From the sequence record LC788708.1: 64,000 nucleotides of DNA; one strand, given 5' to 3'. The translations under genes were made by a program, and so were the position numbers. The notes beneath the pieces were generated by a model. It was not told where the DNA came from. It searched no databases and saw only the letters and a list, made by a program, of their open reading frames with translations. The DNA comes from Escherichia coli phage AZ21. This document shows, piece by piece, positions 1-64,000 of this stretch; the stretch's first letter is position 1, and every line of letters starts with the position of its first letter.

Positions 1-467
1 TCGTACGTCCTAATGAACCTCTAGGCAAGTCTCTTGGTATGCTTCCTGGTGATCTAGCAGAAAAGCTAGAGCCTTGGTTGGAGCCAATAGCTGATGGTAT
101 GAAATGGGCCATCGGCGATCATGCATATAAAGGATATGTCGAACGTCAGAAAATTAAATTTTTGGCTATCGAACATGCTCGTGGCAGAACTTTCAACAAC
201 TCCTATGTAATTGTCGATGAAGCTCAGAATATTTCCGTTGAGGCAATGATTTGTCTCCTAACTCGTGTAGGACAAGACTGCCGTTTAATTATCTGCGGAG
301 ATATAGCTCAGAAAGACATTAAAGGTGACTCAGGTCTAGCACTCCTTATGGAAGTCTATGAGAAATACGAAAATGCCCCATTCTCAATGATCGAATTGAT
401 TGATAACGTTCGTTCTGTCGAGTCTAAAGCATTCTATGATATTTTTAAAGACATGGGGAAGGTGTAA
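1..467 (+). CDS. phoH: PhoH-like ATPase, C-terminal part (5' end outside window)
   Basis: Frame is open to the window edge. RPNEPLGKSLGMLPGDL and VIVDEAQN motifs are typical of PhoH. Confidence 0.8.
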   Translation, partial: VRPNEPLGKSLGMLPGDLAEKLEPWLEPIADGMKWAIGDHAYKGYVERQKIKFLAIEHARGRTFNNSYVIVDEAQNISVEAMICLLTRVGQDCRLIICGDIAQKDIKGDSGLALLMEVYEKYENAPFSMIELIDNVRSVESKAFYDIFKDMGKV

Positions 468-468
468 T

Positions 469-690
469 ATGGGAAACGTCGTTCATCTGAGCCGTAAAAC
501 TAAAATACATCGTACTTCACTGAGTGCTGCTAATATTATTACACGTAAGGAAGGAGAAGAAAGTCCTAAGACAACCCTAGCGTGGAAAATTGTAACCTCA
601 AATCCAAATAAACCATTCAATTATAACGAGCTGAGCACCTCCATAGATATTCTATTAAAAGAAGTAGCTAGAGCTAAAGTAATTGAATAA
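469..690 (+). CDS. hypothetical early protein (73 aa)
   Basis: ATG at 469 lies 2 nt after the phoH stop and is preceded by GGAAGGTG. The track ORF start at 400 overlaps phoH. Confidence 0.5.
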   Translation: MGNVVHLSRKTKIHRTSLSAANIITRKEGEESPKTTLAWKIVTSNPNKPFNYNELSTSIDILLKEVARAKVIE

Positions 691-765
691 GCTAAAAAGC
701 TAGACTGGTAATATACAGGGCCTGGGTATGAAAATACTCGGGCCTTTTCTATCAGAAAATTTTAT

Positions 766-794
766 TTGCCTAATGACCAATAATAATGTAGAAT
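766..794 (+). promoter_or_regulatory. sigma70-type promoter upstream of nrdA
   Basis: TTGCCT, 17-nt spacer, TAGAAT. Follows a hairpin plus T-run at about 717-750. Confidence 0.5.
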
Positions 795-832
795 ATTCCT
801 TAAATCCTGATAACTATAAAAAGGAAAGCCAA

Positions 833-3163
833 ATGAGCCATCGCATTGAAAAAGTAATTAAACGTGACGGTACTGTAGAAGACTTTGCTCCTGAAAAAAT
901 CAATGGTTGGGCAGAGTATGGTTGCAAAACAGTTGATGTAAGTTGGTCAGCCATTACTATGGCTGCTCAAAAAACTCTGCCTAAAGGGGTTGTAGATTCC
1001 GACACTCTGATGGATGCATTAATTAAAGCTGCTGAAAGTCTTATTAAAGATAATCCAGCATATGATGTGCCAGCAAAGGAATTACGTCTTGCGCAAATGC
1101 GTAAACGCCTTTATGATTCCTTCGAACCGCCTTCTCTGCGCTTCTTCCATGACCATATGGTTAGCGTAGGTGCATGGGAAGACATGAGTGCATGGATTAC
1201 CGATGAGCAATTTGAAGCTCTGAATCAGGTTATCGACCATGATCGTGACCGTCTTTTTACTAGTGGTGGGCTGAAGCAGTTCTTTGATAAGTATTCCCGC
1301 CGTAACATAGCCACTGGTGAAATTTATGAAACCCCGCAGTTTGCCTACATGGGTATGGCAATGGCGATGCTTTCTCAACCTAACTGGACAATTCTAGATG
1401 CAATCGACCTCTACAACGCAATGTCACTCCACAAAATCAACGTTCCTACGCCGCCACTGGTTGGTCTGCGCTCTAGTGACCGTGGATTTGCTAGTTGCTG
1501 TCTCGTGGATTCCACTGACACGTTGGATTCAATCGACACCGCCGAGCACATCGTCTTCAAAATGGTCGCAGCCAGAGCGGGAATCGGGTATCATCTTGAA
1601 AGCCGATCAATTGCTGATCCGGTGCGAAATGGGGCATTCCCGCATTCCGGAAAACTGCCATATTATCGACACATTGACCGCTCAGTAAAGGCCAATACTC
1701 AGCAAACTCGTGGTGGTTCTGCTACAGTGTCTTATCCATACTTCGACCCTGAAATCATTCAATTGATGCAGGTTAAGCAACAACGTGCTACAGATGAGAA
1801 TAAAATCGATAAGATGGATTATTCTCTGAGCTTTAACAATCTTTTGTTAAAACGTTATCTTAAAAACGAAGATATTACGCTAATGTCATACTTCTATGCT
1901 CCAGAAGTTCATGAAGCGTTTTATAGTGATGACGAGGCTAAATTTGAAGAAATCTACGTGGCAGCGGAGAAACGTGTGGCATCTCTTACAAAGATCGACC
2001 ACGAAGGAAAAACAGTTCCTGCAGCTCCTAAAGTCTCTGCAAAAGAAATCCTAGATACTTGGCTACGTATCCGAATGGAAACAGGACGTATGTATGCTCA
2101 TCACATCGGGGAATCTAATCGTCACGGTAACTTCCTTGATCCGATCCGTATGACAAACCTTTGTGTTGAAATTACTCAGCCTACACGCCCGTTCCATCAT
2201 ATCACAGAGCTGTATAAGACAAAAGAGCAGCTTGATCAAATGAAGCCGGAGGATATTGGTGAAGTATCTCTGTGTAACTTAGGCGGTGTTGTACTTGGAC
2301 GCATGGAATCTCTGGCTGAGTGGGAAAAAACTTGCTACATCCTTCTGAAATTCGTTGATACAATTATTGAGATTCAGGATTATCCGTTCCCAACTATGGA
2401 ATATACGGCTAAGAAACGTCGTAATGTTGGTATTGGCCTGATGAACGCAGCAGGTGCAATGGCAGCAGAAGGTCTGGCTTACGAAGGTATTGAAGCCCGT
2501 AACTGGATCCACCGTGAGGCTGAAAAACTGTCTTACTTCCTGCATAAAGCCTCTGTACGCCTAGCTAAAGAACAAGGTGCATGTGAGTGGTTTGATCGTA
2601 CTAAACCATCTAAAGGAATTCTGGTAATCGACACGTACAAGAAAACTGTTGATGAACTAGTATCCGTAGGCCTAGAAATGGATTGGGAGTCTCTGCGGGC
2701 AGATATTCTGAAATATGGTATGCGTAACTCTGTTCTAACTGCTCAGATGCCGGGAGAAAGTTCTTCTGTTCTGTTAGGTGTTACTAACTCTATTGAACCA
2801 CCTCGTAAGATTGTATCTATCAAGGGTAGTGCAGTAAATAAAGTAATTGCAATTGCTCCGGGTGCAACCGATTGGGAGACGTTAATGAGCTATAAACTGG
2901 CTTATGATGTAGATCGTATCGAGTGGATCAAGTGGGTAGCAACTATGCAGAAATTCTTCAGTCAGTCTATCAGTACGAATATGTACTATGACTACACCAA
3001 GTTTGAGAATGAAATCATTCCTGGCCCAGTAGTAGTTCGTGATTTCATGACTGCTGTTAAGTATGGGTGGAAAACTTTCTATTATGCTAACTTCAACACC
3101 GCAAATGGTGGAGGTGCTGGAGAAGAAGCAGCCGGTTGTGCATTCGGTGGTTGTACTATTTAA
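833..3163 (+). CDS. nrdA: ribonucleotide reductase class Ia alpha subunit
   Basis: 776 aa from ATG 833 with an AAGGAAA RBS. ATP-cone-like VIKRDGTVEDF, TNLCVEITQP active-site motif and a C-terminal Cys pair. The track start at 728 lies in the terminator/promoter region. Confidence 0.93.
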   Translation: MSHRIEKVIKRDGTVEDFAPEKINGWAEYGCKTVDVSWSAITMAAQKTLPKGVVDSDTLMDALIKAAESLIKDNPAYDVPAKELRLAQMRKRLYDSFEPPSLRFFHDHMVSVGAWEDMSAWITDEQFEALNQVIDHDRDRLFTSGGLKQFFDKYSRRNIATGEIYETPQFAYMGMAMAMLSQPNWTILDAIDLYNAMSLHKINVPTPPLVGLRSSDRGFASCCLVDSTDTLDSIDTAEHIVFKMVAARAGIGYHLESRSIADPVRNGAFPHSGKLPYYRHIDRSVKANTQQTRGGSATVSYPYFDPEIIQLMQVKQQRATDENKIDKMDYSLSFNNLLLKRYLKNEDITLMSYFYAPEVHEAFYSDDEAKFEEIYVAAEKRVASLTKIDHEGKTVPAAPKVSAKEILDTWLRIRMETGRMYAHHIGESNRHGNFLDPIRMTNLCVEITQPTRPFHHITELYKTKEQLDQMKPEDIGEVSLCNLGGVVLGRMESLAEWEKTCYILLKFVDTIIEIQDYPFPTMEYTAKKRRNVGIGLMNAAGAMAAEGLAYEGIEARNWIHREAEKLSYFLHKASVRLAKEQGACEWFDRTKPSKGILVIDTYKKTVDELVSVGLEMDWESLRADILKYGMRNSVLTAQMPGESSSVLLGVTNSIEPPRKIVSIKGSAVNKVIAIAPGATDWETLMSYKLAYDVDRIEWIKWVATMQKFFSQSISTNMYYDYTKFENEIIPGPVVVRDFMTAVKYGWKTFYYANFNTANGGGAGEEAAGCAFGGCTI

Positions 3164-3171
3164 TAAAAACA

Positions 3172-3197
3172 AGGAGATCTTCGGGTCTCCTTTTTCT
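3172..3197 (+). terminator. rho-independent terminator after nrdA
   Basis: AGGAGATC-ttcg-GGTCTCCT hairpin followed by a T-run. Confidence 0.7.
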
Positions 3198-3209
3198 TTG
3201 AAATTTTAC

Positions 3210-3238
3210 TTGCTAATCGCTACCAGATTTGCTATAAT
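3210..3238 (+). promoter_or_regulatory. T5 early-type promoter (nrdB)
   Basis: TTGCTA, 17 nt, TATAAT. Confidence 0.7.
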
Positions 3239-3269
3239 ATTCCTGAAATAGTGAGAAAGAGGAAAATCA

Positions 3270-4415
3270 ATGACTACTTTACTAAACCTGAATTGGGATC
3301 ATACTAACGCTGACCTTTTCCTGGGAGATTCTCTCGGTATCGCAGATTATGTACGTGTAGCACATCCAGAACTAGAACGTCTGGCACTTCTGCAACGCTC
3401 TCAATTTTGGACTGAAACTGAAATCAGTCTGGAAGCAGATAAGAAACAATGGCCCAATCTCCCTCGTGAAATTCAGGAAATTACACTCCTGAACTTAGCA
3501 TGGCAAACTCAAACTGATTCCTTTATCAGTCGTGCCCCTGAAGCAGCTATTATGCCACTTGTAAGTCGTCCAGAATTGGAAGGTATGCTCAAACAGTGGA
3601 GCTATTTTGAAGACCTGCATAGTCGTGCTTATAGCAATATTATTCGTAATGTGCTGACTGATCCAGCAGAATTTATTGATTCTGTAACCAAAAACCAAGA
3701 AGCATTCGCGCGCATCGCTGATTCTGTTGAACTATTCGATGAACTGTACCAGTTAGGTCAGTATTTCATCGCAGTACGCGATCATCGTGGAGACAATACA
3801 TATCCAGAAACTGAGTTCCCTGAAGTTAAACGTGAAACTCAGGCTAAACTATTGGACGCTTACTTTGCGATCTATGGTCTGGAAGCAATGCAGTTTTACG
3901 CATCCTTTGCATGTACCTTTGCATTAGCAGAGAACGATATTCTGCAAGGTATTGCTAAAAATCTGCAATTAATCGCTAAAGATGAAGCTCTGCACACTCA
4001 GATGTCCAAAGCAATCATCCAGATTATGTTTCAGCAATTTGACAAAGATCTGGTAGATGAGGCAGTAGCTAAAGCACCAGCACAGCTCCTGAAAACTCTG
4101 AAAACTGAAATTGAATGGGGTCATTTCATTTTCAAAGGTCGTAGTCTGATTGGCTTGAATGCAGAACTTCTAGAAGAATATCTGTACTTTGTGGGGCGCA
4201 ATGCATTTATGCACATCGGTGTAGAATGGCCTAGTCACTTACCAGTAATCACCAAAAACCCTATTCCGTGGATCATGAACTGGTTGGATACTACTTCTCT
4301 ACAGCCTGCTCCGCAAGAAATCCAGATTGGTGCAGCTTACCGTGTAGGTCAGGTAACTGAGACCTCTACTGATACTCTGAAAGATCTGGGTAATGAATTT
4401 GGAGATTTCTTATGA
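3270..4415 (+). CDS. nrdB: ribonucleotide reductase class Ia beta subunit
   Basis: 381 aa. Diiron-ligand contexts FEDLHSRAY and KDEALHTQ. Lies adjacent to nrdA. Confidence 0.92.
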   Translation: MTTLLNLNWDHTNADLFLGDSLGIADYVRVAHPELERLALLQRSQFWTETEISLEADKKQWPNLPREIQEITLLNLAWQTQTDSFISRAPEAAIMPLVSRPELEGMLKQWSYFEDLHSRAYSNIIRNVLTDPAEFIDSVTKNQEAFARIADSVELFDELYQLGQYFIAVRDHRGDNTYPETEFPEVKRETQAKLLDAYFAIYGLEAMQFYASFACTFALAENDILQGIAKNLQLIAKDEALHTQMSKAIIQIMFQQFDKDLVDEAVAKAPAQLLKTLKTEIEWGHFIFKGRSLIGLNAELLEEYLYFVGRNAFMHIGVEWPSHLPVITKNPIPWIMNWLDTTSLQPAPQEIQIGAAYRVGQVTETSTDTLKDLGNEFGDFL

Positions 4416-4945
4416 TTACAGCAATGTATGCAGTTGGGCCGAATGGGGAGTTCGGCCTCCGCGGTAAACTTCCATGGGGTTCCTTCAAAGAAGAACTAGA
4501 TGCTTTCTATTCTCAACTGGACGTATTAAATCCAGATAACATCATCATTGGTGCGGGTACTTATTTAGCTCTTCCATACGCCGTTAGAGAACGTATGATT
4601 AGGGCTTCTGACCTATTTATTCGTGTTGATCGTCCACTGCCAGACGATATTACGCATGATATTTACACTCCAATTTCTAAGATTGGGGATACATTACCTA
4701 CGTTTCTGAAAGATCAGCAGACAGTGGTTTTAGGTGGCGCAACATTATTGTACGAAATGTATATTCATGGACATATTGAGAGTGCTTTTGTATCCACAAT
4801 CTTTAGTAGTCAAAAACTAGAGGCAGATGTACATCTGGATAATATGATTCTAGATTACAACTATGAATCTACTCGTTTAGTTTACGCAACTGGCGCAAAC
4901 AGTGATAACAGCCTGCGATTTGTACAGGAATTGGTTACTTATTAA
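4412..4945 (+). CDS. frd: dihydrofolate reductase
   Basis: 177 aa with an ATGA start/stop overlap with nrdB. GKLPW motif. Sits between nrdB and thyA as in T5. Confidence 0.75.
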
Positions 4946-5799
4946 TGGATCAGTATATCGAAGTTGGAAAACGCATTCTATCAGATGGTCAGTGGGTAAC
5001 GAATCCTAGAACAGGGGTTCGTTGCCTCACTATTATTGATGCAGACTTTACTTTTAACGTAGGTGCAGGGGAATTTCCCCTTATTACTACTCGTAAGGCG
5101 TTTGCAAAACAAGCAATAATGGAAATGATTGGGTATCTACGTGGATATGACTCAGCAGCACAATTCCGTGCTATTGGTGTTAACACATGGAATGCTAATG
5201 CAAATGAAAACTCAGCTTGGCTAGACAATCCATACCGTAAAGGTGAGGATGATATGGGACGAGTCTATGGTGTTCAAGGACGTCAGTGGACTAATTCCGA
5301 TGGTCTTATGTTTGACCAACTAGCCAAGATTTATCATAATCTGAAAAGGGGCATTGATGATCGTGGGGAAATTCTAACCTTCTGGAATCCGGGAGAGTTC
5401 TCAAAGGGTTGCTTACGTCCATGTATGCACACTCATCAGTTCTCTATTTTGGGAGATACATTATACCTGAACTCTTTCCAGAGATCTAATGACTTCCTGT
5501 TAGGCCAAGTATTTAACATGGTTCAGTGCTATACGCTTCTAGCATTAATGGCTCAGATTACAGGCCTTAAACCAGGAATTGCACGCCAGAAGATTATCAA
5601 TCTTCATATCTATGAGGATCAGTATAATGTTTTGATGGAGCATAAGCAATTCGATCGTAAACCTTTTGCACCTCCTACTCTAGAAATTAATCCAAATATC
5701 CGAACTCTGGAGGATGTATTGACCTGGGTAAATAAGGATGATTTTACTGTTCGTGGTTACGAACACCACCCTGCTATTGCATACCCCTTTACGGTATAA
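4945..5799 (+). CDS. thyA: thymidylate synthase
   Basis: 284 aa. [10 protein letters not shown] (catalytic Cys) and [13 protein letters not shown] motifs. Confidence 0.92.
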
Positions 5800-5802
5800 T
5801 AT

Positions 5803-6156
5803 ATGTTGACAATACTATTATTTGTTATATTCTTCCTGAAACATTTTATGGCTGATTATCCCCTCCAAACTCCATACATGTTAAGGAAGACCCACAAAAT
5901 AGGGTGGAAACTTCCATTACTAACCCATTCTCTAGTACATGCTGGACTAACCTTTATAATTCTTACTATGTTCACATCACTAGGAATGGCTATAACTTTA
6001 GCTATAATGGAATTAATTCTACACTTTATCATAGATTACTGGAAAGCACAATGCTGTAAATACGATATAAGTGATTCCAGGTTTTGGATAGCTTTAGGAT
6101 TTGATCAGTTACTCCATTACTTAACCTATGCTCTCATAATTTTAATTATAATTTAG
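5803..6156 (+). CDS. small integral membrane protein (117 aa)
   Basis: At least 3 hydrophobic helices. Starts directly after thyA. Confidence 0.6.
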   Translation: MLTILLFVIFFLKHFMADYPLQTPYMLRKTHKIGWKLPLLTHSLVHAGLTFIILTMFTSLGMAITLAIMELILHFIIDYWKAQCCKYDISDSRFWIALGFDQLLHYLTYALIILIII

Positions 6157-6161
6157 CTCAA

Positions 6162-6190
6162 ATAGCCCTTCGGGGCTATTATATTTAAAT
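6162..6190 (+). terminator. hairpin terminator
   Basis: ATAGCCC-ttcg-GGGCTAT followed by an AT-rich tail. Confidence 0.5.
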
Positions 6191-6195
6191 TTCAT

Positions 6196-6224
6196 TTGCT
6201 TATTTAGTGAAATTTAAATATAAT
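6196..6224 (+). promoter_or_regulatory. T5 early-type promoter
   Basis: TTGCTT, 17 nt, TATAAT, with a downstream TATAAATTGGAGG box. Confidence 0.7.
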
Positions 6225-6250
6225 ATATTTTATAAATTGGAGGTACACAT

Positions 6251-6508
6251 ATGGGACTCTTTAGAAAGAAAGTTTATTTAACAGAAGAGCAAGAACACAA
6301 ACTTCTTACTCTATCAGAATACTATCATTTACCATATGATTATTTTGTAGATAGAGCAATAGAGGAATTCTTAGATAGAGAATTAGAGGCTATAAAACCT
6401 AAGCCTCCTGAGCCGTCTTTAGCATCAAAGGGTCACCAAAGAGAATCCCCAAGAGTTCCGCCAATGCCCCCAATTCCACCAAAAACTAGAGTTGTAACAG
6501 AGTTGTAA
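6251..6508 (+). CDS. hypothetical early protein (85 aa, Pro-rich C-terminus)
   Basis: GGAGG RBS and its own promoter. Confidence 0.6.
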   Translation: MGLFRKKVYLTEEQEHKLLTLSEYYHLPYDYFVDRAIEEFLDRELEAIKPKPPEPSLASKGHQRESPRVPPMPPIPPKTRVVTEL

Positions 6509-6524
6509 TAGAAGGTAAAAAATA

Positions 6525-7004
6525 ATGTCGGTTTTCCACATTTACACAGATGGTGCTTGTAAGTCTAACCCAGGTCCAGGTGCTTGGGGTTTTATTGTCT
6601 ATAATGATAACGACGATCGTTTAGGTTCTAAATCTGGTTATAATCCTAAAACTACAAATAATGAGATGGAACTCACAGCTATTGTAGAAGCTCTACGTTG
6701 GTCTGTTAAAAAAGATAATAGACCAATTGCTATCTATACTGACTCTGCTTATTGCAAAAATGGCATGGAAAGCTGGATGTTTTCTTGGCAAAGGAAAGGC
6801 TGGAAGAAAGCAGATGGTGAAGTTCCTCTTAATCTAGAACTTTGGCAGGAAGCATTTAAATTAACACAGCAGTATATCAACTTTCATAATACTAATCCTA
6901 CCTTTATTAAGGTTAAAGGACATTCTGGTATTAGTGGTAATGAAGCTGTAGACGCCTTATGTAATACAGTTATTACTGAAGCTGAAATGGCTGAGATGTT
7001 ATAA
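6525..7004 (+). CDS. rnh: ribonuclease HI
   Basis: YTDGAC..GPGAWG, NNEMELTA, YTDSAY and GHSG..GNE.VD motifs (the RNase HI DEDD set). Confidence 0.9.
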   Translation: MSVFHIYTDGACKSNPGPGAWGFIVYNDNDDRLGSKSGYNPKTTNNEMELTAIVEALRWSVKKDNRPIAIYTDSAYCKNGMESWMFSWQRKGWKKADGEVPLNLELWQEAFKLTQQYINFHNTNPTFIKVKGHSGISGNEAVDALCNTVITEAEMAEML

Positions 7005-7021
7005 ATAAATTAAAAATTTTC

Positions 7022-7050
7022 TTGCTTAAAGCCCTCTAATTTAGTATAAT
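7022..7050 (+). promoter_or_regulatory. T5 early-type promoter
   Basis: TTGCTT, 17 nt, TATAAT. Confidence 0.7.
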
Positions 7051-7077
7051 ATTCGTATTGAAAGTGAGGAGGGATTT

Positions 7078-7356
7078 ATGCGAATTTATAACTCAAATTC
7101 ATTAGGATTTAAACCATTGAGAAAACGTGCACAATCACCTCGTCAAATAAGAAAGGCTAATATTGGTGAGCCAGAGACACGCCTTCCACCTCCTCCAGAA
7201 CAACGTTTAGTTTATCTGGACGAAGAATTAGCTGAACGCGAAAGAAAAGCTCAAGAAGAGATTGAGCGTAAGAAAATGTGTACTGCTCCAGCGTATAATA
7301 AAGGGGCGTATCAATACGTCTCAGATGCCGAACAAGCTAAGATGGTTGGTAGATAA
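7078..7356 (+). CDS. hypothetical early protein (92 aa)
   Basis: GAGGAGGG RBS and its own promoter. Confidence 0.6.
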   Translation: MRIYNSNSLGFKPLRKRAQSPRQIRKANIGEPETRLPPPPEQRLVYLDEELAERERKAQEEIERKKMCTAPAYNKGAYQYVSDAEQAKMVGR

Positions 7357-7372
7357 TTTTTAAAAAATTCAT

Positions 7373-7401
7373 TTGCTAAACGCTTCAAATTCTCGTATAA
7401 T
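7373..7401 (+). promoter_or_regulatory. T5 early-type promoter
   Basis: A-tract, TTGCTA, 17 nt, TATAAT, CATAAATTGA box. Confidence 0.75.
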
Positions 7402-7439
7402 ATACTTCATAAATTGATAAACAAAAAGGAAAACAAATA

Positions 7440-7955
7440 ATGGCTAAGCAGAAAAACGCAAAAACTCAAGCAGCTCCGGCAGTTAAAACTTTCCCGAAGA
7501 CTGAGGCTAATCGCAAAGCTCGGCTGGAACGTCACCTGCGTAAGCATCCTACAGATGCTCAGGCTGCGCAAGCACTGAATAATCCGGCTCCGATTCGTCA
7601 GAAGCCTAAAGCTAAAAATGCCACCCGTAAATCCTACAAAATGGTTATGTATGTAGAAAATTACGGCCACAAATCTGTCCCAGTTTCCCTGAGCTTTAAC
7701 GCTGGGGCTGAATTGTTCTCTCGTAATGGTATGTCTATGAAAGACTATGAGAAGGCAGTTAACCAGAAGCGTAAACCAACAGCAGATGTATTGCGCGATA
7801 CTCGTGGACAGTTTGGTTCTGTTAAGCCAAGTATCTTTGGCGTAGAGTATAGTAAAGATAATGTTCGTGCTCTGTGTTACGGTGTAGGTATTAAGTTCAC
7901 GGGTGATTCTGCTCGTAAATCTGCTAAACCAGCTCGCAAGCGTAAAGCGAAGTAA
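7440..7955 (+). CDS. basic Lys/Arg-rich early protein (171 aa)
   Basis: AAGGAA RBS. Lys/Arg-rich termini. Codon choice resembles the capsid gene. Confidence 0.65.
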   Translation: MAKQKNAKTQAAPAVKTFPKTEANRKARLERHLRKHPTDAQAAQALNNPAPIRQKPKAKNATRKSYKMVMYVENYGHKSVPVSLSFNAGAELFSRNGMSMKDYEKAVNQKRKPTADVLRDTRGQFGSVKPSIFGVEYSKDNVRALCYGVGIKFTGDSARKSAKPARKRKAK

Positions 7956-8019
7956 TAGATAAATAGGGGCGAAAGCCCCTACAATCGACTAATTCTCTAA
8001 CTAATCAAGGATATTTTTT

Positions 8020-8235
8020 ATGTTCTCTAAGAAACCACGTTCTGTTACTGAAATCGTTGCTTCCTTTACCACTATCACTGATGAGCTTCAAGCTCGTATT
8101 GAGGCTGATCAAAAAATCGCTGCTGATATTCAGAAACAGCAGGAAGAACTCGCTTTAAAGTTGGCTGAAACCAACAAGAGTGAAAAATCTGCCCAAACTA
8201 TTATGGAAAATATCCTTAAACTGCTGGGCAAGTGA
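8020..8235 (+). CDS. hypothetical coiled-coil protein (71 aa)
   Basis: AAGGA RBS. GC hairpins flank both sides (7965-7980 and about 8246-8263). Confidence 0.55.
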   Translation: MFSKKPRSVTEIVASFTTITDELQARIEADQKIAADIQKQQEELALKLAETNKSEKSAQTIMENILKLLGK

Positions 8236-8279
8236 TTTAAATCAGGGGGGGGCGAAAGCCCCTCTTATTTGGAGAAACT

Positions 8280-8516
8280 ATGCGTAATTTTGTAGCAAAG
8301 AATGATTTTAACCGTGCTAGCACTCATAAGTCCGCTAGAGATTATACACGACTTTCTAGTCATGAGGTAATGGATACCTGTTATGAAGAGCTGGAAGGTA
8401 GCTGGAATGAGTGTCCCGACTTCTCTATGGAAGAGAACTGGGATGTCAGTGAGGATATGCTTCCTGGTTTTAAAGACCCCAAGAAGTGGGAGTCTATTAA
8501 AGAGACAGCTCTTTAA
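8280..8516 (+). CDS. hypothetical acidic protein (78 aa)
   Basis: GGAG RBS. The antisense 88-aa ORF is judged a shadow. Confidence 0.55.
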   Translation: MRNFVAKNDFNRASTHKSARDYTRLSSHEVMDTCYEELEGSWNECPDFSMEENWDVSEDMLPGFKDPKKWESIKETAL

Positions 8517-8544
8517 TAGTTTTCTACACAATAAAGGATAAGTT

Positions 8545-9246
8545 ATGAAAGTAAAACCATTTGGTATGCTAGATATTGAATCTCTAGGAACTCCAGGAGA
8601 TTGTGGTACTACCCATATCGCAATGCCTTCATTCGCTTTTGTGGCTATGCATGGAATTGATAAAGACCCTGATCTAGTATTTGTTACTTTAGATGTACAA
8701 GATCAACTTAATTCTGGTGCCAAAGTTACAGCATCTACTCTAGCATTCTGGATGGATCAGGCTAAACATAGCCCGTCTGCTATCCACATTATGGAAGCTA
8801 TGAATGAGCGTAATCCAAAACTGGTTGCCTTCCAAAATGGTAAACATCATTGCACTAATAAACTTGGCTCTAACCATGCTGCCTTCTCTATGGCTCAAAA
8901 TATTATGGAGTTGGCTCTAGGCGAAAATGCTTTGTATTATGGCAATGGCCCAGAGTTTGATATGACTATCTACTCTGCAAACACTTTCCATGCTGGAACC
9001 AATGAAGAAATAGTTCCGTGGAAATTCTGGAACTTGGGTAATGTTAGATCTCTTCGTAATCTCTGGATGCAAACTGGCTATAGTTATAAAGCTCTAGAAA
9101 CCGAAGGTATTAGCTGGGCAATAGCTAAAATGGAGAAGATGGACACCATTCGTTATGGGATCTATCCGGTTAAGCACGACCCAGCATTCGATGCCCTAGT
9201 TGAGAGCTATTGTGTTGCAGCTATGATCGAAAAAATGAAAATTTGA
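8545..9246 (+). CDS. DEDDh-type 3'-5' exonuclease (Rv2179c-like fold suspected)
   Basis: N-terminal MLDIESLGTPG (Exo I) and C-terminal KHDPAFDAL (Exo III H-x4-D). Confidence 0.6.
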   Translation: MKVKPFGMLDIESLGTPGDCGTTHIAMPSFAFVAMHGIDKDPDLVFVTLDVQDQLNSGAKVTASTLAFWMDQAKHSPSAIHIMEAMNERNPKLVAFQNGKHHCTNKLGSNHAAFSMAQNIMELALGENALYYGNGPEFDMTIYSANTFHAGTNEEIVPWKFWNLGNVRSLRNLWMQTGYSYKALETEGISWAIAKMEKMDTIRYGIYPVKHDPAFDALVESYCVAAMIEKMKI

Positions 9247-9247
9247 T

Positions 9248-9276
9248 TTGCTTCCGGCTCCAAAATTCTGTATAAT
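9248..9276 (+). promoter_or_regulatory. T5 early-type promoter
   Basis: TTGCTT, 17 nt, TATAAT, CATAAATTTGAG box. Confidence 0.75.
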
Positions 9277-9316
9277 ATATTCATAAATTTGAGAAAACAA
9301 TAAAAGGAAAACAAAT

Positions 9317-9499
9317 ATGCCAGTATCTAAAAATGTTCGTAAAAATGGTAAGAAAGCTACTCGTAATCTGGGTATCCGTCGTATGGCTGAACGTCAATCA
9401 GGTATCCAGAAAATCTTTGATCTGCTAAATCGTGCTAATCCTAAAATTGATAACAGTAACGATACTGTTCTGCGCACCCTGCTGGCAATTGGTCTGTAA
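9317..9499 (+). CDS. small basic protein (60 aa)
   Basis: AAGGAA RBS and its own promoter. Highly basic N-terminus. Confidence 0.55.
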   Translation: MPVSKNVRKNGKKATRNLGIRRMAERQSGIQKIFDLLNRANPKIDNSNDTVLRTLLAIGL

Positions 9500-9552
9500 T
9501 AGACCAAATTTAAACAAATTCAAATCTCAAACTTCATATAAGGAAGCAAATA

Positions 9553-10191
9553 ATGACTACTCGTATCTCTAAAACTCGCGCTCTGGCAACTATCAAATCT
9601 CTGGAAGCTAAAATCCGTAAAGCTACTGAACAACAGCTTCTGATCGCTGTTGGTGAAGGTAAGGATAAAAACCAGGTTGTAGTTGGCGCTGCAATCGAAG
9701 TAGATGCCCTGTCTACTCGTATTAAAACTGATTTCCAATCTCTGCTGGATATGATGTCTCAGCGTGATCGTATTAAATCTGCTCTGATTAAGAGCAATGC
9801 AGAAACAATCGTTGAGATTGGTTCTCGTAAGATGACTGTTGCGGAAGCAATTGAAGCTAAGCGTTCTATGGAGCTTAAAGCTCAGCTGCTGGCTAACATG
9901 CGTAAGCAGTTCCATGCCGCTACGATTAAGTTTAATACGCAGAAAGCACAGTTTGATGCTAAATATGAGCGTTTGCAGGATAGCATGGCTACCCGCGATA
10001 AGAAAACTTCCGAAGATGAAGTTAAAATGCAGCTCAATCTGCTGGAACTCAAGAATACTCCATTCTTGATTGATCCGCTGGAACTGGAGAAGCTGATTAA
10101 GCAGCATGACGAGGAATACCAGGACTTTGCAACAAATGTTGACTTTGTTCTATCCGAGTCTAACGCCTCTACCTTCATTGAAGTAGAGTAA
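9553..10191 (+). CDS. coiled-coil early protein (212 aa)
   Basis: AAGGAA RBS. Strongly host-optimal-looking codons. Three overlapping track ORFs are treated as shadows. Confidence 0.7.
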   Translation: MTTRISKTRALATIKSLEAKIRKATEQQLLIAVGEGKDKNQVVVGAAIEVDALSTRIKTDFQSLLDMMSQRDRIKSALIKSNAETIVEIGSRKMTVAEAIEAKRSMELKAQLLANMRKQFHAATIKFNTQKAQFDAKYERLQDSMATRDKKTSEDEVKMQLNLLELKNTPFLIDPLELEKLIKQHDEEYQDFATNVDFVLSESNASTFIEVE

Positions 10192-10202
10192 TAATTTAAA
10201 AG

Positions 10203-10553
10203 CTAGTAAATCGGTAGACGAAAGCCCAAGCATCTTACCTCGCAGCAGCGGTTGAAATACGAGGTTAAATAAGACCGCTGACCATACTATAAAGTATAAT
10301 CTATTGGAGATTATGTTTATTACACCAGCCTCTTAAGCTGACACGTAAGAACAAAGCGTCGTTGATATTACCGACACAACTTCAAAGATCAACATTTAAG
10401 TATGAAAGCTGAAAAGTTTAAAGAACTCAAACTTCTAAACTTCTAAAGCTAAAAGATGCAAAGTATTCGTTGATGATTCAAACCCTAGATCAAAGGTACA
10501 TGGCTCATAAGATATGGCCTGTGGCGCCTCTAGGCTGTTTATCGGTTTACTAG
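10203..10553 (+). ncRNA. candidate structured non-coding region
   Basis: ORF-free. A 17-bp closing helix pairs 10203-10219 with 10537-10553 (G-U pairs allowed). An internal interleaved CCTCG/GCGGT/CGAGG/ACCGC pattern suggests a pseudoknot. Confidence 0.3.
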
Positions 10554-10574
10554 TTTCACAATTTAAAAATGTAT

Positions 10575-10603
10575 TTGCTAATTTACTAAGTTATCTGTAT
10601 AAT
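10575..10603 (+). promoter_or_regulatory. T5 early-type promoter
   Basis: TTGCTA, 17 nt, TATAAT. Confidence 0.75.
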
Positions 10604-10633
10604 ATATTTTTAAATTGATGAAACGAGGCTATT

Positions 10634-10951
10634 ATGACTTTTCATATTTTGATTGATGATGTGCGTAATCTTCACGGAATGGACATTATCATTCGAACCC
10701 CAGAAGCCGCTGTAGAGTTTCTGAATAAAACTGATACCACAGGCCACTTCGTTTATATGGATAATGACTTGGCTGTAGATGGTATGGAAGGTTATCAAAT
10801 TCTTCGTTTACTCTTAGAATTTGGGCAGAGACCAAAGAAAGTGGTACTAGTAACCTCAAACCCAGTAGCTAAGCAAAATATGCGTAATGATTTGCTTGAC
10901 TTAGGGTATAAAGAAAATCCCAATCGTGTTGAATATGATTGGCAGGAGTAA
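10634..10951 (+). CDS. receiver(REC)-like domain protein (possibly cREC family)
   Basis: 105 aa. N-terminal HILIDDVR and a later VYMDNDL pattern resemble receiver-fold proteins. Confidence 0.45.
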   Translation: MTFHILIDDVRNLHGMDIIIRTPEAAVEFLNKTDTTGHFVYMDNDLAVDGMEGYQILRLLLEFGQRPKKVVLVTSNPVAKQNMRNDLLDLGYKENPNRVEYDWQE

Positions 10952-10956
10952 AAAGA

Positions 10957-11406
10957 ATGAAGGCAGCTTTGCTTTTAGTAGCTGCCCTTACCTTCAGCTT
11001 TAGTAGTCAGGCATCGCACGATGCAAAAGAAATAGATTGCATTGCTAAAAATATCTATTTCGAGAGTCGCGGTGAGGGCATAAAGGGAATGACGGCGGTT
11101 GCACATGTTACTAAAAACCGTGTAAACTCCGGTAAATTCCCAGATTCCTACTGTAAAGTAGTATATCAGTCTAACCAGTTCTCTTGGGTATCTAAGAGAC
11201 CAAAAGTTGATAAAACTGATGAGGCTTGGCAAACCGCTAAGAATTTAGCTAGAGTGATATACTACGTTGATTTACCACAAGATCCTACGTATGGAGCACT
11301 ATACTTCCATAGTGGTAAAGATAAACCTTACTGGACAAAGAAGTTTAAGAAAACAACTAAGATTAAGGGACATACGTTTTATAAACCTGTTGTCACTAAA
11401 ACTTAA
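10957..11406 (+). CDS. secreted SleB/CwlJ-family cell-wall hydrolase
   Basis: Signal peptide MKAALLLVAALTFSFSSQA. CIAKNIYFESRGE..VAHV..NR motif of the Hydrolase_2 family. Confidence 0.75.
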   Translation: MKAALLLVAALTFSFSSQASHDAKEIDCIAKNIYFESRGEGIKGMTAVAHVTKNRVNSGKFPDSYCKVVYQSNQFSWVSKRPKVDKTDEAWQTAKNLARVIYYVDLPQDPTYGALYFHSGKDKPYWTKKFKKTTKIKGHTFYKPVVTKT

Positions 11407-11414
11407 AAATTTAC

Positions 11415-11443
11415 TTGCTTAGCTACTTAAATTTCTGTATAAT
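11415..11443 (+). promoter_or_regulatory. T5 early-type promoter
   Basis: TTGCTT, 17 nt, TATAAT, CATAAATTAATGAGAGG box. Confidence 0.75.
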
Positions 11444-11474
11444 ACTTTCATAAATTAATGAGAGGAAGCGAAAT

Positions 11475-11645
11475 ATGAAATCAGTTGTAATTATTGGTGT
11501 TAACACTCGCGGTATTCGTACTACGAAAACTGTTAAAACTTCTAACGTTGCTGAAATCACTACGAACCCTAAAAAGTTTGATTTCGCCAAAGTCTCAGCA
11601 GTTATGACAGAACAATCTTTTAACCAAGCATTGGGGATGAAATAA
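11475..11645 (+). CDS. small protein (56 aa), below the track cutoff
   Basis: ATG 32 nt downstream of the promoter -10 hexamer (ends 11443), after a GAGAGGAAG RBS. TAATG coupling to the next gene. Confidence 0.55.
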   Translation: MKSVVIIGVNTRGIRTTKTVKTSNVAEITTNPKKFDFAKVSAVMTEQSFNQALGMK

Positions 11646-12079
11646 TGGGTGAAAATATTCTAATGACCCTTCGTGGACTGCTTAGTCTAGCACGTACCCA
11701 CGGTGATAAGGAGAGGGCACTTAATCTTCAGACCATGATTGGTGATCTGCAACGTATTGATAAAGACATTGTTACTCGAACCGAGTTCGTAGCCTATCTG
11801 AAAGCTCAGATTAAGGCTCTAGAAAATGCAAAACAACGCGCTATTAAAGTTGGTACGGAAGTTCCTACTGATGTAGACTATGAGCAACTGCTTTATTCCA
11901 TGCTGCAAGAGTATCAGCCAAGTCAACTGACTGAAGTTCAGATTCGTGAGTATTTTGCAGAACTGGTTAAATTAAACCCAGGTATTACCAAAGCTCTATT
12001 AATGAAAACTATTAAGGCAGAATTTCCTGGACGTTATGACGGTAAAACAACTGCTTTGATTGCTAGTGAATTTTTCTAA
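11645..12079 (+). CDS. hypothetical early protein (144 aa)
   Basis: Translationally coupled. Long clean ORF. Confidence 0.65.
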   Translation: MGENILMTLRGLLSLARTHGDKERALNLQTMIGDLQRIDKDIVTRTEFVAYLKAQIKALENAKQRAIKVGTEVPTDVDYEQLLYSMLQEYQPSQLTEVQIREYFAELVKLNPGITKALLMKTIKAEFPGRYDGKTTALIASEFF

Positions 12080-12087
12080 AAATTCAC

Positions 12088-12116
12088 TTGCTAAATGCTT
12101 ATAAATTCTATATAAT
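12088..12116 (+). promoter_or_regulatory. T5 early-type promoter driving an ORF-free region and tRNA-Arg
   Basis: TTGCTA, 17 nt, TATAAT. Confidence 0.7.
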
Positions 12117-12193
12117 ATATTCATAAATTAGATGATAATTAGGCATCTAATTTATAAATAGTGGGGTGTGGAAATCACTTATGTAGTAACACT

Positions 12194-12267
12194 GCCGTCC
12201 TAGTATAATTGGTATTATCAAGCCGTAACTGGTGGAAGATGTAGGTTCGAATCCTACGGTCGGTAAG
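12194..12267 (+). pseudogene. tRNA-like element or degenerate tRNA
   Basis: Good T-arm GTAGG-TTCGAAT-CCTAC. D-arm has A14 and G18G19. The acceptor pairs with one mismatch. No foldable anticodon arm and no CCA. Confidence 0.3.
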
Positions 12268-12766
12268 AACTGGATAACTGATGCTTTTAACGTAAAAGCT
12301 TCCGAGGTTAGTTGCGCACTGCCTAAACCACGCGGTAGTTGGTTCCAGACTAACCAACCAGTCTGCTGAATAGTTTTATTACGATTTAACTATGTCCAGG
12401 CTAAAGAAGAACTTTAGAAGGTATTCTAGGATAGTGAAGTTCTTTCTCCACATCGGAGTAGTTTTTCAAGCTATCCACAAAGTGGGAAATGCTGACATGA
12501 GAGATGTCACTAATGGTGCACAATAGCACAGGTAATTCGCGATAATTCCTGTTGAGTAGCAGCAAAAGGCGGGAAGTCATGACCCCAAGCCTAACCGAGT
12601 CCTCAATATACCGCAGGGCATAACCACTAAGTCACCCTGACTTAAACTGGAAAATAATAGACGTTACTGTATTTTGTCTTGAAATACTTAATGAGTGAGA
12701 CTTATGACTCTCCCGGTATCGTCTGTATTTTTAAGAGTTTTTACGAGAGTTCTTAAAAATACTTAA

Positions 12767-12841
12767 ACGGGGTGTAGTCTAAGGGAGAGGCAGGAGTCTT
12801 CTAAATTCCTTTATGCAGGTTCGAATCCTGTCACCTCGGCC
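12767..12841 (+). tRNA. tRNA-Arg (anticodon TCT), CCA encoded
   Basis: Hand-folded cloverleaf: acceptor CGGGGTG/CACCTCG, anticodon loop CTTCTAA, T-arm GCAGG-TTCGAAT-CCTGT. Confidence 0.8.
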
Positions 12842-12876
12842 AATTTTATTAACTGTAACTAAAACAAAGGAAACAT

Positions 12877-13824
12877 ATGTTTAATACTAAAAATATGAAA
12901 GAATTGACTTCTGAGCAGAAAGTAATTCGTACTATTAAACGTTGGGGTATTGGTGCTGTAGTTGGTTTAGCAGGTTTAATCCTAGCTTTTAATTCGTATA
13001 CCATTGTTTCTGATGGTACGGTTAAAACCCAAACATTCCTGGGTAAAGTAGACCCTAATCCAGTATTACCTGGTTTCCATCTTGTAAACCCGTTTGCATC
13101 TTTCGATACTTTTAGTACGAAAGATATTTCTATGAAACTGGATAAACTTCAGGTTCCTAGCCAGGATAAGTTTAAGTCTACAGTTGACATTACCGTTATG
13201 TTGCAGTTTGATGGTGCTAAAGCTCCTATTAACCGTGTTAACGCAGGTACTCAGGATCAAGCTCTGAACAAGTACGTTGAAGAGAAGATGCTGTCTACGA
13301 TTCGTGAGTTTGGTAAGTCTGTACCAAAAGCACAAGATCTGTTCGACGCTAAGATTCAGGCTCAACTGCAAACCGCTATTCAGCAAGAAGTAGAAGAGTA
13401 TGCGCGTCCTTATGGCTACACCGTTAAGCAAGTATTCCTTCAGGATATTACTCTGCCACCGGTAATCATGGAACAGGTACAAAACACCAAAGTTCGTGAA
13501 GAACAAGTTAACGCTGCAAAAGCTGAACTAGCTCGTGTTGAACAAGAAGCACAGCAGAAAGTTAAGCAAGCTGAGGCTGATCGTTCTGCTCGTGAAAATA
13601 TGGCAGTAGCTAACGAACGTGACGCAGATGCTAAACTGTATGCGGCTAAGAAAGAAGCTGAAGCTAACACCGCTCTGCAGCGTACCATCACTCCAGAGAT
13701 GATTCGCTGGAAACAGCTGGAAGTTGATATGAAACGCGCTGAAAAATATCAGGGTGGCGTTCCTCAGACTGTTGTAGGTACTGGTTATGATGGCCAGATG
13801 ATTATGGATATGCGTAATAAGTAA
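12877..13824 (+). CDS. SPFH/band-7 (prohibitin/HflC-like) membrane protein
   Basis: 315 aa. N-terminal TM, then a band-7-like core, then a long Ala/Glu/Gln coiled coil. Confidence 0.7.
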   Translation: MFNTKNMKELTSEQKVIRTIKRWGIGAVVGLAGLILAFNSYTIVSDGTVKTQTFLGKVDPNPVLPGFHLVNPFASFDTFSTKDISMKLDKLQVPSQDKFKSTVDITVMLQFDGAKAPINRVNAGTQDQALNKYVEEKMLSTIREFGKSVPKAQDLFDAKIQAQLQTAIQQEVEEYARPYGYTVKQVFLQDITLPPVIMEQVQNTKVREEQVNAAKAELARVEQEAQQKVKQAEADRSARENMAVANERDADAKLYAAKKEAEANTALQRTITPEMIRWKQLEVDMKRAEKYQGGVPQTVVGTGYDGQMIMDMRNK

Positions 13825-13847
13825 TAGTTACACGTAATCTTCGAAAC

Positions 13848-13883
13848 AAGCCCGCGTTTCCTCCGAGAGCGCGGGCTTTTCTG
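13848..13883 (+). terminator. rho-independent terminator
   Basis: 9-bp stem AAGCCCGCG/CGCGGGCTT plus a T-run. Confidence 0.75.
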
Positions 13884-14027
13884 TATTTAAGGCAAAAGAA
13901 AAGCCCATAAGTTATTCAACTAAGGTCTTTAGTACTTAATTCTTTAGAATCATATACTATTATTGCAGCAACAACGTGCTACCACTAAATGCCCTACGAT
14001 TTTCCTCTAAAAAGTTAAAAAATTCGA

Positions 14028-14056
14028 TTGCTTGAATGCTAAATTCTCTGTATAAT
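14028..14056 (+). promoter_or_regulatory. T5 early-type promoter
   Basis: TTGCTT, 17 nt, TATAAT, ATAAATTTGAGAGAGG box. By recall, very close to the classic PN25 sequence. Confidence 0.8.
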
Positions 14057-14086
14057 ATATTTATAAATTTGAGAGAGGAATCAAAT

Positions 14087-14383
14087 ATGAAACGCATTGT
14101 ACTTGCATTGACTCTAGTATCTACTTCTGTATTTGCTGCTCCACAACAGGAACTTTGTCAAGTTCAAGTTTGTAATAAGCTAGAACGATTTACTTTGGAT
14201 ATTTGGTCACACATTAAAGATAATATGGGTGAGCAATGTTTTGATATTGTTCTGCCAAAAGAACAAGCTGTTCCTGGTGCTGTTCTCAGCTCAGAATCAC
14301 GTTGGTGGCAAGGTTCTTCTATCAATCCAACTAAGAAGTCAGTGACACGTATCAAACAAGTGTATCAGTGCAGTGTTCAGTAA
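14087..14383 (+). CDS. secreted Cys-containing protein (98 aa)
   Basis: Signal peptide MKRIVLALTLVSTSVFA. The start was moved from the track's 14036, which lies inside the promoter. Confidence 0.6.
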   Translation: MKRIVLALTLVSTSVFAAPQQELCQVQVCNKLERFTLDIWSHIKDNMGEQCFDIVLPKEQAVPGAVLSSESRWWQGSSINPTKKSVTRIKQVYQCSVQ

Positions 14384-14391
14384 AATTTCAC

Positions 14392-14420
14392 TTGCTTAAT
14401 GCCGAAATTTTCTATATAAT
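14392..14420 (+). promoter_or_regulatory. T5 early-type promoter
   Basis: TTGCTT, 17 nt, TATAAT. Confidence 0.75.
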
Positions 14421-14451
14421 ATATTCTATAAATTATAGATAGGAGTCATAT

Positions 14452-14970
14452 ATGACTGTTGACGAGTTAAAACAACATCTTTTATCTAGGGGCTTTGATA
14501 GTGATAAGTATCACTGTTGGCTCTCTCCACATGGATGGTTAACAGTTCCACTGTATGATTTCTCTGGCATGTTACGTGGATATCAAACATATAACCCTAG
14601 TGCAGCTAAAGGTCATGGAAAATGTCCTTCTGAAGCTAAATATTTTACGCATTCTTCTACTCAATGTCTATGGGGTTTAGAAACTCTTACAGGTAATGAA
14701 GACCTAGTATTAGTTGCAGAATCTGTATTTAAAGCTGTGGCACTACACAACGCGGGATATCCCGCACTAGCAATGCTAGGATCTTCCCCTAGCAAAGCAC
14801 TGCTAAAGCAGCTAAAATTACAACCTTTTAAAGTAGTAGCCGTAGGCGATAATGATTCTGCTGGTGAGAAGTTTGCTAAAAAACTAAATGGGTTTACTTC
14901 CCTCATGGATTTAGATGAAATGAATACAGAAAACTTGAAAAATTTTCTTGCCATGAAGCTAAATTTCTAA
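14452..14970 (+). CDS. Toprim-domain protein
   Basis: LVAESVFKA (Toprim Glu) and VGDNDSAGEKF (DxD) motifs. Confidence 0.6.
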   Translation: MTVDELKQHLLSRGFDSDKYHCWLSPHGWLTVPLYDFSGMLRGYQTYNPSAAKGHGKCPSEAKYFTHSSTQCLWGLETLTGNEDLVLVAESVFKAVALHNAGYPALAMLGSSPSKALLKQLKLQPFKVVAVGDNDSAGEKFAKKLNGFTSLMDLDEMNTENLKNFLAMKLNF

Positions 14971-14976
14971 TATAAT
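14948..14976 (+). promoter_or_regulatory. T5 early-type promoter embedded in the CDS 3' end, driving tRNAs
   Basis: TTGCCA, 17 nt, TATAAT. CATAAATTTGG runs directly into tRNA-Ser. Confidence 0.65.
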
Positions 14977-14990
14977 ATATTCATAAATTT

Positions 14991-15084
14991 GGAAGATTAA
15001 CCCTAAAGGTAAGGGAGCTGTTTGCTAAACAGCCAGTAGCTGTGGAGACACGGTGTGCCAGTTCGAATCTGGCATCTTCCTCCA
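14991..15084 (+). tRNA. tRNA-Ser (anticodon GCT), class II, CCA encoded
   Basis: Acceptor GGAAGAT/ATCTTCC, anticodon arm GCTGT-TTGCTAA-ACAGC, long variable arm, T-loop GTTCGAATC. Confidence 0.85.
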
Positions 15085-15089
15085 AATTT

Positions 15090-15167
15090 GGTTCTCAAGC
15101 TCATTTGGTATGAGCCGTCGCCTCATAAGCGAAAGGTAGGCAGGTTCGAATCCTCCGGGAGCCACCA
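15090..15167 (+). tRNA. tRNA with CAT anticodon (Met or lysidine-Ile), CCA encoded
   Basis: Acceptor GGTTCTC/GGGAGCC (with G-U pairs), anticodon loop CTCATAA, T-loop TTCGAAT. Confidence 0.75.
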
Positions 15168-15186
15168 AATTAAATAAGGACAACTA

Positions 15187-15375
15187 ATGGAATTATTCAT
15201 AGTTTCTATTAAATTTGCACAAGATAGAGAACATTCGGACGAGTTTAAACAAGGGTACAGACTAGTAAAGGCTACATCTGAACTACATGCTATGGACAAA
15301 GTAGTAGACTATATGTATAAAGTAGAAGACGTTTACTACGTCAATGCTTTAGAAGCCTCAAAAGTAATTAACTAG
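15187..15375 (+). CDS. hypothetical protein (62 aa)
   Basis: AAGGA RBS, directly after the tRNA. Confidence 0.5.
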   Translation: MELFIVSIKFAQDREHSDEFKQGYRLVKATSELHAMDKVVDYMYKVEDVYYVNALEASKVIN

Positions 15376-15383
15376 GAGACTAT

Positions 15384-15569
15384 ATGTCCAAATTTCAAGA
15401 ACTCAAGCAAGAGCTAGAAGAGTGTGCCTGCCCAAAATGCTTCGGAGTAGGTGAGTGGAACGATGCTGAACCCGGTGATACACGGTATAATACATACGTT
15501 TGTACATATTGTAATGGTTCTGGTATTAATCCTGAATGTGGTATTTCTCTAGACATTGAGCGAGGTTAA
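15384..15569 (+). CDS. small zinc-ribbon protein (61 aa)
   Basis: CPKCFGVG and CTYCNGSG pairs (DnaJ-type CxxCxGxG). Confidence 0.6.
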   Translation: MSKFQELKQELEECACPKCFGVGEWNDAEPGDTRYNTYVCTYCNGSGINPECGISLDIERG

Positions 15570-15570
15570 G

Positions 15571-15909
15571 ATGGATATTTTTACTACTCCGGCAATAAAC
15601 CTTTTAGGTGTTGGCTTGTTCCAAGCTACGGTGTATCGTACTGATGATTCTACTGATGTGGTAACGTTCATCGTACCTGAGTTCTTCCTAGAAAAGTTCT
15701 TTGAAGAGTTTGAGCAGTTCCGTGAAGAACACAATGCTCATTCCGATATGGAAGATCTAGCAGCTATGTTCCCTGCGGTTTACGGCTATATCTTTGAAGG
15801 TAATGGCCTAGATCTTAATAAATCTGAACTCGTTGAACTTAACTGGGGCATCAATTTTGAAGTTGGCTCTCCATTCCCTCGATATTTCCAGGGTTTAGAG
15901 ATTCGCTAA
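15571..15909 (+). CDS. hypothetical acidic protein (112 aa)
   Basis: ATG 15571 after a GAGG RBS. The track start at 15556 is non-ATG and overlaps the upstream gene. Confidence 0.6.
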   Translation: MDIFTTPAINLLGVGLFQATVYRTDDSTDVVTFIVPEFFLEKFFEEFEQFREEHNAHSDMEDLAAMFPAVYGYIFEGNGLDLNKSELVELNWGINFEVGSPFPRYFQGLEIR

Positions 15910-15917
15910 GATTACAT

Positions 15918-15994
15918 GGGGGTGTAATCGAATTGGCATAGGTACTGGACTTAAAATTCAGGTTTTGTGGGTTCGAATCCCACCACCCCTACCA
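15918..15994 (+). tRNA. tRNA with anticodon TAA (Leu by anticodon) but a short variable arm, CCA encoded
   Basis: Acceptor GGGGGTG/CACCCCT, anticodon arm CTGGA-CTTAAAA-TTCAG, 5-nt variable region, T-arm GTGGG-TTCGAAT-CCCAC, discriminator A. Confidence 0.7.
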
Positions 15995-16009
15995 AATTAA
16001 GGAAATAAA

Positions 16010-16132
16010 ATGAAAGCTATTAAGAAAGCACTGCGTAAATTTATGTATTGTCGTTTTCATAGCATCAAGGCTTCAACTAATGGTACTACTTACGATCGCT
16101 ATGATCCTAAGTTTGGCTTACATTCTAAATAA
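16010..16132 (+). CDS. possible mini-protein (40 aa)
   Basis: ATG after AAGGAAATAAA directly downstream of the tRNA. Below the track cutoff. Confidence 0.35.
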   Translation: MKAIKKALRKFMYCRFHSIKASTNGTTYDRYDPKFGLHSK

Positions 16133-16145
16133 CTGGAGAAAACAA

Positions 16146-16352
16146 ATGGCTAATCCTGAAATTACGGCACAACGCTTTATGCTGAAAGGAATTATTGCTG
16201 AAGCAGGCATGACAGAAGAAGTTGCAGATTTTCAAAAGCAATTCCTCAATATTCTCACTCAAGCCAAAGAGCTAGGAGAGAAAGAACATGGCGCGGCTAT
16301 TATGGCAATCACATTGGTTGGGCTTGATCTGGCTGAAGAATCAGGAGTTTAA
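16146..16352 (+). CDS. hypothetical protein (68 aa)
   Basis: ATG 16146 after a GGAGAAAAC RBS, in frame with track ORF 16080. Confidence 0.55.
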   Translation: MANPEITAQRFMLKGIIAEAGMTEEVADFQKQFLNILTQAKELGEKEHGAAIMAITLVGLDLAEESGV

Positions 16353-16382
16353 CTCCTCCAAGCAGAAATTTTAAAAATGTAC

Positions 16383-16412
16383 TTGCTTTTTGCTTAAGAT
16401 TTCTGCTATAAT
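16383..16412 (+). promoter_or_regulatory. T5 early-type promoter
   Basis: TTGCTT, 18 nt, TATAAT. Confidence 0.65.
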
Positions 16413-16441
16413 AGTTATATAAGTTGATGAGAGGAATCAGA

Positions 16442-16717
16442 ATGTTAAAACGTTTTGCAGCAACTGGTATTGAAAGCTCAGTATGTAAATCCTGGGGTGG
16501 TTGGGAAGGTGAGATCGAGTGGCTTCAGTTCTACAATGTAGAACTTCTTCCAGAGATCAAAGCTCAATGTATTGAGGCTGGTATGGCTCCTGATGCTACG
16601 GCTGATGTTGAAATCAGCATGAATAAGCTAGAGGGTCGAGTAGTCACTGTTACTGATGAAGGTGAAGAGGTATTCGAACTTCCATTCACTTTGAAAGTCA
16701 CTCCTTCATTTGATTAA
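16442..16717 (+). CDS. hypothetical protein (91 aa)
   Basis: ATG after the GAGAGGAATCAGA box. Confidence 0.6.
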   Translation: MLKRFAATGIESSVCKSWGGWEGEIEWLQFYNVELLPEIKAQCIEAGMAPDATADVEISMNKLEGRVVTVTDEGEEVFELPFTLKVTPSFD

Positions 16718-16753
16718 CTGATACAGCACTGAGCAAGTTCTTTAAAATTTGAC

Positions 16754-16782
16754 TTGCTCAGTGCCTTAAAACTTGATATAAT
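16754..16782 (+). promoter_or_regulatory. T5 early-type promoter driving tRNA-Tyr
   Basis: TTGCTC, 17 nt, TATAAT. Confidence 0.65.
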
Positions 16783-16847
16783 ATTTATCTAATTTGGAAA
16801 CATATTTAAAAGTGTTTAAATGAGAATTTTTGAATACTTCTAAATAT

Positions 16848-16935
16848 GGGCGTTTATTCCGTAAGTGGTAGCGGAGGGGATTGTAAATCCCTGGTCATTG
16901 CGACTCGAGTGGTTCGACTCCATTAACGCCCACCA
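16848..16935 (+). tRNA. tRNA-Tyr (anticodon GTA), class II, CCA encoded
   Basis: Acceptor GGGCGTT/AACGCCC, anticodon arm GGGGA-TTGTAAA-TCCCT, long variable arm, T-loop TTCGACT. Confidence 0.85.
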
Positions 16936-16952
16936 AATTAAAGGTAAAGGAT

Positions 16953-17144
16953 ATGTATATTGATCGGATAATTCAAGAAGCTGCAAATAGGGGTATTATA
17001 CAGTTGGGTTCACCCGCTGATATAAATAAAGATCTAATATTAGAAAGCCTCACATTTGGTACAGCTAACTTTGGTCGCGATAGTAATCGTCGATATAGCT
17101 TGAAGTTATCTGCACTATCTTTTATCAAGTATAACAAATTATAG
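16953..17144 (+). CDS. hypothetical protein (63 aa)
   Basis: AAAGGTAAAGGA RBS. Lies between two tRNAs. Confidence 0.5.
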   Translation: MYIDRIIQEAANRGIIQLGSPADINKDLILESLTFGTANFGRDSNRRYSLKLSALSFIKYNKL

Positions 17145-17218
17145 TTAGTTGGCAGAGTGGTTATGCACCTCCTTCATACGGAGCGACTACAGTGGTTCAA
17201 CTCCACTACTAACTACCA
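17143..17218 (+). tRNA. second tRNA with CAT anticodon (Met/fMet/Ile2), CCA encoded
   Basis: Acceptor AGTTAGT/ACTAACT, anticodon loop TTCATAC, T-arm AGTGG-TTCAACT-CCACT. Confidence 0.75.
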
Positions 17219-17401
17219 AAGATAAGATCAGGCCTTTGTGCCAGATCTCTGTGTTTATTAAACTGAATGGGACTATCAATCCACAAGCCGGACTACGAGC
17301 GATTATCGGGTATTCACTTAATAAACAGCCTGCCTCCCAGTTTTTATCTTGCTTCTGGGTTAACAAAAAGCTGAGCCAAATTCTAACATCAGGGAGATCT
17401 A

Positions 17402-17770
17402 ATGAAAGCATATCAAAGTCTTAAGTCTGGCGTAATTAACCTTGTTCATGATAACCAGATCATTCAGCTATATTCTAAAGATGGTGAACTTAAACAAAAG
17501 GTTCTAGTTGAAGATCTAGAGGGTATCACACCTCATTTTGACCCTGAGGCCTTCCGCATTGTAGATGTAGAAGTGGTTCCTCAAGTCGAGGGTGGTCAGC
17601 ACCTAAATGTCAATGTGTTAAGCCGTGATCAGCTTTTGGATGCACAGAAACATCCTGAAAAATATCCTCAGTTGACCATCCGTGTCTCTGGCTATGCTGT
17701 TCGATTTAACGCATTGACGCGTGAACAACAGAACGACGTTATTAGTCGTACATTTACTCAGGCGATATAA
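17402..17770 (+). CDS. autonomous glycyl-radical cofactor (GrcA/YfiD-like)
   Basis: The C-terminal [36 protein letters not shown] matches the glycyl-radical loop of PflB/GrcA by recall. Confidence 0.85.
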
Positions 17771-17851
17771 TGGGGTTTGGATACGATTTCTCCCAACTAC
17801 GCAAGGTAGTCGAGCAAACTCCATTTATCTCCCAAGTTTTAGGAGAAATGT

Positions 17852-18151
17852 GTGGATCGAGCATTAAGACGCCATCACCGGCAACGTGTGAAAAACAATC
17901 GCAAGAAGTATTGGACAGTCTTCCCACATGAAGAAAGCCCTAAGAGGTTAGGCATTATCACTACCACTCCTTGCATCTGTTCTTGTTGGATGTGTGGGAA
18001 TCCTCGCAAATACTATAAGAATAGTAAAGCAGGCATGAAAATTTCGGAGATTAAAAAGATGGATGCAATGATTATGGGCATCACCTTTACAGGTGGTATC
18101 TCTGATGAATTCGACGGTTTTGTAACTCAGGATATTGTCGAAATTATCTAA
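17852..18151 (+). CDS. hypothetical basic Cys-rich protein (99 aa)
   Basis: GTG start 6 nt after AGGAG. Contains CICSCWMCGNP. Confidence 0.5.
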   Translation: MDRALRRHHRQRVKNNRKKYWTVFPHEESPKRLGIITTTPCICSCWMCGNPRKYYKNSKAGMKISEIKKMDAMIMGITFTGGISDEFDGFVTQDIVEII

Positions 18152-18161
18152 TTAATAATAA

Positions 18162-18196
18162 ACCCCAGCTATTGAATACGTAGTCTGGGGTTTTCT
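18162..18196 (+). terminator. rho-independent terminator
   Basis: ACCCCAG...CTGGGGT stem plus TTTT. Confidence 0.65.
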
Positions 18197-18215
18197 TGTA
18201 TATAGGATTTTCGAA

Positions 18216-18401
18216 ATGAAAATTTTTAAAGTGAACTATAGCGGCCTGTGGTTAGGTGGTACAGCTATTGTTGTTGCGGAAACTGCGGAAGAAGCAATCG
18301 AACTGGCTAGAAATCATAGAAGTTCTATAGAATTCGAGAATGTGACAGCAGAAGAACTCCCTAGCAGTGGGGTAGTATACAACGATAACGGAGACTACTA
18401 A
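18216..18401 (+). CDS. hypothetical protein (61 aa)
   Basis: AGGA RBS. Confidence 0.5.
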   Translation: MKIFKVNYSGLWLGGTAIVVAETAEEAIELARNHRSSIEFENVTAEELPSSGVVYNDNGDY

Positions 18402-18460
18402 ATGTTATATTTTGAAGTTAGACCACATTAAGTTACTTTAACAGACTTAATGGAGGTATT

Positions 18461-18814
18461 ATGAGCCGTACATATCGTAAACAATCGGGGAATCGTCACT
18501 GGCGTGATGCACATCGTTCTAAATTCAACTTTACTCTTGGGTACAATCGTCGTTTCTTTGCTTTGAAGGAGCCAGCAGTCCCGTATACTAGAGAAGAAGT
18601 TGAAAAGGAATTACAAGACGATATCATTAAATATGAGAAGAAGGATGGTTATAACTGGAATTCCATTAGTAAGAATGTTAAGTGGCACTCTAATAAAATG
18701 GTTCGTCAAGGGAATCGTCAAGAACTTCACCGCGTGATGAAAGATCCAGAAAATTACGACTATAATCGCGATCATGACATGCGTAAGCGTGGGTTATGGT
18801 GGTGCTATGACTAA
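18461..18814 (+). CDS. hypothetical basic protein (117 aa)
   Basis: GGAGG RBS. Confidence 0.6.
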   Translation: MSRTYRKQSGNRHWRDAHRSKFNFTLGYNRRFFALKEPAVPYTREEVEKELQDDIIKYEKKDGYNWNSISKNVKWHSNKMVRQGNRQELHRVMKDPENYDYNRDHDMRKRGLWWCYD

Positions 18815-18831
18815 ATTCTGAAATAATTCAT

Positions 18832-18860
18832 TTGCTAAACCTCTCTTTTCTTGCTATAAT
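18832..18860 (+). promoter_or_regulatory. T5 early-type promoter
   Basis: TTGCTA, 17 nt, TATAAT, TATAAATTGATGAGAGAGG box. Confidence 0.75.
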
Positions 18861-18890
18861 ATGTTTATAAATTGATGAGAGAGGTTTGAA

Positions 18891-19172
18891 ATGAAAACTC
18901 GTCTAGACTGTGCTGTTCATGTTCTTGAGCATGATGTTGCGGGAACCTGTATGTCCTACCATGAAGCAGGTCGTTTAATTAAAGAACGTGTGGCAGATGT
19001 GTGCGGATTGAAGATTACTGCTGAGGAAGCTGATGATCTTTTAGGTCAAGCACTGGAGAAAACCGAAATGTTCCTCTGCGATTCTTGTTCTTGGTGGTGT
19101 GAAGCTCACGAACGTTCTTTCAACGATTATGATGTATGTCGTGATTGTAGTGGGGAGGATGAAGATGAATAA
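18891..19172 (+). CDS. hypothetical Cys-rich acidic protein (93 aa)
   Basis: Has its own promoter and RBS. CDSCSWWC and CRDC motifs. Acidic tail. Confidence 0.6.
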   Translation: MKTRLDCAVHVLEHDVAGTCMSYHEAGRLIKERVADVCGLKITAEEADDLLGQALEKTEMFLCDSCSWWCEAHERSFNDYDVCRDCSGEDEDE

Positions 19173-19464
19173 GTTTATTATTGCACTGATGATCTCCGCA
19201 GTTAGTTTCGGTTCTCTGGCGTCTACCAAAGTTTCTATGAAAAATGGTAATGTTAAAGTCCAACAGAACGGTATTATTACCGAGTATGGTAAAGTTCGCG
19301 ATGTTAAAGAACGTAATGGTAAAGTAGAAATCTATACTAATAAAAACTTCTCTACTCCAGCCGTTACTATTGGCAAACGTGGTGAAATAACCACTCAACG
19401 TACTAATAGTTCCAGCTCTTTTACTTGTCGTTATGATTGCGACTTTGAAGGTGAAGATGAATAA
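19165..19464 (+). CDS. secreted protein (99 aa)
   Basis: ATG 19165 overlaps the upstream stop. Signal peptide MNKFIIALMISAVSFGSLA. Confidence 0.6.
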   Translation: MNKFIIALMISAVSFGSLASTKVSMKNGNVKVQQNGIITEYGKVRDVKERNGKVEIYTNKNFSTPAVTIGKRGEITTQRTNSSSSFTCRYDCDFEGEDE

Positions 19465-19852
19465 TTTAGACCCTAGAATTAAATTTGCAATTACAGAAAT
19501 CCAAGATCAAATTGATGAGGACTTCACTGTTTGGTCAAGGTCTGGTAATGGGGAATATTGCCAGCTTTATAGCATGAAAATGGGTATCTCAATTGAGCTT
19601 AATATCAACTCTGAAGGCAGAGTAGAAGCCCAACCCATGTTCAGTGTTCCAGGCTTCTCTGGATTTGTTGCAGGTATAAAATTGTGTCTACCAAATAACC
19701 ATCTTCATCGAATTATTTGTCAGCTAGAGACTATTAAGCATTTCTTGCCAGAAGATAACATTAATGACTACTACCACGAAGTTGTAGCAGCTCATATGAT
19801 GAAAGAATCTAAACGTCGGAGAGAAGAACGTGAAAAGACTAAACATCAATAG
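19457..19852 (+). CDS. hypothetical protein (131 aa)
   Basis: ATG 19457 lies in the same GAAGATGAATAA junction motif as the previous gene pair. Confidence 0.6.
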   Translation: MNNLDPRIKFAITEIQDQIDEDFTVWSRSGNGEYCQLYSMKMGISIELNINSEGRVEAQPMFSVPGFSGFVAGIKLCLPNNHLHRIICQLETIKHFLPEDNINDYYHEVVAAHMMKESKRRREEREKTKHQ

Positions 19853-20126
19853 CACAGTGCAGATTCCAGCAACTAAGGATGTTTTAACATTCCTACGGAG
19901 TGAAAACGCTCAGTTTTGGCATGATCATGTTGTAAAGAACGGTAGTATTCCAGATGTAGTTGCCTTTGCCAAAAAACGTATTGAAGAATATAAAGATCCA
20001 GAGATTAAAGATGGGATGATCACTATACAATTGTGGGTAGCCATGAATACGTTTGGGCCTACTATGAGTCTAGGAGTTACTCCACTGTTTACTAATATTC
20101 TAATTAAGGAAAAGGATCTGAAATGA
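19830..20126 (+). CDS. hypothetical protein (98 aa)
   Basis: GTG start after GGAGAGAAG. Overlaps the upstream end. Confidence 0.55.
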   Translation: MKRLNINSTVQIPATKDVLTFLRSENAQFWHDHVVKNGSIPDVVAFAKKRIEEYKDPEIKDGMITIQLWVAMNTFGPTMSLGVTPLFTNILIKEKDLK

Positions 20127-20407
20127 TTATCTCTCCATTTGCTCTTTGGTTCGTCATTGGATCTATAGTAGCTATTTACAGCTTGGTTGATGATCTGTAT
20201 ATTTCTAAGAATAAAGATGTAATATTATACGTTATACATAAAACTCGACCGTTAGATCTGCCTCCTCTTGATGATAAAACATTACTCAGATGTGCTAGAT
20301 CTATGATATTTGTTGTGGATATTCTTCTAGGCCCAACATCTGTGTTTTTCTTTTATAGAAAGACTCGTAATATGAAAAAATTTAAAGCTGAAATGCAGAA
20401 TACCTAA
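20123..20407 (+). CDS. 2-TM membrane protein (94 aa)
   Basis: ATGA coupling. N-terminal and C-proximal hydrophobic helices. Confidence 0.6.
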   Translation: MIISPFALWFVIGSIVAIYSLVDDLYISKNKDVILYVIHKTRPLDLPPLDDKTLLRCARSMIFVVDILLGPTSVFFFYRKTRNMKKFKAEMQNT

Positions 20408-20517
20408 AGAACTCGCGTAGGACCGAGTTGCGTCACCTGCAACTGTTACGGATAAGGGAGTCGTGCCCCTTAGTGCGGTAAGTGGTGAGGTGGCTGCTAG
20501 CCATAACTGGAGATAAT

Positions 20518-20862
20518 ATGACTATATTACTAATTCTTGTTACAACTTGGTTTTTAATAGGTGCTGGATACGCAATAGCTATTATTAGACATTTGGACGA
20601 ATACTCTGCTGAATGGTTTGTTAAATATCTACGTATTGATGATCAAGAACAGAAGTTTAAAGATGAAAAGCAGAAAAAAGCAGTAAATAATATGACAGCC
20701 AAAGAATGCTTGTTCTACATGCGTATTGTAGGGTTCTTTGGACTATTAGTTGCTGGCCCAATTGGTTCTACCATTGCTCCCTATAAAGAAACAGTTGCTG
20801 ACATCAAATTGTGGAGAAATGCAGGGGTACTACGCAAAGCTAGAGAAACTAATATTACATAA
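20518..20862 (+). CDS. 2-TM membrane protein (114 aa)
   Basis: ATG 20518 after a CTGGAG RBS. Same architecture as the preceding gene. Confidence 0.6.
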   Translation: MTILLILVTTWFLIGAGYAIAIIRHLDEYSAEWFVKYLRIDDQEQKFKDEKQKKAVNNMTAKECLFYMRIVGFFGLLVAGPIGSTIAPYKETVADIKLWRNAGVLRKARETNIT

Positions 20863-20956
20863 GATTGATACTAAATCAACTTACTAGCAAAAGCAAATAA
20901 TGACAAAGTCCAGCCTGCACTTTTGCGACTGGGCTATTTTTATAATAAAATTTTAG

Positions 20957-20985
20957 TTGCTTAGATGCCCAAACTTTTGTATAAT
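20957..20985 (+). promoter_or_regulatory. T5 early-type promoter
   Basis: TTGCTT, 17 nt, TATAAT. Confidence 0.75.
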
Positions 20986-21016
20986 ATGTTTATAGATTGA
21001 GGCAAGAGGATTAAAT

Positions 21017-21715
21017 ATGAGGATTATTTCTAAGTTCGCCGATGTGTATGATTTGCAGAACAGTTTGTTCGACCCAGATCGTGTTTGGGAACGTAAAACT
21101 GAAGAGTTGCTGGTTAAAGTAACCGATGATGCAGAAAAGAACATTGTGCATACTCGCCAGGTATTTCGTGATGGTTCGCTATCTTTCCGTGGTGATTTCG
21201 AATATTTTGTAAACCCACTATTTGTTGCAGGTGAAGTTTACTGGTTACACGAGCTGTACTGCTGGCATCCAGCATTTAGCTTCAAAACGTTTAATCTCGA
21301 CACTATGTTCGATAAAATGGAAGAGATGGGATTACATGCTCGCTCTTACTTAATGGATAAGAGTCGTGGAGATGTTCGTGAAACAGTACGTGATTTGCTC
21401 TCTGAAGCAAAACCTAAAGCAGAACGTATCTTATCCGAACTGCGTGTACCGATTGCATATGTGAAAGGTATTAAGAAGAACGATAACGATGATGTTCGTA
21501 ACTTCGTGATTCAGACTAACATTCGTTTCCATCAGTCAGGTATTCCGTGGCAGGAAATTGAAAGTAACTTATACCGTTTACACCAAGTTCTCGAACAGTA
21601 TATCTTCGGTGTACTAGGAACTGGTGAGCCTGATATGATTAAAGTATCAGATAAAGACAGGTTAGCAGCGCATGGATTTGATACAAAAACTTCTTTCAGG
21701 AATATGGCACGGTAA
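21017..21715 (+). CDS. hypothetical protein (232 aa)
   Basis: Has its own promoter and RBS. Long clean ORF. Confidence 0.7.
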   Translation: MRIISKFADVYDLQNSLFDPDRVWERKTEELLVKVTDDAEKNIVHTRQVFRDGSLSFRGDFEYFVNPLFVAGEVYWLHELYCWHPAFSFKTFNLDTMFDKMEEMGLHARSYLMDKSRGDVRETVRDLLSEAKPKAERILSELRVPIAYVKGIKKNDNDDVRNFVIQTNIRFHQSGIPWQEIESNLYRLHQVLEQYIFGVLGTGEPDMIKVSDKDRLAAHGFDTKTSFRNMAR

Positions 21716-22121
21716 GTGGTATATCCTGGGAGCAGGTCTAGCGATAGGCATCGGGTTCGGTGCTTATCACTTAGTAGATAAAGTGGAGACTTTAGCAGGA
21801 GATCTTGCGGTAGCTACTAAAAAGATTTCTTCTCTAGAAACTTCCCTTAATAAGGTGAAAGCTGAAAGTGAACTTCGGGAGACTCGGATGAATCAGTATT
21901 TCACGATGAATAATACTTCTCAAGCAGATCTAGACAAAAAGATTAAGCAGTTAGATAAAGCTCTTAGTCGACAAGATATTATAGCTGCAAAGCCTGGATT
22001 GGTAACATTAATTGCTAAAAAGCAGAGTAAAGAGTTCGAGGAAAGATTAGCGTGTTTAACTGGAAACTTGGAATACTGCTCGCAGCCGCAATCACAATCA
22101 CAGGCTGTGCAGAAGAAATAA
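21672..22121 (+). CDS. i-spanin (Rz-like)
   Basis: N-terminal TM WYILGAGLAIGIGFGAY followed by a coiled coil. Its 3' end is overlapped by a lipoprotein ORF. Confidence 0.65.
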   Translation: MDLIQKLLSGIWHGKWYILGAGLAIGIGFGAYHLVDKVETLAGDLAVATKKISSLETSLNKVKAESELRETRMNQYFTMNNTSQADLDKKIKQLDKALSRQDIIAAKPGLVTLIAKKQSKEFEERLACLTGNLEYCSQPQSQSQAVQKK

Positions 22122-22405
22122 AACCAGAGCCATCTCATGAGTTAAAGCAAGCTCATGTAGACTGGCCTAAAGGACTTCAACCTTGTAGCTTTGACTTTAA
22201 GTTTGAAAAGAAATTAGCTACAAATGGAGAAGATGGCGTAGTAGTTGTTGTACCATACAAAGATTGGAATGCAAAAGCAAAATGTGAGGAAGCAGTTTAC
22301 TCTTACATTTCACGACTGACTGGTATGGTTTGCTTCTATCGCCAAGATTTACAAGAAAAACGTTGCTTAGTTTACTATCCACCAATTAACAATAGGAAAG
22401 ATTAA
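22052..22405 (+). CDS. o-spanin lipoprotein (Rz1-like)
   Basis: Lipobox ITITGC after a hydrophobic leader. Overlaps the i-spanin 3' end in another frame. GTG start. Confidence 0.65.
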   Translation: MFNWKLGILLAAAITITGCAEEIKPEPSHELKQAHVDWPKGLQPCSFDFKFEKKLATNGEDGVVVVVPYKDWNAKAKCEEAVYSYISRLTGMVCFYRQDLQEKRCLVYYPPINNRKD

Positions 22406-23157
22406 TGTCAGTATTAGTCGGTTTACATGGTGAAGCTGGTTCGGGAAAAGATACCGTTGCAAAATTAATTATCGATTGGTGTAATGACACGTATCCAACG
22501 TGTTTATCCCGTCGTTATAGTTTTGCTAAGCCCGTTTATGAACTTGCATCCGTAATCCTCGGTGTAACTCCGGAGTTTCTAGGAGAGCGCAGGGGAAAAG
22601 AGATTGACCAATGGTTTACTGTCACACAATCTCAATTGGAGCGAGCCAGAGATGTGTGGTTTAAGTACGGTATCGATAAGTTTGAAGACTTCTCGTACAT
22701 TTGGCCTATTTTTGAGGAAAAGTATCTTAATCCTCAACAACTTATCTCAGAGAATAAAGAAGACGGATTTTATAGTTTATTTATTTCTCCGAGAAAAATG
22801 TTACAGCTCGTAGGGACAGAGCTAGGAAGGCAGCTGGTGCATGAACGCATTTGGCTCATAATTCTGGAGCAATCCATCGCTAAAGACGACCCAGATGTCG
22901 CCGTAATAACAGATGTTAGATTCCCCAATGAAGGAGAGTTACTCAGAGAAACAAACCATTTAGATATGGATTCTTTGATAGTAAATGTAGTACCCGCTGA
23001 GCAGAAGTTCACTATTAAATCAGATCATCCATCTGAAAGTGGTATTCCTGCAAAATATATTACTCACGAATTAGTTAATAAATTCGATGGTATCAATAAC
23101 CTTAAACTAGAAGTTTATAACTTCTGTGACTTAGAGCTAGAACCACTAGTTGGATAA
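22405..23157 (+). CDS. dnk: deoxynucleoside monophosphate kinase
   Basis: 250 aa. P-loop GEAGSGKDT. Size and position match the T5 dNMP kinase by recall. Confidence 0.75.
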   Translation: MSVLVGLHGEAGSGKDTVAKLIIDWCNDTYPTCLSRRYSFAKPVYELASVILGVTPEFLGERRGKEIDQWFTVTQSQLERARDVWFKYGIDKFEDFSYIWPIFEEKYLNPQQLISENKEDGFYSLFISPRKMLQLVGTELGRQLVHERIWLIILEQSIAKDDPDVAVITDVRFPNEGELLRETNHLDMDSLIVNVVPAEQKFTIKSDHPSESGIPAKYITHELVNKFDGINNLKLEVYNFCDLELEPLVG

Positions 23158-23169
23158 TCAAGGATCGCT

Positions 23170-23769
23170 ATGACTAATAAAAAAGAAGAAAAGACTAACC
23201 TGTTTCACTCCATTCGCCAATCTAACGAGTATACCTTTTTCTTTGATGAAGAATTAGGCCCGCCTGATGAATACCGTGATTTATCAATGGTACTTATGCA
23301 GGCAAATGAGGACGACGAAATTAATCTGATGATTAATGGCCCAGGTGGTTATGTTGATACTGCTGCACAGTTAGCTAACTTAATTGCTAATTGCCGTGGA
23401 ACAGTTATAGGGCATCTGATTGGTCCTAGTGCTTCTGCTTACTGCACAATTTTCCTATCCTGTCATGGATGGGTAGTACATCCACATGCTACGTTAATGG
23501 GACACACGTTCTCTGGCGGATTCTGTGAGAAAGGTCAGGAAATCAAGAAAGCCTATGAATCTTACAACAAGTTTGTAGAAGATATGATGCTAGATGTCTA
23601 CTATCCCTTTTTCTCAATAGATGAAATCGACGAGATGGTAAAAGACAACAAAAATATCTATCTAGATAGCAAGGAAATCCATAAGCGTATTGAAATCTTG
23701 GCGAAATATCGATCTGAGCAATATAATAAAGCCCAGTTACCTCAATCCGAGGAGTACAACGAAGAGTAA
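23170..23769 (+). CDS. ClpP/NfeD-class serine protease-like protein
   Basis: INLMINGPGGYVDTAAQLANLI resembles the ClpP family INSPGG motif. Confidence 0.6.
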   Translation: MTNKKEEKTNLFHSIRQSNEYTFFFDEELGPPDEYRDLSMVLMQANEDDEINLMINGPGGYVDTAAQLANLIANCRGTVIGHLIGPSASAYCTIFLSCHGWVVHPHATLMGHTFSGGFCEKGQEIKKAYESYNKFVEDMMLDVYYPFFSIDEIDEMVKDNKNIYLDSKEIHKRIEILAKYRSEQYNKAQLPQSEEYNEE

Positions 23770-23777
23770 GTAATTTT

Positions 23778-23810
23778 AAGCCAGGGTTTAACGACCCTGG
23801 CTTTTCTTTT
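23778..23810 (+). terminator. rho-independent terminator
   Basis: AAGCCAGGG...CCCTGGCTT stem plus a T-rich tail. Confidence 0.75.
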
Positions 23811-23872
23811 ATCTAAAATTCTTCTTGACAACGACAAAATTTTGTGCTCCAAAGAAAATCTTTAAAAACACA

Positions 23873-23901
23873 TTGTAATTTTCCTCCAAAATTAGTATAA
23901 T
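23873..23901 (+). promoter_or_regulatory. promoter of the lysis cassette
   Basis: TTGTAA, 17 nt, TATAAT. An isolated TTGACA sits at 23825. Confidence 0.55.
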
Positions 23902-23925
23902 GGTACTGGTTAGAGGAGGTTACAA

Positions 23926-24582
23926 TTGGAAAAGTTCTTACAATTATTAACGGTACTGCTCCAAGAAGCGAAAGATCCAGCATCGCTTCTTAAACGTCTG
24001 CTAACTATCTTAGTTGCTGTCATTATTTTCTTATTTGTTAGTAATACTAGCGAGGTGATGTCATTCTTAAAGACTTTCTCCACGTCTGCGGTTCTACAGG
24101 ATGTTCAAACTCAAAGGATAGATAACTTTCCTAATGTAGCTAGAGAAAAGAGCATGGTACTCTTTTCTCAAACGGGTGCGGATGCTGTTTTTGTAGTCAA
24201 GTATAAACCCGATGCCATTAATGATTATTCTAACATTATTGCATGGGAAAGCAATGCGCAATTAGATAGGGCTGACTTGGCCGATAAAGCAGTAAATAAA
24301 ACGTCTGAGCTATACAGACGTCACTTAGAGGGCTTTAACTACGCATCGGATTTAAGTGTAAGAGTAAATAAATATACGGGGTTAAATATACCTGCGTTTA
24401 AGAACGTTACTTTTAATTACATATACACTTGTCCATATTTCAATCTAAACAATATCTATGCTGGATATATTGGTATTGCTTGGAAAGATAATCCTGTAGA
24501 TGCAGCCGATTCTGAGAGATTTAAGGAATATTTAACAAAGCTCTGTTCTCCACAACAGAGATCTTTAGGTAGATCAATATGA
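23926..24582 (+). CDS. holin (T5 type)
   Basis: 218 aa. TTG start after GAGGAGG. N-proximal TM. Immediately precedes and overlaps the endolysin. Confidence 0.7.
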   Translation: MEKFLQLLTVLLQEAKDPASLLKRLLTILVAVIIFLFVSNTSEVMSFLKTFSTSAVLQDVQTQRIDNFPNVAREKSMVLFSQTGADAVFVVKYKPDAINDYSNIIAWESNAQLDRADLADKAVNKTSELYRRHLEGFNYASDLSVRVNKYTGLNIPAFKNVTFNYIYTCPYFNLNNIYAGYIGIAWKDNPVDAADSERFKEYLTKLCSPQQRSLGRSI

Positions 24583-24992
24583 GTTTTAAATTTGGTAAAA
24601 ATAGCGAAAAACAATTAGCTACCGTTAAGCCAGAGCTACAAAAAGTAGCTCGTAGAGCGTTAGAATTATCCCCATATGATTTCACAATCGTACAGGGTAT
24701 TCGTACAGTAGCACAAAGTGCCCAGAATATTGCTAATGGTACTTCATTTTTAAAAGATCCTAGTAAAAGCAAGCATATTACTGGGGATGCGCTTGATTTT
24801 GCTCCATATATTAATGGCAAAATTGATTGGAATGACTTAGAAGCATTTTGGGCGGTTAAAAAGGCTTTTGAACAAGCGGGTAAAGAACTAGGTATTAAAC
24901 TTCGTTTTGGTGCTGATTGGAATAATTCTGGAGACTATCACGATGAAATAAAACGTGGTACCTATGATGGCGGTCATGTCGAACTAGTTTAA
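24579..24992 (+). CDS. lys: endolysin, L-alanyl-D-glutamate peptidase (T5 Lys type)
   Basis: 137 aa. By recall the sequence is essentially that of T5 endolysin (MSFKFGKNSEKQL...HITGDA.DF...GGHVELV metal ligands). Confidence 0.88.
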   Translation: MSFKFGKNSEKQLATVKPELQKVARRALELSPYDFTIVQGIRTVAQSAQNIANGTSFLKDPSKSKHITGDALDFAPYINGKIDWNDLEAFWAVKKAFEQAGKELGIKLRFGADWNNSGDYHDEIKRGTYDGGHVELV

Positions 24993-25003
24993 TTAATAAT
25001 TGA

Positions 25004-25026
25004 GGCGGGAATATTCCCGCCTTTTT
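25004..25026 (+). terminator. rho-independent terminator
   Basis: Perfect palindrome GGCGGGAAT/ATTCCCGCC plus TTTTT. Confidence 0.8.
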
Positions 25027-25069
25027 AGGCAAAGGGGGCTTTAATAATTTTTGAAGATAGGAGAAAGCC

Positions 25070-25486
25070 ATGTTTGCAGAACTATTCACTATGATGCTGC
25101 TAAGTATCTGGAAAATAAGTCTAGTAGTATTCGTTTTAATGATAGTCTTTACTATCCTTGCATTAACTACCCGAAATAGCTTATTAATAAAGGTTATTCA
25201 CGGACTAGAGTATATAATTATGGGTTCATTCGGCGTTTGTAAATGCAATTGCCATAGAGATACGAAATATTGTTGGTTATGGATGGAACTAGAGAATCCT
25301 ATATCCATAGCTTTGGCTGTTTCATTCGGCATGATTCTTATGGCCCTTACTCTAGCATTAATACCTTTGATGTTAGCTGGGGGAGTTACAGCGTATTTCA
25401 CCCTTTTCTCCCCGATACTTATGTACTCAATTTACCCGATAACTATGTATCTAGTTAGGAAAAGATTTATCCATGCAGTAGATTAA
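25070..25486 (+). CDS. multi-pass membrane protein (138 aa)
   Basis: AGGAG RBS. About 4 hydrophobic helices. Confidence 0.6.
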   Translation: MFAELFTMMLLSIWKISLVVFVLMIVFTILALTTRNSLLIKVIHGLEYIIMGSFGVCKCNCHRDTKYCWLWMELENPISIALAVSFGMILMALTLALIPLMLAGGVTAYFTLFSPILMYSIYPITMYLVRKRFIHAVD

Positions 25487-25499
25487 GATAAAAAAGTAG

Positions 25500-25528
25500 T
25501 TGACTTTTAGCCCTACTTATTATATAAT
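25500..25528 (+). promoter_or_regulatory. T5 early-type promoter
   Basis: TTGACT, 17 nt, TATAAT, CATAAATTAG box. Confidence 0.75.
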
Positions 25529-25563
25529 ATATACATAAATTAGTTAAGAGAGGTATATATATT

Positions 25564-25992
25564 ATGTCTGATCGTTTCTATACTCAAATGGCGGAACATT
25601 TTCGTATACCACATTACGAGCTAAACATTGCACTCCGTGATCATGACTCTCCTGAGTACAAAAAGCTCGAAAAGAAAGCGGAAAAATCTATTGATACAAA
25701 GGTAGGTGCATCTATGTCTAAGGGCAAAAAGTTAACTCGTCTTGATCTTAATAAAATTTTAACTGAACTTTTGGGTACTGATATTGAAGGTGCTAAATTA
25801 CCGCTTCTTGTACTAGAGACTATGATTAAAAAGGTCAAAAATAAAGAATATAAGAAGGTAGAAGTCCCGGAAGGCAGATTAAAAGCTCCTTATCAGGAAG
25901 CATTAACCGAGTGTTTGGGTGTAAATCTTGATCTGAGCACCGCAACCGTAAAAACTATGAAAAACTTCTTAGAGGCCATTAATAAATTGTGA
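25564..25992 (+). CDS. hypothetical protein (142 aa)
   Basis: Has its own promoter and RBS. Confidence 0.65.
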   Translation: MSDRFYTQMAEHFRIPHYELNIALRDHDSPEYKKLEKKAEKSIDTKVGASMSKGKKLTRLDLNKILTELLGTDIEGAKLPLLVLETMIKKVKNKEYKKVEVPEGRLKAPYQEALTECLGVNLDLSTATVKTMKNFLEAINKL

Positions 25993-26495
25993 TTACTAGG
26001 GAAAGATTATTAGAGGTACTAGAGTATCACGAAGATGGTACTCTAACCTGGAAACCTAGACCAGAAGGTACAAGAGGTTGGAATACCAGCCTTAACAATA
26101 TGCCTGCTGGGTCTATTAATGCTGATGGCTATCTAATGCTCTCTATTGATAGAGAACGAATACTTGCGCATAGGGCAATCTTCTTTATGCACAAAGGCTA
26201 TTTACCTGATATAGTAGATCATGATGATACCAATACTCTAGATAATCGTATTGGTAACTTAAGAGAAGCTACAAAAGCTCAAAATGCTTTTAATAGGAAA
26301 TCGGCTAATAAAAATAACCTATTGGGATTAAAAAATATATCTCAAAGAGGGAAGTCTTTTAGAGTAAAAATCTCTAGGGCAGGAATCAATTATATGAAAA
26401 CGTGCAGTTCTTTGGAAGAAGCAATTGCATGGAGAGATGAAAAACTAGAAGAACTCCACGGTGAGTTTGCCAGCAAAGGAAATAAAAATGTCTAA
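25989..26495 (+). CDS. HNH-family homing endonuclease with AP2-like DNA-binding tail
   Basis: GYL.LSI....ILAHR..F....G......VDH.D.N..DNR..NLR motif. GTGA overlap with the upstream gene. Confidence 0.75.
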   Translation: MITRERLLEVLEYHEDGTLTWKPRPEGTRGWNTSLNNMPAGSINADGYLMLSIDRERILAHRAIFFMHKGYLPDIVDHDDTNTLDNRIGNLREATKAQNAFNRKSANKNNLLGLKNISQRGKSFRVKISRAGINYMKTCSSLEEAIAWRDEKLEELHGEFASKGNKNV

Positions 26496-26778
26496 ATTAG
26501 TCTATCTATTAAAAGGTTCCACCTGTAACCCGTGTAAACTTTTCGAGCCAGTATTTGATAAAGTAGTCAGTGACTATAATTTGGAAATCCATAAAGAGAC
26601 TGATAATACAGAATTAATGCAGAAATTTGGTGTGCGCCAAGTTCCTGTAGTAGTTCTGGCGGATCGCTTACCTAATGGTCGAGTAGAAGCTAATCATATT
26701 CTGATTGGACGTCAGCTTCGTAAAGAAACTATGCACGAAGCTATTAAAAATTTCCTGGATGATAATCCAGAGGACTAA
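26488..26778 (+). CDS. thioredoxin/glutaredoxin-fold protein
   Basis: 96 aa from ATG 26488. CNPC redox motif near the N-terminus and VP.VV later on. Confidence 0.65.
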   Translation: MSKLVYLLKGSTCNPCKLFEPVFDKVVSDYNLEIHKETDNTELMQKFGVRQVPVVVLADRLPNGRVEANHILIGRQLRKETMHEAIKNFLDDNPED

Positions 26779-26784
26779 TAAACA

Positions 26785-26815
26785 AAGCCTGATTTTAGCT
26801 GATCAGGCTTTTATT
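26785..26815 (+). terminator. rho-independent terminator
   Basis: AAGCCTGAT...ATCAGGCTT stem plus T-run. Confidence 0.75.
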
Positions 26816-26819
26816 TTAC

Positions 26820-26848
26820 TTGCTTTTTGCTAAAAATTTTGGTATAAT
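26820..26848 (+). promoter_or_regulatory. T5 early-type promoter
   Basis: TTGCTT, 17 nt, TATAAT. Confidence 0.75.
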
Positions 26849-26875
26849 ACTTATATAAATTGATTGGAGGATTAA

Positions 26876-27121
26876 ATGTTAGCGGAACAAGCAAAACGTT
26901 TAGCTAGAATAAATAGAGCTGCACTCCTTAAGAGCAAGAAGAAAACGTATAAGTATGTTAAAAAGAGAATAGTTTCTTCTGTAGGGATTGGAAGTTCTTT
27001 TGTACAGTTTAATCGTGATGAAATTAGTTATGAAGTTATAAAAGCCCTCTATAAAGAGGGTTATACTCTCCAACTATCTAATGATTATGGCACAACTATT
27101 TTAACTGTTATTTGGGAATAA
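26876..27121 (+). CDS. hypothetical protein (81 aa)
   Basis: GGAGG RBS. Confidence 0.55.
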   Translation: MLAEQAKRLARINRAALLKSKKKTYKYVKKRIVSSVGIGSSFVQFNRDEISYEVIKALYKEGYTLQLSNDYGTTILTVIWE

Positions 27122-27123
27122 TT

Positions 27124-27987
27124 ATGAAAAAAGAATTTAATGTACATAAAACTCTAGTAGTGCCTGATGATGCCAACTTGTTTTTCGTTGGTGATATTCA
27201 TGGATGCAATGATTTGCTAGAAGATGCGTTGAAGTTAGCTGGGTATAATAGCAAAAAAGATTGCGTAGTATGTGTCGGAGACTTAATAGACCGAGGCACA
27301 CAAAACCTACAAGTTTTAGCCAAATTCCTGTATAATCCACGTTTTATCAGTGTACGTGGTAATCATGACCAATTTATGATTGTAGGAGATTGGGCTAATT
27401 GGATGTATAATGGTGGTATGTGGGCTATGAATGAACTAGATGCAGACACCATTAAAAATATTGCCGAAGATATGGCTGAAAAAATGCCAGTATTCCTAAC
27501 TGTTAGACATCGTGGTAAGAAGTTTGGTGTTGTTCATGGTGGTGTACCTTTTACGTACAAAGAATGTGGTAATGAAGTAGAAACCCCAGTATGGGATAAT
27601 CTTATTGCACAAATAGAAGCAGCTAAGGAAAACCCACATGACCATCCTGAATACCATATTGAACCATATTTATGGGATCGAGATGTAATCCAAGAAATAG
27701 GCTTCTACTTGTCCAAAAATGGTGAGGAACACCCGTATTTCCAGCGTTATGCAGGATTTAAAGAAAAATACATGGTAGAAGTGCCAGAAGTTAAAGGTGT
27801 AGATTTCGTGTTTCACGGACATACTGGAGTTCCTTACCCACTTCTTTATAAGAACCGTGTTTATCTTGATACTGGCGGTGTTTTCAACGGGCAGTTGACG
27901 GTTGCGCAAGTTAACGATGAAACTGGCAAAATCACCACATTTACCACAGATAAAAATAATAGCTGCGGTGTACAGAGGATTCTTTAA
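27124..27987 (+). CDS. Ser/Thr protein phosphatase-type metallophosphoesterase
   Basis: GDIHG, GDLIDRG and RGNHD motifs (lambda-PPase family). Confidence 0.8.
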   Translation: MKKEFNVHKTLVVPDDANLFFVGDIHGCNDLLEDALKLAGYNSKKDCVVCVGDLIDRGTQNLQVLAKFLYNPRFISVRGNHDQFMIVGDWANWMYNGGMWAMNELDADTIKNIAEDMAEKMPVFLTVRHRGKKFGVVHGGVPFTYKECGNEVETPVWDNLIAQIEAAKENPHDHPEYHIEPYLWDRDVIQEIGFYLSKNGEEHPYFQRYAGFKEKYMVEVPEVKGVDFVFHGHTGVPYPLLYKNRVYLDTGGVFNGQLTVAQVNDETGKITTFTTDKNNSCGVQRIL

Positions 27988-28508
27988 TGAAAGTTCGCTT
28001 TTGGAGTGATCTCCACTTGGGGCATGCAAATATTACTAAATTCAGACCAATCTTCTCTACTATGGAAGAGCATGATGAATTTATTATGGATACTATTACA
28101 TCTATGAAAGATAAGCGTACAGTATTCTATATTTTAGGAGACGCATTTGTATCTAGAAATGGTTTGGAGAAGTTCGAAAAACTCTTTGGCAATGTTAGAA
28201 CTACGTTAGTTTTGGGAAACCACGACTTAGAACGAGAAGGATTATCTTTCAAAGACTTAATAGGGGTTGTAGATAATGTACAATCACTAGTTAAATATAA
28301 AAACTTCTGGCTTTCCCATGCTCCAGTGCACCCTGGGGAGCTGAGGGGTAAAAAGAACCTACATGGACATACTCACTTTGAGTTAATGGGAGACCCTCGT
28401 TATATTAACGTTTGTATCGAGTATGCAAAATCTCCAGTACGCCTGGAAGACATCATGAGTGGTAAGTACACTTCACATGATAAAACTAGCTGGATGTTAA
28501 ATGTCTGA
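27987..28508 (+). CDS. second metallophosphoesterase (173 aa)
   Basis: SDLHLGH, GDAF, LGNHD and GHTH motifs. TAATG coupling. Confidence 0.7.
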   Translation: MKVRFWSDLHLGHANITKFRPIFSTMEEHDEFIMDTITSMKDKRTVFYILGDAFVSRNGLEKFEKLFGNVRTTLVLGNHDLEREGLSFKDLIGVVDNVQSLVKYKNFWLSHAPVHPGELRGKKNLHGHTHFELMGDPRYINVCIEYAKSPVRLEDIMSGKYTSHDKTSWMLNV

Positions 28509-28623
28509 GTATATAGCTGAGGGTATTATTAAACGAATCATACAAGCGATAGCAATACTTATAATCATTTGTATTGCTATTGGTGCGGGATTAGGCATTT
28601 TAATTAAAAGTTTTATTTGCTAA
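28501..28623 (+). CDS. possible 40-aa single-TM peptide
   Basis: ATG overlaps the upstream stop. AILIIICIAIGAGLGILI helix. Below the track cutoff. Confidence 0.4.
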   Translation: MSEYIAEGIIKRIIQAIAILIIICIAIGAGLGILIKSFIC

Positions 28624-28645
28624 AATGCTTAAGTTTCTGTATAAT
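28617..28645 (+). promoter_or_regulatory. T5 early-type promoter
   Basis: TTGCTA, 17 nt, TATAAT. Confidence 0.75.
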
Positions 28646-28675
28646 TACTTTATAAATTGATGAGAAGGAATCAAA

Positions 28676-29104
28676 ATGAACAAAGTTGATAAAGCTCTAG
28701 TTTTCGCAGCAGCAGATAAGTTTGAACAAGTTAAGGCAACTTTCCGAACCTTGTTCCAGTCTTACGTTCAAGATAAGTCTAATCCTATCTCTGAACGTTT
28801 GATGGTCTGGGAATGCTACGCAACTGATGCCCTATTAATGGCATATTACAGGGGTGAGGCAGACGAAGAGATCGAAGAACTTTTTACTGAAGATACTCCA
28901 CGTTATCAGGCAGTTTATTTCCAAGACCTAGCTGAGCGCATCATTCCTGATGATCTTTGGAATAAATACTACGGTGATCCTGAAGATGAAGGAATGACTC
29001 CAGAAGCCTGTATTGAGCTGATCTGCAAAGATCATCCTGAAATTGCAGAGAAATTTGAAAAAGTTTTTGCTTCTGAGTTCTCCGGCGTTGTTAACGATTG
29101 GTAA
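28676..29104 (+). CDS. hypothetical acidic protein (142 aa)
   Basis: Has its own promoter and RBS. Confidence 0.65.
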   Translation: MNKVDKALVFAAADKFEQVKATFRTLFQSYVQDKSNPISERLMVWECYATDALLMAYYRGEADEEIEELFTEDTPRYQAVYFQDLAERIIPDDLWNKYYGDPEDEGMTPEACIELICKDHPEIAEKFEKVFASEFSGVVNDW

Positions 29105-29121
29105 GTAATTAAAAAATTCAG

Positions 29122-29150
29122 TTGCTTTAAGCCTTAAAATTCTGTATAAT
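29122..29150 (+). promoter_or_regulatory. T5 early-type promoter
   Basis: TTGCTT, 17 nt, TATAAT, CATAAATTAATGAGAGAGG box. Confidence 0.75.
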
Positions 29151-29182
29151 AAGTTCATAAATTAATGAGAGAGGAAATTCTA

Positions 29183-29461
29183 ATGAAAAACATGACTAAA
29201 GACTTCGACGCCTCTAACCTTACCAAGACTGAAATGGCCAATGTATTAGCAATTCTCCTCGACATGCAAGGATTTGAGGGGCAACTGATGAAAATGTCTA
29301 TTCCAGCGATGAAGAAGATGTACGATTCCCTTAACAAGAACGCTATGGCCTTTAACTTAGCAAAACAAGAGGCGCGCTTTGCTAAGGAGCATCAAGCAGT
29401 GGCAGAACGCCGAGCAGCTAGCTTTGAGCGTGAAGTTAAGCAACTGAAAGGTAAGAAATAA
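29183..29461 (+). CDS. hypothetical protein (92 aa)
   Basis: ATG 29183 after the promoter-box RBS. Confidence 0.6.
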   Translation: MKNMTKDFDASNLTKTEMANVLAILLDMQGFEGQLMKMSIPAMKKMYDSLNKNAMAFNLAKQEARFAKEHQAVAERRAASFEREVKQLKGKK

Positions 29462-29483
29462 GGACTAAGGGAGTATATAATTA

Positions 29484-29765
29484 ATGTTAATTGAAATTCT
29501 CATTGGATTGCTAGTGCTTATGACACTAGCAGCGATTGGTGGGGTTATTGGTATTGTAAGCATACGAAAAAACATGGAGAGTATGCTTATTACTAATAGT
29601 GGACTTCACTGCCGCTTAATAGAACAAGAACAAGATATTGAACTAGCACAAAGACGCTCGGATATTCTAAAAGAAAAATTAAACAATATTGAAGCAATAG
29701 CTGGGAATACAAAACTACCTAATAAAGTAATGCGTGCTCAGATAATTACGGAGATTAAAAAATGA
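29484..29765 (+). CDS. single-TM coiled-coil protein (93 aa)
   Basis: GGGAG RBS. N-terminal TM. Confidence 0.6.
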   Translation: MLIEILIGLLVLMTLAAIGGVIGIVSIRKNMESMLITNSGLHCRLIEQEQDIELAQRRSDILKEKLNNIEAIAGNTKLPNKVMRAQIITEIKK

Positions 29766-30007
29766 TGATGTTTATTCTAGCGTTTTATCTAATTGTGGTT
29801 GGTGTACTGGTTACTAAATATCACACATGGACGCCAAAGAATGTTGTTAAGGTAGCCTTATTTGTTATTCCAGTTCCACTTATTATCTTTTCTATGTTAC
29901 TAGTGATGTTAGTTGGTAAAGTAACAAAAACCGATATTAAACGAATTGCGGATGAATTGCAACAGTCTTGTGATATGGTAGAGGATATTCTTAAAGATGA
30001 AGCTTAA
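29762..30007 (+). CDS. 2-TM membrane protein (81 aa)
   Basis: ATGA coupling. Confidence 0.6.
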   Translation: MMMFILAFYLIVVGVLVTKYHTWTPKNVVKVALFVIPVPLIIFSMLLVMLVGKVTKTDIKRIADELQQSCDMVEDILKDEA

Positions 30008-30323
30008 TTTTAATGAATTAAATACCTTACATGAGATATTACAGTTTGTGAATAACAATATTAGTATTCCGGACGATACACTAGAAGTTCTCAGGATAAT
30101 TGAGAAAAAGGTAGGAATTGAAATTGAGGACTCTTGGAAACCACTTTCTGTATTAACACCACTTAATATGAAAGTGATAGTTAAAAATATCAATACTGGT
30201 GAAGAGTGTGAAATGATTCGTAAAGAACTAGCTGATAGCTATTCACCAAAGTCTGTAGTAATGTACCATGATGATACTGCTAAGACTCTACAGACAGCTA
30301 ATTACGTATGGCGTCTCCCATGA
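29997..30323 (+). CDS. hypothetical protein (108 aa)
   Basis: Start overlaps the upstream gene's end. Confidence 0.6.
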   Translation: MKLNFNELNTLHEILQFVNNNISIPDDTLEVLRIIEKKVGIEIEDSWKPLSVLTPLNMKVIVKNINTGEECEMIRKELADSYSPKSVVMYHDDTAKTLQTANYVWRLP

Positions 30324-30466
30324 TTGATTTAGTACCAATTACTGCTGGGCTAATAGCACTATTAGTGCTTGCAGTTTTTATTATTGTGGAGCAGGCCAAA
30401 GTAATAAGGAGACTTAAAAACAATGATAAAACGTCTTGTTTATCAGGCACCAAAGATTGTAACTGA
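30320..30466 (+). CDS. possible 48-aa single-TM peptide
   Basis: ATGA coupling. ITAGLIALLVLAVFIIV helix. Below the track cutoff. Confidence 0.4.
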   Translation: MIDLVPITAGLIALLVLAVFIIVEQAKVIRRLKNNDKTSCLSGTKDCN

Positions 30467-30623
30467 GTATTTTGTATTACTGCCTCAGATTGTATTTCTA
30501 ACAGCATTATTTAATATACTTTTTCGGCATCTAGGAATAACGGAAAATATCTTCTACACTTCTGAACTACTTCCTTTTATGTACGAAGGCATCATCGTGG
30601 CAATTAACGGAGTTCGTAAATGA
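30423..30623 (+). CDS. small membrane protein (66 aa)
   Basis: AAGGAG RBS. Confidence 0.55.
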   Translation: MIKRLVYQAPKIVTEYFVLLPQIVFLTALFNILFRHLGITENIFYTSELLPFMYEGIIVAINGVRK

Positions 30624-31081
30624 CAGCACTACAACAACTACAGAATTACTGGTTTGATAACCAATTTAACGATCTCTTCATCCAGTTGTTTGTCGAAACG
30701 AACGGACGCTTCAACTACCGATTCTTTAATAAGTTTCACGAAACAAAATTCTCGCATACAGAAATTAATGCAGCGATCCAAGACCTAACTGGTTCTAAAG
30801 TAATTCAGTATCGTGAAGTAGACTTTACACCAGATTGTTTTGGGTTTGAATTGTTTAAGAAAGCATATAAATTTGGTAAGTTTGAGGATGCTCGTCAATG
30901 GGTTCATGATTTCTGGTACAACACTGATATTGTTCCTAGTCGTGTGCTGATTCTTAACTGGATTGCTAAACAACATCCACCTAAAGCTCAATCGTCCTTC
31001 TTACCAACTGACACAGGAAACCTTTACCATGACAGAAAAGAAAAATCCATTGCTGGAGCAGATGAAGGAATGGGAGAGTAA
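30620..31081 (+). CDS. hypothetical protein (153 aa)
   Basis: ATGA coupling. Confidence 0.65.
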   Translation: MTALQQLQNYWFDNQFNDLFIQLFVETNGRFNYRFFNKFHETKFSHTEINAAIQDLTGSKVIQYREVDFTPDCFGFELFKKAYKFGKFEDARQWVHDFWYNTDIVPSRVLILNWIAKQHPPKAQSSFLPTDTGNLYHDRKEKSIAGADEGMGE

Positions 31082-31400
31082 TATTGAATCTGGTCTGGTA
31101 GACGGAGAAGATATTGTTAACTCTATGCTAGAAGTAACAATAGATAATATAAATCCTATTTTGGCCAGTGAAACCTCAGATCTTATAGGACTTTCTAGTA
31201 CTTTCGATTCTTTGGCTAAATTAGCCTTAGATGACAAAGAGATAACCAAAGAAGATCTCGCCTCAGCTATGAATATGGCTATTAACGCTTACATTGGCAA
31301 ACGTACCGATGAACTCGACAAACAAATCAAAAAGCGTGATACAACACTAAATCTTATGGAAACGGCCACTATTTTAAGAAGTGGTAAACAACTTCATTAA
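31029..31400 (+). CDS. hypothetical acidic protein (about 123 aa; start uncertain)
   Basis: ATG 31029 after AGGAAA. An alternative ATG lies at 31062. Confidence 0.55.
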   Translation: MTEKKNPLLEQMKEWESNIESGLVDGEDIVNSMLEVTIDNINPILASETSDLIGLSSTFDSLAKLALDDKEITKEDLASAMNMAINAYIGKRTDELDKQIKKRDTTLNLMETATILRSGKQLH

Positions 31401-31454
31401 TTCTAGAGGCCGGGACTTGATTGTTCTGGCCTTTTGTGTTTCAAGGAATATAAT

Positions 31455-31652
31455 ATGAAAGCACTAGATAATTACTTAAAGGCTAAATATAGTCCTATAG
31501 AAGATCAATCTGCTGTAACTTGTGAAATAAGTCGAAATAATACAGTACGATTAGCTCAAAAAGGCGGAGGAACATCTGCTAATATTATTTGGCTATCCGA
31601 AGAACAAGCAAAAGACTTGTACCATAAACTAGACAAGTTATTTAATAAGTAG
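31455..31652 (+). CDS. hypothetical protein (65 aa)
   Basis: ATG after AAGGAATATA. Confidence 0.5.
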   Translation: MKALDNYLKAKYSPIEDQSAVTCEISRNNTVRLAQKGGGTSANIIWLSEEQAKDLYHKLDKLFNK

Positions 31653-31653
31653 T

Positions 31654-32094
31654 ATGAGAGAAAAAGTAAATGAATTACTAATCGAGGAAGCTAACAACTT
31701 TCCAATAAATAGGTTTGTCAAATCTGATGGATCTATTAATAGAACTAAGATTAAGCAGCTACATCCCGACTTTCAACAAGAAGCACTAAACCTTATATTT
31801 ATCAAGAAAGCTGTTGCAGTTCATGGGGCTTTCTTTGGGTATGAGCGTGTAAATTACAAAACAATGCAACAGCAAGTCGAGATCTACTGTCCAGATCATG
31901 AAGGGTATTATTGGCAAACTGCTAGATCTCATTTAGAAGGGCATGGTTGTCGACTGTGTGCACACAAGGTTGTGCAGCGTGTCACGGATTATGGAACTTA
32001 TACCGTACCAGCATGTTATCATAAATTTGTAGTTGACGATAATCATATAGTTTGGTATAATAAGTTTTCAAAGTTAAGAATGGAGATAAAATAA
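31654..32094 (+). CDS. hypothetical Cys/His-containing protein (146 aa)
   Basis: CPDHEG...HGCRLCAH suggests a zinc-binding site. Confidence 0.6.
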   Translation: MREKVNELLIEEANNFPINRFVKSDGSINRTKIKQLHPDFQQEALNLIFIKKAVAVHGAFFGYERVNYKTMQQQVEIYCPDHEGYYWQTARSHLEGHGCRLCAHKVVQRVTDYGTYTVPACYHKFVVDDNHIVWYNKFSKLRMEIK

Positions 32095-32279
32095 TGGAAA
32101 CTCTTTTTCTTTTAATGCTCGTAGGTTCTCTGTTACTAATACTAGCACTTCTACTAATCTGCAATATTCTTAACAACAAGAATCTAGAGCTAAAGTGTGA
32201 GAACCAAATCCTTAATCGTGAACTTAAACAATATAACATCGCAGCCCATAAACTGTTAGACAAACTGGAGAATAAATAA
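32094..32279 (+). CDS. single-TM coiled-coil protein (61 aa)
   Basis: TAATG coupling. Confidence 0.55.
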   Translation: METLFLLMLVGSLLLILALLLICNILNNKNLELKCENQILNRELKQYNIAAHKLLDKLENK

Positions 32280-32884
32280 TGACTTTTAATACACAACAAT
32301 CTATTCAAGTAGTGCCAGATCATGAACTGAACACATGGGATTATAGCTTTAAAGATTTAACTGCTACTATACAATTTAAATCTATGAAGCTAACATTTGC
32401 ACACACTGATCTTAGAGCCTGTAAAGATCTTGAGGATAAGCTCGAAGATGCTCGTAAGATTTTTGGCAAGGCTCGCATCCCGGCTGATAATCTAATTAAC
32501 GCATTAATCGATGTAGGATACAAACTCGTGAAGACTGAGGTGAACCGCCCTAGTACTCCAGTGACTGTTAGAGATCCGTGGCAGCCAGGGACAATCTCAA
32601 TGCTAAATAAATCATCGGATATACACAATGTTCCATGCGGTGGTGTGGTAAGTAGTACGCAGTCATACAAGTTTGGTGAAGATTACGGCCCTTCTGTGCA
32701 GTTGAAACATACTCAAGAAGCTTTTGAATCTGATATGCGAAGCGTAGCACCTGTGGATGCTGGAGTTTCTAGGAGTTCTGTTTGTACTATTCATTTTAAT
32801 AATCCTAGTAAACATGGAAGTTTAGAGGATGCTATCCTTGAAGCGTTGGGAGCTGCTATTAATGAAGATAAAAGAGGTAGTTAA
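32279..32884 (+). CDS. hypothetical protein (201 aa)
   Basis: TAATG coupling. Confidence 0.65.
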   Translation: MTFNTQQSIQVVPDHELNTWDYSFKDLTATIQFKSMKLTFAHTDLRACKDLEDKLEDARKIFGKARIPADNLINALIDVGYKLVKTEVNRPSTPVTVRDPWQPGTISMLNKSSDIHNVPCGGVVSSTQSYKFGEDYGPSVQLKHTQEAFESDMRSVAPVDAGVSRSSVCTIHFNNPSKHGSLEDAILEALGAAINEDKRGS

Positions 32885-33774
32885 TGGGATTTTATAGTAA
32901 TAGAAAACCAAAAGGTGTAACTGGTAAATTCGCAGTTGAAGAAAGACCTTTTCCACCGGTCGATGTAGAGAAACTACGTGAACTTCTAGAAATGCTAGAA
33001 GGTTGCCATGAACGTTGTTATTCTGAACTCTCTTTAAATGAGAAACGTGTTGTTGAGATGTTCTGTATTCGTTCAGCTAGAACAGCTAAAGGTACTTCTC
33101 CAAAAGATGAAGTAAAAGAGTACAGAGTTCTAGTGATGCATGCTTGGGCACAACGTTTTGCAGTTCATTCGCTTCAGGAATGGTTTAATCTTCCAGCCTA
33201 TAAAGATTTTCATGTTTACGAAGATGAGGTTATGAATTATAATGAGTTGTATGGTTTGTCCTTCAAAAAGACAGGCTCACCGATGCATGATGCACTCAAT
33301 TCATTCCCTGATCATTACCTTCCAGTTCGTGAATATAGAGATCGTGAAGGAAATAAACCCTGCTTCACTATTTGGAATAAGTCTAAGACGATATCTGATC
33401 TAGATAATTATTGGTTTCGCACAAAAGAAGGATTCCTAGGAACAGAACCTTTACCTAAGGATCTCAAACCTATCCTTCCGCCTGCGAAACCTAAACATGA
33501 AGTAACGATTGCTATTAATAGAATAATTCTAGGAGCAGATGATCTTACTAAACAAATCGCCGCAGTTATCGCAGTTCTGTTTGACGGTACAAATTCTTCT
33601 GCACGTTATGAGAAGCTAACGGATAACAAATTGCAGATACCTAACGAGTTGTATGAGAGTTCGTGCAAGATCTATGATAACTTTAGTAAAGTAGATTACC
33701 CCGTGAGATCCATTAAAGAACTCATGGAGTATGCGGAGATGGGGATGAAAGGAAATCTCATGTTCGATGAATAA
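32884..33774 (+). CDS. hypothetical protein (296 aa), last gene of the early arm
   Basis: TAATG coupling. Long clean ORF. Confidence 0.7.
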   Translation: MGFYSNRKPKGVTGKFAVEERPFPPVDVEKLRELLEMLEGCHERCYSELSLNEKRVVEMFCIRSARTAKGTSPKDEVKEYRVLVMHAWAQRFAVHSLQEWFNLPAYKDFHVYEDEVMNYNELYGLSFKKTGSPMHDALNSFPDHYLPVREYRDREGNKPCFTIWNKSKTISDLDNYWFRTKEGFLGTEPLPKDLKPILPPAKPKHEVTIAINRIILGADDLTKQIAAVIAVLFDGTNSSARYEKLTDNKLQIPNELYESSCKIYDNFSKVDYPVRSIKELMEYAEMGMKGNLMFDE

Positions 33775-33781
33775 ACTCTAC

Positions 33782-33810
33782 TTGACGTTATGATTTCTGC
33801 ATGTTATAAT
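33782..33810 (+). promoter_or_regulatory. near-consensus sigma70 promoter reading into an ORF-free region
   Basis: TTGACG, 17 nt, TATAAT. Confidence 0.65.
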
Positions 33811-33817
33811 AACTCTA

Positions 33818-33990
33818 TGAAATAACATAGAATAAAGAGATCCACCCGGATACGGATGGTGGATGGGAAACTTCTATTTCCCCCGTAGCTTGTCGGAGGG
33901 CTAGGGAAATCTTAAGAAGTTTTGTACCATCTCACGCAATTCGTATCCCAGGGGTGGAGCATCTCTTCCAATCTTTGGGGATCTTATACT
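33818..33990 (+). ncRNA. candidate promoter-driven structured transcript
   Basis: No ORF. Local hairpins CTATG-aaataa-CATAG, TCCACC..GGTGGA and GGGAAA..TTTCCC. Long-range pairing CCACCCGGATACG / CGTATCCCAGGGGTGG. Confidence 0.3.
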
Positions 33991-34138
33991 TAAATTAAAG
34001 GTAAAACTTTTGGTCACATAATTTACATTCAAGATGATACACTGGTTGCCGCCATTCTTCCTAGGATGGCACAACACTTTCTTCTAGACTCCTAAGTTTC
34101 TAGGAATACTAACTCTAGAGTTTACACTAAACTTTGAA

Positions 34139-34876
34139 TCGGATTCGCACATGCTCTAGGGCAGTTTTTCATCTACTATAAATATCCTAGGCCGGTTTTC
34201 CTATACAGGGCGGTTATGGGGAGGGCGGTTATTTCTAGACAATAAAATTTACTCTTGTCAGTCCAGAAATTACTGTCGGATTTGCACATTGTGTTTCTAG
34301 AAATTTATGGTCGGATTTGCACAATTGCCTAAGTTTTTAGGAACATATAATCTCCTGAAAATGGCAGCATTATTTCGGGCCGAAGGCCCATGATTGCCTG
34401 AGTTTTTTTAGAGACACAGAAATTTTCACTTGTCAAGCTATTTTGCCCCATTTTGCTAATAAAATTTTACTTTATCTCCCCTAATCTCAAATTAACCCAA
34501 ATCTTCTCAACTCTTCTCCAAAATCCCCGCAAATCAGGTGCTCCGCACCAAACATGCGCCCCTCCCGTAGTTCCCCCAAGTTTCTCTCGATCTCTCAACT
34601 TCTCCCCAAACTCATACAATCACACACCCTCCAATCGAAGTCACAAAAATCTTGTCGGATTCGCACAAATAAACCCATGTCGGATTTGCACATATTCTAG
34701 TTAATTCCACAGGATTGATGCGCAGCATCGGATTGCTGGAGTTTTTGGGAGAATTCATTGTCGGATTCGCACACTATAAAAATTTTTCGGGTCGGATTTG
34801 CACACTACCAAAAATTGTCGGATTCGCACATACACGCCCACGCGTAATCCATGGGGGCAAATGTCGGATTTGCACA
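34139..34876 (+). repeat. array of nine direct 14-bp iterons GTCGGATT(T/C)GCACA
   Basis: Copies start at 34139 (lacks the first G), 34275, 34310, 34654, 34679, 34760, 34791, 34817 and 34863. All share one orientation. Confidence 0.9.
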
Positions 34877-34881
34877 AAAGC

Positions 34882-34899
34882 GCAGGGCAATTGCCCTGC
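34882..34899. repeat. perfect 18-bp palindrome GCAGGGCAATTGCCCTGC
   Basis: Read directly from the sequence. Confidence 0.9.
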
Positions 34900-34904
34900 T
34901 TGCC

Positions 34905-35100
34905 TGAATGCGAATGATAATGAGAATCATTTGCATTTAAAAAGCGGAATGAGAATGATAATAATTCGCATTTAAGAATGGAAGTGAGAATTATTCAGGA
35001 AGTGAAACGATTCTCATTTAAAAAGTGAAACGATTCTCATTTAGAAAGTGAAACGCGAATGATAATGATTCGTATTTAAGAATGGAAGTGAGAAACACTA
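34905..35100. promoter_or_regulatory. cluster of Fur-box-like imperfect palindromes and short tandem repeats
   Basis: 19-mers at 34916-34934 and 34951-34969 match GATAATGATAATCATTATC at 16/19 and 15/19 by hand. A 23-bp unit AGTGAAACGATTCTCATTTAAAA is tandem at 35001 and 35024. A ~40-bp direct repeat lies at 34947-34990 and 35054-35094. Confidence 0.6.
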
Positions 35101-35281
35101 TTATTTAAGTTATCCACAGACTTATCAACAGCACGATTTGACTTGACAGAATCCTAGCCATTTTGAGGCGTTATCAACAGACTTATCAACAGCTTATCCT
35201 ACTGTATAAATATACAGTATTCCTATGCAGTGAATAATTCTAATATACAGCTAAAACGCTCTCAAACGCATTCTAACGCGT
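35086..35281. repeat. left arm of a ~200-bp imperfect inverted repeat carrying DnaA-type boxes
   Basis: TTATCCACA at 35110. TTATCAACA at 35122, 35171 and 35183. Aligns with the reverse complement of 39128-39330. Confidence 0.85.
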
Positions 35282-35413
35282 TTAATTTTGGTGGGGATAC
35301 TAAAACAAGGGCAAAATTGGAGGAGGCTTGAAAATTAGTTAGCTCGCTAATGATCACACACGGCGACACGTAACACCCTAACCATTAGCAGGCTAACCAT
35401 CGCGGGCGTGGTC

Positions 35414-35434
35414 AAATGAGAATGATTCTCATTT
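35414..35434. repeat. perfect 21-bp palindrome AAATGAGAAT-G-ATTCTCATTT (Fur-box-like core)
   Basis: Read directly. The TGAGAATGATTCTCA core differs from TGATAATNATTATCA at one symmetric position pair. Confidence 0.85.
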
Positions 35435-35475
35435 GTGGATTGGGGGCGCTTCCTGATAGTTGCGCCCCGTGATTA

Positions 35476-35589
35476 TTATAGTAGGGGGCAACCGTTACGC
35501 TTTGCCCACTCCCGCCACTCATCTTGGTGCCTAGACTTGCGACGGCGTACTAAAAACCGCTTGTACCAGTGATTAAACCATCGTTTCAT
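35476..35589 (-). CDS. possible 37-aa basic Trp-rich peptide, last gene of the leftward cassette
   Basis: ATGA overlap with the upstream gene's stop. MKRWFNHWYKRFLVRRRK... Below the track cutoff. Confidence 0.35.
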   Translation of the reverse strand: MKRWFNHWYKRFLVRRRKSRHQDEWREWAKRNGCPLL

Positions 35590-35789
35590 AAATCCTCCTC
35601 CGGTAGTCGATGCGTGATCTTTTCCTCCTCCCCATAGGAATCCACCAAATACTGATAATAACCATCGTGATCATAAATCACTTTATCATATTCCCCACGC
35701 TCGACCGCTTGCCGATTTTCCAACGTATCAGGCACAAAGAAAGTATCAACGGTAACAGTAGTTTTAGTTACAACAATTTTATCACTCAT
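35586..35789 (-). CDS. pre-early-region hypothetical protein (67 aa)
   Basis: Co-directional cassette. AGGGG RBS region. Confidence 0.55.
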   Translation of the reverse strand: MSDKIVVTKTTVTVDTFFVPDTLENRQAVERGEYDKVIYDHDGYYQYLVDSYGEEEKITHRLPEEDL

Positions 35790-35809
35790 AATGCCATCGC
35801 CCCTAGAAT

Positions 35810-35828
35810 GAGAATGATTATCAATATC
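35810..35828. promoter_or_regulatory. Fur-box-like 19-mer GAGAATGATTATCAATATC
   Basis: 16/19 to the Fur consensus by hand. Lies in the intergenic gap of the leftward cassette. Confidence 0.45.
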
Positions 35829-35915
35829 ATTGTGAAGCCATTACCAAATCGTAAACGCTGGGAATGTTTCCCAGCGGTATTATTAGACTTATGGCTTTGT
35901 GTTTTTCGCCACCAG

Positions 35916-36116
35916 CTATTCACGGTAGACGCTCCATCCGTCTAGCTTCCATTCTTCCCCCTTGCGAATATTGAAAAACCAATCATTAAAATTGTAACCA
36001 TCTTCTGACATGATCACGCCGTTTTCTTTCATGTACAAAAATTCATCACTAGTAAAATATTGATTACTAACTTTAAAACCTTGTTTCATTTTTTCTAGTG
36101 CTTCATCTTTAGTCAT
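35916..36116 (-). CDS. small protein (66 aa) with DUF2829/Tad2-like N-terminal pattern (tentative)
   Basis: MTKDEALEKMKQGFKV... and a Trp-rich C-terminal part. ATGA coupling to the upstream gene. Confidence 0.55.
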   Translation of the reverse strand: MTKDEALEKMKQGFKVSNQYFTSDEFLYMKENGVIMSEDGYNFNDWFFNIRKGEEWKLDGWSVYRE

Positions 36117-36457
36117 TGCGCCACCTTTCGAAACGCTGTTTCAATACTATCCGCAGTGGATTGAATATATGCGCCTTTGAGTATCAGCCGCTCGGTGCAT
36201 ATCTTGCGAAAAATATTAATAAAATCGTCCTCATTTTCTGCGATTAATGCCTCACCCATAACCTGAACGTCGCAAGATGCAAAGGTCAAAAATTGAAACG
36301 CTAGTTCACGGGCAACGACCGCATTGATTTTATAATGCGCCTTGCCTTCATAGATATTAATAACGCCCTTATAAGCTGGCGAAAGCTGATTTAAGTAGTT
36401 TGCTAATAATGCCGGACGGCAATTAGCAACAAAACGATTGCCCTCATAAATAACCAT
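36113..36457 (-). CDS. hypothetical protein (114 aa)
   Basis: Co-directional cassette. Confidence 0.6.
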   Translation of the reverse strand: MVIYEGNRFVANCRPALLANYLNQLSPAYKGVINIYEGKAHYKINAVVARELAFQFLTFASCDVQVMGEALIAENEDDFINIFRKICTERLILKGAYIQSTADSIETAFRKVAQ

Positions 36458-36584
36458 TTGATAGTCTCCCGATTAGATAGCCAGATAATAACATAAAGAT
36501 CCCCAATAAAAGAGGATCATTCTTAAATAAGGTGGCGGTAAAACCGCCAACCATTGCAAGGAGAATAACAATAATGCTTTTCAT
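36444..36584 (-). CDS. possible 46-aa 2-TM peptide
   Basis: ATGA overlap with the upstream stop. MKSIIVILLAMVGGFTATLF...LLLGIFMLLSGYLIG. Below the track cutoff. Confidence 0.45.
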   Translation of the reverse strand: MKSIIVILLAMVGGFTATLFKNDPLLLGIFMLLSGYLIGRLSNGYL

Positions 36585-36793
36585 AGTACCCCACGAAACG
36601 CAGCGTAAAAGGTGGCAAAGTGTTTAACTGTTTCAGCAATCACGTTGCCGCGCTTATCAAATTTCTTTTCTGTAACACGAAAGGCATTTTTATTACGTGC
36701 TACATATTCGATTTTACAATCTTCCCGCTCGAACGTGTTAACATCCACCAGCTTAAAGCCTTTCGAACGTGCAAGAGAAACGTTGCGGATCAT
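36581..36793 (-). CDS. hypothetical basic protein (70 aa)
   Basis: AGGGGA RBS. Confidence 0.55.
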   Translation of the reverse strand: MIRNVSLARSKGFKLVDVNTFEREDCKIEYVARNKNAFRVTEKKFDKRGNVIAETVKHFATFYAAFRGVL

Positions 36794-36795
36794 TT

Positions 36796-36978
36796 TTATT
36801 CCCCTTTACTAGTCATGCAGCCCAGCAGATAAGAAAATACAGCGATGCCAGCACCAATAGTAACCATTGGTTTTATATTTACTAAACCGCAATAGGAATC
36901 CTGAATACCATAAGCGGTGGCGAAAAGAGTCAAAATAGCGCCCAAGATACCCGCTAAAATAGCTCGAAAAATAACCAT
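36796..36978 (-). CDS. 2-TM membrane protein (60 aa)
   Basis: GAGGAG RBS. Two hydrophobic helices. Confidence 0.55.
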   Translation of the reverse strand: MVIFRAILAGILGAILTLFATAYGIQDSYCGLVNIKPMVTIGAGIAVFSYLLGCMTSKGE

Positions 36979-37027
36979 TTGTAATACTCCTCTAGTTAGT
37001 GGGGCGAAAGTAACGCCCCGTTATTAA

Positions 37028-37258
37028 TTACATTAAAATAATTTTTGCCGCTTGTTTTTTGGTACAGTGTTCCGCTTTCAGGGTGTCCAGCAAAAAGCCC
37101 GCCGTTTGCTGATCGATTTTATCGGCATTATATAGTTCTTGGATGGTGTTATAAGTTTTAGCAATGCCGTATTCTTGTACCATTTCTTGAATAATCCAGC
37201 GATTTGATACCCAGCCTTTACCAGTGAAAAGAGCGTCAGAAGAAGAGTAAGCAACCAT
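37028..37258 (-). CDS. hypothetical protein (76 aa)
   Basis: ATG 37258 after a GGAGG RBS. The track start at 37291 lacks an RBS. Confidence 0.55.
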   Translation of the reverse strand: MVAYSSSDALFTGKGWVSNRWIIQEMVQEYGIAKTYNTIQELYNADKIDQQTAGFLLDTLKAEHCTKKQAAKIILM

Positions 37259-37321
37259 TTTAAGCCTCCAAATTTTTGGGAAAATTTTCAACCGTCCTCA
37301 AACGGTGTAAAGGCATTATAA

Positions 37322-37348
37322 CAAAAAAGGCCGCCATAAAAGGCGACC
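37322..37348 (-). terminator. rho-independent terminator (minus strand)
   Basis: GGTCGCC-ttttat-GGCGGCC followed by TTTTTT on the minus strand. Confidence 0.65.
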
Positions 37349-37364
37349 TTTACAAAACTTTACA

Positions 37365-37859
37365 TTAAACTACTTGTAAGGATTCAATATTGAAACATCG
37401 TTTCAGTTCGTCATGCAAAACGGCATATTCATCCCATCGGGTACTATCAGGAATATAAACAAGCTGTTTTAATCGGTTTGCATATATTACCGCTTTGTTA
37501 TCAATTATCTCGACGCCACCATATTTAATAATTAATTTCATGACGGAATTAATAGGATCGCCGCCGTTTACATATGCGCCGGATTTACTTAATTGATAAT
37601 GATAAAGGCTTGCATATACGTTTTCATTTTCATACCATTCGCCAGTCTCTTCGTCTTCATAGCCATCGCTACCAAAACGAGAAGCATTATCAACAGCCAT
37701 TTCATGAGCAAAAGCGTCCAGATCCGTACCAGCAGGAACAAAATATTCCTCGGTATTCCCTTCCCCGCAATAGCCAGTATGACAATCGACTAAAATGATC
37801 ATATCATGTTTAGCCTTGCTCACTTCCCCTAGCGAGAAGCCGTATTTTTCTTCTAACAT
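37365..37859 (-). CDS. hypothetical acidic protein (164 aa)
   Basis: ATG 37859 after AGGAGACTAATT. Confidence 0.65.
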   Translation of the reverse strand: MLEEKYGFSLGEVSKAKHDMIILVDCHTGYCGEGNTEEYFVPAGTDLDAFAHEMAVDNASRFGSDGYEDEETGEWYENENVYASLYHYQLSKSGAYVNGGDPINSVMKLIIKYGGVEIIDNKAVIYANRLKQLVYIPDSTRWDEYAVLHDELKRCFNIESLQVV

Positions 37860-37923
37860 AATTAGTCTCCTATTAATTAACAAGGAAATAGTAAAGCGGG
37901 GAAATAATCCCCGCTAGATATTA

Positions 37924-38157
37924 TTACTCGTTTTCGGTGTTAGTGGTAAAAGTAGAGATATCGATACCTTTTACCATTTCATCGATCATCTCAGCGATGT
38001 TAAAACTTTGCACCATTTCTAACATTGCCGCTTCCATAGCCGCCCCTGCTACCGCTTTCGCTTTCTGATTAGTCGGGGCGTACTGGTCAACCGCTACACT
38101 CAGCAGGTTAGCGATCACTACACGACCAATCGGCGTATCAATATAGCCTTTGATCAT
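37924..38157 (-). CDS. 77-aa ORF, probably the C-terminal part of the upstream gene
   Basis: Open in the +1 frame relative to 38138-38929. No RBS of its own. Confidence 0.5.
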   Translation of the reverse strand: MIKGYIDTPIGRVVIANLLSVAVDQYAPTNQKAKAVAGAAMEAAMLEMVQSFNIAEMIDEMVKGIDISTFTTNTENE

Positions 38158-38929
38158 AAACGGTGCTTTTTTTAGCCGCTACTTTCGTGATTTGAGTTAG
38201 TGCAATTTTACCAGCTTCCAGTTTTGCAGCGTTTACAACAGCGGATTTATTAGCGGCAACGATATTAGCGATCTTGGTCATGGTATTTTTTCCTTTGTTT
38301 TCAGTAGTTTGAGTATTAACGCTTTGAGTGTTAGAGCTTACAACCTGTTTTTCAATATTGTCAACTGGTTTTAGTGTAAATCCAGCATTTGCAACGTTTG
38401 ATTCATTCCCATACTCTAAATAATCACTAGGGATCAACATGTTGCCACTAGCGCGTTCAAAACATAACACGCCAGTTGTAGAAATTACATTACTATCAGC
38501 ACTTTTGTAATTAGCTGATAGTTCACGCCAAATGCTAGTTAATAACGATCCGACACTATCAGTCCTGATATTACTTACTTTTGTTGCTGTTACTTGCTCT
38601 TTTTCTTGCACGTTATATAATCGCGCAATGTAACCACTATTAGATTCACTATAACCAACAATGATAAAATCAATATCTCTTCCACGTTGATTGCGGAAAA
38701 TGTGATAATCACGGTTGAAAATTACTAGCGCCCTTTTCTGGTCTAGTAATTGTGTGAAATCTTCAACTGAATAATGAGTACCCTCATCGTCTAAAATTCT
38801 ATCATGAATCTTTTCGATAATAGTAGCGGTATGCTGTACGCTTGCCGCGCTACTACCCTCTAACAGATTGCGCAAACTGCCTTTAATAATAGTGGCGTTT
38901 GCTGGTACTGCAATTCTTACAGTAGACAT
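38138..38929 (-). CDS. first gene of the leftward cassette (263 aa as written)
   Basis: GGGAG RBS. Ends 27 nt after an A7 run at 38167-38173. Confidence 0.65.
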   Translation of the reverse strand: MSTVRIAVPANATIIKGSLRNLLEGSSAASVQHTATIIEKIHDRILDDEGTHYSVEDFTQLLDQKRALVIFNRDYHIFRNQRGRDIDFIIVGYSESNSGYIARLYNVQEKEQVTATKVSNIRTDSVGSLLTSIWRELSANYKSADSNVISTTGVLCFERASGNMLIPSDYLEYGNESNVANAGFTLKPVDNIEKQVVSSNTQSVNTQTTENKGKNTMTKIANIVAANKSAVVNAAKLEAGKIALTQITKVAAKKSTVYDQRLY

Positions 38930-38961
38930 TTTATTTTGTCTCCCTCGTTAATCGGTGAGTG

Positions 38962-38991
38962 AATGATAAGGGTAATTTTCTAGCATAGGCA
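38962..38991 (-). promoter_or_regulatory. candidate promoter of the leftward cassette
   Basis: On the minus strand: A-tract, TTGCCT, 18 nt, TATCAT. Confidence 0.4.
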
Positions 38992-39127
38992 AATATTATT
39001 TTACTTTTTTATTTTCCTTGCCTAGCGTCTAATTTTATGCTAACCGCGCAGCGGTGCAATAAAGAGCAAACCACGGCGAAGCCACCAGCCCGACGCATTG
39101 AGGCTTTACTTTAATATTACCTTACAG

Positions 39128-39330
39128 CGTTTAGCTCGTTAGAATGCGTTTTGGGCCACTTAAAATTGATTGCAGTTGTTAACACTACCTTTCTACCCTG
39201 TATATTTATACAGTGGAATAACCTGTGGATAAGTCTGTGCAAAAGTCCTTATATCACCGCCTATCGTGTCAAGTTATTTTGTGCTGTGGAAAACATTGTG
39301 GATAACTTAAATGATAGTGCTTCTCACTTA
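39128..39330. repeat. right arm of the ~200-bp imperfect inverted repeat with DnaA-type boxes
   Basis: TGTGGATAA at 39224 and 39297. TGTGGAAAA at 39285. The shared core CTGTATAAATATACAG is also present. Confidence 0.85.
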
Positions 39331-39554
39331 GGCTAATGATTTCTTATAGTTATTATTTCTCATTAATTTATAAGTATATTATATATTATCAAATAGTTAG
39401 TTGGCTAATGAGATTTTCCGTGATTAATAGTCTGCTAATAATTCAGGTCGTTACAATCCACCAGCATGATTATCATTCTAGCAATTATTAGTCTGCTATC
39501 TTTCCGATACATACTAACAAATAAAAGTCAATTAATTTATTTCATAAAATAAGT

Positions 39555-39591
39555 AGTTATCCACTGGAAAATAAAAGTCAAGTGGATAACT
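39555..39591. repeat. palindrome of two inverted DnaA-like boxes
   Basis: AGTTATCCACT - 15 nt - AGTGGATAACT. A further TTATCAACA lies at 39624. Confidence 0.8.
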
Positions 39592-40034
39592 AGGAAAATT
39601 TCATTTTTGCTTTTGGGGATAAGTTATCAACAAGGCTAGAATGCGCCTAAAACGCTCCAGAACGCGATGAAGTTTTTAGCCACCCCATCATAAGGGGATA
39701 GGCCGTTTATCGCTGCCACGAGCTTTTTAGATTTTGTCAAGTAGGGGAAAGCAAATATAAATGAAAAAATTACTTGCCTATTTGCTTTATTTTGTGGTAT
39801 TCGCGCCCGTTTCTTTTAATTTTAGGCCGTCGCCGGACGTGGTGCGGTGAATTTTGTCTTTACGTTTCTTTACAAAAATAAGGTTGCGCCATTTTCGGGA
39901 ATCCCCTATTATTTATCACGTAGGGCGGCAATGACGAACTACACGGCGGGAAGTTTACCGCCACGCTCTTTAAAAATTGGGTACATCTTAAAGCCTATCG
40001 GCGGTAAACTTATTTATTATAAGGAATCGACGAT

Positions 40035-40247
40035 ATGAAACAAACTTTATTGATCACTGGCAAGCCTATTAAGGCACTAGATAGCAAAACAAAAAATTTG
40101 TTGACAGTAGCGCAAAGATCGGTAAAATACCGATTCACGCAGTACAAGAAAGACCGCCAGCAAGGTTTAGAAATGATCTGGCGAAACATTATGATTGACT
40201 TGAAAGAAAATCATAAAAAACTGCAAAAAAATTATTTGACAACCTAG
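40035..40247 (+). CDS. doubtful 70-aa basic ORF inside the bracketed segment
   Basis: AAGGAAT RBS-like sequence, but the segment contains several -35/-10-like elements. Confidence 0.3.
   Translation: MKQTLLITGKPIKALDSKTKNLLTVAQRSVKYRFTQYKKDRQQGLEMIWRNIMIDLKENHKKLQKNYLTT
40101..40128 (+). promoter_or_regulatory. candidate pre-early promoter
   Basis: TTGACA, 16 nt, TAAAAT. Confidence 0.45.
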
Positions 40248-40264
40248 CCGATAGGTTTTAAGAT
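40236..40264 (+). promoter_or_regulatory. candidate pre-early promoter of the A2-A1-dmp operon
   Basis: TTGACA, 17 nt, TAAGAT. Confidence 0.55.
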
Positions 40265-40391
40265 GTACCCAGTTCGATAAGAGCGATAACTTGATAAAAT
40301 TTGACGGTCGGTGCTTACCATAATGCGCCCCGCCCCCTAACGGGATATAGCGGCCTACGTGGAGTTCTTTAAATTGATTATAGCGGCGAGA

Positions 40392-40445
40392 GGATTGTTA
40401 CTTATTACCTGCTAGTATTTTCTAGTAGGTAATAAGTAACAATCC
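40392..40445. repeat. 54-nt near-perfect palindrome (24-bp stem, 6-nt loop)
   Basis: GGATTGTTACTTATTACCTGCTAG-tatttt-CTAGTAGGTAATAAGTAACAATCC. Lies just upstream of the first operon RBS. Confidence 0.9.
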
Positions 40446-40468
40446 ATCAAATAACTGGAGTTTATATT

Positions 40469-40720
40469 ATGCAAAACGTTATTACCGCGCCTAAAATTGG
40501 TCAATCCGTCTTTATTCCTTTCGTTACTAAAACGGATGAATTAACCGGAAAGGCCGAACGTATTAAAGGTGCGGCGCTTATGCCGTTCGATACAATCGAC
40601 GCGGTATATGCTGAAAATGAACGCAGTAACAACGGCAAGCCCGTTTTTAGCGTTCGCGTTAAATCCGGCGATGTTGTAAAGGTTGTTCAACGCAACGAAA
40701 AATGGGAAGCTGTGTTGTAA
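40469..40720 (+). CDS. pre-early hypothetical protein (83 aa)
   Basis: CTGGAG RBS. Followed by a hairpin at 40734-40763. Confidence 0.65.
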   Translation: MQNVITAPKIGQSVFIPFVTKTDELTGKAERIKGAALMPFDTIDAVYAENERSNNGKPVFSVRVKSGDVVKVVQRNEKWEAVL

Positions 40721-40818
40721 TTTAGTGTTAACTTTATATCCCCCTTATTTCAGGGGGATATAACGATTAACATTAAGTTAATCTAATCCCTTAAATTAAA
40801 CTAATAGGAGTTTTTACC

Positions 40819-41226
40819 ATGACTAACGCAAAAACCGCAAAATTCGCATGGAATGAAGAAAACACTCAGAAAGCTGTTACCATGTACCAGCAGTTAATCA
40901 ACGAAAACGGTTTAGATTTTGCAAATAGCGACGGCCTGAAAGAGATTGCAAAAGCAGTAGGCGCGGCCTCCCCCGTATCCGTTCGGTCAAAATTGACCAG
41001 TGCAAAAGCCTATCAAAAAAGCGATAAGCCGCGTAAAGTTGGCGGCGGTAGCTCTGTGCGTAAAGCTCACTATGTGCGAGTAATTGCAAAACACGCTATC
41101 GATTCCGGTATTATCAAAGACGCCGATGATCTGGCAAGCCTTGAAAGTGCTAAACTGGAAACGCTGGACGCGGTGGCGCAACTGTTAGGCGTTGCCGATG
41201 AAGTAAAACAAGCCGTAGGTGAATAA
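40819..41226 (+). CDS. A2: pre-early protein A2
   Basis: 135 aa. Size, position just upstream of A1 and recalled sequence character match T5 A2. Confidence 0.75.
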   Translation: MTNAKTAKFAWNEENTQKAVTMYQQLINENGLDFANSDGLKEIAKAVGAASPVSVRSKLTSAKAYQKSDKPRKVGGGSSVRKAHYVRVIAKHAIDSGIIKDADDLASLESAKLETLDAVAQLLGVADEVKQAVGE

Positions 41227-41316
41227 TAGTTATACCTTGCCCCCTTCTAGTGAGGGGGCACTAATATAACTGTTTAGCGATAGTTATTTTCTTCCCTTAA
41301 ATCAGGAGTTTTAAAA

Positions 41317-41514
41317 ATGGTTTTCTTCCCTACTGAATCTTTGATTCTAGGCTTGTTTATTATGGCGGCCTCATTATTGTTCGCTTATTTTCAGAATGAT
41401 TTAGATTCGTATTATTTTAAACGTAAATCTAAATTAGCAAAACGTTTGGGCTTGCTTTGTTTTATCGCTGCCGTTGCCTGTGGTGTTAGTTCGAGTCTAG
41501 TACCATTAAATTAA
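41317..41514 (+). CDS. pre-early 2-TM membrane protein (65 aa)
   Basis: CAGGAG RBS. Two hydrophobic helices. Confidence 0.6.
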   Translation: MVFFPTESLILGLFIMAASLLFAYFQNDLDSYYFKRKSKLAKRLGLLCFIAAVACGVSSSLVPLN

Positions 41515-41601
41515 TGTTGCAAATTATAACGCCTATTATTCGAGGCGTTATATTTGGCAATATTGCCATTATTAACCTAATCCCTTTAATGGAGTTTTAT
41601 T

Positions 41602-43272
41602 ATGATTATTTCCGCAGAAAAACAAACCGTTATCCTGAAAATGGCCGCTGATTTCAATTTCTACGGTAAACGCCTGCGCGCCACTAAACTGGAGGTCTGC
41701 GACGATATTTCAAAAGCGGTCTACGATACAACGAAACACTCCACCGCTATCTGCGACTGGCTGGAAGCAAATAAACCAGCGAAACCAAAAGCGGCAAAAG
41801 TAGCAAAAGCCATTAAAAACGGTGAGCGCCCCGAAGCGGCTGGGATTGTTTCTAGTACCGTGGAGCAGTGGGAAGTAAAACAAGGTAAACGCTTTATTAT
41901 TACATCGATTCAGAATAATACTTTCCCGCATAAAAACTTTTTAGCCTCACTGGAGCAATTTGCTAAATATATCGGGGCTGATTTGCTCGTTTCTAAGTAT
42001 ATTTATAATAAAAACGGTTTTCAAAATGGGGAAGGTGCTGACGGAATCAAATATGATTCCGCGTTTGATAAATATATTTGCAGCAAAAACGTGTTTTTGA
42101 ATAACCGCCGCTTTGCTTTCATGGCTGAAATTAATGTTTTGCCTACCGCAGATTATCCGCTTTCTGGATTCGCAGAAACTGCAACGGCTTTAAATATTGA
42201 AGGTCTGGCAATTGGTCACGCTAAAATTACCGCTGAAAGCGTACCAGCTTTAAAAGGTGAAGTAGTGCGCCGTATGTACTCAACCGGAACGGCAACGCTC
42301 AAAAACTACATTCAGCAGAAAGCAGGACAAAAGGCCGAGGCGCTGCATAACTTCGGTGCGCTTATTGTTGAGTTCGACGAGGACGGGGAATTTTTTGTAC
42401 GCCAGCTTGAAACGATGGACGAAAGCGGGGTATTTTATGATCTGAATGTGTGTGCTACTCCTGCCGGATGCTATGAAACATCGGGGCATGTTTTAGGCTT
42501 GCAGTATGGCGATATTCACGCCGAAAAATTAGATGAGGAGTGCGCCGCCGCGTCATGGGGGCATGGTGATACTTATGGGCTAGTAGATATTCTTAAACCA
42601 AAATATCAGTTTGTGCATGACGTGCATGATTTTACATCGCGCAATCATCATAACCGCGCATCGGGTGTATTCCTAGCAAAACAGTACGCCGCCGGACGTG
42701 ATAAGGTTATTGATGATCTTATCGATACGGGGCGCGTGCTGGAATCAATGGAGCGTGATTTTTCTCAAACAATCATTGTTGAATCGAATCACGATTTGGC
42801 GTTATCCCGTTGGCTTGATGATCGTAATGCTAACATCAAAGACGATCCAGCAAACGCAGAACTGTATCACCGCCTGAATGCTGCAATTTACGAGGCAATC
42901 GGTGAACATGACGAAACGTTCAACGTGCTAGATTATGCGCTGCGCAAGGTTGCAGGTTGTGAGTTTAACGCCATTTTCCTGACCACTGACCAATCTTTCA
43001 AGATTGCAGGCATTGAATGCGGCGTACACGGTCACAACGGCATTAATGGCAGTCGTGGCAATCCCAAACAATTTAAGAAATTGGGCAAGTTAAACACTGG
43101 TCATACTCATACGGCAAGCATTTACGGCGGGGTATATACCGCTGGCGTAGCTGGTAGTCTGGATATGGGTTACAACGTTGGCGCGTCAAGCTGGACGCAA
43201 ACTCATTTAATTACCTATGCAAACGGTCAGCGCACTTTGATTGACTTTAAGAACGGTAAATTTTTTGCGTAA
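41602..43272 (+). CDS. A1: pre-early protein A1 (metallophosphoesterase-type nuclease motifs)
   Basis: 556 aa, the T5 A1 length by recall. C-terminal half has GDIHAEK, VESNHD, GVHGHNG and TGHTH motifs of calcineurin-like/Mre11-type phosphoesterases. Confidence 0.8.
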   Translation: MIISAEKQTVILKMAADFNFYGKRLRATKLEVCDDISKAVYDTTKHSTAICDWLEANKPAKPKAAKVAKAIKNGERPEAAGIVSSTVEQWEVKQGKRFIITSIQNNTFPHKNFLASLEQFAKYIGADLLVSKYIYNKNGFQNGEGADGIKYDSAFDKYICSKNVFLNNRRFAFMAEINVLPTADYPLSGFAETATALNIEGLAIGHAKITAESVPALKGEVVRRMYSTGTATLKNYIQQKAGQKAEALHNFGALIVEFDEDGEFFVRQLETMDESGVFYDLNVCATPAGCYETSGHVLGLQYGDIHAEKLDEECAAASWGHGDTYGLVDILKPKYQFVHDVHDFTSRNHHNRASGVFLAKQYAAGRDKVIDDLIDTGRVLESMERDFSQTIIVESNHDLALSRWLDDRNANIKDDPANAELYHRLNAAIYEAIGEHDETFNVLDYALRKVAGCEFNAIFLTTDQSFKIAGIECGVHGHNGINGSRGNPKQFKKLGKLNTGHTHTASIYGGVYTAGVAGSLDMGYNVGASSWTQTHLITYANGQRTLIDFKNGKFFA

Positions 43273-43328
43273 TTAAATTATTTCCCTAGCGGCTTGAAAT
43301 ACAGCCGCTATTACAGGAGCTAAATTAA

Positions 43329-43607
43329 ATGGCTATTAAAATTAATCTTCCCAATATTAAAAACACCGCTGATATATGGTCGATTGATACTATATTGCGT
43401 GGCACTGTATACCGTAATTTAAAAGATAATAATTGTTATATTTATCAAAATGAATTAAACGGCCATATTTACATAATCGAGTCCGATGGTTTTTGTTCTT
43501 TTGAGACTGATTATGAAGCGCAAGATCATATACAGGCAAATGATATTCCTGACGTATGGAAAGAAACAAACCTTGCTTTTGTTGTAAGTCTTGAAGCTAA
43601 CAAATAA
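43329..43607 (+). CDS. pre-early hypothetical protein (92 aa)
   Basis: CAGGAG RBS. Confidence 0.6.
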   Translation: MAIKINLPNIKNTADIWSIDTILRGTVYRNLKDNNCYIYQNELNGHIYIIESDGFCSFETDYEAQDHIQANDIPDVWKETNLAFVVSLEANK

Positions 43608-43645
43608 ATTAAATATCTTATTAAATTAATTGGAGTTTTACAAAT

Positions 43646-44038
43646 ATGAAAAAGCAAAATATTCCATTCGATCGCGCTCAGTCTTCTATTGTTCTGGTTT
43701 ATTCTAATGGTGAGCGTTACCACGTCGAGGCGGGGCACGTTATTGATGAATTATTAGATTTCAATGACGCTTTACAGGTTACTACCTTTGCCTACACGCA
43801 AGGCCGCGCAAGTAGTTACATTAAGGCCGCAGGCGTTTATGTTGACACGGTGAAACAAGAAACGATTATCATCGACGCAGTAAAATCCGGTCTAGCCTTT
43901 GCAGTTGTCGCGCCTTGCCCCTCTTGTCTTGATGATCAGCTAACGAGTGCGAAAGTATACACCTGCGCGGGCATTCGTTCCCATGTATCAGGAGAGGATA
44001 TTAGTTTTATCGCTGATGCGTTGGCTTATGGTCTTTAA
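43646..44038 (+). CDS. pre-early hypothetical protein (130 aa)
   Basis: TTGGAG RBS. Confidence 0.6.
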   Translation: MKKQNIPFDRAQSSIVLVYSNGERYHVEAGHVIDELLDFNDALQVTTFAYTQGRASSYIKAAGVYVDTVKQETIIIDAVKSGLAFAVVAPCPSCLDDQLTSAKVYTCAGIRSHVSGEDISFIADALAYGL

Positions 44039-44118
44039 TAGTTGATTTATTATTGCCCGCTGATAGATAGCGGGCAATGCTGGATAAACTACATCCCTTT
44101 AATGGAGAACGTAACAAA

Positions 44119-44853
44119 ATGAATCAAGTTAAAACGAATATTTCCCGTAACTTCCCGCATATTTCCCGCGTCATGATCTGGGATCTTGATGGCACTATCG
44201 TTAATTCATTCCATCGTGTAGCGCCTTGCTTTGATAGTGAGGGTAATCTAGATTTAAATAAGTATAAGAATGAGGCTTGCAAACATGATTTAATAATGCA
44301 GGATACTTTATTGCCTTTGGTGGAATATATGCGCCAATGCATGAATGACGCAAATACTTTAAACATTATTTGTACCGCTCGATTAATGAGCAAATCGGAT
44401 TATTATTATTTGCGCAAACAAGGCTTGCGAGGGCGTGGGGATAGCAATATCCGCGTGTTTTCCCGCGACACGCTGCATAAATATTTTGAAGCTGATAAGG
44501 TTAGCGAGATATACCACAGTAAAGACGCAGTTTATAAATCGTATTACTTTGAATTATTTAAACAGCTATATCCGAACGCTGATTTCACAATGATTGATGA
44601 TCATAAAGGTGTATTATCAGCGGCGGCGTCATACGGATTTAAAACGCTAGACGCGCAAGCCGTTAACGATATTCTATCAATCGGCGTGGCATTGATAGGC
44701 GGAACCTTTATTGATGAATCTCTCGATGATGATAATGATTATCAGTTCCTAGCCGATCGATTGAAATTATGTTGGGAAAGTATGACCGAAGAAGAACGCG
44801 CAGAATATAGTTGCAGCCCGCAACAATATATTGAGAAATTAAAAGTTGCGTAA
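44119..44853 (+). CDS. dmp: 5'-deoxyribonucleotidase (HAD family)
   Basis: 244 aa from ATG 44119. The track start at 44077 lies in hairpin 44052-44078. HAD motif I is IWDLDGTIV. Confidence 0.8.
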   Translation: MNQVKTNISRNFPHISRVMIWDLDGTIVNSFHRVAPCFDSEGNLDLNKYKNEACKHDLIMQDTLLPLVEYMRQCMNDANTLNIICTARLMSKSDYYYLRKQGLRGRGDSNIRVFSRDTLHKYFEADKVSEIYHSKDAVYKSYYFELFKQLYPNADFTMIDDHKGVLSAAASYGFKTLDAQAVNDILSIGVALIGGTFIDESLDDDNDYQFLADRLKLCWESMTEEERAEYSCSPQQYIEKLKVA

Positions 44854-44870
44854 TAATTAAAGTTGAAATA

Positions 44871-44907
44871 GTTTCATCCTGCAATTAAAATGGTTGCGGG
44901 ATGAAAC
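44871..44907 (+). terminator. 14-bp GC-rich hairpin closing the A2-A1-dmp operon
   Basis: GTTTCATCCTGCAA-9 nt-TTGCGGGATGAAAC. No clear T-run. Confidence 0.5.
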
Positions 44908-45017
44908 AATTACCCTGCTAATAGTAACGGGGGTGGCGGTTAGCAGACTAAGTATTCTCCCCCAACCCACTGGACACACCTCCATGTGTAATCCTATGAA
45001 ATTTGGCAAAAGTCAAA

Positions 45018-45263
45018 TTAGCGCATAGAAGGGTCATCAAACCTGTGCTCTGGTCTGAACTCACGGAATCTCTTCCACGACGCCCGAGATCCATCAGACC
45101 ACTCCCGCTCAAACTCCGCACGTTTCTCGTCAAACTTCCGCTCCCTTTCCGCAATCTCTCGCGTCACCCCCGCGATATATTCCCGATGCTTGTTAATTGC
45201 CGCAGTTGTCCCGAAAACTCCCGCGAGTATCCCGATAATAAAAGCAATTACAATACTAAACAT
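45018..45263 (-). CDS. N-terminal-TM protein with a charged tail (81 aa)
   Basis: Last of a coupled minus-strand chain. Confidence 0.6.
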   Translation of the reverse strand: MFSIVIAFIIGILAGVFGTTAAINKHREYIAGVTREIAERERKFDEKRAEFEREWSDGSRASWKRFREFRPEHRFDDPSMR

Positions 45264-45450
45264 CTAATTCCCTCTCAATTTGCAGAATACGGGTACTATC
45301 ACAACGTTGCAGTAGTGCTAGCTTTTCTAGAGTAACTTGTTGTTGTTTTACCTGAGCTTCTAGAGTTTTTAGGCGGAGATACACGATACGAGAGACAATG
45401 AGGATTACCCAGACTAATATTACCATTAGTGTAATTGCCGCTTCCATCAT
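45256..45450 (-). CDS. single-TM coiled-coil protein (64 aa)
   Basis: ATGA coupling to the upstream mini-ORF. Confidence 0.6.
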   Translation of the reverse strand: MMEAAITLMVILVWVILIVSRIVYLRLKTLEAQVKQQQVTLEKLALLQRCDSTRILQIERELDV

Positions 45451-45554
45451 TTACGTTTCTCCAATAATAAGGTTTCAATTCTAGCTAAATGATTATCTAA
45501 AATACATTGTCCAATAATCACAATCCCTAGTAGTGCAATAATTACCCATTCCAT
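45447..45554 (-). CDS. 35-aa single-TM peptide
   Basis: TAATG overlap upstream and ATGA overlap downstream. MEWVIIALLGIVIIGQCIL... Below the track cutoff. Confidence 0.5.
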   Translation of the reverse strand: MEWVIIALLGIVIIGQCILDNHLARIETLLLEKRK

Positions 45555-45682
45555 TAAATCCACCCCGCCATAGCTGCTAACCAAAAACCTACGAAGATTA
45601 GGAATAATACAAAACCAAATCCGTAAATATTAATCCACGCTTCATATACTTCTCCGCGTCTGTTCTTTCTTTTATTTGACAT
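45554..45682 (-). CDS. C-terminal-TM peptide (42 aa; start may be 45691)
   Basis: GGAG about 10 nt upstream of ATG 45682. GFGFVLFLIFVGFWLAAMAGWI helix. Confidence 0.5.
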   Translation of the reverse strand: MSNKRKNRRGEVYEAWINIYGFGFVLFLIFVGFWLAAMAGWI

Positions 45683-45797
45683 ATCTTTCATGCTCCAATA
45701 AATGTGGTATCTGGAATATTTTACAGTTTGTGCACAACCAACCATGCTTGTGACTTCCTAGAAGGACTTCTCATTTTCTTGCATAGTGGTTTCTGCC

Positions 45798-45835
45798 AAT
45801 ATACCATCCAAAAAATAAAAAATTTAGTTTACTTG
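45798..45835 (-). promoter_or_regulatory. candidate promoter of the tiny-membrane-protein chain
   Basis: On the minus strand: T/A-rich tract then TGGTATATT (extended -10 like). Confidence 0.3.
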
Positions 45836-45856
45836 GATGTCGTTTTGCTTTATACT
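45828..45856 (+). promoter_or_regulatory. candidate + strand promoter reading antisense through llp towards pb5
   Basis: TTTACT, 17 nt, TATACT. Same hexamer style as the promoter at 49837. Confidence 0.35.
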
Positions 45857-45858
45857 AA

Positions 45859-46125
45859 TTACAGGTAGTTAGATTGCTCTAGTTTAAATTTACAATCACC
45901 GTATTTAAGATCAAACTGACTGAGATCCCACCACCCAAACTTAGTACGGAGCTGTACTACTGGGAAGCGATCTCCCTTAATACGAACTTTTTGAACTTTG
46001 AGGCCATAATGTTCTTCTCCTGCACCTCCAAAAGATTTTACAAATCCCGTACAAAATGGTTTGGGAGCAGGTGCACAACCAGATAACATAACTGCGGCAA
46101 CTAGTGCAATCACAAACTTTTTCAT
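45859..46125 (-). CDS. llp: receptor-blocking lipoprotein (Llp-like)
   Basis: Lipobox MLSGC after the signal sequence. Divergent from and adjacent to the receptor-binding protein gene, as in T5. Confidence 0.75.
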   Translation of the reverse strand: MKKFVIALVAAVMLSGCAPAPKPFCTGFVKSFGGAGEEHYGLKVQKVRIKGDRFPVVQLRTKFGWWDLSQFDLKYGDCKFKLEQSNYL

Positions 46126-46156
46126 ATTTATCTCTCCATTTCTAATTTATGAATCT

Positions 46157-46185
46157 ATTATAGCAAAATAGAGGGATGAAAGCAA
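46157..46185 (-). promoter_or_regulatory. T5 early-type promoter for llp
   Basis: On the minus strand: TTGCTT, 17 nt, TATAAT, followed by the CATAAATTAG box. Confidence 0.7.
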
Positions 46186-46210
46186 ATACATTTTTATAAT
46201 AGGAGATTAT

Positions 46211-47968
46211 ATGGGTTTTTTCGCTGGTAAGTATAGCGATGGTAAGACCGTACTATCTTTAAATACTGAATCTGGTGGTGACATTAATCGTCACTATAGT
46301 CCAAATGCCAATAGTATTTTTCATAGTGATATGCCATTTGTCCTAGTTGATGGTACTTATGAGTCTGGGTTAGGTGATGCCGGTAATGGGTTTTTTGTAT
46401 GTCAGATGCCCTCTGACATAATAAATATTAAATCTAACGATCCTGGTAGAGTTATACTAACTGCTATTGAAATTAATGGTACTCACAGAGCTTTTCTTAA
46501 CGGTACTCAGAGTAAAGTAGGTCAAACTATAGCTGCCACTCAAGCAGATCCTTTTAGATCTTTTGCTAGTGTTTCCCAGACTAGTGGATTTGCATTTGGT
46601 AATAGCCTGGCATCTGGTACATATAACTATAATCCATCTATAGGGCATGAAGAATCTATTTCTAGAAATGGTACTGGTGGAACCACCCTACATAGTACGT
46701 ATCATGGTATAGTTAGGCCAGGTGCAGGAGCTCCAGTAGGGGTTACTGTTGCAGAAGCTTTTGCACAGTTGGGTTTTCCTACTAATAGTAGTACAGTACC
46801 TATAGATGGTAATAATCAATATTACTGGGACCCAGGATGGATGTCTCCTTTAGGATCAGCACACAGAGGGCACGATTGGTTTTATGTTTGTAACTCTAAC
46901 ATACGTGGGTATGGTGGGGTAAGACAAGGTCTTCCTGGTAGTGTAAATACTATGTATCATGATGGTGGCAACAGATTTGTTTGTAGGGGTTCTACAACTA
47001 ATTTAGCTAATCAATCTAGTGATTCTACAATACTACAAGATTGGTATAACATAACTCCTACTAAGGTTATTTGGTACGTCTTGAATTTAAGATATTCTGG
47101 CGGCAATATGAGTATCTCTGGTAATCCTTTTACTGGTTCAGATATTCTTATATCTCCTTCTAATTTCATAATTAAAGGGGTTAGTCTTCCCAATACTGGA
47201 TACAAGTTTATTAACCAGAACGCTTTCGGTAACTTAGGTTATAGACCAGATATGGAATATATTGGAAATAATGCAGCGTACACTGGGGCCTTCGGAGATA
47301 CTACTGCAAGGTGTGAACTTGTAGGTTCTAGTAATGGGGGTTTATGGTCTCCTGTGGACTATGGAGGGGCTAAGTCTCAAATTAGTATTTACAAATTCGG
47401 AGCTGGTAAGCAATGGTACGTAAACTCTAATGATAATACTATCGGTAATGAACACGGGGTTGTTTGGGGGCCTTCAGCAGTTCCACTACGACTTTTTAGC
47501 GGAAATGTTGGTAGTTCTTACATGGGGGATGATATTACTCCCAGCTATCCAGGAACTGGAGATAGATACGTTGGTTTATCAACTATTGGGCTAGGTATAC
47601 CGGGTGGCAATGCTACCGTAATTCTTACCACTGAAGTTATATCAGGTAATCTTAACTGCGCGGGTGTTCCCGCTAATACATGGAATAACGGTGTATTTCA
47701 GGTTCAAGGAAGAAGAGCATATAGTTATAGTAATGGGGATGCAATATTTCATCAGATTTTAACATTACCAGTAGGGTATTTAGTACCTTTTCATACTACA
47801 TCTGCTTTTAGATACACACCTAACAATGCCCTAAGTAGAAATAGTTTTATATACACTGCTAAAAATCTGGGGAATGGAAATGTAGAGCTAGGGGTAGTTA
47901 TGCACGTAAGTTTAGGTAGTGCAGTTTTCCTACCTAGATTAAGAGTAACAGTTCAACGCCTAACCTAA
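46211..47968 (+). CDS. receptor-binding tail protein (pb5 family, 585 aa)
   Basis: Sits between llp and terminase as T5 oad does. Gly/Asn/Ser-rich. The length differs from the recalled 640-aa T5 pb5, so the receptor type is not inferable here. Confidence 0.7.
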
Positions 47969-47978
47969 AGGAGGATAT

Positions 47979-48461
47979 ATGGCAAATGATGTATTAGTTC
48001 CCGATCTCATGTCTCCCGAAGGCATGGATGTTATTGAAGCCTATTTACAGTGCGGTAGTGATGTTCCTGCCGCCGCTCGTAGTCTTGGAATGTCCGAGAT
48101 TGCATTTCGTGATATAATGAATCGTGGGGAAGTTAAAAACTATCTCAACGATATCTTTATGGAAAGCGGCTTCCGTAATCGTGACCGCTTATTCGGAGTT
48201 CTTGATGAAGTTATCAAACGCAAGTTGGAAGAACTCGAAGAAACTGGCATGGGTTCTGACCAGGATATCATGGATATTCTCTGGAAGGCGCACAAGATGA
48301 AGATGGAAGAAATGAAAATGATGGTAGAACTGGAGAAAGTGAAGGCAGCAGCCCGTACTCCGGCTAACCAGACTAATATTCAGAATAATATTATTGCTGG
48401 AAGTGGTGACGAAAACTATATGAATCTTATTACCGCTCTAGCAGGAGGAGGTAAGAGATAA
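47979..48461 (+). CDS. terminase small subunit
   Basis: 160 aa, immediately upstream of and overlapping the large subunit. N-terminal HTH-like region. Confidence 0.7.
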
Positions 48462-49777
48462 TGAAAGTCTCTAGAGATTATATTAACACCACAGATGTTA
48501 TTGACTTTGGTATTGACAAACGATTTTTTCGTCTGCCAGTCTCTAGCATTCTAGCTCAAGAGGGGATTACACCTAACGCCCCTCAGGTTGCAATTATTAA
48601 TGCGTTAGAAGATCCTAGACACCGTTTCGTAACTGCGTGTGTATCACGTCGTGTAGGTAAGTCATTCATCGCATATACACTTGGGTTCCTAAAACTTCTG
48701 GAACCCAATGTGAAGGTGCTGGTAGTTGCACCTAACTACTCACTGGCTAACATAGGTTGGTCACAGATTCGTGGTCTTATTAAGAAGTATGGATTACAGA
48801 CTGAACGTGAGAACGCAAAAGATAAAGAGATTGAACTAGCGAATGGTTCTCTCTTTAAGCTGGCTTCTGCGGCGCAGGCTGACTCCGCGGTTGGTCGTTC
48901 ATATGACTTCATCATTTTTGACGAAGCAGCGATTTCCGACGTTGGTGGTGCAGCTTTCGATATTCAGTTACGTCCTACTCTAGATAAGCCAAACTCTAAA
49001 GCTCTGTTTATTTCCACACCTCGTGGTGGTAACTGGTTTAAAGAGTTCTATGAGAAAGGATTTAACGAAACTCTACCTAACTGGGTATCTATTCATGGTA
49101 CATATCGTGATAACCCACGTGCTGATCTGAACGATATCGAAGAAGCGCGTCGTACTGTTAGTAAAAACTACTTCCGTCAAGAATATGAGGCTGACTTCTC
49201 TGTATTCGAAGGTCAGATCTTTGACACCTTCAATGCTATCGAACATGTTAAAGACCTCAAAGGTATGCGCCACTTCTTTAAAGATGATGAGGCTTTCGAA
49301 ACATTACTTGGTATCGACGTTGGTTATCGTGACCCTACAGCAGTTCTTACTATCAAGTATCACTATGATACTGATGTTTATTACGTACTGGAAGAATATC
49401 AGCAAGCTGAAAAGACTACAGCTCAACACGCTGCTTATATCCAACACTGCATAGATCGTTATAATGTTGATCGTATATTTGTAGACTCCGCCGCTGCTCA
49501 GTTCCGTCAGGACTTAGCATATGAACATGAAATCGCTTCTGCTCCTGCTAAGAAATCTGTCCTAGATGGTCTGGCATGCCTACAAGCACTGTTCCAGCAA
49601 GGTAAGATCATCGTAGATGCTTCATGTACCTCATTGATCCACGCCCTAGCGAACTACAGGTGGGACTTCCAGGAGGGCGAAGAGAAATTATCACGTGAAA
49701 AACCACGTCATGATGCGAACTCTCACCTTTGTGACGCACTGCGTTATGGAATTTACTCAATTTCCCGTGGGAAATAA
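48461..49777 (+). CDS. terminase large subunit
   Basis: 438 aa. Walker A-like RRVGKS, Walker B IIFDEAA, and C-terminal nuclease Asp residues (FVDSAA, HLCDALRY). Confidence 0.88.
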   Translation: MKVSRDYINTTDVIDFGIDKRFFRLPVSSILAQEGITPNAPQVAIINALEDPRHRFVTACVSRRVGKSFIAYTLGFLKLLEPNVKVLVVAPNYSLANIGWSQIRGLIKKYGLQTERENAKDKEIELANGSLFKLASAAQADSAVGRSYDFIIFDEAAISDVGGAAFDIQLRPTLDKPNSKALFISTPRGGNWFKEFYEKGFNETLPNWVSIHGTYRDNPRADLNDIEEARRTVSKNYFRQEYEADFSVFEGQIFDTFNAIEHVKDLKGMRHFFKDDEAFETLLGIDVGYRDPTAVLTIKYHYDTDVYYVLEEYQQAEKTTAQHAAYIQHCIDRYNVDRIFVDSAAAQFRQDLAYEHEIASAPAKKSVLDGLACLQALFQQGKIIVDASCTSLIHALANYRWDFQEGEEKLSREKPRHDANSHLCDALRYGIYSISRGK

Positions 49778-49836
49778 ATAAGTATAGGATGGGATACTAC
49801 TCAGTTGGTATCCCATTCCTGCATTTTAAAATCCCC

Positions 49837-49865
49837 TTTACAAATTCGACATGATTATGTATACT
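49837..49865 (+). promoter_or_regulatory. promoter of the endonuclease insert
   Basis: TTTACA, 17 nt, TATACT. Confidence 0.5.
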
Positions 49866-49948
49866 ATATTCATTGATCGGGAGAACTTCTCCCCTAATAG
49901 AACGTAAACAAGAAAAATTAGTGCTCTATACGGAGTGTAGGAGATTCT

Positions 49949-50623
49949 ATGGGTCGACAAAAGCTAACAATAAAAGATATAAATACTAGATTAGCTGATC
50001 GTGGAATCCAAATTGTCGGTGAATATGTAAACCAACGTACAAAAACAGTATTTAAGTGCCAAAGAGCACACGTTTGGGAAGCAACGCCACATTCTATACT
50101 CCATATTAAGAGGGGTTGCCCACACTGCGCACCTAATACTATATTGCTAGATGAAGTTAATAACAGGATATCCAGTATAGGGTATACACTGTTAAATAAC
50201 TATACTAATGCAAAAACAAAACTACATCTACGCTGTAATAATGGTCATGAATGCGATATTACCTTAGATGGGTTGACGCAAGGTAGAAGATGTCCTTATT
50301 GCTCCCTTAAATGGGATAATGGTGGATTTCTCTATATCATGTCCTCTTCTAGGGGTACTAAAGTAGGTATAGGTTTATACCCCGAGAAGCGATTGAACGA
50401 GGTTAAAAGAGAGTCTGGATTTTCAGATCTATACTTATTTACCACGTATCACTTACCTGATAGAGAAACTGCTCTAGATTTAGAAAAAGAAGTCCATAGA
50501 GAATATTATAATAAAAACTGTGGGTTTTCAAAATTTACAGGAAGCACAGAATTTTTTAATGTTGCTCCAGAGGATATAGTAGTCTTTCTAAGTAACTTTG
50601 GATTGGAGGAATATGGCCACTAA
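49949..50623 (+). CDS. T5orf172/GIY-YIG-like putative homing endonuclease with zinc-ribbon repeats
   Basis: Two CxxC...CPxC modules, then GFLYIM...GTKVGIG...R..E motif. Confidence 0.65.
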   Translation: MGRQKLTIKDINTRLADRGIQIVGEYVNQRTKTVFKCQRAHVWEATPHSILHIKRGCPHCAPNTILLDEVNNRISSIGYTLLNNYTNAKTKLHLRCNNGHECDITLDGLTQGRRCPYCSLKWDNGGFLYIMSSSRGTKVGIGLYPEKRLNEVKRESGFSDLYLFTTYHLPDRETALDLEKEVHREYYNKNCGFSKFTGSTEFFNVAPEDIVVFLSNFGLEEYGH

Positions 50624-51050
50624 TACTAAGTACAAACGTGATGCCATTTCCATAATGAGGGATGGTATAAAATCTAGGTATAGTAAGGATGGTTGCTGTG
50701 CTATATGCGGTAGTGATGAAGCCCTAGAACTTCATCACTATCATACTATATCTCAACTAATTAAAAATTTTGCTAAAGAACTCCAGCTGGATTTCACTGA
50801 TGAGAATATCGTCCTTTCAAATAGGGAAGCATTCTATAAGAAATATGAGCATGAATTAGTTAGAGACGTAGTAACATTATGCCAGCATCATCACCAATTA
50901 TTACATAAGGTTTACACAAAAGAACCTCCTTTATTTTCTGCTAATAAGCAAAAAGTGTGGGTTCAAAAGCAGAAAGACAAATTACAGAATCCTCAAGAAA
51001 AGACACAAGTCAAGACTGAAACAAAATCAGGATTCGCAAGGTTCTTATAA
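50613..51050 (+). CDS. HNH endonuclease
   Basis: CAICGS...LELHHYH...CQHHHQLLH (HNH with a zinc-finger frame). Confidence 0.8.
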   Translation: MATNTKYKRDAISIMRDGIKSRYSKDGCCAICGSDEALELHHYHTISQLIKNFAKELQLDFTDENIVLSNREAFYKKYEHELVRDVVTLCQHHHQLLHKVYTKEPPLFSANKQKVWVQKQKDKLQNPQEKTQVKTETKSGFARFL

Positions 51051-52267
51051 TGGGTTTTAAAAGCTGGATTACTGAAAAGCTAAATCCGGGTCAACGTATT
51101 ATAAGAGACATGGAACCAGTTAGTCATCGCACTAACCGTAAGCCTTTTACCACTGGACAAGCCTACAGTAAAATTGAGATTCTCAATAGAACTGCTAATA
51201 TGGTTATAGATAGTGCGGCGGAGTGTTCTTATACTGTCGGAGATAAATATAATATTGTCACGTATGCCAATGGCATCAAGGCAAAGACTCTAGACACTCT
51301 CTTAAATGTACGACCTAATCCATTCATGGATATAAGCACATTCCGTAGACTTGTAGTCACTGACCTACTTTTTGAAGGTTGTGCATACATCTATTGGGAT
51401 GGCACAGCACTTTACCATGTCCCTGCTGCACTAATGCAAGTAGAGGCAGATGCCAATAAGTTTATCAAAAAATTTATATTTAATAACCAGATAGACTATC
51501 GCGTAGATGAGATTATCTTTATAAAGGATAACAGTTACGTGTGTGGCACAAATTCTCAAATTTCTGGACAATCTCGTGTTGCTACTGTTATTGATTCTCT
51601 TGAGAAGCGTTCTAAGATGCTTAACTTTAAAGAGAAGTTCCTAGATAACGGAACCGTGATTGGTCTTATTCTTGAGACGGATGAAATCCTGAACAAGAAA
51701 TTGCGTGAGCGTAAACAAGAAGAATTACAACTAGATTATAATCCTAGTACTGGTCAGTCCTCTGTCCTGATTCTAGATGGTGGTATGAAAGCTAAACCGT
51801 ACTCCCAAATATCCTCTTTTAAAGATCTAGACTTTAAGGAAGACATTGAAGGATTTAATAAATCTATCTGTCTAGCCTTTGGTGTTCCGCAAGTGCTACT
51901 TGATGGTGGTAATAATGCGAACATTAGACCAAATATCGAACTGTTCTATTATATGACTATCATCCCTATGCTGAACAAGCTGACTAGTTCTCTTACTTTC
52001 TTTTTTGGTTATAAGATTACTCCTAATACTAAGGAAGTAGCTGCATTAACACCAGATAAAGAATCTGAGGCTAAACATTTAACCTCATTGGTTAATAATG
52101 GTATTATAACTGGTAATGAAGCTCGCTTAGAGCTGAACCTTGAACCTTTAGATGATGAGCAGATGAATAAGATTCGTATTCCTGCTAACGTTGCTGGTTC
52201 TGCAACAGGTGTATCCGGTCAAGAAGGTGGTAGACCTCAAGGTTCCACCGAGGGAGATAAAGAATGA
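51050..52267 (+). CDS. portal protein (pb7)
   Basis: 405 aa. Synteny terminase-portal-protease-capsid. Confidence 0.85.
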   Translation: MGFKSWITEKLNPGQRIIRDMEPVSHRTNRKPFTTGQAYSKIEILNRTANMVIDSAAECSYTVGDKYNIVTYANGIKAKTLDTLLNVRPNPFMDISTFRRLVVTDLLFEGCAYIYWDGTALYHVPAALMQVEADANKFIKKFIFNNQIDYRVDEIIFIKDNSYVCGTNSQISGQSRVATVIDSLEKRSKMLNFKEKFLDNGTVIGLILETDEILNKKLRERKQEELQLDYNPSTGQSSVLILDGGMKAKPYSQISSFKDLDFKEDIEGFNKSICLAFGVPQVLLDGGNNANIRPNIELFYYMTIIPMLNKLTSSLTFFFGYKITPNTKEVAALTPDKESEAKHLTSLVNNGIITGNEARLELNLEPLDDEQMNKIRIPANVAGSATGVSGQEGGRPQGSTEGDKE

Positions 52268-52752
52268 TTGATTATAGTGGTCTAAAGACCATTTTTGGAG
52301 AAAAACTGCCAGAATCTCATATCTTCTTTGCTACGGTTGCTGCGCATAAATATGTTCCTAGCTATGCTTTTCTGCGTAGAGAACTAGGACTTTCATCTGC
52401 GCATACTAACCGTAAAGTATGGAAGAAATTTGTAGAGGCTTATGGTAAGGCTGGTCCAGTAGACGTTGTCCCTGGAGCCCCTACGTTGCAGGTAACTCCG
52501 GGTGAAAATTCAGTAACTTATATAATTACTGAGGGTACTAATACCGACTCACCAATCACCCAGTATAAAGTATACTATACTGATGGGGTTACTGCGAAAA
52601 CCTATAACTCTGGATCTTCTAAAACAGGTACTATTCCTACCTTAGAAGCAAAAGAGTATACTTTCCAGGCAGTAGCTGTTAATGGGGCGGGAGAATCTCC
52701 TAAGTCTACAGCAGTAAAAGCTACCCCAACTGCACCTGGTGTTGGAGGCTAA
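52264..52752 (+). CDS. capsid decoration protein (pb10-like) with a C-terminal FN3/Ig-like domain
   Basis: 162 aa. Sits between portal and protease. C-terminal beta-sandwich-like repeat PGAPTL..Y.V.Y......S...... Confidence 0.55.
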   Translation: MIDYSGLKTIFGEKLPESHIFFATVAAHKYVPSYAFLRRELGLSSAHTNRKVWKKFVEAYGKAGPVDVVPGAPTLQVTPGENSVTYIITEGTNTDSPITQYKVYYTDGVTAKTYNSGSSKTGTIPTLEAKEYTFQAVAVNGAGESPKSTAVKATPTAPGVGG

Positions 52753-52755
52753 TAA

Positions 52756-53388
52756 ATGACACAAGCTGCTATTGACTATAACAAGTTAAAATCAGCACCG
52801 GTTCATTTAGATGCTTATATTAAATCTATTGATAGCGAATCCAAAGAGGGTGTTGTAAAAATCCGTGGATTCGCTAATACAATTAGTAAAGATCGCGCTG
52901 GTGATGTAATTCCTGCTTCGGCATGGAAAACATCTAATGCACTTGCTAACTACATGAAAAACCCGATTATTCTTTTCGGACATGACCATCGTCGTCCAAT
53001 CGGCAAGTGTATTGATCTTAACCCTACTGAAATGGGTCTCGAAATCGAATGCGAGATCTATGAAAGTTCTGATCCGGCTATCTTTTCACTAATTAAAAAC
53101 GGTGTACTGAAAACTTTTAGTATCGGATTCCGCTGCCTAGATGCAGAGTGGGATGAAGCTACTGATATATTTATTATTAAAGATTTAGAACTATACGAAG
53201 TTTCGGTAGTTTCTGTACCTTGTAATCAGGACTCAACATTCAACCTCGCTAAGAGTATGAATGGTCATGATTATACTGAATGGCGTAAATCTTTTACTGC
53301 AATAAGTTCTAAAGCTGTCCCAGCTCAAGAACGTAATCTTTCTGAACTAGAAAAACTTGCGATAGCTTTAGGCTACGTTAAAGAATAA
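52756..53388 (+). CDS. prohead protease (pb11)
   Basis: 210 aa, HK97-type S78-like. Immediately upstream of the major capsid gene. Confidence 0.8.
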   Translation: MTQAAIDYNKLKSAPVHLDAYIKSIDSESKEGVVKIRGFANTISKDRAGDVIPASAWKTSNALANYMKNPIILFGHDHRRPIGKCIDLNPTEMGLEIECEIYESSDPAIFSLIKNGVLKTFSIGFRCLDAEWDEATDIFIIKDLELYEVSVVSVPCNQDSTFNLAKSMNGHDYTEWRKSFTAISSKAVPAQERNLSELEKLAIALGYVKE

Positions 53389-53405
53389 CGGAGAATTATT
53401 TAAAA

Positions 53406-54782
53406 ATGACTATTGATATTAATAAGCTGAAAGAAGAACTTGGTCTGGGTGATCTGGCTAAATCTCTGGAAGGTCTGACCGCTGCTCAGAAAGCTGCTGA
53501 AGCTGAACGTATGCGTAAAGAGCAGGAAGAAAAAGAACTGGCTCGTATGAATGATCTGGTTTCTAAAGCAGTTGGCGAAGATCGTCAGAAGCTAGAAGAA
53601 GCTCTGGAACTGGTTAAATCCCTGGATGAAAAATCTAAGAAGAGCGCAGAACTGTTTGCACAGACTGTAGAAAAACAGCAGGAAACTATTGTTGGTCTTC
53701 AGGACGAAATCAAATCTCTGCTAGCAGCTCGTGAAGGTCGTTCCTTCGTCGGTGATAGCGTAGCTAAAGCACTGTATGGTACTCAAGAAAACTTTGAAGA
53801 CGAAGTGGAGAAACTGGTTCTTCTGTCCTACGTGATGGAAAAAGGTGTATTTGATACCGAACATGGCCAGAGACACCTGAAAGCTGTAAACCAGTCCTCT
53901 TTAGTAGAAGTTTCTAGTGAAAGCTATGAAACTATTTTCTCCCAGCGTATTATTCGTGATCTGCAGAAAGAACTGGTAGTTGGTGCACTGTTCGAAGAAT
54001 TGCCGATGTCCAGCAAATTGCTGACTATGCTGGTTGAACCAGAAGCTGGTAAAGCTACTTGGGTAGATGCTAGTGCATATGGTACTGATGCTACTACTGG
54101 TGACGAAGTTAAAGGTGCTCTGACTGAAATTCAGTTCAAAACCTATAAACTGGCTGCTAAGTCCTTCATTACTGATGAAACTGAAGAAGATGCAATCTTC
54201 TCCCTGCTACCGTTGCTGCGTAAGCGTCTGATTGAAGCACACGCTGTTTCTATCGAAGAAGCATTTATGACTGGTGACGGTACTGGTAAGCCTAAGGGTC
54301 TGCTGAAACTGGCTGAAGGCGATAAGGCTAAAGTTATTACTGAAGCTAAAGCTGATGGTTCTGTTCTGGTAACTGCTAAAACTATCTCTAAACTGCGTCG
54401 TAAACTGGGCCGTCATGGTCTGAAACTGAGCAAACTGGTACTGATCGTATCTATGGATGCTTATTACGATCTGCTGGAAGATGAAGAATGGCAGGATGTT
54501 GCCCAGGTTGGTAACGATGCTGTTAAACTGCAAGGTCAGGTTGGTCGTATTTACGGTCTGCCGGTTGTAGTTTCTGAGTTCTTCCCGGCTAAAGCTAACT
54601 CTGCAGAGTTCGCAGTTATTGTTTATAAAGATAACTTCGTAATGCCGCGTCAGCGTGCTGTTACTGTTGAACGTGAGCGCCAAGCTGGTAAACAACGTGA
54701 TGCGTACTACGTTACTCAGCGTGTTAACCTGCAACGTTACTTCGAAAACGGCGTTGTATCCGGTACTTACGCTGCATCTTAA
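53406..54782 (+). CDS. major capsid protein precursor (pb8)
   Basis: 458 aa. Coiled-coil delta domain followed by an HK97-fold-sized body. Strong codon bias. Confidence 0.9.
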   Translation: MTIDINKLKEELGLGDLAKSLEGLTAAQKAAEAERMRKEQEEKELARMNDLVSKAVGEDRQKLEEALELVKSLDEKSKKSAELFAQTVEKQQETIVGLQDEIKSLLAAREGRSFVGDSVAKALYGTQENFEDEVEKLVLLSYVMEKGVFDTEHGQRHLKAVNQSSLVEVSSESYETIFSQRIIRDLQKELVVGALFEELPMSSKLLTMLVEPEAGKATWVDASAYGTDATTGDEVKGALTEIQFKTYKLAAKSFITDETEEDAIFSLLPLLRKRLIEAHAVSIEEAFMTGDGTGKPKGLLKLAEGDKAKVITEAKADGSVLVTAKTISKLRRKLGRHGLKLSKLVLIVSMDAYYDLLEDEEWQDVAQVGNDAVKLQGQVGRIYGLPVVVSEFFPAKANSAEFAVIVYKDNFVMPRQRAVTVERERQAGKQRDAYYVTQRVNLQRYFENGVVSGTYAAS

Positions 54783-54801
54783 TACAGGCTTTTCAGCCGA
54801 T

Positions 54802-54841
54802 AAGGAGAGCTTCGGCTCTCCTTTTTTATTGGGAAAAATAA
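54802..54841 (+). terminator. terminator plus conserved late-gene leader motif
   Basis: AAGGAGAGC-ttcg-GCTCTCCTT then TTTTTTATTGGGAAAAATAAA abutting ATG 54842. Confidence 0.75.
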
Positions 54842-55354
54842 ATGCAAATCATCACAGCCGAAGATTATAGATTATATGGTGGTTTAAAACGACCTGAATT
54901 AGAATCTGGTGTAGAAATGATGATTACTGCTGCCAATGCGCTGATTACGAGCCTTCTAGGCATGGATGATGCTGATGCGGTAGACCAGTTAATCAATACA
55001 AAACCTACACGTAGGAAATATTTTCTGAGCTCACCATCTGCTACCTCCGTAACTAAAGTGACGATTAACGATAATGAGATTGACCCAGAGCAGTATAAGC
55101 TATACTCTGATGGTATTATCCTTCTCAAATTTAATCCTCCAGAAGGTTATATGGATGTAGCATATACACAAGGTGGATTCAATCCAATACCTGAAGATCT
55201 CAAACTTGCAGCATGTATGTTAGTAGATCATTGGCACAAACAAGATTACCGCCAAGCTAAAACAATTGGTGGTGAAACAGTAACCTTCAATAGCACTAAG
55301 TCTGGTATCCCAGAGCATATTCGTACTATTATTGAAGTGTATAGGAGAGTATAA
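54842..55354 (+). CDS. head completion/adaptor protein
   Basis: 170 aa. First gene after the capsid terminator. Called from synteny with T5. Confidence 0.6.
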   Translation: MQIITAEDYRLYGGLKRPELESGVEMMITAANALITSLLGMDDADAVDQLINTKPTRRKYFLSSPSATSVTKVTINDNEIDPEQYKLYSDGIILLKFNPPEGYMDVAYTQGGFNPIPEDLKLAACMLVDHWHKQDYRQAKTIGGETVTFNSTKSGIPEHIRTIIEVYRRV

Positions 55355-56121
55355 TGTCTCTTTCCGATCTAGCTAAACAAATTATTAAAGAGCAGCTAGA
55401 TACTGCAGGACGATCTGAAAATAATAAGAATACTGTTGTGTATTCTGTTGAGACAGGGTTAAAAGATCCTACCAGAGATGGTACTGTTGCTCAAGTATCT
55501 TTTAAGTTTTCAAAACCCGTATCACAAGATCTTCTTGATGTTAGAACAGCCTCTATACTAAAAGCAGTATCCTCTAGTTTAGATCTTTCGGGGGATTTAG
55601 GTGCTCTAGAGAACTTAATACAAGCAACCGCGGGTAAAAAATCCTCTGTAGGTAAAAAACGTTCTACAGGCAGAGTACAGGTAAACTTTGGGGATCCTAG
55701 AGACGTAGAGGATGGATACTCAGGTGCAATAACAGGTGCTTCCGGACGTTTTGTATCAAATAGCAATATGAAGGTTATATTAGAGATAGTTGCTAAAGAG
55801 TACTTAATAAAGGATATGAAAAAGACAGGAGCGCCATTAAAATTTAGAACTGGCAGGTTTGCAAATTCTCTGAAAATTAAGGATGTTATGCTTAGAGATG
55901 CAGAGACTAGTAAAGGTGCTCCTGAATTAAACGTGACGTATAATTATATGGTACGTCCATATTCTGTATTTAATCCAGCAGTATCTACATATCGAAGATT
56001 ATCTCTACGACCTTACCCAGGCGCTAGAAACCCCCAAAAACTTATTGGTGAGGCTATAGCAAAAGCTGCAAGAGACCTGATTCACTCTAGATATAAAATC
56101 AAGGTTAATCAAGGAACCTAA
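55354..56121 (+). CDS. head-tail joining / tail completion protein
   Basis: 255 aa. TAATG coupling. Called from synteny. Confidence 0.55.
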   Translation: MSLSDLAKQIIKEQLDTAGRSENNKNTVVYSVETGLKDPTRDGTVAQVSFKFSKPVSQDLLDVRTASILKAVSSSLDLSGDLGALENLIQATAGKKSSVGKKRSTGRVQVNFGDPRDVEDGYSGAITGASGRFVSNSNMKVILEIVAKEYLIKDMKKTGAPLKFRTGRFANSLKIKDVMLRDAETSKGAPELNVTYNYMVRPYSVFNPAVSTYRRLSLRPYPGARNPQKLIGEAIAKAARDLIHSRYKIKVNQGT

Positions 56122-56124
56122 TAA

Positions 56125-56610
56125 ATGGATTATAGAACAAGTATTGCACAAGCTCTGGTTGACCGTATATCTAAACAGTTGGATGGTTCTCAACCTGACG
56201 AATATTTTAATAACCTATATGGAAACGTTTCTCGTCAAACTTATAAATTTGAGGAAATACGAGAGTTTCCTTATGTGGCAGTTCATATCGGAACTGAAAC
56301 TGGGCAGTATCTTCCTTCGGGCCAACAGTGGATGTTTTTAGAACTTCCAATCCTGGTGTACGATAAAGAGAAAACAGACATTCAAGAGCAACTTGAAAAA
56401 CTCGTAGCGGATATAAAAACCGTTATTGACACAGGTGGAAATTTAGAATATACTGTTAGTAAACCTAATGGATCGACCTTCCCATGTGAGGCAACTGATA
56501 TGATCATTACATCAGTTAATACAGATGAGGGTCTACTGGCCCCATATGGTTTAGCAGAAATAAATGTAACAGTGAGGTATCAGCCTCCACGTAGGTCACT
56601 TCGCAGATAA
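56125..56610 (+). CDS. tail terminator protein (p142-like)
   Basis: 161 aa, directly upstream of the tail tube gene. Confidence 0.6.
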   Translation: MDYRTSIAQALVDRISKQLDGSQPDEYFNNLYGNVSRQTYKFEEIREFPYVAVHIGTETGQYLPSGQQWMFLELPILVYDKEKTDIQEQLEKLVADIKTVIDTGGNLEYTVSKPNGSTFPCEATDMIITSVNTDEGLLAPYGLAEINVTVRYQPPRRSLRR

Positions 56611-56636
56611 GTTACAGATTAGGAGAAAATAATTAA

Positions 56637-58031
56637 ATGTCTTTACAACTATTACGTAATACTCGAATCTTCGTGTCTACGGTTAAGACTGGTCATAATA
56701 AGACCAACACGCAAGAGATTCTAGTTCAGGATGATATTTCTTGGGGTCAGGACAGTAACTCAACAGATATTACTGTTAATGAAGCTGGTCCGCGTCCAAC
56801 TCGTGGTTCTAAACGTTTTAACGACTCTTTAAACGCGGCTGAGTGGAGTTTCTCTACTTACATCCTGCCCTATATCAATAAAGATGATCAGAAGCAAATC
56901 GTTCCTGACTATATGTTATGGCATGCACTTTCTAGTGGTAAAGCTATTAACTTAGAAGGTAATACAGGGGCACACAATAACGAGGCTAACTTCATGGTTA
57001 ACTTCAAAGATAACTCCTATCATGAGTTAGCAATGTTACATATTTATATTCTGACTGATAAAGCATGGAGTTATATCGATTCCTGTCAGATTAATCAGGC
57101 AGAAGTTAACGTTGATATCGAAGATATTGGCCGTGTAACTTGGTCCGGTAATGGTAATCAGCTTATTCCTCTGGATGAGCAACCATTTGACCCAGATGAG
57201 TTAGGTATTGATGATGAAACTTATATGACTATCCAGGGTTCTTATATTAAGAACAAACTAACGATCTTGAAGATCAAGGATATGGATACCAATAAGTCTT
57301 ATGACATACCTATTACTGGTGGTACTTTCACCATTAATAATAACATCACGTATCTAACCCCGAATATTATGTCCCGTGTAAATATTCCGATCGGTTCATT
57401 TACTGGCGCATTTGAACTAACTGGTTCATTAACTGCTTATCTGAATGATAAATCTCTTGGTTCTATGGAGCTGTATAAAGATCTTATCAAAACTCTGAAG
57501 GTAGTTAACCGCTTCGAAATTGCTCTAGTACTTGGTGGTGAATACGATGAAGAACGTCCTGCGGCTATTTTGGTAGCTAAACAAGCACACGTTAATATTC
57601 CTACTATTGAAACTGATGATGTACTTGGTACTTCAGTAGAGTTTAAAGCTATTCCATCTGATCTGGATGCTGGTGATGAAGGTTACTTAGGCTTCTCTAG
57701 TAAATATACCAAAACAACTATTAATAACTTGATTGTTAATGGTGATGGTGCTACTAATGCTGTAACCGCAATTACTGTTAAATCTGCTGGTGATGTTACT
57801 ACAGTAAATAACTCGGCTACTCTTCAAATGAGTGTTGAAATTACTCCTTCTTCCGCAAAGAATAAAGAAGTTACTTGGGCTATCACTGCTGGTGATGCAG
57901 CTACTATCAATGCAGCAGGACTATTAACAGCCCATGCTAGTAAAACAGGTGCGGTAACTGTTGAAGCTACAGCTAAGGATGGTTCTGGAGTTAAAGGTAC
58001 TAAACAGATTACTGTAACAGCAGGTGGTTAA
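56637..58031 (+). CDS. tail tube protein pb6 with a C-terminal Big_2 Ig-like domain
   Basis: 464 aa, the T5 pb6 length by recall. The C-terminus AVTAITVKSAG...EVTW.ITAGDAATI...G.LTA...G.VTV.A resembles Big_2. Confidence 0.85.
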   Translation: MSLQLLRNTRIFVSTVKTGHNKTNTQEILVQDDISWGQDSNSTDITVNEAGPRPTRGSKRFNDSLNAAEWSFSTYILPYINKDDQKQIVPDYMLWHALSSGKAINLEGNTGAHNNEANFMVNFKDNSYHELAMLHIYILTDKAWSYIDSCQINQAEVNVDIEDIGRVTWSGNGNQLIPLDEQPFDPDELGIDDETYMTIQGSYIKNKLTILKIKDMDTNKSYDIPITGGTFTINNNITYLTPNIMSRVNIPIGSFTGAFELTGSLTAYLNDKSLGSMELYKDLIKTLKVVNRFEIALVLGGEYDEERPAAILVAKQAHVNIPTIETDDVLGTSVEFKAIPSDLDAGDEGYLGFSSKYTKTTINNLIVNGDGATNAVTAITVKSAGDVTTVNNSATLQMSVEITPSSAKNKEVTWAITAGDAATINAAGLLTAHASKTGAVTVEATAKDGSGVKGTKQITVTAGG

Positions 58032-58035
58032 TTAA

Positions 58036-58935
58036 ATGTACTACTCTCTAATGAGAGAGTCAAAAGTTATAGTTGAGTATGATGGTAGGGCATTTCATTT
58101 TGATGCCCTATCAAACTATGATATACAGACTTCCTACGAGGAATTCAAGACTCTTCGTAGGACTGTTCATCGTAGAACTAACTATGCAGACTCTATTATA
58201 AATGCTCAAACTCCCTCTTCTATCTCTCTAGCCGTAAATTTCAGTAATACTCTTACGGAGGCTAACTTCTTTGAATGGTTAGGTTTTGATAGAAAAGGTA
58301 ATACTTTCTTACTCCCACTATATAGTAGTAATATTGAACCTATTATGTTCAATATCTATATAGTAAACAAAGATAGTAACTGTGTATATTTTGAAAACTG
58401 TTATGTATCTACGGTAGATTTTTCTTTAGATAAGAACATACCAATTCTTAATGTTGGTATTGAGTCTGGGAAATTCTCAGAAGTATCTACCTATAGAGAA
58501 GCAGCTTCTATTATACAGGGTGAAGTAATGTCTTACAGCCCAGTAATAGCTTCTACTAATGGCAGCATCTTACCAGGTCTTATTTCTGCCTCTTTATCTT
58601 TCCAACAGCAGTGTTCCTGGAGAGAGGATAAGAGTGTTTTTGATATAAATAAAATTTATAATAATAAAAGAGCCTATGTAACTGAAATGAATGCTTCGGC
58701 AACCATTTCTCTATACTACTTAAAACGTTTTGCAGGAGATATGGTTTATAATATAGAACCGGAGATAGATATACCTTTAACAATAAGAAATAATAATATT
58801 TCTATAGATTTTCCTTCAGCACGTATTACAAAACGCCTAGATTTCTCAGATGTGTATAGAGTTGAGTGGGATATTATACCTACTGCTTCTTCAGACCCAG
58901 TGAGAATAGATTTCTTTGGAGAAATTAAAAAATGA
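58036..58935 (+). CDS. minor tail protein (p140-like)
   Basis: 299 aa. Lies between the tube and chaperone genes. Confidence 0.6.
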   Translation: MYYSLMRESKVIVEYDGRAFHFDALSNYDIQTSYEEFKTLRRTVHRRTNYADSIINAQTPSSISLAVNFSNTLTEANFFEWLGFDRKGNTFLLPLYSSNIEPIMFNIYIVNKDSNCVYFENCYVSTVDFSLDKNIPILNVGIESGKFSEVSTYREAASIIQGEVMSYSPVIASTNGSILPGLISASLSFQQQCSWREDKSVFDINKIYNNKRAYVTEMNASATISLYYLKRFAGDMVYNIEPEIDIPLTIRNNNISIDFPSARITKRLDFSDVYRVEWDIIPTASSDPVRIDFFGEIKK

Positions 58936-59336
58936 TTAATTTAAAAGATATTACTCTTGATACTCGTACTATTACTCTTTCCTACCCAGGTATGCCGAAC
59001 TTTAAACTAGAACTTAACTATATGTCTCGTGCTACCTCTAAACGTGTTATTTCTTCTGCTAAACGCGATGAATGGGTTAACGGTACTTTGGTTCAGGTAC
59101 AGGATGATGATAAGTTCATTGAAGCCTTTGTTGACGCAGCTATTAAAGGTTGGACTGGTTTGACTGTAGGTGACGTTGAAAAACTAATGCTGATTGAAAC
59201 AGATGCTGATCCTGCTACTGAAGTTCCTTTTAGCCGCGATAATGCTGTAATGCTTATGCAGAACTCTGCTGCGTTTGATTCTTGGATCAACCAGACAGTG
59301 TTCCACTTAGACACTTTTCGTAGCCCAAAAGCGTAA
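58932..59336 (+). CDS. tail assembly chaperone (G-like)
   Basis: 134 aa, upstream of the tape measure. ATGA coupling. Confidence 0.7.
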   Translation: MINLKDITLDTRTITLSYPGMPNFKLELNYMSRATSKRVISSAKRDEWVNGTLVQVQDDDKFIEAFVDAAIKGWTGLTVGDVEKLMLIETDADPATEVPFSRDNAVMLMQNSAAFDSWINQTVFHLDTFRSPKA

Positions 59337-59766
59337 AGAACTTCTGGATGCTGTTGCTGATTTTGCAGATAAATGTATTAAGAGCTCAGCATCTAAAATG
59401 ACCAAACAACAATATTTAATACTTTGCGAGTCAATGGGTATAGAGCCTGATCCTAAGGCTATGCCCGTTGAACTTGAGGATTTTCCACCTATTGTATCTA
59501 TTAGTATGAATATTTATAACAGTCTGATTGACTGTTTCATACCGGGTGACTTTCCTATTTTTATAGGTAAGGATAAAGCTGCATTAGGTGTTTTATTTGA
59601 TATTTATGGGATTACTGATCCTATAGAAAAAGAATTTGTTCTACACATTATCAATATATTTGATGCTAAAGCTGTAGACGCTGCACGTAAACATGCTGAG
59701 AAGCATAAACCGCAAAACGGGAGGATCCCTAACGTTAAGCCACATGCTAGATCTCGTGCACGGTAA
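59311..59766 (+). CDS. tail assembly chaperone extension (T-like), +1 frame
   Basis: The frame is open from 59311 and overlaps the G ORF by 26 nt. The internal ATG at 59398 lacks an RBS. Confidence 0.55.
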   Translation, partial: TLFVAQKRKELLDAVADFADKCIKSSASKMTKQQYLILCESMGIEPDPKAMPVELEDFPPIVSISMNIYNSLIDCFIPGDFPIFIGKDKAALGVLFDIYGITDPIEKEFVLHIINIFDAKAVDAARKHAEKHKPQNGRIPNVKPHARSRAR

Positions 59767-59801
59767 AAGTTTCCTCCAATGGGCGTTCCACGATGAGGCT
59801 T

Positions 59802-59848
59802 GGCTCTGGGTGATTTGCCCAGAGCCTTTTTTATTGGGAAAAATAAAA
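59802..59848 (+). terminator. terminator plus conserved late-gene leader motif
   Basis: GGCTCTGGG-tgatttg-CCCAGAGCC then TTTTTTATTGGGAAAAATAAAA, 1 nt before ATG 59850. Confidence 0.75.
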
Positions 59849-59849
59849 C

Positions 59850-62800
59850 ATGACTGATAAGCTAATACGAGAATTACTAATAGACGTTAAACAGAAGGGG
59901 GCAACTCGTACTGCAAAGTCTATTGAAAACGTATCTGATGCGTTGGAAAATGCTGCTGCTGCTTCCGAACTGACAAATGAGCAGTTAGGTAAAATGCCCA
60001 GAACTCTTTATTCCATTGAGAGGGCAGCAGACAGAGCAGCGAAAAGTCTTACTAAAATGCAAGCTAGTAGGGGTATGGCTGGTATCACTAAATCCATTGA
60101 TGGTATTGGTGATAAGCTAGATTACCTGGCTATCCAACTTATTGAAGTAACAGATAAACTAGAAATTGGATTTGATGGAGTTTCTAGATCTGTTAAAACA
60201 ATGGGTAATGATGTTGCAGCTGCAACAGAAAAAGTCCAGGATAGATTATATGATACTAATAGAGCATTAGGTGGTACAGCTAGAGGTTTTAACGACACTG
60301 CTGGTGCCGCTGGTAGAGCTTCTAGAGCTATTGGTAATACTTCTGGTTCAGCACGTGGTGCAACTCGTGATTTTGCGGCAATGGCTAAGATCGGTGGTAG
60401 TCTACCTATTATGTACGCAGCTCTTGCTTCCAACATCTTCGTTTTGCAATCAGCATTTGAACAACTTAAACTAGGTGATCAGCTAAATCGTCTAGAAAAA
60501 TTTGGTGTTATAGTAGGTACTCAGACAGGTACTCCTGTTCAGACCCTTGCTAGATCACTACAAGAAGCTGCTGGATATGCTATTTCTTTTGAGGAAGCAA
60601 TGAGACAGGCATCTTCAGCATCTGCTTATGGATTTGATGCTGAACAGCTTAATAAATTTGGTTTAGTAGCTCGTCGTGCGGCTGCTGTTCTTGGCGTTGA
60701 TATGACTGATGCACTTAACCGTGTAATTAAGGGCGTATCTAAACAAGAAATCGAACTTCTGGATGAACTTGGTGTCACCATCCGTCTTAATGACGCATAC
60801 GCTGATTATGTTAAACAGTTAAATGCTGCAAACACAGGTATAACATATAATGTTAATAGTCTTACCACTTTCCAGAAGCAACAAGCATACGCTAATGCGG
60901 TAATTGCTGAATCTACTAAGCGTTTCGGCTACCTAGATGAAGTACTACGTGCAACTCCATGGGAGCAGTTTGCTGCTAATGCAGATGCTGCACTAAGAAA
61001 AATACAACAAGCTGCTGCTAAGTATTTAGGGCCAGTAATTGATGCTATCAACACAGTATTTTATACGTCTCAGGCTTCTATATCTGCTGAGGCAGCTAGG
61101 GCTCAAGAAAAAACTAATAGACAGATAGACCCTACCAACGTTGGTGCTGTTGCTTTAAGTTTAGCTGCTTCTGAAGAAGGCTATAATAAAGCTCTAGATA
61201 TGTATAAGGAATCTCTTGATAAGCGTAATAAGCTAAAATCTGAGTTTGATAAACGAATGGAACAAGCAGATTTCTATACAAAATTAGCTATACGTCAAGT
61301 TGGTGAAGGTATTCCTATTGGTATTGCAGCAGCAGGTGCTTCGGAGGCCAATAAGCAATTTGTAGCAGAAACTGCAGCTATGGGTCTACAAGTAACTAGA
61401 CTTGGTAAGGAAGTAGAGGATTCTACAGAGAATCTCAATGCTTGGAAATCAGCGTATCAAGCTGCTGGGGCTGCTGCTGCAAATGCTAGTCCAGAGTTTC
61501 AGAAGCAAATTAATCTCCAGAGAGATACTACTGATCCTGATGCTGTATACGATTTTAACTCTACTGTATTAAAAGGACTAACTGAGCAGCAGAAAGCGTA
61601 CAATCAGACTAAGAAAACTGCTAGTGACTTAGCTAATGACTTTCAAAATATAGCTAGTAGCACAGATACTGCTGCTAAAACCAGTGCAACTTTTGAAGAG
61701 GTAATTAAAAACATATCGTCTCTATCCGCAGGAACTGGTAAGAGTGCTGATGATTATGTTAAAAGCCTCAACTTAGGGTTTAACACTCTGTCTGAAATGA
61801 AAACTGCGTCTCAGGCCTTATCTGAGTACGTTAAACTAACGGGTAATGAGACTAAGAACCAGTTAGCAGTTCAACAGAAGATAGCGGATGTATATAACCA
61901 AACTAAGGATAAAGAAAAAGCACAGGAAGCTGGTAGACGTTTAGAGTTGCAACAGTTAGAAGAGCAAGAAACTGCTTTACACCGTGTTCTTCAAACAAAC
62001 CAGGGAAATAAAGCTGTTGAAAAAGAAATTGAAAAAATTCAGCTGGAGAAACTTAAACTTACTAATCAGGGTATGGAGGCTCAGAAGAAGGTTAAGGATT
62101 ACACAGATAAAATTCTGGGTGTAGATCGTGAGATAGCCCTCTTAAATAACCGTACTATGACAGATACTCAGTATCGTCTAGCACAGTTAAATCTTGAATT
62201 GACCGTTGAAAAAGAGAAGTACGAATGGTACACAAAACAAGCTGATAAACAGAAAGAGGCAGAACAGTCTAGACGTGCTCAAGCTCAAATTGAACGTGAA
62301 ATCTGGAAATTCCGCCAAGATCAGATTGCTTCAATGGCTGCTGGTAGAGAGGAAGAACAGCAAAGACAATTTACTGCTAAACCATTAATGGGAAATGCGG
62401 AGCGCCTACAGGAACAGCTAAAATTATATGAAGACTTAAAGCAGAAAACATTAGGTAATGCTGCGGCACAAGCGGAATATAATAAAAAGATAGCTGAAAC
62501 TAGGGCACAACTAGCAGGTTTAAGGGCACAGAGAAATGCGGAGATGCAAGCTTCTGTTGGATCTTCTTTAGGTGCTGTGTACACCCCTACAACTGGACTA
62601 TCTGGAGAAGATAAAGATTTTGCTGATATGGGAAATAGGATGGCTTCTTATGACCAGGCAATATCTAAACTATCCGAGCTAAACTCTGAAGCAACCGCTG
62701 TAGCTCAAAGCATGGGTAACCTAACCAATGCTATGATTCAGTTCTCTATGGGGTCTTTAGACACGACTTCCACGATCGCAGTAGGTATGCAAGCTGTATC

Positions 62801-63530
62801 CTCTATGATTCAATATAGTACTAGTCAACAGGTTAGTGCAATTGATCAGGCTATCGCAGCAGAGCAGAAACGTGATGGTAAATCAGAAGCATCTAAAGCT
62901 AAGTTGAAGAAGTTGGAAGCTGAAAAGCTGAAGATTCAACAAGACGCAGCTAAGAAGCAGATTATCATCCAAACTGCGGTAGCAGTAATGCAAGCGGCAA
63001 CAGCTGTACCGTACCCGTTCTCTATTCCTTTGATGGTGGCGGCAGGTTTGGCAGGTGCCTTAGCTCTTGCTCAAGCATCTTCTGCATCTGGCATGTCTTC
63101 TATTGCAGATTCTGGGGCGGATACAACTAGTTATTTAACCTTAGGAGAACGTCAGAAGAATATAGATGTGTCCATGTCTGCTAATGCTGGTGAATTATCT
63201 TATATTCGTGGCGATAAAGGCATAGGTGGTGCTAACTCTTTCGTTCCCCGTGCTGAGGGTGGTAATATGTACCCTGGGGTTAGCTATCAAATGGGTGAGC
63301 ATGGTACAGAAGTAGTTACCCCTATGGTTCCTATGAAAGCTACACCTAATGATGAGCTAAAAATCTCATCTAACTCAACTTCAGGAAGACCTATCATCTT
63401 GAATATTAGTGCTATGGATGCTGCAAGTTTTAGAGAGTTTGCTTCTAGTAATAGTAGTGCTCTAAGAGACGCAGTAGAATTAGCTCTGAATGAGAACGGT
63501 GCTAGTCTGAAAACATTAGGAAATTCTTAA
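59850..63530 (+). CDS. tape measure protein pb2
   Basis: 1226 aa. Ala/Gln-rich coiled coil with C-proximal hydrophobic segments. Position after the chaperones. Confidence 0.9.
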   Translation: MTDKLIRELLIDVKQKGATRTAKSIENVSDALENAAAASELTNEQLGKMPRTLYSIERAADRAAKSLTKMQASRGMAGITKSIDGIGDKLDYLAIQLIEVTDKLEIGFDGVSRSVKTMGNDVAAATEKVQDRLYDTNRALGGTARGFNDTAGAAGRASRAIGNTSGSARGATRDFAAMAKIGGSLPIMYAALASNIFVLQSAFEQLKLGDQLNRLEKFGVIVGTQTGTPVQTLARSLQEAAGYAISFEEAMRQASSASAYGFDAEQLNKFGLVARRAAAVLGVDMTDALNRVIKGVSKQEIELLDELGVTIRLNDAYADYVKQLNAANTGITYNVNSLTTFQKQQAYANAVIAESTKRFGYLDEVLRATPWEQFAANADAALRKIQQAAAKYLGPVIDAINTVFYTSQASISAEAARAQEKTNRQIDPTNVGAVALSLAASEEGYNKALDMYKESLDKRNKLKSEFDKRMEQADFYTKLAIRQVGEGIPIGIAAAGASEANKQFVAETAAMGLQVTRLGKEVEDSTENLNAWKSAYQAAGAAAANASPEFQKQINLQRDTTDPDAVYDFNSTVLKGLTEQQKAYNQTKKTASDLANDFQNIASSTDTAAKTSATFEEVIKNISSLSAGTGKSADDYVKSLNLGFNTLSEMKTASQALSEYVKLTGNETKNQLAVQQKIADVYNQTKDKEKAQEAGRRLELQQLEEQETALHRVLQTNQGNKAVEKEIEKIQLEKLKLTNQGMEAQKKVKDYTDKILGVDREIALLNNRTMTDTQYRLAQLNLELTVEKEKYEWYTKQADKQKEAEQSRRAQAQIEREIWKFRQDQIASMAAGREEEQQRQFTAKPLMGNAERLQEQLKLYEDLKQKTLGNAAAQAEYNKKIAETRAQLAGLRAQRNAEMQASVGSSLGAVYTPTTGLSGEDKDFADMGNRMASYDQAISKLSELNSEATAVAQSMGNLTNAMIQFSMGSLDTTSTIAVGMQAVSSMIQYSTSQQVSAIDQAIAAEQKRDGKSEASKAKLKKLEAEKLKIQQDAAKKQIIIQTAVAVMQAATAVPYPFSIPLMVAAGLAGALALAQASSASGMSSIADSGADTTSYLTLGERQKNIDVSMSANAGELSYIRGDKGIGGANSFVPRAEGGNMYPGVSYQMGEHGTEVVTPMVPMKATPNDELKISSNSTSGRPIILNISAMDAASFREFASSNSSALRDAVELALNENGASLKTLGNS

Positions 63531-63537
63531 AACTGGA

Positions 63538-63579
63538 GGAGGACTTTGAGTCCTCCTTTTCTTTATGGAAAAATAAAAA
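63538..63579 (+). terminator. terminator plus variant of the leader motif
   Basis: GGAGGACT-ttg-AGTCCTCC then TTTTCTTTATGGAAAAATAAAAA. Confidence 0.7.
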
Positions 63580-63583
63580 TTTC

Positions 63584-63612
63584 TTGATAAAATTTTCTAA
63601 TACTATTATAAT
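63584..63612 (+). promoter_or_regulatory. sigma70-type promoter before the distal tail gene
   Basis: TTGATA, 17 nt, TATAAT. Confidence 0.55.
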
Positions 63613-63639
63613 ATTGTTATTAAAGAGGAGAAATTAACT

Positions 63640-64000
63640 ATGAGATTACCAGACCCATACACGAATCCAGAACTTTCAGGCTTAGGATTCGAAAGTGTTA
63701 ACCTGATTGATAATGACCCAGTAATTCGTGATGAGTTACCAAATGGTAAAGTTAACGAAGTTAAGGTATCTGCTCAATACTGGGGTATAAATATTTCTTA
63801 TCCAGAATTATTTCCAGATGAATATAGTGTTCTAGATGCTTTTATTCTAGAATACAAAAGGACTGGTGGTTATATAGATGTTATATTACCCCAATACGAA
63901 GCTTTCAGAGTTAGAGGTAATACTAGTCTAGTAAATATACCTGCTGGACAGAAGGGTTCTAATATAACTATGGATACAAAAGGACTTCTTACAGGTACTC
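63640..64000 (+). CDS. distal tail protein (pb9/Dit-like), 3' end outside window
   Basis: GAGGAG RBS. First gene after the tape measure. The ORF runs off the window. Confidence 0.65.
   Translation, partial: MRLPDPYTNPELSGLGFESVNLIDNDPVIRDELPNGKVNEVKVSAQYWGINISYPELFPDEYSVLDAFILEYKRTGGYIDVILPQYEAFRVRGNTSLVNIPAGQKGSNITMDTKGLLTGT

What the first reader, a model, noticed from the sequence alone, without database searches (positions are those of the whole stretch)
33775..45858. One copy of the T5-type terminal repeat joins the early and late arms, so the virion ends lie inside this window
- **Left of 33.8 kb:** an early-gene arm, co-directional with PN25-type promoters.
- **Right of 45.86 kb:** llp, pb5, terminase and the structural genes.
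- **Between them:** A2, A1 and dmp, which in T5 are pre-early genes carried on the ~10-kb direct terminal repeat that is injected first.
- **What this implies:** in a linear T5-type virion the early arm abuts the left repeat copy and llp abuts the right copy. A single copy bridging both therefore means the repeat was collapsed, or the sequence was circularised, during assembly.
- **Other contrasts:** the block is visibly richer in G+C. It uses a different RBS context (GGAGTTTT). It places a GC hairpin after every gene, unlike the flanks.
- **Limit:** the repeat boundaries cannot be read from one copy. Candidates are about 45.75-45.86 kb and somewhere in 33.8-35.6 kb.
Basis: partly seen in the sequence, partly recalled or inferred. 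Interest (0 to 1): 0.55.

Follow-up and report, generated by a model that had tools for sequence, protein, structure and literature searches.

The report
Collapsed T5-type terminal repeat in assembly
This stretch is the roughly 10.6-kb terminal repeat of a T5-like coliphage, written once in the deposited sequence because assembly merged the two end copies; this is a well-known artefact, and comparison with relatives places the true virion ends at window positions 34411 and 44975/6.

Summary
The window is 100% identical to Escherichia coli phage AZ23 (LC788707.1, 104,075 bp, Tequintavirus). That record holds a single copy of the T5-type terminal repeat (TR), and its own ends fall inside the tail-fibre gene.

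The block encodes A1, A2 and dmp at 96%, 98% and 96% identity to T5. It also carries the T5 left-repeat hallmarks: nine DRD repeats, the IRD'-spacer-IRC' / IRC-spacer-IRD inverted repeats and paired DnaA boxes. A T5.018-like early gene lies on one side. T5.162/161 homologues, llp, pb5 and terminase (95% to T5) lie on the other.

Aligning the termini of T5, MM-1, L6jm, HASG4, DT57C and Sw2 puts the repeat at window 34411 to 44975/6 (about 10,565 bp). The right boundary is not at 45.75-45.86 kb. The small minus-strand genes at 45018-45745 are unique DNA, as in T5.

The secondary contrasts are real but modest: G+C is slightly higher, GGAGTTTT ribosome sites precede four genes, and hairpins follow 12 of 17 genes.

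TR collapse in T5-like assemblies is already described, so interest is low.

Two things were noticed in passing. Fur-box-like sites occur only in the repeat. A conserved promoter drives a sequence-hypervariable long hairpin at 33782-33967, unannotated in T5.

The parts
32884..33774 (+). Last gene of the early arm, a homologue of T5.018 (the gene that abuts the LTR in T5).
   Evidence: 44% identity to T5.018. T5 map.
33782..33810 (+). Near-consensus sigma-70 promoter (TTGACG, 17-nt spacer, TGT-TATAAT) pointing toward the repeat. It is conserved in T5-like phages and not annotated in the T5 records.
   Evidence: No such feature in the T5 records.
33835..33967 (+). Long imperfect hairpin in unique DNA just downstream of the promoter. 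At least five unrelated sequence versions sit at the same place in relatives.
   Evidence: MFE -67 kcal/mol, z = -5.3. It has the lowest MFE of all + strand 160-nt windows. Variants. Compensatory changes. No Rfam match.
34138..34323 (+). DRD repeat copies 9, 8 and 7 (GTCGGATTYGCACA), lying outside the terminal repeat as they do in T5.
   Evidence: T5 annotation of DRD copies 7-9 beyond the LTR end. Davison, 10.1101/866236.
34411..44975 (.). Terminal repeat, single collapsed copy (10,565 bp, or 10,566 bp if the T5 end position 44976 applies). Position 34411 corresponds to the right virion end. Position 44975/6 corresponds to the left virion end, which is injected first.
   Evidence: Termini of T5, MM-1, L6jm, HASG4, DT57C and Sw2 aligned to the window. 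Match limits of L6jm, MM-2 and TUMS_E3 at query position 637.
34654..34876 (+). DRD repeat copies 6 to 1, inside the repeat.
34907..35095 (.). Direct repeats and palindromes of the injection-stop region (DRE/DRC type), with Fur-box-like sequences.
35086..35217 (+). IRD'-spacer-IRC' element with paired DnaA and DnaA-like boxes (TTATCCACA-GAC-TTATCAACA). This is the core of the proposed injection stop signal.
   Evidence: Description in 10.1101/866236.
35586..38929 (-). Pre-early operon that reads rightward in T5 orientation (homologues of T5.011-T5.017). T5.011 is split into ORFs of 263 and 77 aa.
39198..39329 (-). IRC-spacer-IRD, the inverted partner of 35086-35217, with paired DnaA boxes.
40819..41226 (+). 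A2, a DNA-binding protein required for second-step transfer.
   Evidence: 98% identity to T5 A2. PHROG 1725.
41602..43272 (+). A1.
   Evidence: 96% identity to T5 A1. PHROG 1745.
44119..44853 (+). dmp, deoxynucleoside-5'-monophosphatase. It is the last gene before the left virion end.
   Evidence: 96% identity to T5 dmp.
45018..45745 (-). Three small genes in unique DNA between the repeat and llp. ORFs 45018-45263 and 45256-45450 are homologues of T5.162 and T5.161. The identity of 45554-45745 was not tested.
   Evidence: 84% and 72% identity. T5 map. MM-1 map.
45859..46125 (-). llp/Cor-type lipoprotein.
   Evidence: PHROG 1119 and lipobox. Only 30% identity to T5 Llp.
46211..49777 (+). pb5-type receptor-binding protein, small terminase subunit and large terminase subunit.
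   Evidence: TerL and TerS are each 95% identical to T5.

Best explanation
The window comes from a short-read-type assembly of a T5-like phage (AZ23). In that assembly the two identical ~10.6-kb direct terminal repeats of the linear virion DNA were merged into one copy. The contig therefore reads early arm - repeat - late arm and was opened elsewhere, inside the tail-fibre gene.

In the virion, the left end is the reverse complement of window 44975/6, reading toward dmp, A1 and A2. This end is injected first. The right end is at window 34411. The segment 34411-44975 is present at both ends. Predicted virion length is about 104,075 + 10,565 = 114.6 kb if the record is otherwise complete.

What is shown here:
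- the identity of the genes and repeats;
- single-copy status in the record;
- conservation of both cut-site sequences;
- agreement of the termini across relatives.

What is inferred: AZ23 terminase cuts at the same two sites, and the segment is duplicated in the virion.

Functionally the block is the first-step-transfer DNA of T5-type two-step injection. It carries the pre-early genes and the injection-stop region.
For: - Identity to AZ23 is 100%, with one place in the record.
- The record ends lie inside a tail-fibre gene.
- A1, A2 and dmp are 96-98% identical to T5. TerL and TerS are 95% identical.
- Synteny matches T5 on both sides.
- Nine DRD repeats are present, three of them outside the repeat exactly as in T5.
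- The IRD'/IRC' elements and DnaA boxes are present.
- Left termini of six deposited genomes coincide within 1 nt at window 44975/6.
- Right termini of T5, MM-1 and the PhageTerm-determined Sw2 coincide at 34411.
- The literature states that assemblers mishandle the T5 repeats (10.1101/866236).
Against: - No reads are available, so neither two-fold coverage nor fixed ends can be shown for AZ23 itself.
- The termini of some reference records may themselves have been set by homology to T5 rather than measured.
- The AZ23 cut-site contexts differ slightly from T5: a two-T insertion and one substitution at 34400-34415, and several substitutions at 44955-44970.
Confidence: 0.93

Rival explanations
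1. The repeat in AZ23 extends further right than in its relatives, up to the llp gene at about 45.75-45.86 kb.
For: One copy alone cannot show a boundary. The sequence runs on without any break through 44976-45858.
Against: - In T5 and MM-1 the homologous small genes (T5.161/162 and their MM-1 counterparts) lie outside the annotated RTR.
- Six genomes start within 1 nt of window 44975/6.
- The cut-site sequence ...CACTGGAC|A is conserved.
Confidence: 0.04
2. The junction reflects real molecules, namely replicative concatemers or circles with one repeat per genome unit, and not an assembler artefact.
For: A concatemer junction would have exactly this sequence. Davison's model invokes circle and concatemer forms.
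Against: - The record is deposited as a phage genome.
- Collapse of identical 10-kb repeats is the expected behaviour of assemblers.
- This rival does not alter where the virion ends lie.
Confidence: 0.03
3. AZ23 has truly lost the terminal redundancy, or packages DNA by a headful mechanism that gives a circularly permuted genome.
For: None beyond the single copy in the record.
Against: - Terminase subunits are 95% identical to T5.
- Both cut-site sequences are conserved.
- The record ends are inside a gene, which points to an assembly break.
Confidence: 0.01

Closest known systems
Bacteriophage T5 left/right terminal repeat (first-step-transfer DNA). Lengths: 10,219 bp in AY543070 and 10,139 bp in AY587007.
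   Same: - The gene order dmp, A1, A2 is the same.
- There are divergent pre-early operons.
- Repeat regions with IRC/IRD elements, DnaA boxes and nine DRD copies straddling the inner boundary are present.
- The same genes flank both sides.
- Terminus sequences are conserved.
   Different: - It is about 350 bp longer than in T5.
- It lacks the HNH endonuclease hegG (T5.010).
- T5.011 is split into two ORFs.
- llp and pb5 are of another receptor type.
- Only one copy is present in the record.
Escherichia phage vB_EcoS_MM-1 (PV577657.1), deposited with both repeats of 10,407 bp.
   Same: About 92-93% nucleotide identity over the block. Boundaries are at homologous positions. T5.011 is split in the same way.
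   Different: MM-1 is deposited in virion form at 118,039 bp. The hairpin cassette next to the LTR has a different sequence.
Single-repeat or permuted GenBank records of T5-like phages, a known assembly artefact.
   Same: One repeat copy bridges the early and late arms. Most of the top 30 matching records show one place only. The problem is described by Davison, and PhageTerm is used routinely to restore the ends.
   Different: Nothing essential. AZ23 is additionally broken inside the tail-fibre gene.

Membership tests
T5-type (Tequintavirus/Demerecviridae) long direct terminal repeat / first-step-transfer region | The pre-early genes dmp, A1 and A2 are present, in that order, starting from the left terminus. 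| tested here: met
   96%, 96% and 98% identity to T5 dmp, A1 and A2. The order 44853 <- 44119, 43272 <- 41602, 41226 <- 40819 reads away from the end at 44975.
T5-type (Tequintavirus/Demerecviridae) long direct terminal repeat / first-step-transfer region | An untranslated repeat region holds the injection stop signal: IRD'-spacer-IRC' with paired DnaA boxes, its inverted partner, and nine DRD repeats overrunning the inner boundary. | tested here: met
   Nine DRD copies, three of them outside the repeat. Inverted partners at 35086-35217 and 39198-39329. DnaA boxes. Definition from 10.1101/866236.
T5-type (Tequintavirus/Demerecviridae) long direct terminal repeat / first-step-transfer region | The unique DNA on either side matches what abuts the LTR (T5.018 side) and the RTR (llp, T5.159-162 side) in T5. 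| tested here: met
T5-type (Tequintavirus/Demerecviridae) long direct terminal repeat / first-step-transfer region | Terminus (cut-site) sequences are conserved at both boundaries. | tested here: met
   Alignments to six genomes at the left end and three at the right end.
T5-type (Tequintavirus/Demerecviridae) long direct terminal repeat / first-step-transfer region | Two identical copies sit at the two ends of the linear virion DNA. | not testable with these tools
   Needs reads or physical mapping of AZ23 DNA. The record holds one copy.
T5-type (Tequintavirus/Demerecviridae) long direct terminal repeat / first-step-transfer region | A T5-type terminase is present. | tested here: met
   TerL 95% and TerS 95% identical to T5.155 and T5.156.
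Assembly-collapsed terminal repeat (artefactual circular permutation) | There is a single copy in the record, and the record ends are not the biological ends. | tested here: met
   One place in LC788707.1. The record starts and ends within a tail-fibre gene.
Assembly-collapsed terminal repeat (artefactual circular permutation) | Two-fold read depth over the repeat, with read-start pile-ups at the boundaries. | not testable with these tools
   No reads are available.

The most novel reading that the evidence does not exclude
The border between the unique DNA and the terminal repeat may be more than an assembly seam. It carries unannotated elements that are conserved across T5-like phages.

**(i) A promoter-driven long hairpin.** A near-consensus promoter at 33782-33810 drives a roughly 130-nt hairpin at 33835-33967.
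- The hairpin sequence is replaced wholesale between close relatives, in at least five versions, while its position and shape are kept.
- The promoter-sense strand always folds better than the antisense strand.
- It could be a new phage non-coding RNA, made as soon as second-step DNA enters.
- Alternatively it could be a DNA palindrome used in concatemer processing or repeat duplication, by analogy with the T7 hairpin intermediate. That analogy is recalled from memory and was not tested.

**(ii) Fur-box-like operators.** These occur only in the first-step-transfer DNA: in the injection-stop region, upstream of the T5.017 homologue, and inside dmp. They raise the possibility that host Fur binds this DNA.
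Probability: 0.25. Interest if true: 0.5.

Novelty: already known. Interest (0 to 1): 0.13.

Why it matters
For the finding itself, the value is practical.
- The AZ23 record, and many similar T5-like records, are not in virion form.
- The coordinates 34411 and 44975/6 allow the record to be re-opened correctly, with the repeat duplicated.
- This matters for counting restriction sites in first-step-transfer DNA, for comparative genomics and for taxonomy.

It adds nothing new about T5 biology.

The two side observations could become testable leads on how T5-like phages control two-step injection or early transcription. These are the hypervariable promoter-driven hairpin next to the left repeat, and the Fur-box-like sites confined to the repeat. 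They are unproven.

Tried and rejected
- **Rfam.** A scan of 30000-48000 at E <= 1 gave only three chance microRNA-like hits and nothing at the hairpin.
- **tRNAs.** ARAGORN found tRNAs only in the early arm, at 12.7-17.2 kb.
- **PN25 promoter.** A search for the PN25 sequence, as I recalled it from memory, found no match with up to 3 mismatches. The 'PN25-type' label was therefore not verified beyond the presence of strong sigma-70-like sites.
- **Pfam.** No families were found for A1, A2 or dmp. Identity rests on direct comparison with T5 and on PHROGs.
- **Literature.** No paper on AZ23 itself was found. No link between T5 and Fur was found. A T5 transcriptome search was uninformative.
- **IMG/VR promoter scan.** The pattern scan returned 97 loci. 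Most lie on contigs that are not of T5 size, and two of the 12 I aligned (L030, L092) proved unrelated; the other ten were T5-like.
- **Tooling limits.** Several fetched loci were not copied to the script machine. Boundary mapping was therefore done with the alignment tool and not with local BLAST.
- **G+C argument.** The idea that the block is compositionally distinct enough to suggest foreign origin was rejected. The difference is 1-2.6 percentage points.
Full report
**What the sequence is.** The block 33775-45858 matches Escherichia coli phage AZ23 (LC788707.1, 104,075 bp, Tequintavirus, sewage, Japan) at 100% over its full length. It has a single matching place in that record. It also matches about 500 other T5-like phage records at 80-93% identity. 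Window position equals record position minus 33,912. All AZ23 genes are annotated as 'hypothetical protein'.

**Gene content.** Direct comparison with T5 (AY543070) gives these identities:

| Window ORF | T5 protein | Identity |
|---|---|---|
| 41602-43272 | A1 | 96% (556 aa) |
| 40819-41226 | A2 | 98% |
| 44119-44853 | dmp | 96% |

PHROG matches agree.

- On the left, ORF 32884-33774 is a homologue of T5.018, the first gene to the right of the T5 left repeat.
- On the right, 45018-45263 and 45256-45450 are homologues of T5.162 and T5.161.
- These are followed by a Cor/Llp-type lipoprotein, only 30% identical to T5 Llp.
- Next come a pb5-type receptor-binding protein and the small and large terminase subunits, each 95% identical to T5.
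- This mirrors the T5 right end: oad, llp, T5.159-162, then the right repeat.

**Is one copy an assembly product?**
- The AZ23 record begins with a feature annotated as a partial tail-fibre CDS.
- It ends with the start of a tail-fibre gene whose N-terminal region is highly repetitive.
- The record ends are therefore contig breaks and not virion ends.
- Relatives deposited in virion form carry the block twice: MM-1 at 118,039 bp with LTR and RTR of 10,407 bp, and T5 at 121,750 bp.
- Among the 30 best-matching records, most have one place and seven have two.
- Davison (bioRxiv 10.1101/866236) notes that many GenBank T5-like records have dmp, A1 and A2 misplaced because assemblers cannot handle the large terminal repeats.
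- BF23 and Sw2 had their repeats restored with PhageTerm.

**Where the ends are.**
- The right physical end of T5 and of MM-1 aligns to window 34411 (...GCCTGAGTTTTTTTA|GAGACACAG...).
- The PhageTerm-determined repeat end of Sw2 (record position 9816) falls on the same base.
- The match limits of L6jm, MM-2 and TUMS_E3 also fall at query position 637, which is window 34411.
- The left physical end (position 1) of T5, MM-1, L6jm, HASG4, DT57C and Sw2 aligns within one base of window 44975/6 (...CCCACTGGAC|A|CACCTCC...).
- The repeat is therefore window 34411-44975/6, about 10,565 bp.
- Whether AZ23 itself is cut at exactly these bases is inferred from homology and not shown.

**Known landmarks inside the block.**
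- Nine copies of GTCGGATTYGCACA lie at 34138-34876, against 0.04 expected by chance. Three of them are outside the repeat. This matches the nine DRD repeats of T5, whose copies 7-9 lie beyond the LTR end.
- Segments 35086-35217 and 39198-39329 are inverted partners carrying paired DnaA and DnaA-like boxes 3 bp apart. They correspond to IRD'-spacer-IRC' and IRC-spacer-IRD of the proposed injection stop signal.
- No large ORF lies in the 38.9-40.0 kb gap where T5 carries the HNH endonuclease hegG, so that gene appears to be absent (not tested by a direct search). Davison reports the same for most T5-like phages.

**Secondary claims.**
- G+C is 40.2% in the repeat, 38.4% in the left arm (37.6% in the adjacent 20 kb) and 39.2% on the right. 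The repeat ranks 33rd of 535 equal-length windows. The difference is real but small.
- GGAGTTTT occurs five times on the + strand of the 64 kb, always in the repeat. Four occurrences lie 11-14 nt upstream of the starts of A2, the T5.005 homologue, A1 and the T5.002 homologue. This is a true idiosyncrasy of one pre-early operon, not of the whole block.
- Strong hairpins follow 12 of 17 annotated repeat genes against 2 of 12 flank genes. A noisier whole-window test gives p = 0.013.

**How it works.** This rests on established T5 biology and is inferred for AZ23.
- The left end enters first.
- The pre-early genes, including dmp, A1 and A2, are expressed from first-step-transfer DNA.
- Transfer pauses at the injection-stop region and resumes in an A1/A2-dependent way.
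- Terminase regenerates the two ends from replicated DNA.

**Noticed in passing (1): Fur-box-like sites.** Matches to the 19-bp Fur consensus GATAATGATAATCATTATC occur only in the repeat.

| Mismatches allowed | Sites inside the repeat | Sites in the other 53 kb |
|---|---|---|
| up to 3 | 4 | 0 |
| up to 4 | 6 | 0 |
| up to 5 | 17 | 2 |

- The up-to-3 scan counting both strands gives 6 hits against 0.05 expected by chance; the position counts in the table are.
- Sites lie in the injection-stop region (34916, 34951, 35417), 20-40 nt upstream of the T5.017 homologue (35804-35828) and within dmp (44725-44749).
- Equivalent positions carry them in T5 and Sw2.
- The site at 34916 shares 16 of 19 bases with GATAATGAGAATCATTATT, which is listed as a Gram-negative iron box in PMC10665472.
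- No paper linking T5 and Fur was found.
- This is a sequence resemblance only. Binding is untested, and the dmp site may simply reflect an acidic peptide.

**Noticed in passing (2): a promoter-driven hairpin.**
- Eight bases after the stop of the T5.018 homologue lies a near-consensus extended -10 promoter at 33782-33810 on the + strand.
- It is followed by a roughly 130-nt imperfect hairpin at 33835-33967 (MFE -67 kcal/mol, z = -5.3).
- This is the most stable 160-nt + strand window in the whole 64 kb.
- MM-1 and T5 have a long hairpin at the same place with unrelated sequence.
- An alignment of T5-like loci found through the promoter pattern shows at least five sequence versions between conserved flanks.
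- All versions fold into long hairpins. In 12 of 12 distinct sequences the promoter-sense strand folds better than the antisense strand, by 3.5-16 kcal/mol.
- Within the T5-type version, three pairs show compensatory double changes and three show wobble-compatible single changes, though these come from only two lineages.
- The element has no Rfam match and is not annotated in three T5 records.
- Its function is unknown. Candidates are a 3' stabiliser or terminator for the leftward early operon, a small RNA, or a DNA palindrome acting in end formation.

**Verdict.** The phenomenon is already known, so interest is low. The side observations are leads and not results.

Noticed in passing
window 33782-33967 (+): A conserved near-consensus sigma-70 promoter is followed by a roughly 130-nt imperfect hairpin. 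The hairpin sequence differs completely among close T5-like relatives (at least five versions), while its position and shape are kept. It is unannotated in the T5 records and has no Rfam match.
   Followed up: partly
window 34907-35095, 35415-35433, 35804-35828, 44725-44749: Fur-box-like sequences are confined to the terminal repeat: 17 sites against 2 at up to 5 mismatches to the 19-mer consensus. They sit at positions conserved in T5 and Sw2. One site lies just upstream of the T5.017 homologue. No literature link between T5 and Fur was found.
   Followed up: partly
AZ23 record ends (L006 1-1723; L007 1922-2500), outside the window: The deposited AZ23 record begins and ends inside a tail-fibre gene with SETNAK-type repeats. 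It is therefore a contig broken in a repetitive gene and may lack some sequence.
   Followed up: partly
window 37924-38929 (-): The T5.011 homologue (336 aa in T5, DUF7566) is split into overlapping ORFs of 263 aa and 77 aa. The same split is annotated in MM-1. It could be a frameshift, two genes or a pseudogene.
   Followed up: partly
window 45859-47968: The llp-type lipoprotein is only 30% identical to T5 Llp. The pb5-type protein is 585 aa, whereas the T5 oad gene (108427-110349) encodes about 640 aa. This suggests a receptor other than FhuA.
   Followed up: no
window 40385-40452 and 58041-58200: Two other unusually stable local structures on the + strand. The first lies in the divergent pre-early promoter region (repeat region 1). 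The second lies in the late region, outside the finding.
   Followed up: no
window 34379-34391: A GC hairpin, GGGCCGAAGGCCC, lies about 20 nt before the right-end cut site. It is within a stretch that is nearly invariant across T5, MM-1 and Sw2, and could be part of the terminase recognition context.
   Followed up: no

What the first reader, a model, noticed from the sequence alone, without database searches (positions are those of the whole stretch)
33782..33990. A near-consensus promoter fires into ORF-free, highly self-complementary sequence
- **Promoter:** TTGACG-17-TATAAT sits directly after the last early gene and points away from it into DNA with no credible ORF for about 1.7 kb.
- **First ~170 nt of the predicted transcript:** these can form CTATG/CATAG, TCCACC/GGTGGA and GGGAAA/TTTCCC hairpins. 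A long-range helix (33842-33854 with 33942-33957) can enclose them.
- **Possible roles:** a small structured RNA, a transcription-driven device acting on the iteron region downstream, or a decoy promoter that sequesters RNA polymerase.
Basis: partly seen in the sequence, partly recalled or inferred. Interest (0 to 1): 0.5.

Follow-up and report, generated by a model that had tools for sequence, protein, structure and literature searches.

The report
Conserved hairpin RNA gene in T5-like phages
Next to the terminal repeat of this T5-like phage lies an unannotated promoter that drives a long-hairpin non-coding RNA, which nearly every T5 relative keeps in the same place and shape though its sequence differs.

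Summary
The window is a T5-like phage, 100% identical to E. coli phage AZ23. TTGACG-17-TGtTATAAT (33782-33810) lies 8 nt after the stop of the T5.018 homologue. It points into the non-coding DNA before the terminal repeat, whose boundary maps to 34411.

A G-run, an AU-rich spacer and a terminator-like hairpin (34045-34086) follow.

- **Promoter:** all 31 distinct homologous loci examined have it at this spot. The -35, TGT and -10 are kept while the spacer varies (15 variants).
- **Architecture:** each locus has the same short hairpin, long hairpin and GGGGG motif, in at least seven mutually unalignable sequence types. Klebsiella phage Sugarland has it too.
- **Strand:** compensatory changes support the helices. 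The + strand folds hold 52 G·U pairs and no A·C mismatch.

No Rfam family matches. The T5 records, Davison's 2020 analysis and the literature searched do not describe it.

Best reading is an independent structured ncRNA of about 170-270 nt, recognised by shape. Its function is unknown. A cis role at the repeat junction is not excluded.

The parts
33782..33810 (+). Sigma-70 promoter: -35 TTGACG (33782-33787), 17-nt spacer, extended -10 TGtTATAAT (33802-33810)
   Evidence: The pattern occurs 2 times in 64 kb against 0 in shuffles. The -35, TGT, -10 and the 17-18 nt spacing are kept in 15 promoter variants whose spacers differ.
33817..33817 (+). Predicted transcription start (an A, 7 nt after the -10 hexamer)
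   Evidence: Inferred from promoter geometry only. No transcript data were available.
33814..33830 (+). Short 5' hairpin position (CTATG / CATAG), the counterpart of H1 in relatives; partly upstream of the predicted start
   Evidence: In the relatives checked a 5-9 bp hairpin lies at this position, and 5 of its 7 pairs covary. In this type it is uncertain.
33835..33967 (+). Long imperfect hairpin H2: 54 base pairs, apex near 33892-33897
   Evidence: Folds at -63.3 kcal/mol; the transcript gives z -4.7 to -6.1. Across ten type A loci the promoter-H2 stretch (33775-33965) shows only isolated changes, while the adjacent gene is 92-96% identical in phage SIY1lw. Equivalent hairpins in the other types carry compensatory changes.
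33968..33985 (+). G-run motif after the hairpin (CCAATCTTTGGGGATCTT); the counterpart of H3 / GGGGG(A/U) in the relatives examined
   Evidence: It forms only a weak 4-bp hairpin in this type. In HdH2-type relatives it is a canonical terminator.
33986..34044 (+). A/U-rich spacer holding the 13-mer TTCAAGATGATAC (34028-34040) shared with the T5-like relatives
34045..34086 (+). Terminator-like hairpin (34045-34075, 12 bp) followed by ACTTTCTTCTA; the likely 3' end of the RNA
   Evidence: The + strand folds at -16.5 kcal/mol (z -2.95); the - strand gives z +0.2. It is kept in 11 of the 12 T5-like representatives listed, and the substitutions I read are G·U-compatible on the + strand only (read). 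The consensus terminator scan did not call it.

Best explanation
**What it is.** An independently transcribed, structured non-coding RNA gene, conserved at this position in T5-like phages.

**How it is made (inferred from geometry).**
- Host sigma-70 RNA polymerase starts near 33817 from a near-consensus extended -10 promoter.
- This DNA lies just beyond the injection-stop region, so the promoter is among the first to enter the cell once second-step transfer resumes.
- The transcript folds into one long imperfect hairpin (33835-33967) on a conserved foot, followed by a G-run.
- It most likely ends at the hairpin/U-tract at 34045-34086, giving an RNA of about 270 nt. In some relatives a stronger terminator directly after the long hairpin would give about 165 nt.

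**How it works (inferred).** It acts as RNA through its shape, not through base-pairing to a target.
- The stem sequence is free to change as long as pairing is kept.
- Only the 5' leader, the foot of the stem and the GGGGG motif are kept in sequence.
- The most likely mode is therefore binding or titrating a protein that reads a double-stranded RNA rod, either a host RNase III-type factor or a phage protein.

**Shown:** promoter conservation, fold conservation with covariation, and strand specificity. **Inferred:** the start site, the 3' end, early timing, and protein binding. The biological function is unknown.
For: **Identity and position**
- The window is 100% identical to phage AZ23 and maps to T5.
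- The element lies between the T5.018 homologue and the repeat region. It is 594 bp outside the terminal-repeat boundary, which three annotated relatives all place at window 34411.

**Promoter**
- All 31 distinct homologous loci examined have a promoter at this spot.
- There are 15 variants. TTGACA/TTGACG/TTGCAT, the 17-18 nt spacing, TGT and TATAAT/TATCAT are kept, while spacer sequences differ.

**Architecture**
- At least seven sequence types that barely align share the same plan.
- The + strand z-scores range from -3.1 to -7.4 in 11 representatives.

**Census**
- Type A occurs in 41 records, type B (T5) in 141, and the C-F leader in 316 records, 59 of them Klebsiella phages.
- Together these roughly match the 441 records that hold the adjacent conserved block.
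- Klebsiella phage Sugarland, a different genus, has the same unit. A covariance model built without it found it at E = 6e-4.

**Covariation**
- Type B: 99% of cells are paired against about 42% when partners are slid, with 3 compensated pairs.
- C-F model alignment: 8 pairs changed on both sides, against 0-1 in most slid controls (4 at slide +3) and at most 1 of 500 shuffles.
- Sequence-only pairwise alignments: DT57C against L028 gives 9 compensated pairs and 4 broken ones. EscoHU1 against BB1 gives 6-7 compensated.

**Strand**
- The + strand folds hold 52 G·U pairs and 0 A·C among 12 single mismatches.
- The + strand is the more stable one in 11 of 11 representatives.

**Constraint in the window's own type**
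- SIY1lw differs from the window by one substitution in 33775-33965.
- The neighbouring gene is 92-96% identical in the same phage.

**Limits of the unit**
- HdH2-type relatives have a canonical terminator right after the long hairpin.
- A conserved terminator-like hairpin lies at 34045-34086.
- Sugarland has one terminator upstream of the promoter and another hairpin at about +195 to +230.
Against: - No transcript data exist, so the start site, the 3' end and the timing are predictions.
- In the window's own type, my scan of the first 224 nt (up to 34040, short of the 34045-34086 hairpin) found no canonical intrinsic terminator. The 34045-34086 hairpin has bulges and an imperfect U-tract, and the consensus scan did not call it. 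Read-through into the iterons is therefore possible.
- Type A varies too little to show covariation of its own.
- The covariance model does not link types A and B to types C-F. Their unity rests on position, architecture and flanking motifs.
- One covariation count used an alignment fitted to the structure. Many of the sequences are also closely related.
- The strand asymmetry fits the displaced non-template DNA strand as well as it fits RNA.
- No partner protein or target is known.
Confidence: 0.6

Rival explanations
1. **Cis-acting transcription unit.** The promoter exists to drive RNA polymerase, or an R-loop or displaced strand, into the DNA just outside the terminal repeat.

The hairpin would then be one of three things:
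- a 5' leader;
- an RNase III site;
- a put-like antiterminator, or an extruded single-strand hairpin.

Possible purposes are processing or duplication of the 10-kb repeat at the concatemer junction, activation of an origin-like region (iterons and a DnaA box), or clearing proteins bound at the injection-stop region.
For: - The promoter points at the repeat boundary 594 bp away. That is also the inferred direction of packaging, given that the left end is ejected first.
- Nine iterons and a DnaA box lie downstream.
- Davison describes the region as oriC-like.
- No canonical terminator was found in the first 224 nt of the window's type.
- The G·U asymmetry fits the displaced non-template strand equally well.
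- Recalled from memory and not verified here: T7 needs the promoter phiOR near its concatemer junction, and a hairpin intermediate has been reported there. T4 and T7 origins, and ColE1 RNA II, also use promoter-driven transcripts.
Against: - Hairpin/U-tract signals precede the first iteron: a canonical terminator in the HdH2 type, and conserved hairpins at 34045-34086 and in Sugarland.
- Selection keeps about 55 pairs of a specific long helix plus a 5' hairpin. That is more than a mere leader would need.
- T5 replication origins were mapped near the genome centre, according to Davison's review.
Confidence: 0.2
2. **DNA-level element.** The long inverted repeat works as a cruciform or single-stranded DNA hairpin, for example in replication, recombination, nicking or terminase recognition. 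The promoter would be incidental.
For: - The sequence is an inverted repeat, and both strands fold significantly (z -4.2 to -5 on the - strand).
- It sits in a region packed with repeats and palindromes.
- Per the complement-strand nick feature in NC_005859, the nicked strand of T5 corresponds to the window + strand.
Against: - A double-stranded cruciform needs both arms on both strands. Instead there are 52 G·U pairs and no A·C mismatch, and the + strand is the more stable in 11 of 11.
- The promoter elements themselves are under selection across 15 variants.
- The nearest mapped major nick is about 1 kb away.
Confidence: 0.07
3. **End-of-operon device.** The hairpin is a 3' stabiliser or insulator for the early operon ending in the T5.018 homologue. 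It would stop read-through into the repeat in antisense to pre-early genes.
For: - In the window the -35 box lies only 8 nt after the stop codon with no terminator between, so operon read-through would include the hairpin.
- A very stable hairpin at a 3' end would protect mRNA from exonucleases. This is general knowledge.
Against: - It does not explain a conserved consensus promoter placed between the gene and the hairpin in every relative examined.
- The upstream gene belongs to at least three unrelated families.
- In Sugarland a canonical terminator precedes the promoter, which insulates the unit from the operon.
Confidence: 0.06
4. **Chance or selfish DNA.** The element is a neutral palindrome or a miniature mobile element that landed next to a chance promoter.
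For: - The 200-nt module is swapped between types like a cassette.
- Homing-endonuclease genes lie next to it in some relatives.
Against: - It is single-copy, with no significant repeat elsewhere in the window and no match in 5,426 E. coli genomes.
- It holds the same position and architecture in essentially all T5-like records.
- The helices covary.
Confidence: 0.02

Closest known systems
Phage-encoded small stable RNAs with their own promoter (lambda OOP, P22 sar, T4 species 1 and 2 RNAs)
   Same: A short non-coding transcript made by host polymerase from a phage promoter, bounded by hairpin signals and lying in an intergenic region. This comparison rests on general knowledge.
   Different: - There is no sequence or Rfam relationship.
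- No antisense target was found in the 64-kb window.
- The body is a 54-bp rod whose sequence is replaced between relatives.
cabRNA of staphylococcal phages (long hairpin phage RNA sensed by a CBASS cyclase; recalled from memory, Banh et al. 2023)
   Same: A long, largely double-stranded phage hairpin RNA for which shape, not sequence, is what a protein reads.
   Different: - cabRNA derives from a coding region and acts as an immune trigger.
- Here the RNA is a dedicated promoter-driven unit that the phage lineage keeps, which implies a benefit to the phage.
- No protein partner is known.
HK022 put RNA (promoter-proximal stem-loops that make RNA polymerase terminator-resistant; recalled from memory)
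   Same: Structured RNA directly downstream of a strong early promoter, followed by DNA containing hairpin/terminator signals.
   Different: - put is two short stem-loops of about 70 nt, followed by the genes whose transcription it extends.
- Here there is one hairpin of about 130 nt, and no same-strand genes follow for kilobases.
T7 concatemer-junction signals (promoter phiOR / pacB and the hairpin intermediate; recalled from memory, Chung, Nardone and Hinkle 1990)
   Same: A promoter and an inverted repeat a few hundred bp from the boundary of an exact direct terminal repeat, with transcription directed towards the junction.
   Different: - T7 uses its own polymerase and a 160-bp repeat.
- No requirement for packaging has been shown in T5-like phages.
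- Terminator-like hairpins lie between the promoter and the junction.
6S RNA (RNA mimic of an open promoter that sequesters sigma-70 polymerase)
   Same: A long imperfect hairpin RNA of about 180 nt, in a phage that relies on sigma-70 polymerase throughout infection.
   Different: - There is no large central bubble; the helix is nearly continuous.
- No 6S family was hit at E up to 1.

Membership tests
Sigma-70 (extended -10) promoter | -35 and -10 hexamers close to consensus, 16-18 nt apart, with TGn upstream of the -10 | tested here: met
   11 of 12 hexamer positions match, plus TG, with a 17-nt spacer. The pattern is absent from shuffles and conserved in 15 variants.
Sigma-70 (extended -10) promoter | Transcription actually starts there in vivo or in vitro | not testable with these tools
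   No 5'-end data were available. The T5 promoter literature I could read does not list this site.
Any curated RNA family (Rfam 15) | Covariance-model match at or near the gathering score | tested here: not met
   There was no hit on the element in window 30000-40000. Six relatives of other sequence types gave none either, at E up to 1.
Structured non-coding RNA (general criteria) | Fold more stable than shuffled sequence and kept through compensatory substitutions | tested here: met
   z ranges from -3.1 to -7.4. Compensated pairs appear, and slid-partner controls are near zero.
Structured non-coding RNA (general criteria) | Selection acts on one strand only (G·U tolerated, A·C not) | tested here: met
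   52 G·U pairs against 0 A·C. The + strand is the more stable in 11 of 11 representatives.
Structured non-coding RNA (general criteria) | No conserved open reading frame | tested here: met
   No + strand ORF of 30 aa or more. Mini-ORFs differ in presence, frame and length between types (read).
Intrinsic (rho-independent) terminator at the 3' end | G+C-rich stem directly followed by a U-tract | tested here: inconclusive
   It is canonical in the HdH2 type (-17 kcal/mol followed by UUUCUUU). In the window there is only a bulged 12-bp hairpin followed by ACUUUCUUCU, which the scan did not call.
6S RNA | Long hairpin with a large central bubble that mimics an open promoter | tested here: not met
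   The helix is nearly continuous, with only small loops. There is no Rfam 6S hit.
Miniature inverted-repeat or ERIC-type repetitive element | Many dispersed copies in phage or host genomes | tested here: not met
   There is a single copy in the window and no match in the E. coli genome collection.
T7-type concatemer-junction processing signal | Promoter directed at the terminal-repeat junction, with an inverted repeat nearby | tested here: met
   Geometry only: the start site is 594 bp from the mapped boundary and points towards it.
T7-type concatemer-junction processing signal | Required in cis for repeat duplication or packaging | not testable with these tools
   This needs phage genetics.
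Origin-activating or primer transcript (ColE1 RNA II, T4 and T7 origins) | Transcript runs into an unwinding element or the initiator sites and primes or opens them | tested here: inconclusive
   Iterons and a DnaA box lie downstream, but hairpin/U-tract signals come first. T5 origins are reported elsewhere in the genome.

The most novel reading that the evidence does not exclude
The RNA is the first product made from second-step-transfer DNA and acts as a shape-specific switch or decoy.

- **As a decoy:** its double-stranded rod would titrate a host or pre-early phage protein to move the infection from the pre-early to the early programme, or to blunt an RNA-sensing defence. The hypervariable stem would then record an arms race.
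- **Alternatively, in cis:** transcription through the hairpin would extrude a single-strand hairpin near the concatemer junction and start duplication and cutting of the 10-kb terminal repeat.

Either reading would give T5's two-step injection and repeat biology a new, testable player.
Probability: 0.15. Interest if true: 0.8.

Novelty: new member of a known kind. Interest (0 to 1): 0.55.

Why it matters
T5 is a classic model phage. Several steps of its infection are still poorly understood:
- how DNA transfer pauses and resumes;
- how the pre-early programme hands over to the early one;
- how the 10-kb terminal repeats are regenerated.

The 1.7 kb of non-coding DNA at the repeat border has been treated purely as a set of DNA repeats. 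It also appears to hold a strongly constrained, promoter-driven structured RNA. That RNA is present in about 440 sequenced relatives and in another genus.

This gives experimenters a small, precisely defined target. They can delete the promoter or break and restore the helix in a region where genetics has had few handles.

It also adds a candidate RNA family that current annotation pipelines and Rfam miss.

Tried and rejected
- **Rfam.** Searches on the window and on six relatives found nothing on the element.
- **Mobile or repetitive element.** There are no copies in E. coli genomes, and no match better than chance elsewhere in the window.
- **Antisense target.** I found no complementarity better than chance in the 64-kb window.
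- **Small peptide.** Mini-ORFs (ATG-AAA-TAA here; AUGAAAUGG... in other types) vary in presence, frame and length, so I rejected this (read).
- **Minus-strand ORF 33901-34077.** It is not conserved, because the sequence is replaced between types.
- **Link to the upstream protein.** The gene before the promoter belongs to at least three unrelated families, one of them a T5orf172/MUG113 endonuclease. A dedicated protein partner encoded next door is therefore unlikely.
- **One model for all types.** A covariance model of types C-F finds Sugarland but not types A or B.
- **5'-3' closing helix.** I looked for pairing between the leader and the AUAAUUUACAUUC / AUAUCUGUGUUC block. Pairing is possible, but leader type and block type do not covary (read).
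- **Canonical terminator in type A.** None was found within 224 nt of the start. The TransTerm stem-loop annotated in AKFV33 lies elsewhere.
- **Literature.**
  - Davison's analysis of this region contains no occurrence of 'promoter', 'hairpin' or 'transcription'.
  - The T5 promoter study does not mention T5.018, and its promoter figures are not held as text.
  - The Bas33 RNA-seq is reported per gene only.
  - No paper in the library prints these sequences.
  - I could not retrieve the T7 hairpin papers.

Full report
**1. Where we are**

The window is a T5-like phage. Bases 33500-35600 are 100% identical to E. coli phage AZ23 and 84-92% identical to many Tequintavirus and Epseptimavirus genomes.

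- The window + strand is the T5 minus strand: window 33977-35311 aligns to T5 10659-9316 at 87.6%.
- ORF 32884-33774 is the homologue of T5.018, of unknown function (phrog_8583). It is the gene that adjoins the left terminal repeat.
- Downstream lies T5's non-coding 'repeat region 3', which holds the injection stop signal.
- Three relatives with independently annotated repeats (T5, SIY1lw, EscoHU1) all place the inner boundary of the terminal repeat at window 34411.

The finding therefore lies in unique DNA, about 600 bp outside the repeat, and points towards it.

**2. The observation**

- TTGAC-N15-TGNTATAAT occurs twice in the 64 kb and in none of 100 shuffles.
- No + strand ORF of 30 aa or more follows until 34453.
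- The first 174 nt of the predicted transcript fold at -66.4 kcal/mol, against -47.0 +/- 4.2 for shuffles (z -4.66).

- The minimum-energy fold is one 54-bp imperfect hairpin, 33835-33967, at -63.3 kcal/mol.
- The TCCACC/GGTGGA stem appears in the fold of the 5' half alone; GGGAAA/TTTCCC does not. In the full fold both stretches pair with the 3' arm.

**3. It is not peculiar to this phage**

The 200-nt stretch after the promoter is found in only 41 phage records, at 95-100% identity. T5 itself has unrelated-looking sequence there. At first this looked like a cassette.

Every relative nevertheless has a promoter at the same spot.

- In 31 distinct sequences, Klebsiella phage Sugarland included, there are 15 promoter variants.
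- The -35 (TTGACA, TTGACG or TTGCAT), the 17-18 nt spacing, TGT and the -10 (TATAAT or TATCAT) are kept, while the spacer sequence differs.

Downstream, each type folds the same way:

- a short 5' hairpin;
- a long hairpin of 110-150 nt;
- a GGGGG-containing motif.

In 11 representatives of at least seven sequence types, the + strand z-scores run from -3.1 to -7.4.

The census accounts for nearly every relative.

| Group | Records |
|---|---|
| Type A (this window) | 41 |
| Type B (T5) | 141 |
| Shared 5' leader of types C-F, all hosts | 316 |
| ...of which Klebsiella phages | 59 |
| Records with the adjacent conserved block | 441 |

Sugarland belongs to a different genus.

- It has the promoter, the AUAGAUU leader, both hairpins and GGGGGAUCU.
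- It also has a canonical terminator upstream of the promoter and another hairpin downstream.
- A covariance model built without it finds it at E = 6e-4.

**4. Is the fold selected, and on which strand?**

*Type B.* In ten distinct sequences, 72 pairs are 99.0% paired, against 34-43% when partners are slid. Three pairs changed on both sides and four changed on one side in a G·U-compatible way.

*Types C-F plus Sugarland, aligned to the model.* Eight of 24 pairs changed on both sides, five of them in the short 5' hairpin. Most slid controls give 0-1 (slide +3 gives 4), and at most 1 of 500 shuffles reaches this. This alignment is fitted to the structure, so I also made sequence-only pairwise alignments.

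| Comparison | Compensated | One-sided, kept | Broken |
|---|---|---|---|
| DT57C vs L028 | 9 | 7 | 4 |
| EscoHU1 vs BB1 | 6-7 | 3-6 | 4-13 |
| T5 vs L012 | 3 | 2 | 1 |

*Strand.*
- The + strand folds of the 11 representatives hold 52 G·U pairs. Of their 12 single mismatches, none is A·C.
- The + strand is more stable than the - strand in 11 of 11.
- A double-stranded cruciform would not show this bias.
- The favoured strand is the one the promoter transcribes.
- It is also the sequence of the non-template DNA strand, so this test cannot separate RNA from a displaced DNA strand.

*The window's own type.* It varies too little to covary.
- SIY1lw differs from the window by one substitution in 33775-33965.
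- The adjacent gene is 92-96% identical in the same phage.
- This indicates tighter constraint on the element than on a coding sequence.

**5. Where the unit ends**

- In HdH2-type phages a canonical terminator follows the long hairpin directly. It is a 12-pair stem of -17 kcal/mol followed by UUUCUUU, and the record annotates it as a terminator.
- The window's type has none within 224 nt of the start.
- A hairpin at 34045-34075 followed by ACUUUCUUCU is present in 11 of the 12 T5-like representatives I listed (BSP22A lacks it). It is stable on the + strand only (-16.5 kcal/mol, z -2.95, against z +0.2).
- The substitutions I read in this hairpin (G-C to G·U, U-A to U·G) keep pairing only on the + strand (read).

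A discrete RNA of about 165-270 nt is the most economical reading. Read-through cannot be excluded.

**6. What it is not**

- It matches no Rfam family.
- It has no copies in E. coli genomes or elsewhere in the window, and no complementary target in the window.
- It has no conserved small ORF.
- It is not tied to one upstream protein. The preceding gene belongs to at least three unrelated families, one of them a T5orf172/MUG113 homing endonuclease.

**7. Is it known?**

- None of the three T5 records annotates anything between the last iteron and ORF018.
- Davison's detailed 2020 analysis of this region contains no occurrence of 'promoter', 'hairpin' or 'transcription'.
- The T5 promoter study I could read does not mention T5.018, and its promoter figures are not held as text.
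- No paper in the library prints these sequences.
- Older subscription literature was not searchable, so an earlier description cannot be fully excluded.

**8. Mechanism**

*Shown:*
- a selected promoter;
- a selected, strand-specific fold;
- a conserved foot, leader and G-run, with a freely varying stem.

*Inferred:*
- The RNA is made by host polymerase as soon as this DNA enters. It lies just beyond the injection-stop region, so it would be among the first second-step sequences inside the cell, and an RNA needs no translation.
- It works through its shape, most plausibly by binding a protein that reads a double-stranded RNA rod. I hold this at about 0.6 for 'independent structured RNA gene', and much lower for any specific partner.

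*Main rival (about 0.2).* A cis role is possible: transcription, or a transcription-extruded hairpin, acting on the repeat junction or the origin-like iteron and DnaA-box region. There are precedents in T7, T4 and ColE1, which I cite from memory only.

*Less likely.* A DNA-only hairpin, an operon-end stabiliser and selfish DNA are all less likely, for the reasons set out under the rival explanations.

**9. Verdict**

The element is best filed as a new, unannotated family of phage structured RNA of unknown function. It is conserved across T5-like phages and Sugarlandvirus.

It is moderately interesting in itself. It would be considerably more so if it proves to act in T5's two-step injection, in programme switching or in terminal-repeat processing.

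Noticed in passing
window 32033-32061 (+): A second perfect TTGAC-N15-TGnTATAAT promoter lies inside the 3' end of ORF 31654-32094, just upstream of the ORFs starting at 32094 and 32279. It is the only other exact match in the window.
   Followed up: no
window 34061-34297: Eight CTAG tetranucleotides fall within about 240 bp, mostly inside CCTAGG- or TCTAGA-like palindromes. The window averages about 4.5 per kb. They could be protein-binding sites near the repeat boundary.
   Followed up: partly
window 34139-34864 and 35110: Nine TCGGATTYGCACA iterons (T5 'DRD'), all on the + strand. Three of them (34139, 34276, 34311) lie outside the terminal repeat. There is one consensus DnaA box, TTATCCACA, at 35110.
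   Followed up: partly
window 34411: The terminal-repeat boundaries annotated in T5, SIY1lw and EscoHU1 all map to this one position, inside ...GAGTTTTTTTAGAGACACAG.... In a concatemer this would be the cut site for the right genome end.
   Followed up: partly
window 34028-34040: The 13-mer TTCAAGATGATAC is present in every T5-like locus fetched, although the sequence on either side of it varies.
   Followed up: no
L019 (DT57C) 888-1244; L025 (Lindwurm) 1067-1423; L021 (EscoHU1) 478-1206: A T5orf172/MUG113 (GIY-YIG-like) homing-endonuclease gene sits immediately upstream of the RNA promoter in these relatives. This may help explain why the region is a mosaic.
   Followed up: partly
window 32900-33990 compared with L002 (SIY1lw): The T5.018-type gene and the RNA module travel together as a block. 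It is 92-100% identical between phages of different genera, while the flanks drop to 30-85%.
   Followed up: partly
window 12768-17218: A cluster of six tRNA genes (Arg, Ser, Met, Leu, Tyr, Met) on the + strand.
   Followed up: no
window 33842-33859 (-): The consensus scan calls a terminator-like site here on the minus strand. It is simply part of the left arm of the long hairpin, not a separate feature.
   Followed up: yes

What the first reader, a model, noticed from the sequence alone, without database searches (positions are those of the whole stretch)
34139..34876. Nine same-orientation 14-bp iterons GTCGGATT(T/C)GCACA in an ORF-free region at the inner edge of the pre-early block
- **Copies:** they start at 34139, 34275, 34310, 34654, 34679, 34760, 34791, 34817 and 34863, all on one strand.
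- **Pairing:** the last six form three C-variant/T-variant pairs with gaps of 11, 17 and 32 nt.
- **No gene explains them:** the two track ORFs here are low-complexity artefacts.
- **What such arrays usually mean:** repeated binding of one protein, such as an initiator, a partition or packaging factor, or a roadblock.
- **Context:** this is where published T5 work places a non-coding, repeat-rich injection stop signal that pauses DNA entry after about 8 percent of the genome. I cannot tell from the sequence whether this exact motif is the one already described.
Basis: partly seen in the sequence, partly recalled or inferred. Interest (0 to 1): 0.7.

Follow-up and report, generated by a model that had tools for sequence, protein, structure and literature searches.

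The report
Known T5 "DRD" repeat array
The nine repeats are real, but they are the "direct repeat D" family already annotated in phage T5's injection-stop region; their function is still untested, and comparison across the phage family points to the phage protein A2 as the most likely binder.

Summary
There are eight exact GTCGGATTYGCACA copies plus one copy that starts with A (34138), all on the + strand, against 0 expected by chance.

The window is the T5-like coliphage AZ23. The nine copies match T5's annotated "direct repeat D" copies 1-9 one for one, with identical spacing, so the feature is already known. Its function has never been tested.

- **Position:** the array lies just beyond the pre-early terminator and major nick. 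It straddles the right end of the terminal repeat (34410|34411), with six copies inside and three outside.
- **Published stop-signal candidates:** these are the neighbouring DnaA-box and palindrome blocks, not this array.
- **C/T pairing:** it is not conserved in relatives.
- **Conservation:** the core and the single orientation persist in phages of Escherichia, Salmonella, Klebsiella, Pectobacterium and Vibrio. Proteus and Aeromonas relatives carry different repeats at the same map position.
- **Link to A2:** repeat identity tracks residues in the predicted recognition helices of A2, a Myb/GcrA-like protein essential for second-step DNA transfer. It tracks neither host phylogeny nor the small terminase helix-turn-helix.

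Best guess, at about 0.35: the repeats are A2 loading sites that restart DNA entry. The main rivals are a packaging signal and the stop signal itself.

The parts
34138..34151 (+). DRD copy 9 (ATCGGATTCGCACA, first base A). It lies outside the terminal repeat and is the least conserved copy.
34275..34288 (+). DRD copy 8 (T variant), outside the terminal repeat
34310..34323 (+). DRD copy 7 (T variant), outside the terminal repeat, 87 bp from its end
34410..34411 (.). Right end of the terminal repeat (...GAGTTTTTTTA | GAGACACAG...). The repeat extends from 34411 to about 44975.
   Evidence: The T5 annotation ends the left terminal repeat at 10139. The same site is annotated in Sepoy (PhageTerm) and SIY1lw. 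Genome right ends in six relatives stop 243-245 bp past DRD6. The left end was located.
34654..34667 (+). DRD copy 6 (C variant), inside the terminal repeat, 243 bp from its end
34679..34692 (+). DRD copy 5 (T variant). In some lineages this copy sits 10 bp further along, with its neighbours unmoved.
34760..34773 (+). DRD copy 4 (C variant)
34791..34804 (+). DRD copy 3 (T variant)
34817..34830 (+). DRD copy 2 (C variant)
34863..34876 (+). DRD copy 1 (T variant), 3 nt from the nick-site homologue
34880..34899 (-). Homologue of the T5 major nick 1 site (GCGCAGGG, 34880-34887), overlapping palindrome J. Palindrome J is the terminator-like hairpin that closes the pre-early transcription unit (34882-34899).
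   Evidence: The same repeat-then-GCGCAGG juxtaposition is present in Vibrio phage Chester.
32614..32627 (+). Degenerate homologue of T5 'DRD copy 10' (ATCGGATATACACA), inside the 201-aa ORF 32279-32884. Whether it is functional is unknown.
40819..41226 (+). Gene A2, the candidate reader of the repeats (an inference, not shown). It is a 135-aa pre-early DNA-binding protein with a predicted Myb/GcrA-like N-terminal domain.

Best explanation
**What is shown.** The nine 14-mers are the 'direct repeat D' (DRD) family of T5's Repeat Region 3. They form a co-oriented, DNA-level array of recognition sites. The array lies between the pre-early terminator and major nick on one side and the first early genes on the other, and it straddles the right end of the terminal repeat.

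**What is inferred.**
- The protein that reads the repeats is phage-encoded. The most likely candidate is the pre-early protein A2, which is essential for second-step transfer.
- The array is not the stop itself. It is the first DNA to emerge past the stop point.
- A2 is made from the first-step DNA during the pause. It would load on successive repeats as they enter, hold or ratchet the DNA inwards, and so restart transfer, possibly together with A1.
- The sites act as independent beads on a string, not as a phased wrapped complex.
For: **Identity.**
- The motif, copy number and spacing (46, 26, 31, 81, 25, 344, 35, 137) are the same as T5's annotated DRD copies 1-9.
- The literature describes the repeats but assigns them no function.

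**DNA-level selection.**
- The core is nearly invariant while the flanks diverge.
- The repeat is read in two frames.
- There were no opposite-strand copies in 39 related loci.

**Position.**
- DRD1 lies 3 nt from the nick-site homologue at the first-step/second-step border.
- All copies point the same way relative to the direction of DNA entry.

- The core TT(T/C)GCAC(A) persists in phages of Escherichia, Salmonella, Klebsiella, Pectobacterium and Vibrio.
- Proteus phage 1 and Aeromonas phage AhSzw-1 carry different repeats at the same map position.
- The motif therefore follows phage lineage, not host phylogeny.

**A2 specifically.**
- It is essential for second-step transfer and is a DNA-binding protein.
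- Lineages with the DRD core keep RSKL in predicted helix 3 and (H/S)Y(V/I)R in the next helix. This holds for T5, My1, DU_PP_V, L374, Chester and D260.
- The two lineages with other repeats have RTKL with HVVF, and RQKL with KLVL. Yet Proteus A2 is as similar overall to T5 A2 (39%) as Chester A2 is (40%).

**The small terminase fits less well.** Its helix-turn-helix region diverges between T5 and My1 (9 of 24 residues identical by my count on the alignment) although their repeats are identical.

**Independent sites.**
- The spacings share no helical phase.
- An HNH-gene insertion of about 520 bp within the inner cluster is tolerated.
Against: - No binding data exist. The co-variation rests on about six lineages that are not phylogenetically independent.
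- A restart role does not explain why the array stays within 25-250 bp of the terminal-repeat end from coliphages to Vibrio phage Chester. A packaging role would explain this.
- A handle of 9 sites over 740 bp cannot by itself pull in the remaining 110 kb or so.
- T5 also carries copies inside coding DNA, far from the entry border: copy 10 in ORF019 and copies 11-12 in D13.
- The 7.9% shear point is an old estimate. The inner six copies could already be inside the cell at the pause.
Confidence: 0.35

Rival explanations
1. Packaging or terminus signal. The repeats would bind the terminase, or an accessory factor, at the concatemer junction. This would position or license the cut that creates the right end of the terminal repeat, from which packaging should start. 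The analogues are lambda cosB R-sites and the 4+3 hexamers that flank the P1 pac cut.
For: - The exact repeat end falls in the large gap of the array in T5-like phages, 87 bp from DRD7 and 243 bp from DRD6.
- The same holds in My1, with 6 copies inside and 3-4 outside, and in the 123.5-kb genome of L110/L125, with 5 inside and 6 outside.
- In Vibrio phage Chester the end lies 38 bp from the last copy.
- The T5 packaging signals are undefined according to 2026 reviews.
- The small terminase homologue is T5 'SciB', named for single-chain interruptions. The major nick site abuts DRD1 here and in Chester.
Against: - The small terminase helix-turn-helix is poorly conserved between lineages that share identical repeats.
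- The left terminus of the repeat has no such array.
- A separate conserved element (GGGGCAAAA..TTGACA..GAAAA) sits 20-40 nt from the genome end and could be the real cut determinant.
- Nick sites 2, 3 and 4 have no adjacent repeat.
- In Chester all copies lie outside the packaged terminal copy.
Confidence: 0.2
2. The array is itself the injection stop signal, or part of it. A host or virion-borne protein would bind the repeats as they enter and block further transfer until A1/A2 act.
For: - The array lies in the conserved non-coding region assigned to the stop signal, within the error of the 7.9% estimate.
- The stop needs no new phage protein and does not occur in vitro, which implies a cell factor.
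- The neighbouring elements look like host-factor sites: DnaA boxes and Fur-box-like palindromes.
Against: - Davison places the stop signal on the other side of the shear point and names other elements as candidates.
- Motif distribution follows phage lineage, not host. It is kept in Vibrio phages and replaced in a Proteus phage.
- The T/C variable position falls on position 4 of a DnaA-box alignment, so DnaA is an unlikely reader. The motif matches only 8/9 or 7/9 of the box (my alignment of the motif to the consensus quoted).
- No arrays were found in enterobacterial chromosomes.
Confidence: 0.15
3. Transcription control at the border between the converging pre-early and early units. A phage protein, possibly A2, bound to the repeats would block read-through or regulate the conserved promoter at 33782-33810 that fires into the array.
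For: - The array sits between convergent units and is bounded by a terminator-like hairpin.
- A near-consensus sigma-70 promoter pointing into the array is conserved in T5, Sepoy and Kenya-K18.
Against: - The nearest repeat is about 330 bp downstream of that promoter, not over it.
- There is no Rfam hit and no conserved ORF for a product.
- Nine sites spread over 740 bp is excessive for an operator.
Confidence: 0.1
4. Replication origin iterons bound by a phage initiator, with the adjacent DnaA boxes helping, as in plasmid origins.
For: - Same-orientation repeats lie next to DnaA boxes and A+T-rich palindromes.
- T5 encodes a protein annotated as 'replication origin binding protein'.
- From memory, not checked here: the C variant contains ATTCGCAC, which matches 7 of 8 bases of the herpes UL9 box core.
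Against: - The spacings share no helical phase.
- There is no adjacent initiator gene.
- The T5 protein matches the herpes family only over helicase motifs (profile positions 51-197 of 820), not the DNA-binding domain.
- Davison's review of the EM replication studies places origins near the genome centre.
Confidence: 0.05

Closest known systems
T5 'direct repeat D' (DRD) copies 1-9 in Repeat Region 3, the injection-stop-signal region. Sources: GenBank AY587007 annotation, and Davison 2020, bioRxiv 10.1101/866236, which credits earlier sequencing papers.
   Same: Same 14-mer, same nine positions, identical spacing, same orientation and same flanking elements: nick 1, palindrome J, DRC/DRE palindromes, DnaA boxes and the terminal-repeat end.
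   Different: The only difference is which copies carry T or C at position 9. The window is a different isolate (AZ23), about 87% identical to T5 across the region.
P1 pac site and lambda cosB: repeated terminase recognition elements flanking or adjoining the cut
   Same: Two clusters of one short repeat bracket a precise terminase cut.
   Different: - The distances are larger here (87 and 243 bp).
- All copies are co-oriented.
- The small terminase helix-turn-helix is not co-conserved with the motif.
- No binding has been shown.
Plasmid and phage origin iterons with adjacent DnaA boxes
   Same: Multiple direct repeats lie next to DnaA boxes in an ORF-free region.
   Different: There is no helical phasing, no adjacent initiator gene and no origin mapped here.
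Polar protein-DNA barriers read by Myb-like domains, such as Reb1-Ter
   Same: The sites are asymmetric and co-oriented. The candidate reader A2 has a Myb-like fold, with Reb1 and Rap1 among its structural neighbours.

Membership tests
   The same pattern hits the nine annotated T5 DRD sites.
T5 DRD repeats (Repeat Region 3) | Nine co-oriented copies with the T5 spacing pattern | tested here: met
   Start-to-start spacings of 46, 26, 31, 81, 25, 344, 35 and 137 in both genomes.
T5 DRD repeats (Repeat Region 3) | Map position between nick 1/palindrome J and the first early gene, spanning the end of the left terminal repeat | tested here: met
Injection stop signal (iss) proper | Lies on the first-step side of the roughly 7.9% shear point | tested here: inconclusive
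   The array starts about 50 bp beyond the calculated shear point of 9618, and three copies lie beyond the terminal repeat. The estimate is old and imprecise.
Injection stop signal (iss) proper | Acts in cis to halt DNA entry | not testable with these tools
   This needs blender-interruption assays on array mutants.
DnaA boxes | Match to TT(A/T)TNCACA | tested here: not met
   ATTTGCACA matches 8 of 9 positions and ATTCGCACA 7 of 9. The freely varying T/C falls on box position 4. This is my own alignment of the motif to the consensus quoted. No repeat is found by the exact box search.
Origin iterons | Adjacent initiator gene, regular helical phasing, and an origin mapped at the site | tested here: not met
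   There is no initiator gene nearby. The spacings do not share a phase. The T5 origin-binding protein is similar to the herpes family only over helicase motifs. Origins are reported near the genome centre.
Terminase recognition arrays (cosB- or pac-type) | Close to the terminase cut and present at every concatemer junction | tested here: met
   The cut is at 34410|34411, 87 and 243 bp from the nearest copies.
Terminase recognition arrays (cosB- or pac-type) | Read by the small terminase subunit | tested here: inconclusive
   There is only indirect evidence. The small terminase helix-turn-helix diverges between lineages with identical repeats. Binding is not testable here.

The most novel reading that the evidence does not exclude
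The DRD array is the specific loading site of the essential pre-early protein A2, a Myb/GcrA-like DNA reader. A2 binding to these co-oriented sites as they emerge past the pause would be the molecular event that restarts T5's second-step DNA transfer. The array and A2 would co-evolve as a cassette across the Demerecviridae.
Probability: 0.3. Interest if true: 0.7.

Novelty: already known. Interest (0 to 1): 0.35.

Why it matters
How T5 stops after about 8% of its DNA has entered, and then restarts, has been open since the 1960s. A 2026 preprint still calls the role of A2 'as yet unknown'.

The repeats themselves are not news. What this analysis adds is a specific, cheap experiment: test whether A2 binds DRD oligonucleotides. 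The comparative pattern behind it is that repeat identity tracks the A2 recognition helices across the family.

The analysis also records that the array brackets the exact terminal-repeat end. This is relevant to T5 packaging signals, which are equally undefined.

Tried and rejected
1. **DnaA-box reading of the repeat.** It matches only 7-8 of 9 positions, and the variable base falls on box position 4 (consensus, exact search).
2. **Herpes UL9-type origin-binding lead.** The T5 'obp' homologue matches Pfam Herpes_ori_bp only over helicase motifs.
3. **General link to the T5 nicks.** Nick sites share CCCTGCGC, but only nick 1 abuts a repeat. Nick 4 is 365 bp from copies 11-12.
Its helix-turn-helix is not co-conserved with the motif.
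5. **Host chromosomal arrays.** The genome-contig scan gave 109 hits. Those inspected were mostly an unrelated palindrome, TCGGATTTGCAATCCGA, mainly in Bacteroidales. None of the titles listed were Enterobacterales.
6. **RNA families.** There is no Rfam hit in 32500-36500.
7. **Coding explanation.** It is rejected.
8. **Copies 11-12 in D13.** They encode VQIL/QVQIR and are absent from My1 and DU_PP_V, so their significance is unresolved.
9. **Distant A1-bearing metagenome contigs.** These have 37-49% A1 identity, lack both the repeat and a detectable A2, and were too divergent to be informative.
10. **Literature and structures.** Davison 2015 could not be read. No solved structure resembles A2 or the small terminase by sequence.
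11. **One A2 lineage.** The P0066 contig did not reach the non-coding region.

Full report
**Observation**

The window region 33800-35400 is 100% identical to Escherichia coli phage AZ23 (LC788707.1), a Tequintavirus. It is 82-93% identical to the other best-matching T5-like phages listed, out of 457 matching records.

GTCGGATTYGCACA occurs exactly eight times. A ninth copy at 34138 has A as its first base. All are on the + strand, and none were seen in shuffled sequence.

The region from 33775 to 35585 lies between converging genes. The two mechanical ORFs across the array are broken in relatives, and the repeat is read in two frames within one of them. The repeats are therefore a DNA-level feature.

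**Identity**

GenBank AY587007 (T5) annotates 'direct repeat D copy 1-9' at 9672-10409. Start-to-start spacings are identical in the two genomes: 46, 26, 31, 81, 25, 344, 35 and 137.

[quoted passage not shown] He assigns the repeats no function. [quoted passage not shown]

The T5 annotation also lists:
- copy 10, inside ORF019; the window homologue at 32614 is degenerate;
- copies 11-12, inside D13/exo2.

With 2 or fewer mismatches, T5 positions 8.5-109 kb contain only these twelve sites, all in one orientation.

**Anatomy**

In window orientation the order is:
1. early genes, ending at 33774;
2. a conserved near-consensus sigma-70 promoter at 33782-33810, pointing right;
3. a conserved 80-nt block at 34032-34110;
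4. DRD copies 9, 8 and 7;
5. the hairpin at 34377-34389;
6. the terminal-repeat end at 34410|34411;
7. a C/T-rich tract;
8. DRD copies 6 to 1;
9. the nick-site homologue GCGCAGGG and palindrome J (terminator);
10. Fur-box-like palindromes, which are T5's DRC/DRE repeats;
11. DnaA boxes;
12. the pre-early genes.

The repeat end is the same nucleotide in the T5 annotation, in Sepoy (PhageTerm) and in SIY1lw. Six genomes deposited with both repeats end 243-245 bp past DRD6. So six copies are inside the repeat and three are in unique DNA.

The published stop-signal candidates, IRD'-spacer-IRC' and DRE, are the neighbouring blocks on the pre-early side of the calculated shear point.

**Conservation**

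- Across 14 close relatives the repeat columns are more conserved than the rest of the array span: 94% against 83% identity, and 77% against 57% invariant.
- A logo shows an A-tract 6-8 bp upstream of the core.
- In 39 loci no copy is on the other strand.
- Copy 5 toggles by exactly 10 bp in some lineages.
- HNH-gene insertions of about 520 bp inside the inner cluster are tolerated.
- The spacings share no helical phase.

The same 14-mer core, in the same orientation and map position, is found in:
- Pectobacterium phages My1 and DU_PP_V;
- a 123.5-kb relative (L110/L125);
- a Klebsiella Sugarlandvirus;
- a metagenomic lineage (L374).

This holds although the flanks have diverged to 53-65% identity.

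Vibrio phage Chester, with A1 only 34% identical, has eight T(C/A)G(G/A)ATTTGCACC copies. Vibrio phage D260 has six TTCGCACAT copies. Proteus phage 1 and Aeromonas phage AhSzw-1 have different repeat arrays at the equivalent position.

**Who reads it**

The distribution follows phage lineage, not host phylogeny. This favours a phage-encoded reader.

A2 (window 40819-41226) is essential for second-step transfer and is a DNA-binding protein of unknown target. Its family is confined to T5-like phages. The AlphaFold2 model (pLDDT 84.6) has an N-terminal three-helix domain. Its best structural neighbours are the GcrA DNA-binding domain, MogR, Rap1, Reb1-Ter, Myb repeats and Tc3. These folds read asymmetric sites.

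| Lineages | Repeat at the site | Predicted helix 3 | Next helix |
|---|---|---|---|
| T5, My1, DU_PP_V, L374, Chester, D260 | DRD core | RSKL | (H/S)Y(V/I)R |
| Proteus phage 1 | ACTATTCTATTA | RTKL | HVVF |
| Aeromonas phage AhSzw-1 | TCTAGCCGTCTAAACATC | RQKL | KLVL |

Proteus A2 is as similar overall to T5 A2 as Chester A2 is.

The small terminase (window 47979-48461, T5 'SciB') diverges in its helix-turn-helix between T5 and My1, although their repeats are identical.

All of this is correlative. It rests on few lineages, and they are not independent.

**Mechanism and rivals**

I favour A2 loading on the repeats as the DNA emerges past the pause, which would restart entry (confidence about 0.35).

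The strongest rival is a packaging or terminus role. The array brackets or abuts the exact terminal-repeat end from coliphages to Chester, and T5's packaging signals are undefined. Against it:
- the small terminase helix-turn-helix diverges;
- the left terminus has no such array;
- a separate conserved element lies next to the genome end.

The stop-signal, transcription-control and origin readings are less supported. Their evidence is listed in the rivals section.

**Verdict**

The feature is real, far from chance, and already described and annotated. Their function remains open, and there is now a concrete A2-binding hypothesis to test.

Noticed in passing
window 34916-34934, 35810-35828, 44725-44749: Three loci match the 19-bp Fur-box consensus GATAATGATAATCATTATC with 2-3 mismatches, against 0.05 expected in the window. 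All three lie inside the terminal repeat (first-step DNA). One is in the palindrome block next to DRD1 and one is in the dmp gene near the left terminus. Davison 2020 does not mention them (no search for 'Fur' was run in that paper). T5's receptor FhuA is iron-regulated (from my own knowledge).
   Followed up: partly
window 33782-33810 and 34032-34110: A near-consensus sigma-70 promoter (TTGACG-17-TATAAT with an upstream TG) sits just after the last early gene and points into the repeat array. It is conserved in T5, Sepoy and Kenya-K18. It is followed by an almost invariant 80-nt block. No product, Rfam hit or T5 annotation accounts for either.
   Followed up: partly
window 34377-34440, and right ends of L076, L026, L125: The terminal-repeat end (34410|34411) is flanked outside by a conserved hairpin (GGGCCGAAGGCCC). 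Inside it lies a conserved element (GGGGCAAAA..TTGACA..GAAAA), which sits 20-40 nt from the physical genome end in T5, My1 and a 123.5-kb relative. This is a candidate terminase cut determinant.
   Followed up: partly
L134 6654-6682 (AZ23, outside the window); T5 79019-79048: A tandem pair of near-perfect DRD copies (T5 'copies 11-12') lies inside the D13/exo2 gene, in the same genome orientation as the main array. It encodes VQIL-QVQIR. It is present in all close relatives, absent from My1 and DU_PP_V, and 365 bp from major nick 4.
   Followed up: partly
window 34863-34887; L370 10492-10525: The juxtaposition of the last repeat with the nick-site sequence is conserved between this phage and Vibrio phage Chester. 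The window reads repeat-AAA-GCGCAGGG; Chester reads repeat-CAG-GCGCAGGAGGG. In Chester the terminal-repeat end is about 27 bp further on.
   Followed up: no
window 47979-48461: The homologue of T5 'SciB' (named for single-chain interruptions) is classed by PHROGs as the small terminase subunit. It sits directly upstream of the large subunit (48461-49777). This hints that T5's site-specific nicks are made by the packaging machinery.
   Followed up: no
L370 10514-10673 (Vibrio phage Chester): About 14-20 tandem 8-bp units (TCTAGACT / TCTATCCA) begin at the terminal-repeat end. They replace the C/T-rich tract and inner repeat cluster seen in T5-like phages.
   Followed up: no
window 34470-34650; 34208-34232; 34080-34330: Three further features lie within the array span. 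A roughly 180-bp tract almost lacks G on the + strand. A conserved tandem GGGCGGTTAT occurs twice. CTAG-containing motifs (TTCTAGA, TTTCTAGG) are unusually dense.
   Followed up: no
L162 and L168; L141, L144 and others: HNH endonuclease genes are inserted between DRD4 and DRD5 in two relatives. In several lineages DRD5 is displaced by exactly 10 bp (spacings 35+71 instead of 25+81), which keeps its helical face.
   Followed up: partly
L260-L339 (genome-contig hits): A palindromic repeat, TCGGATTTGCAATCCGA, recurs in many Bacteroidales and Prevotella genomes. It shares 11 bases with the phage repeat but appears unrelated.
   Followed up: no
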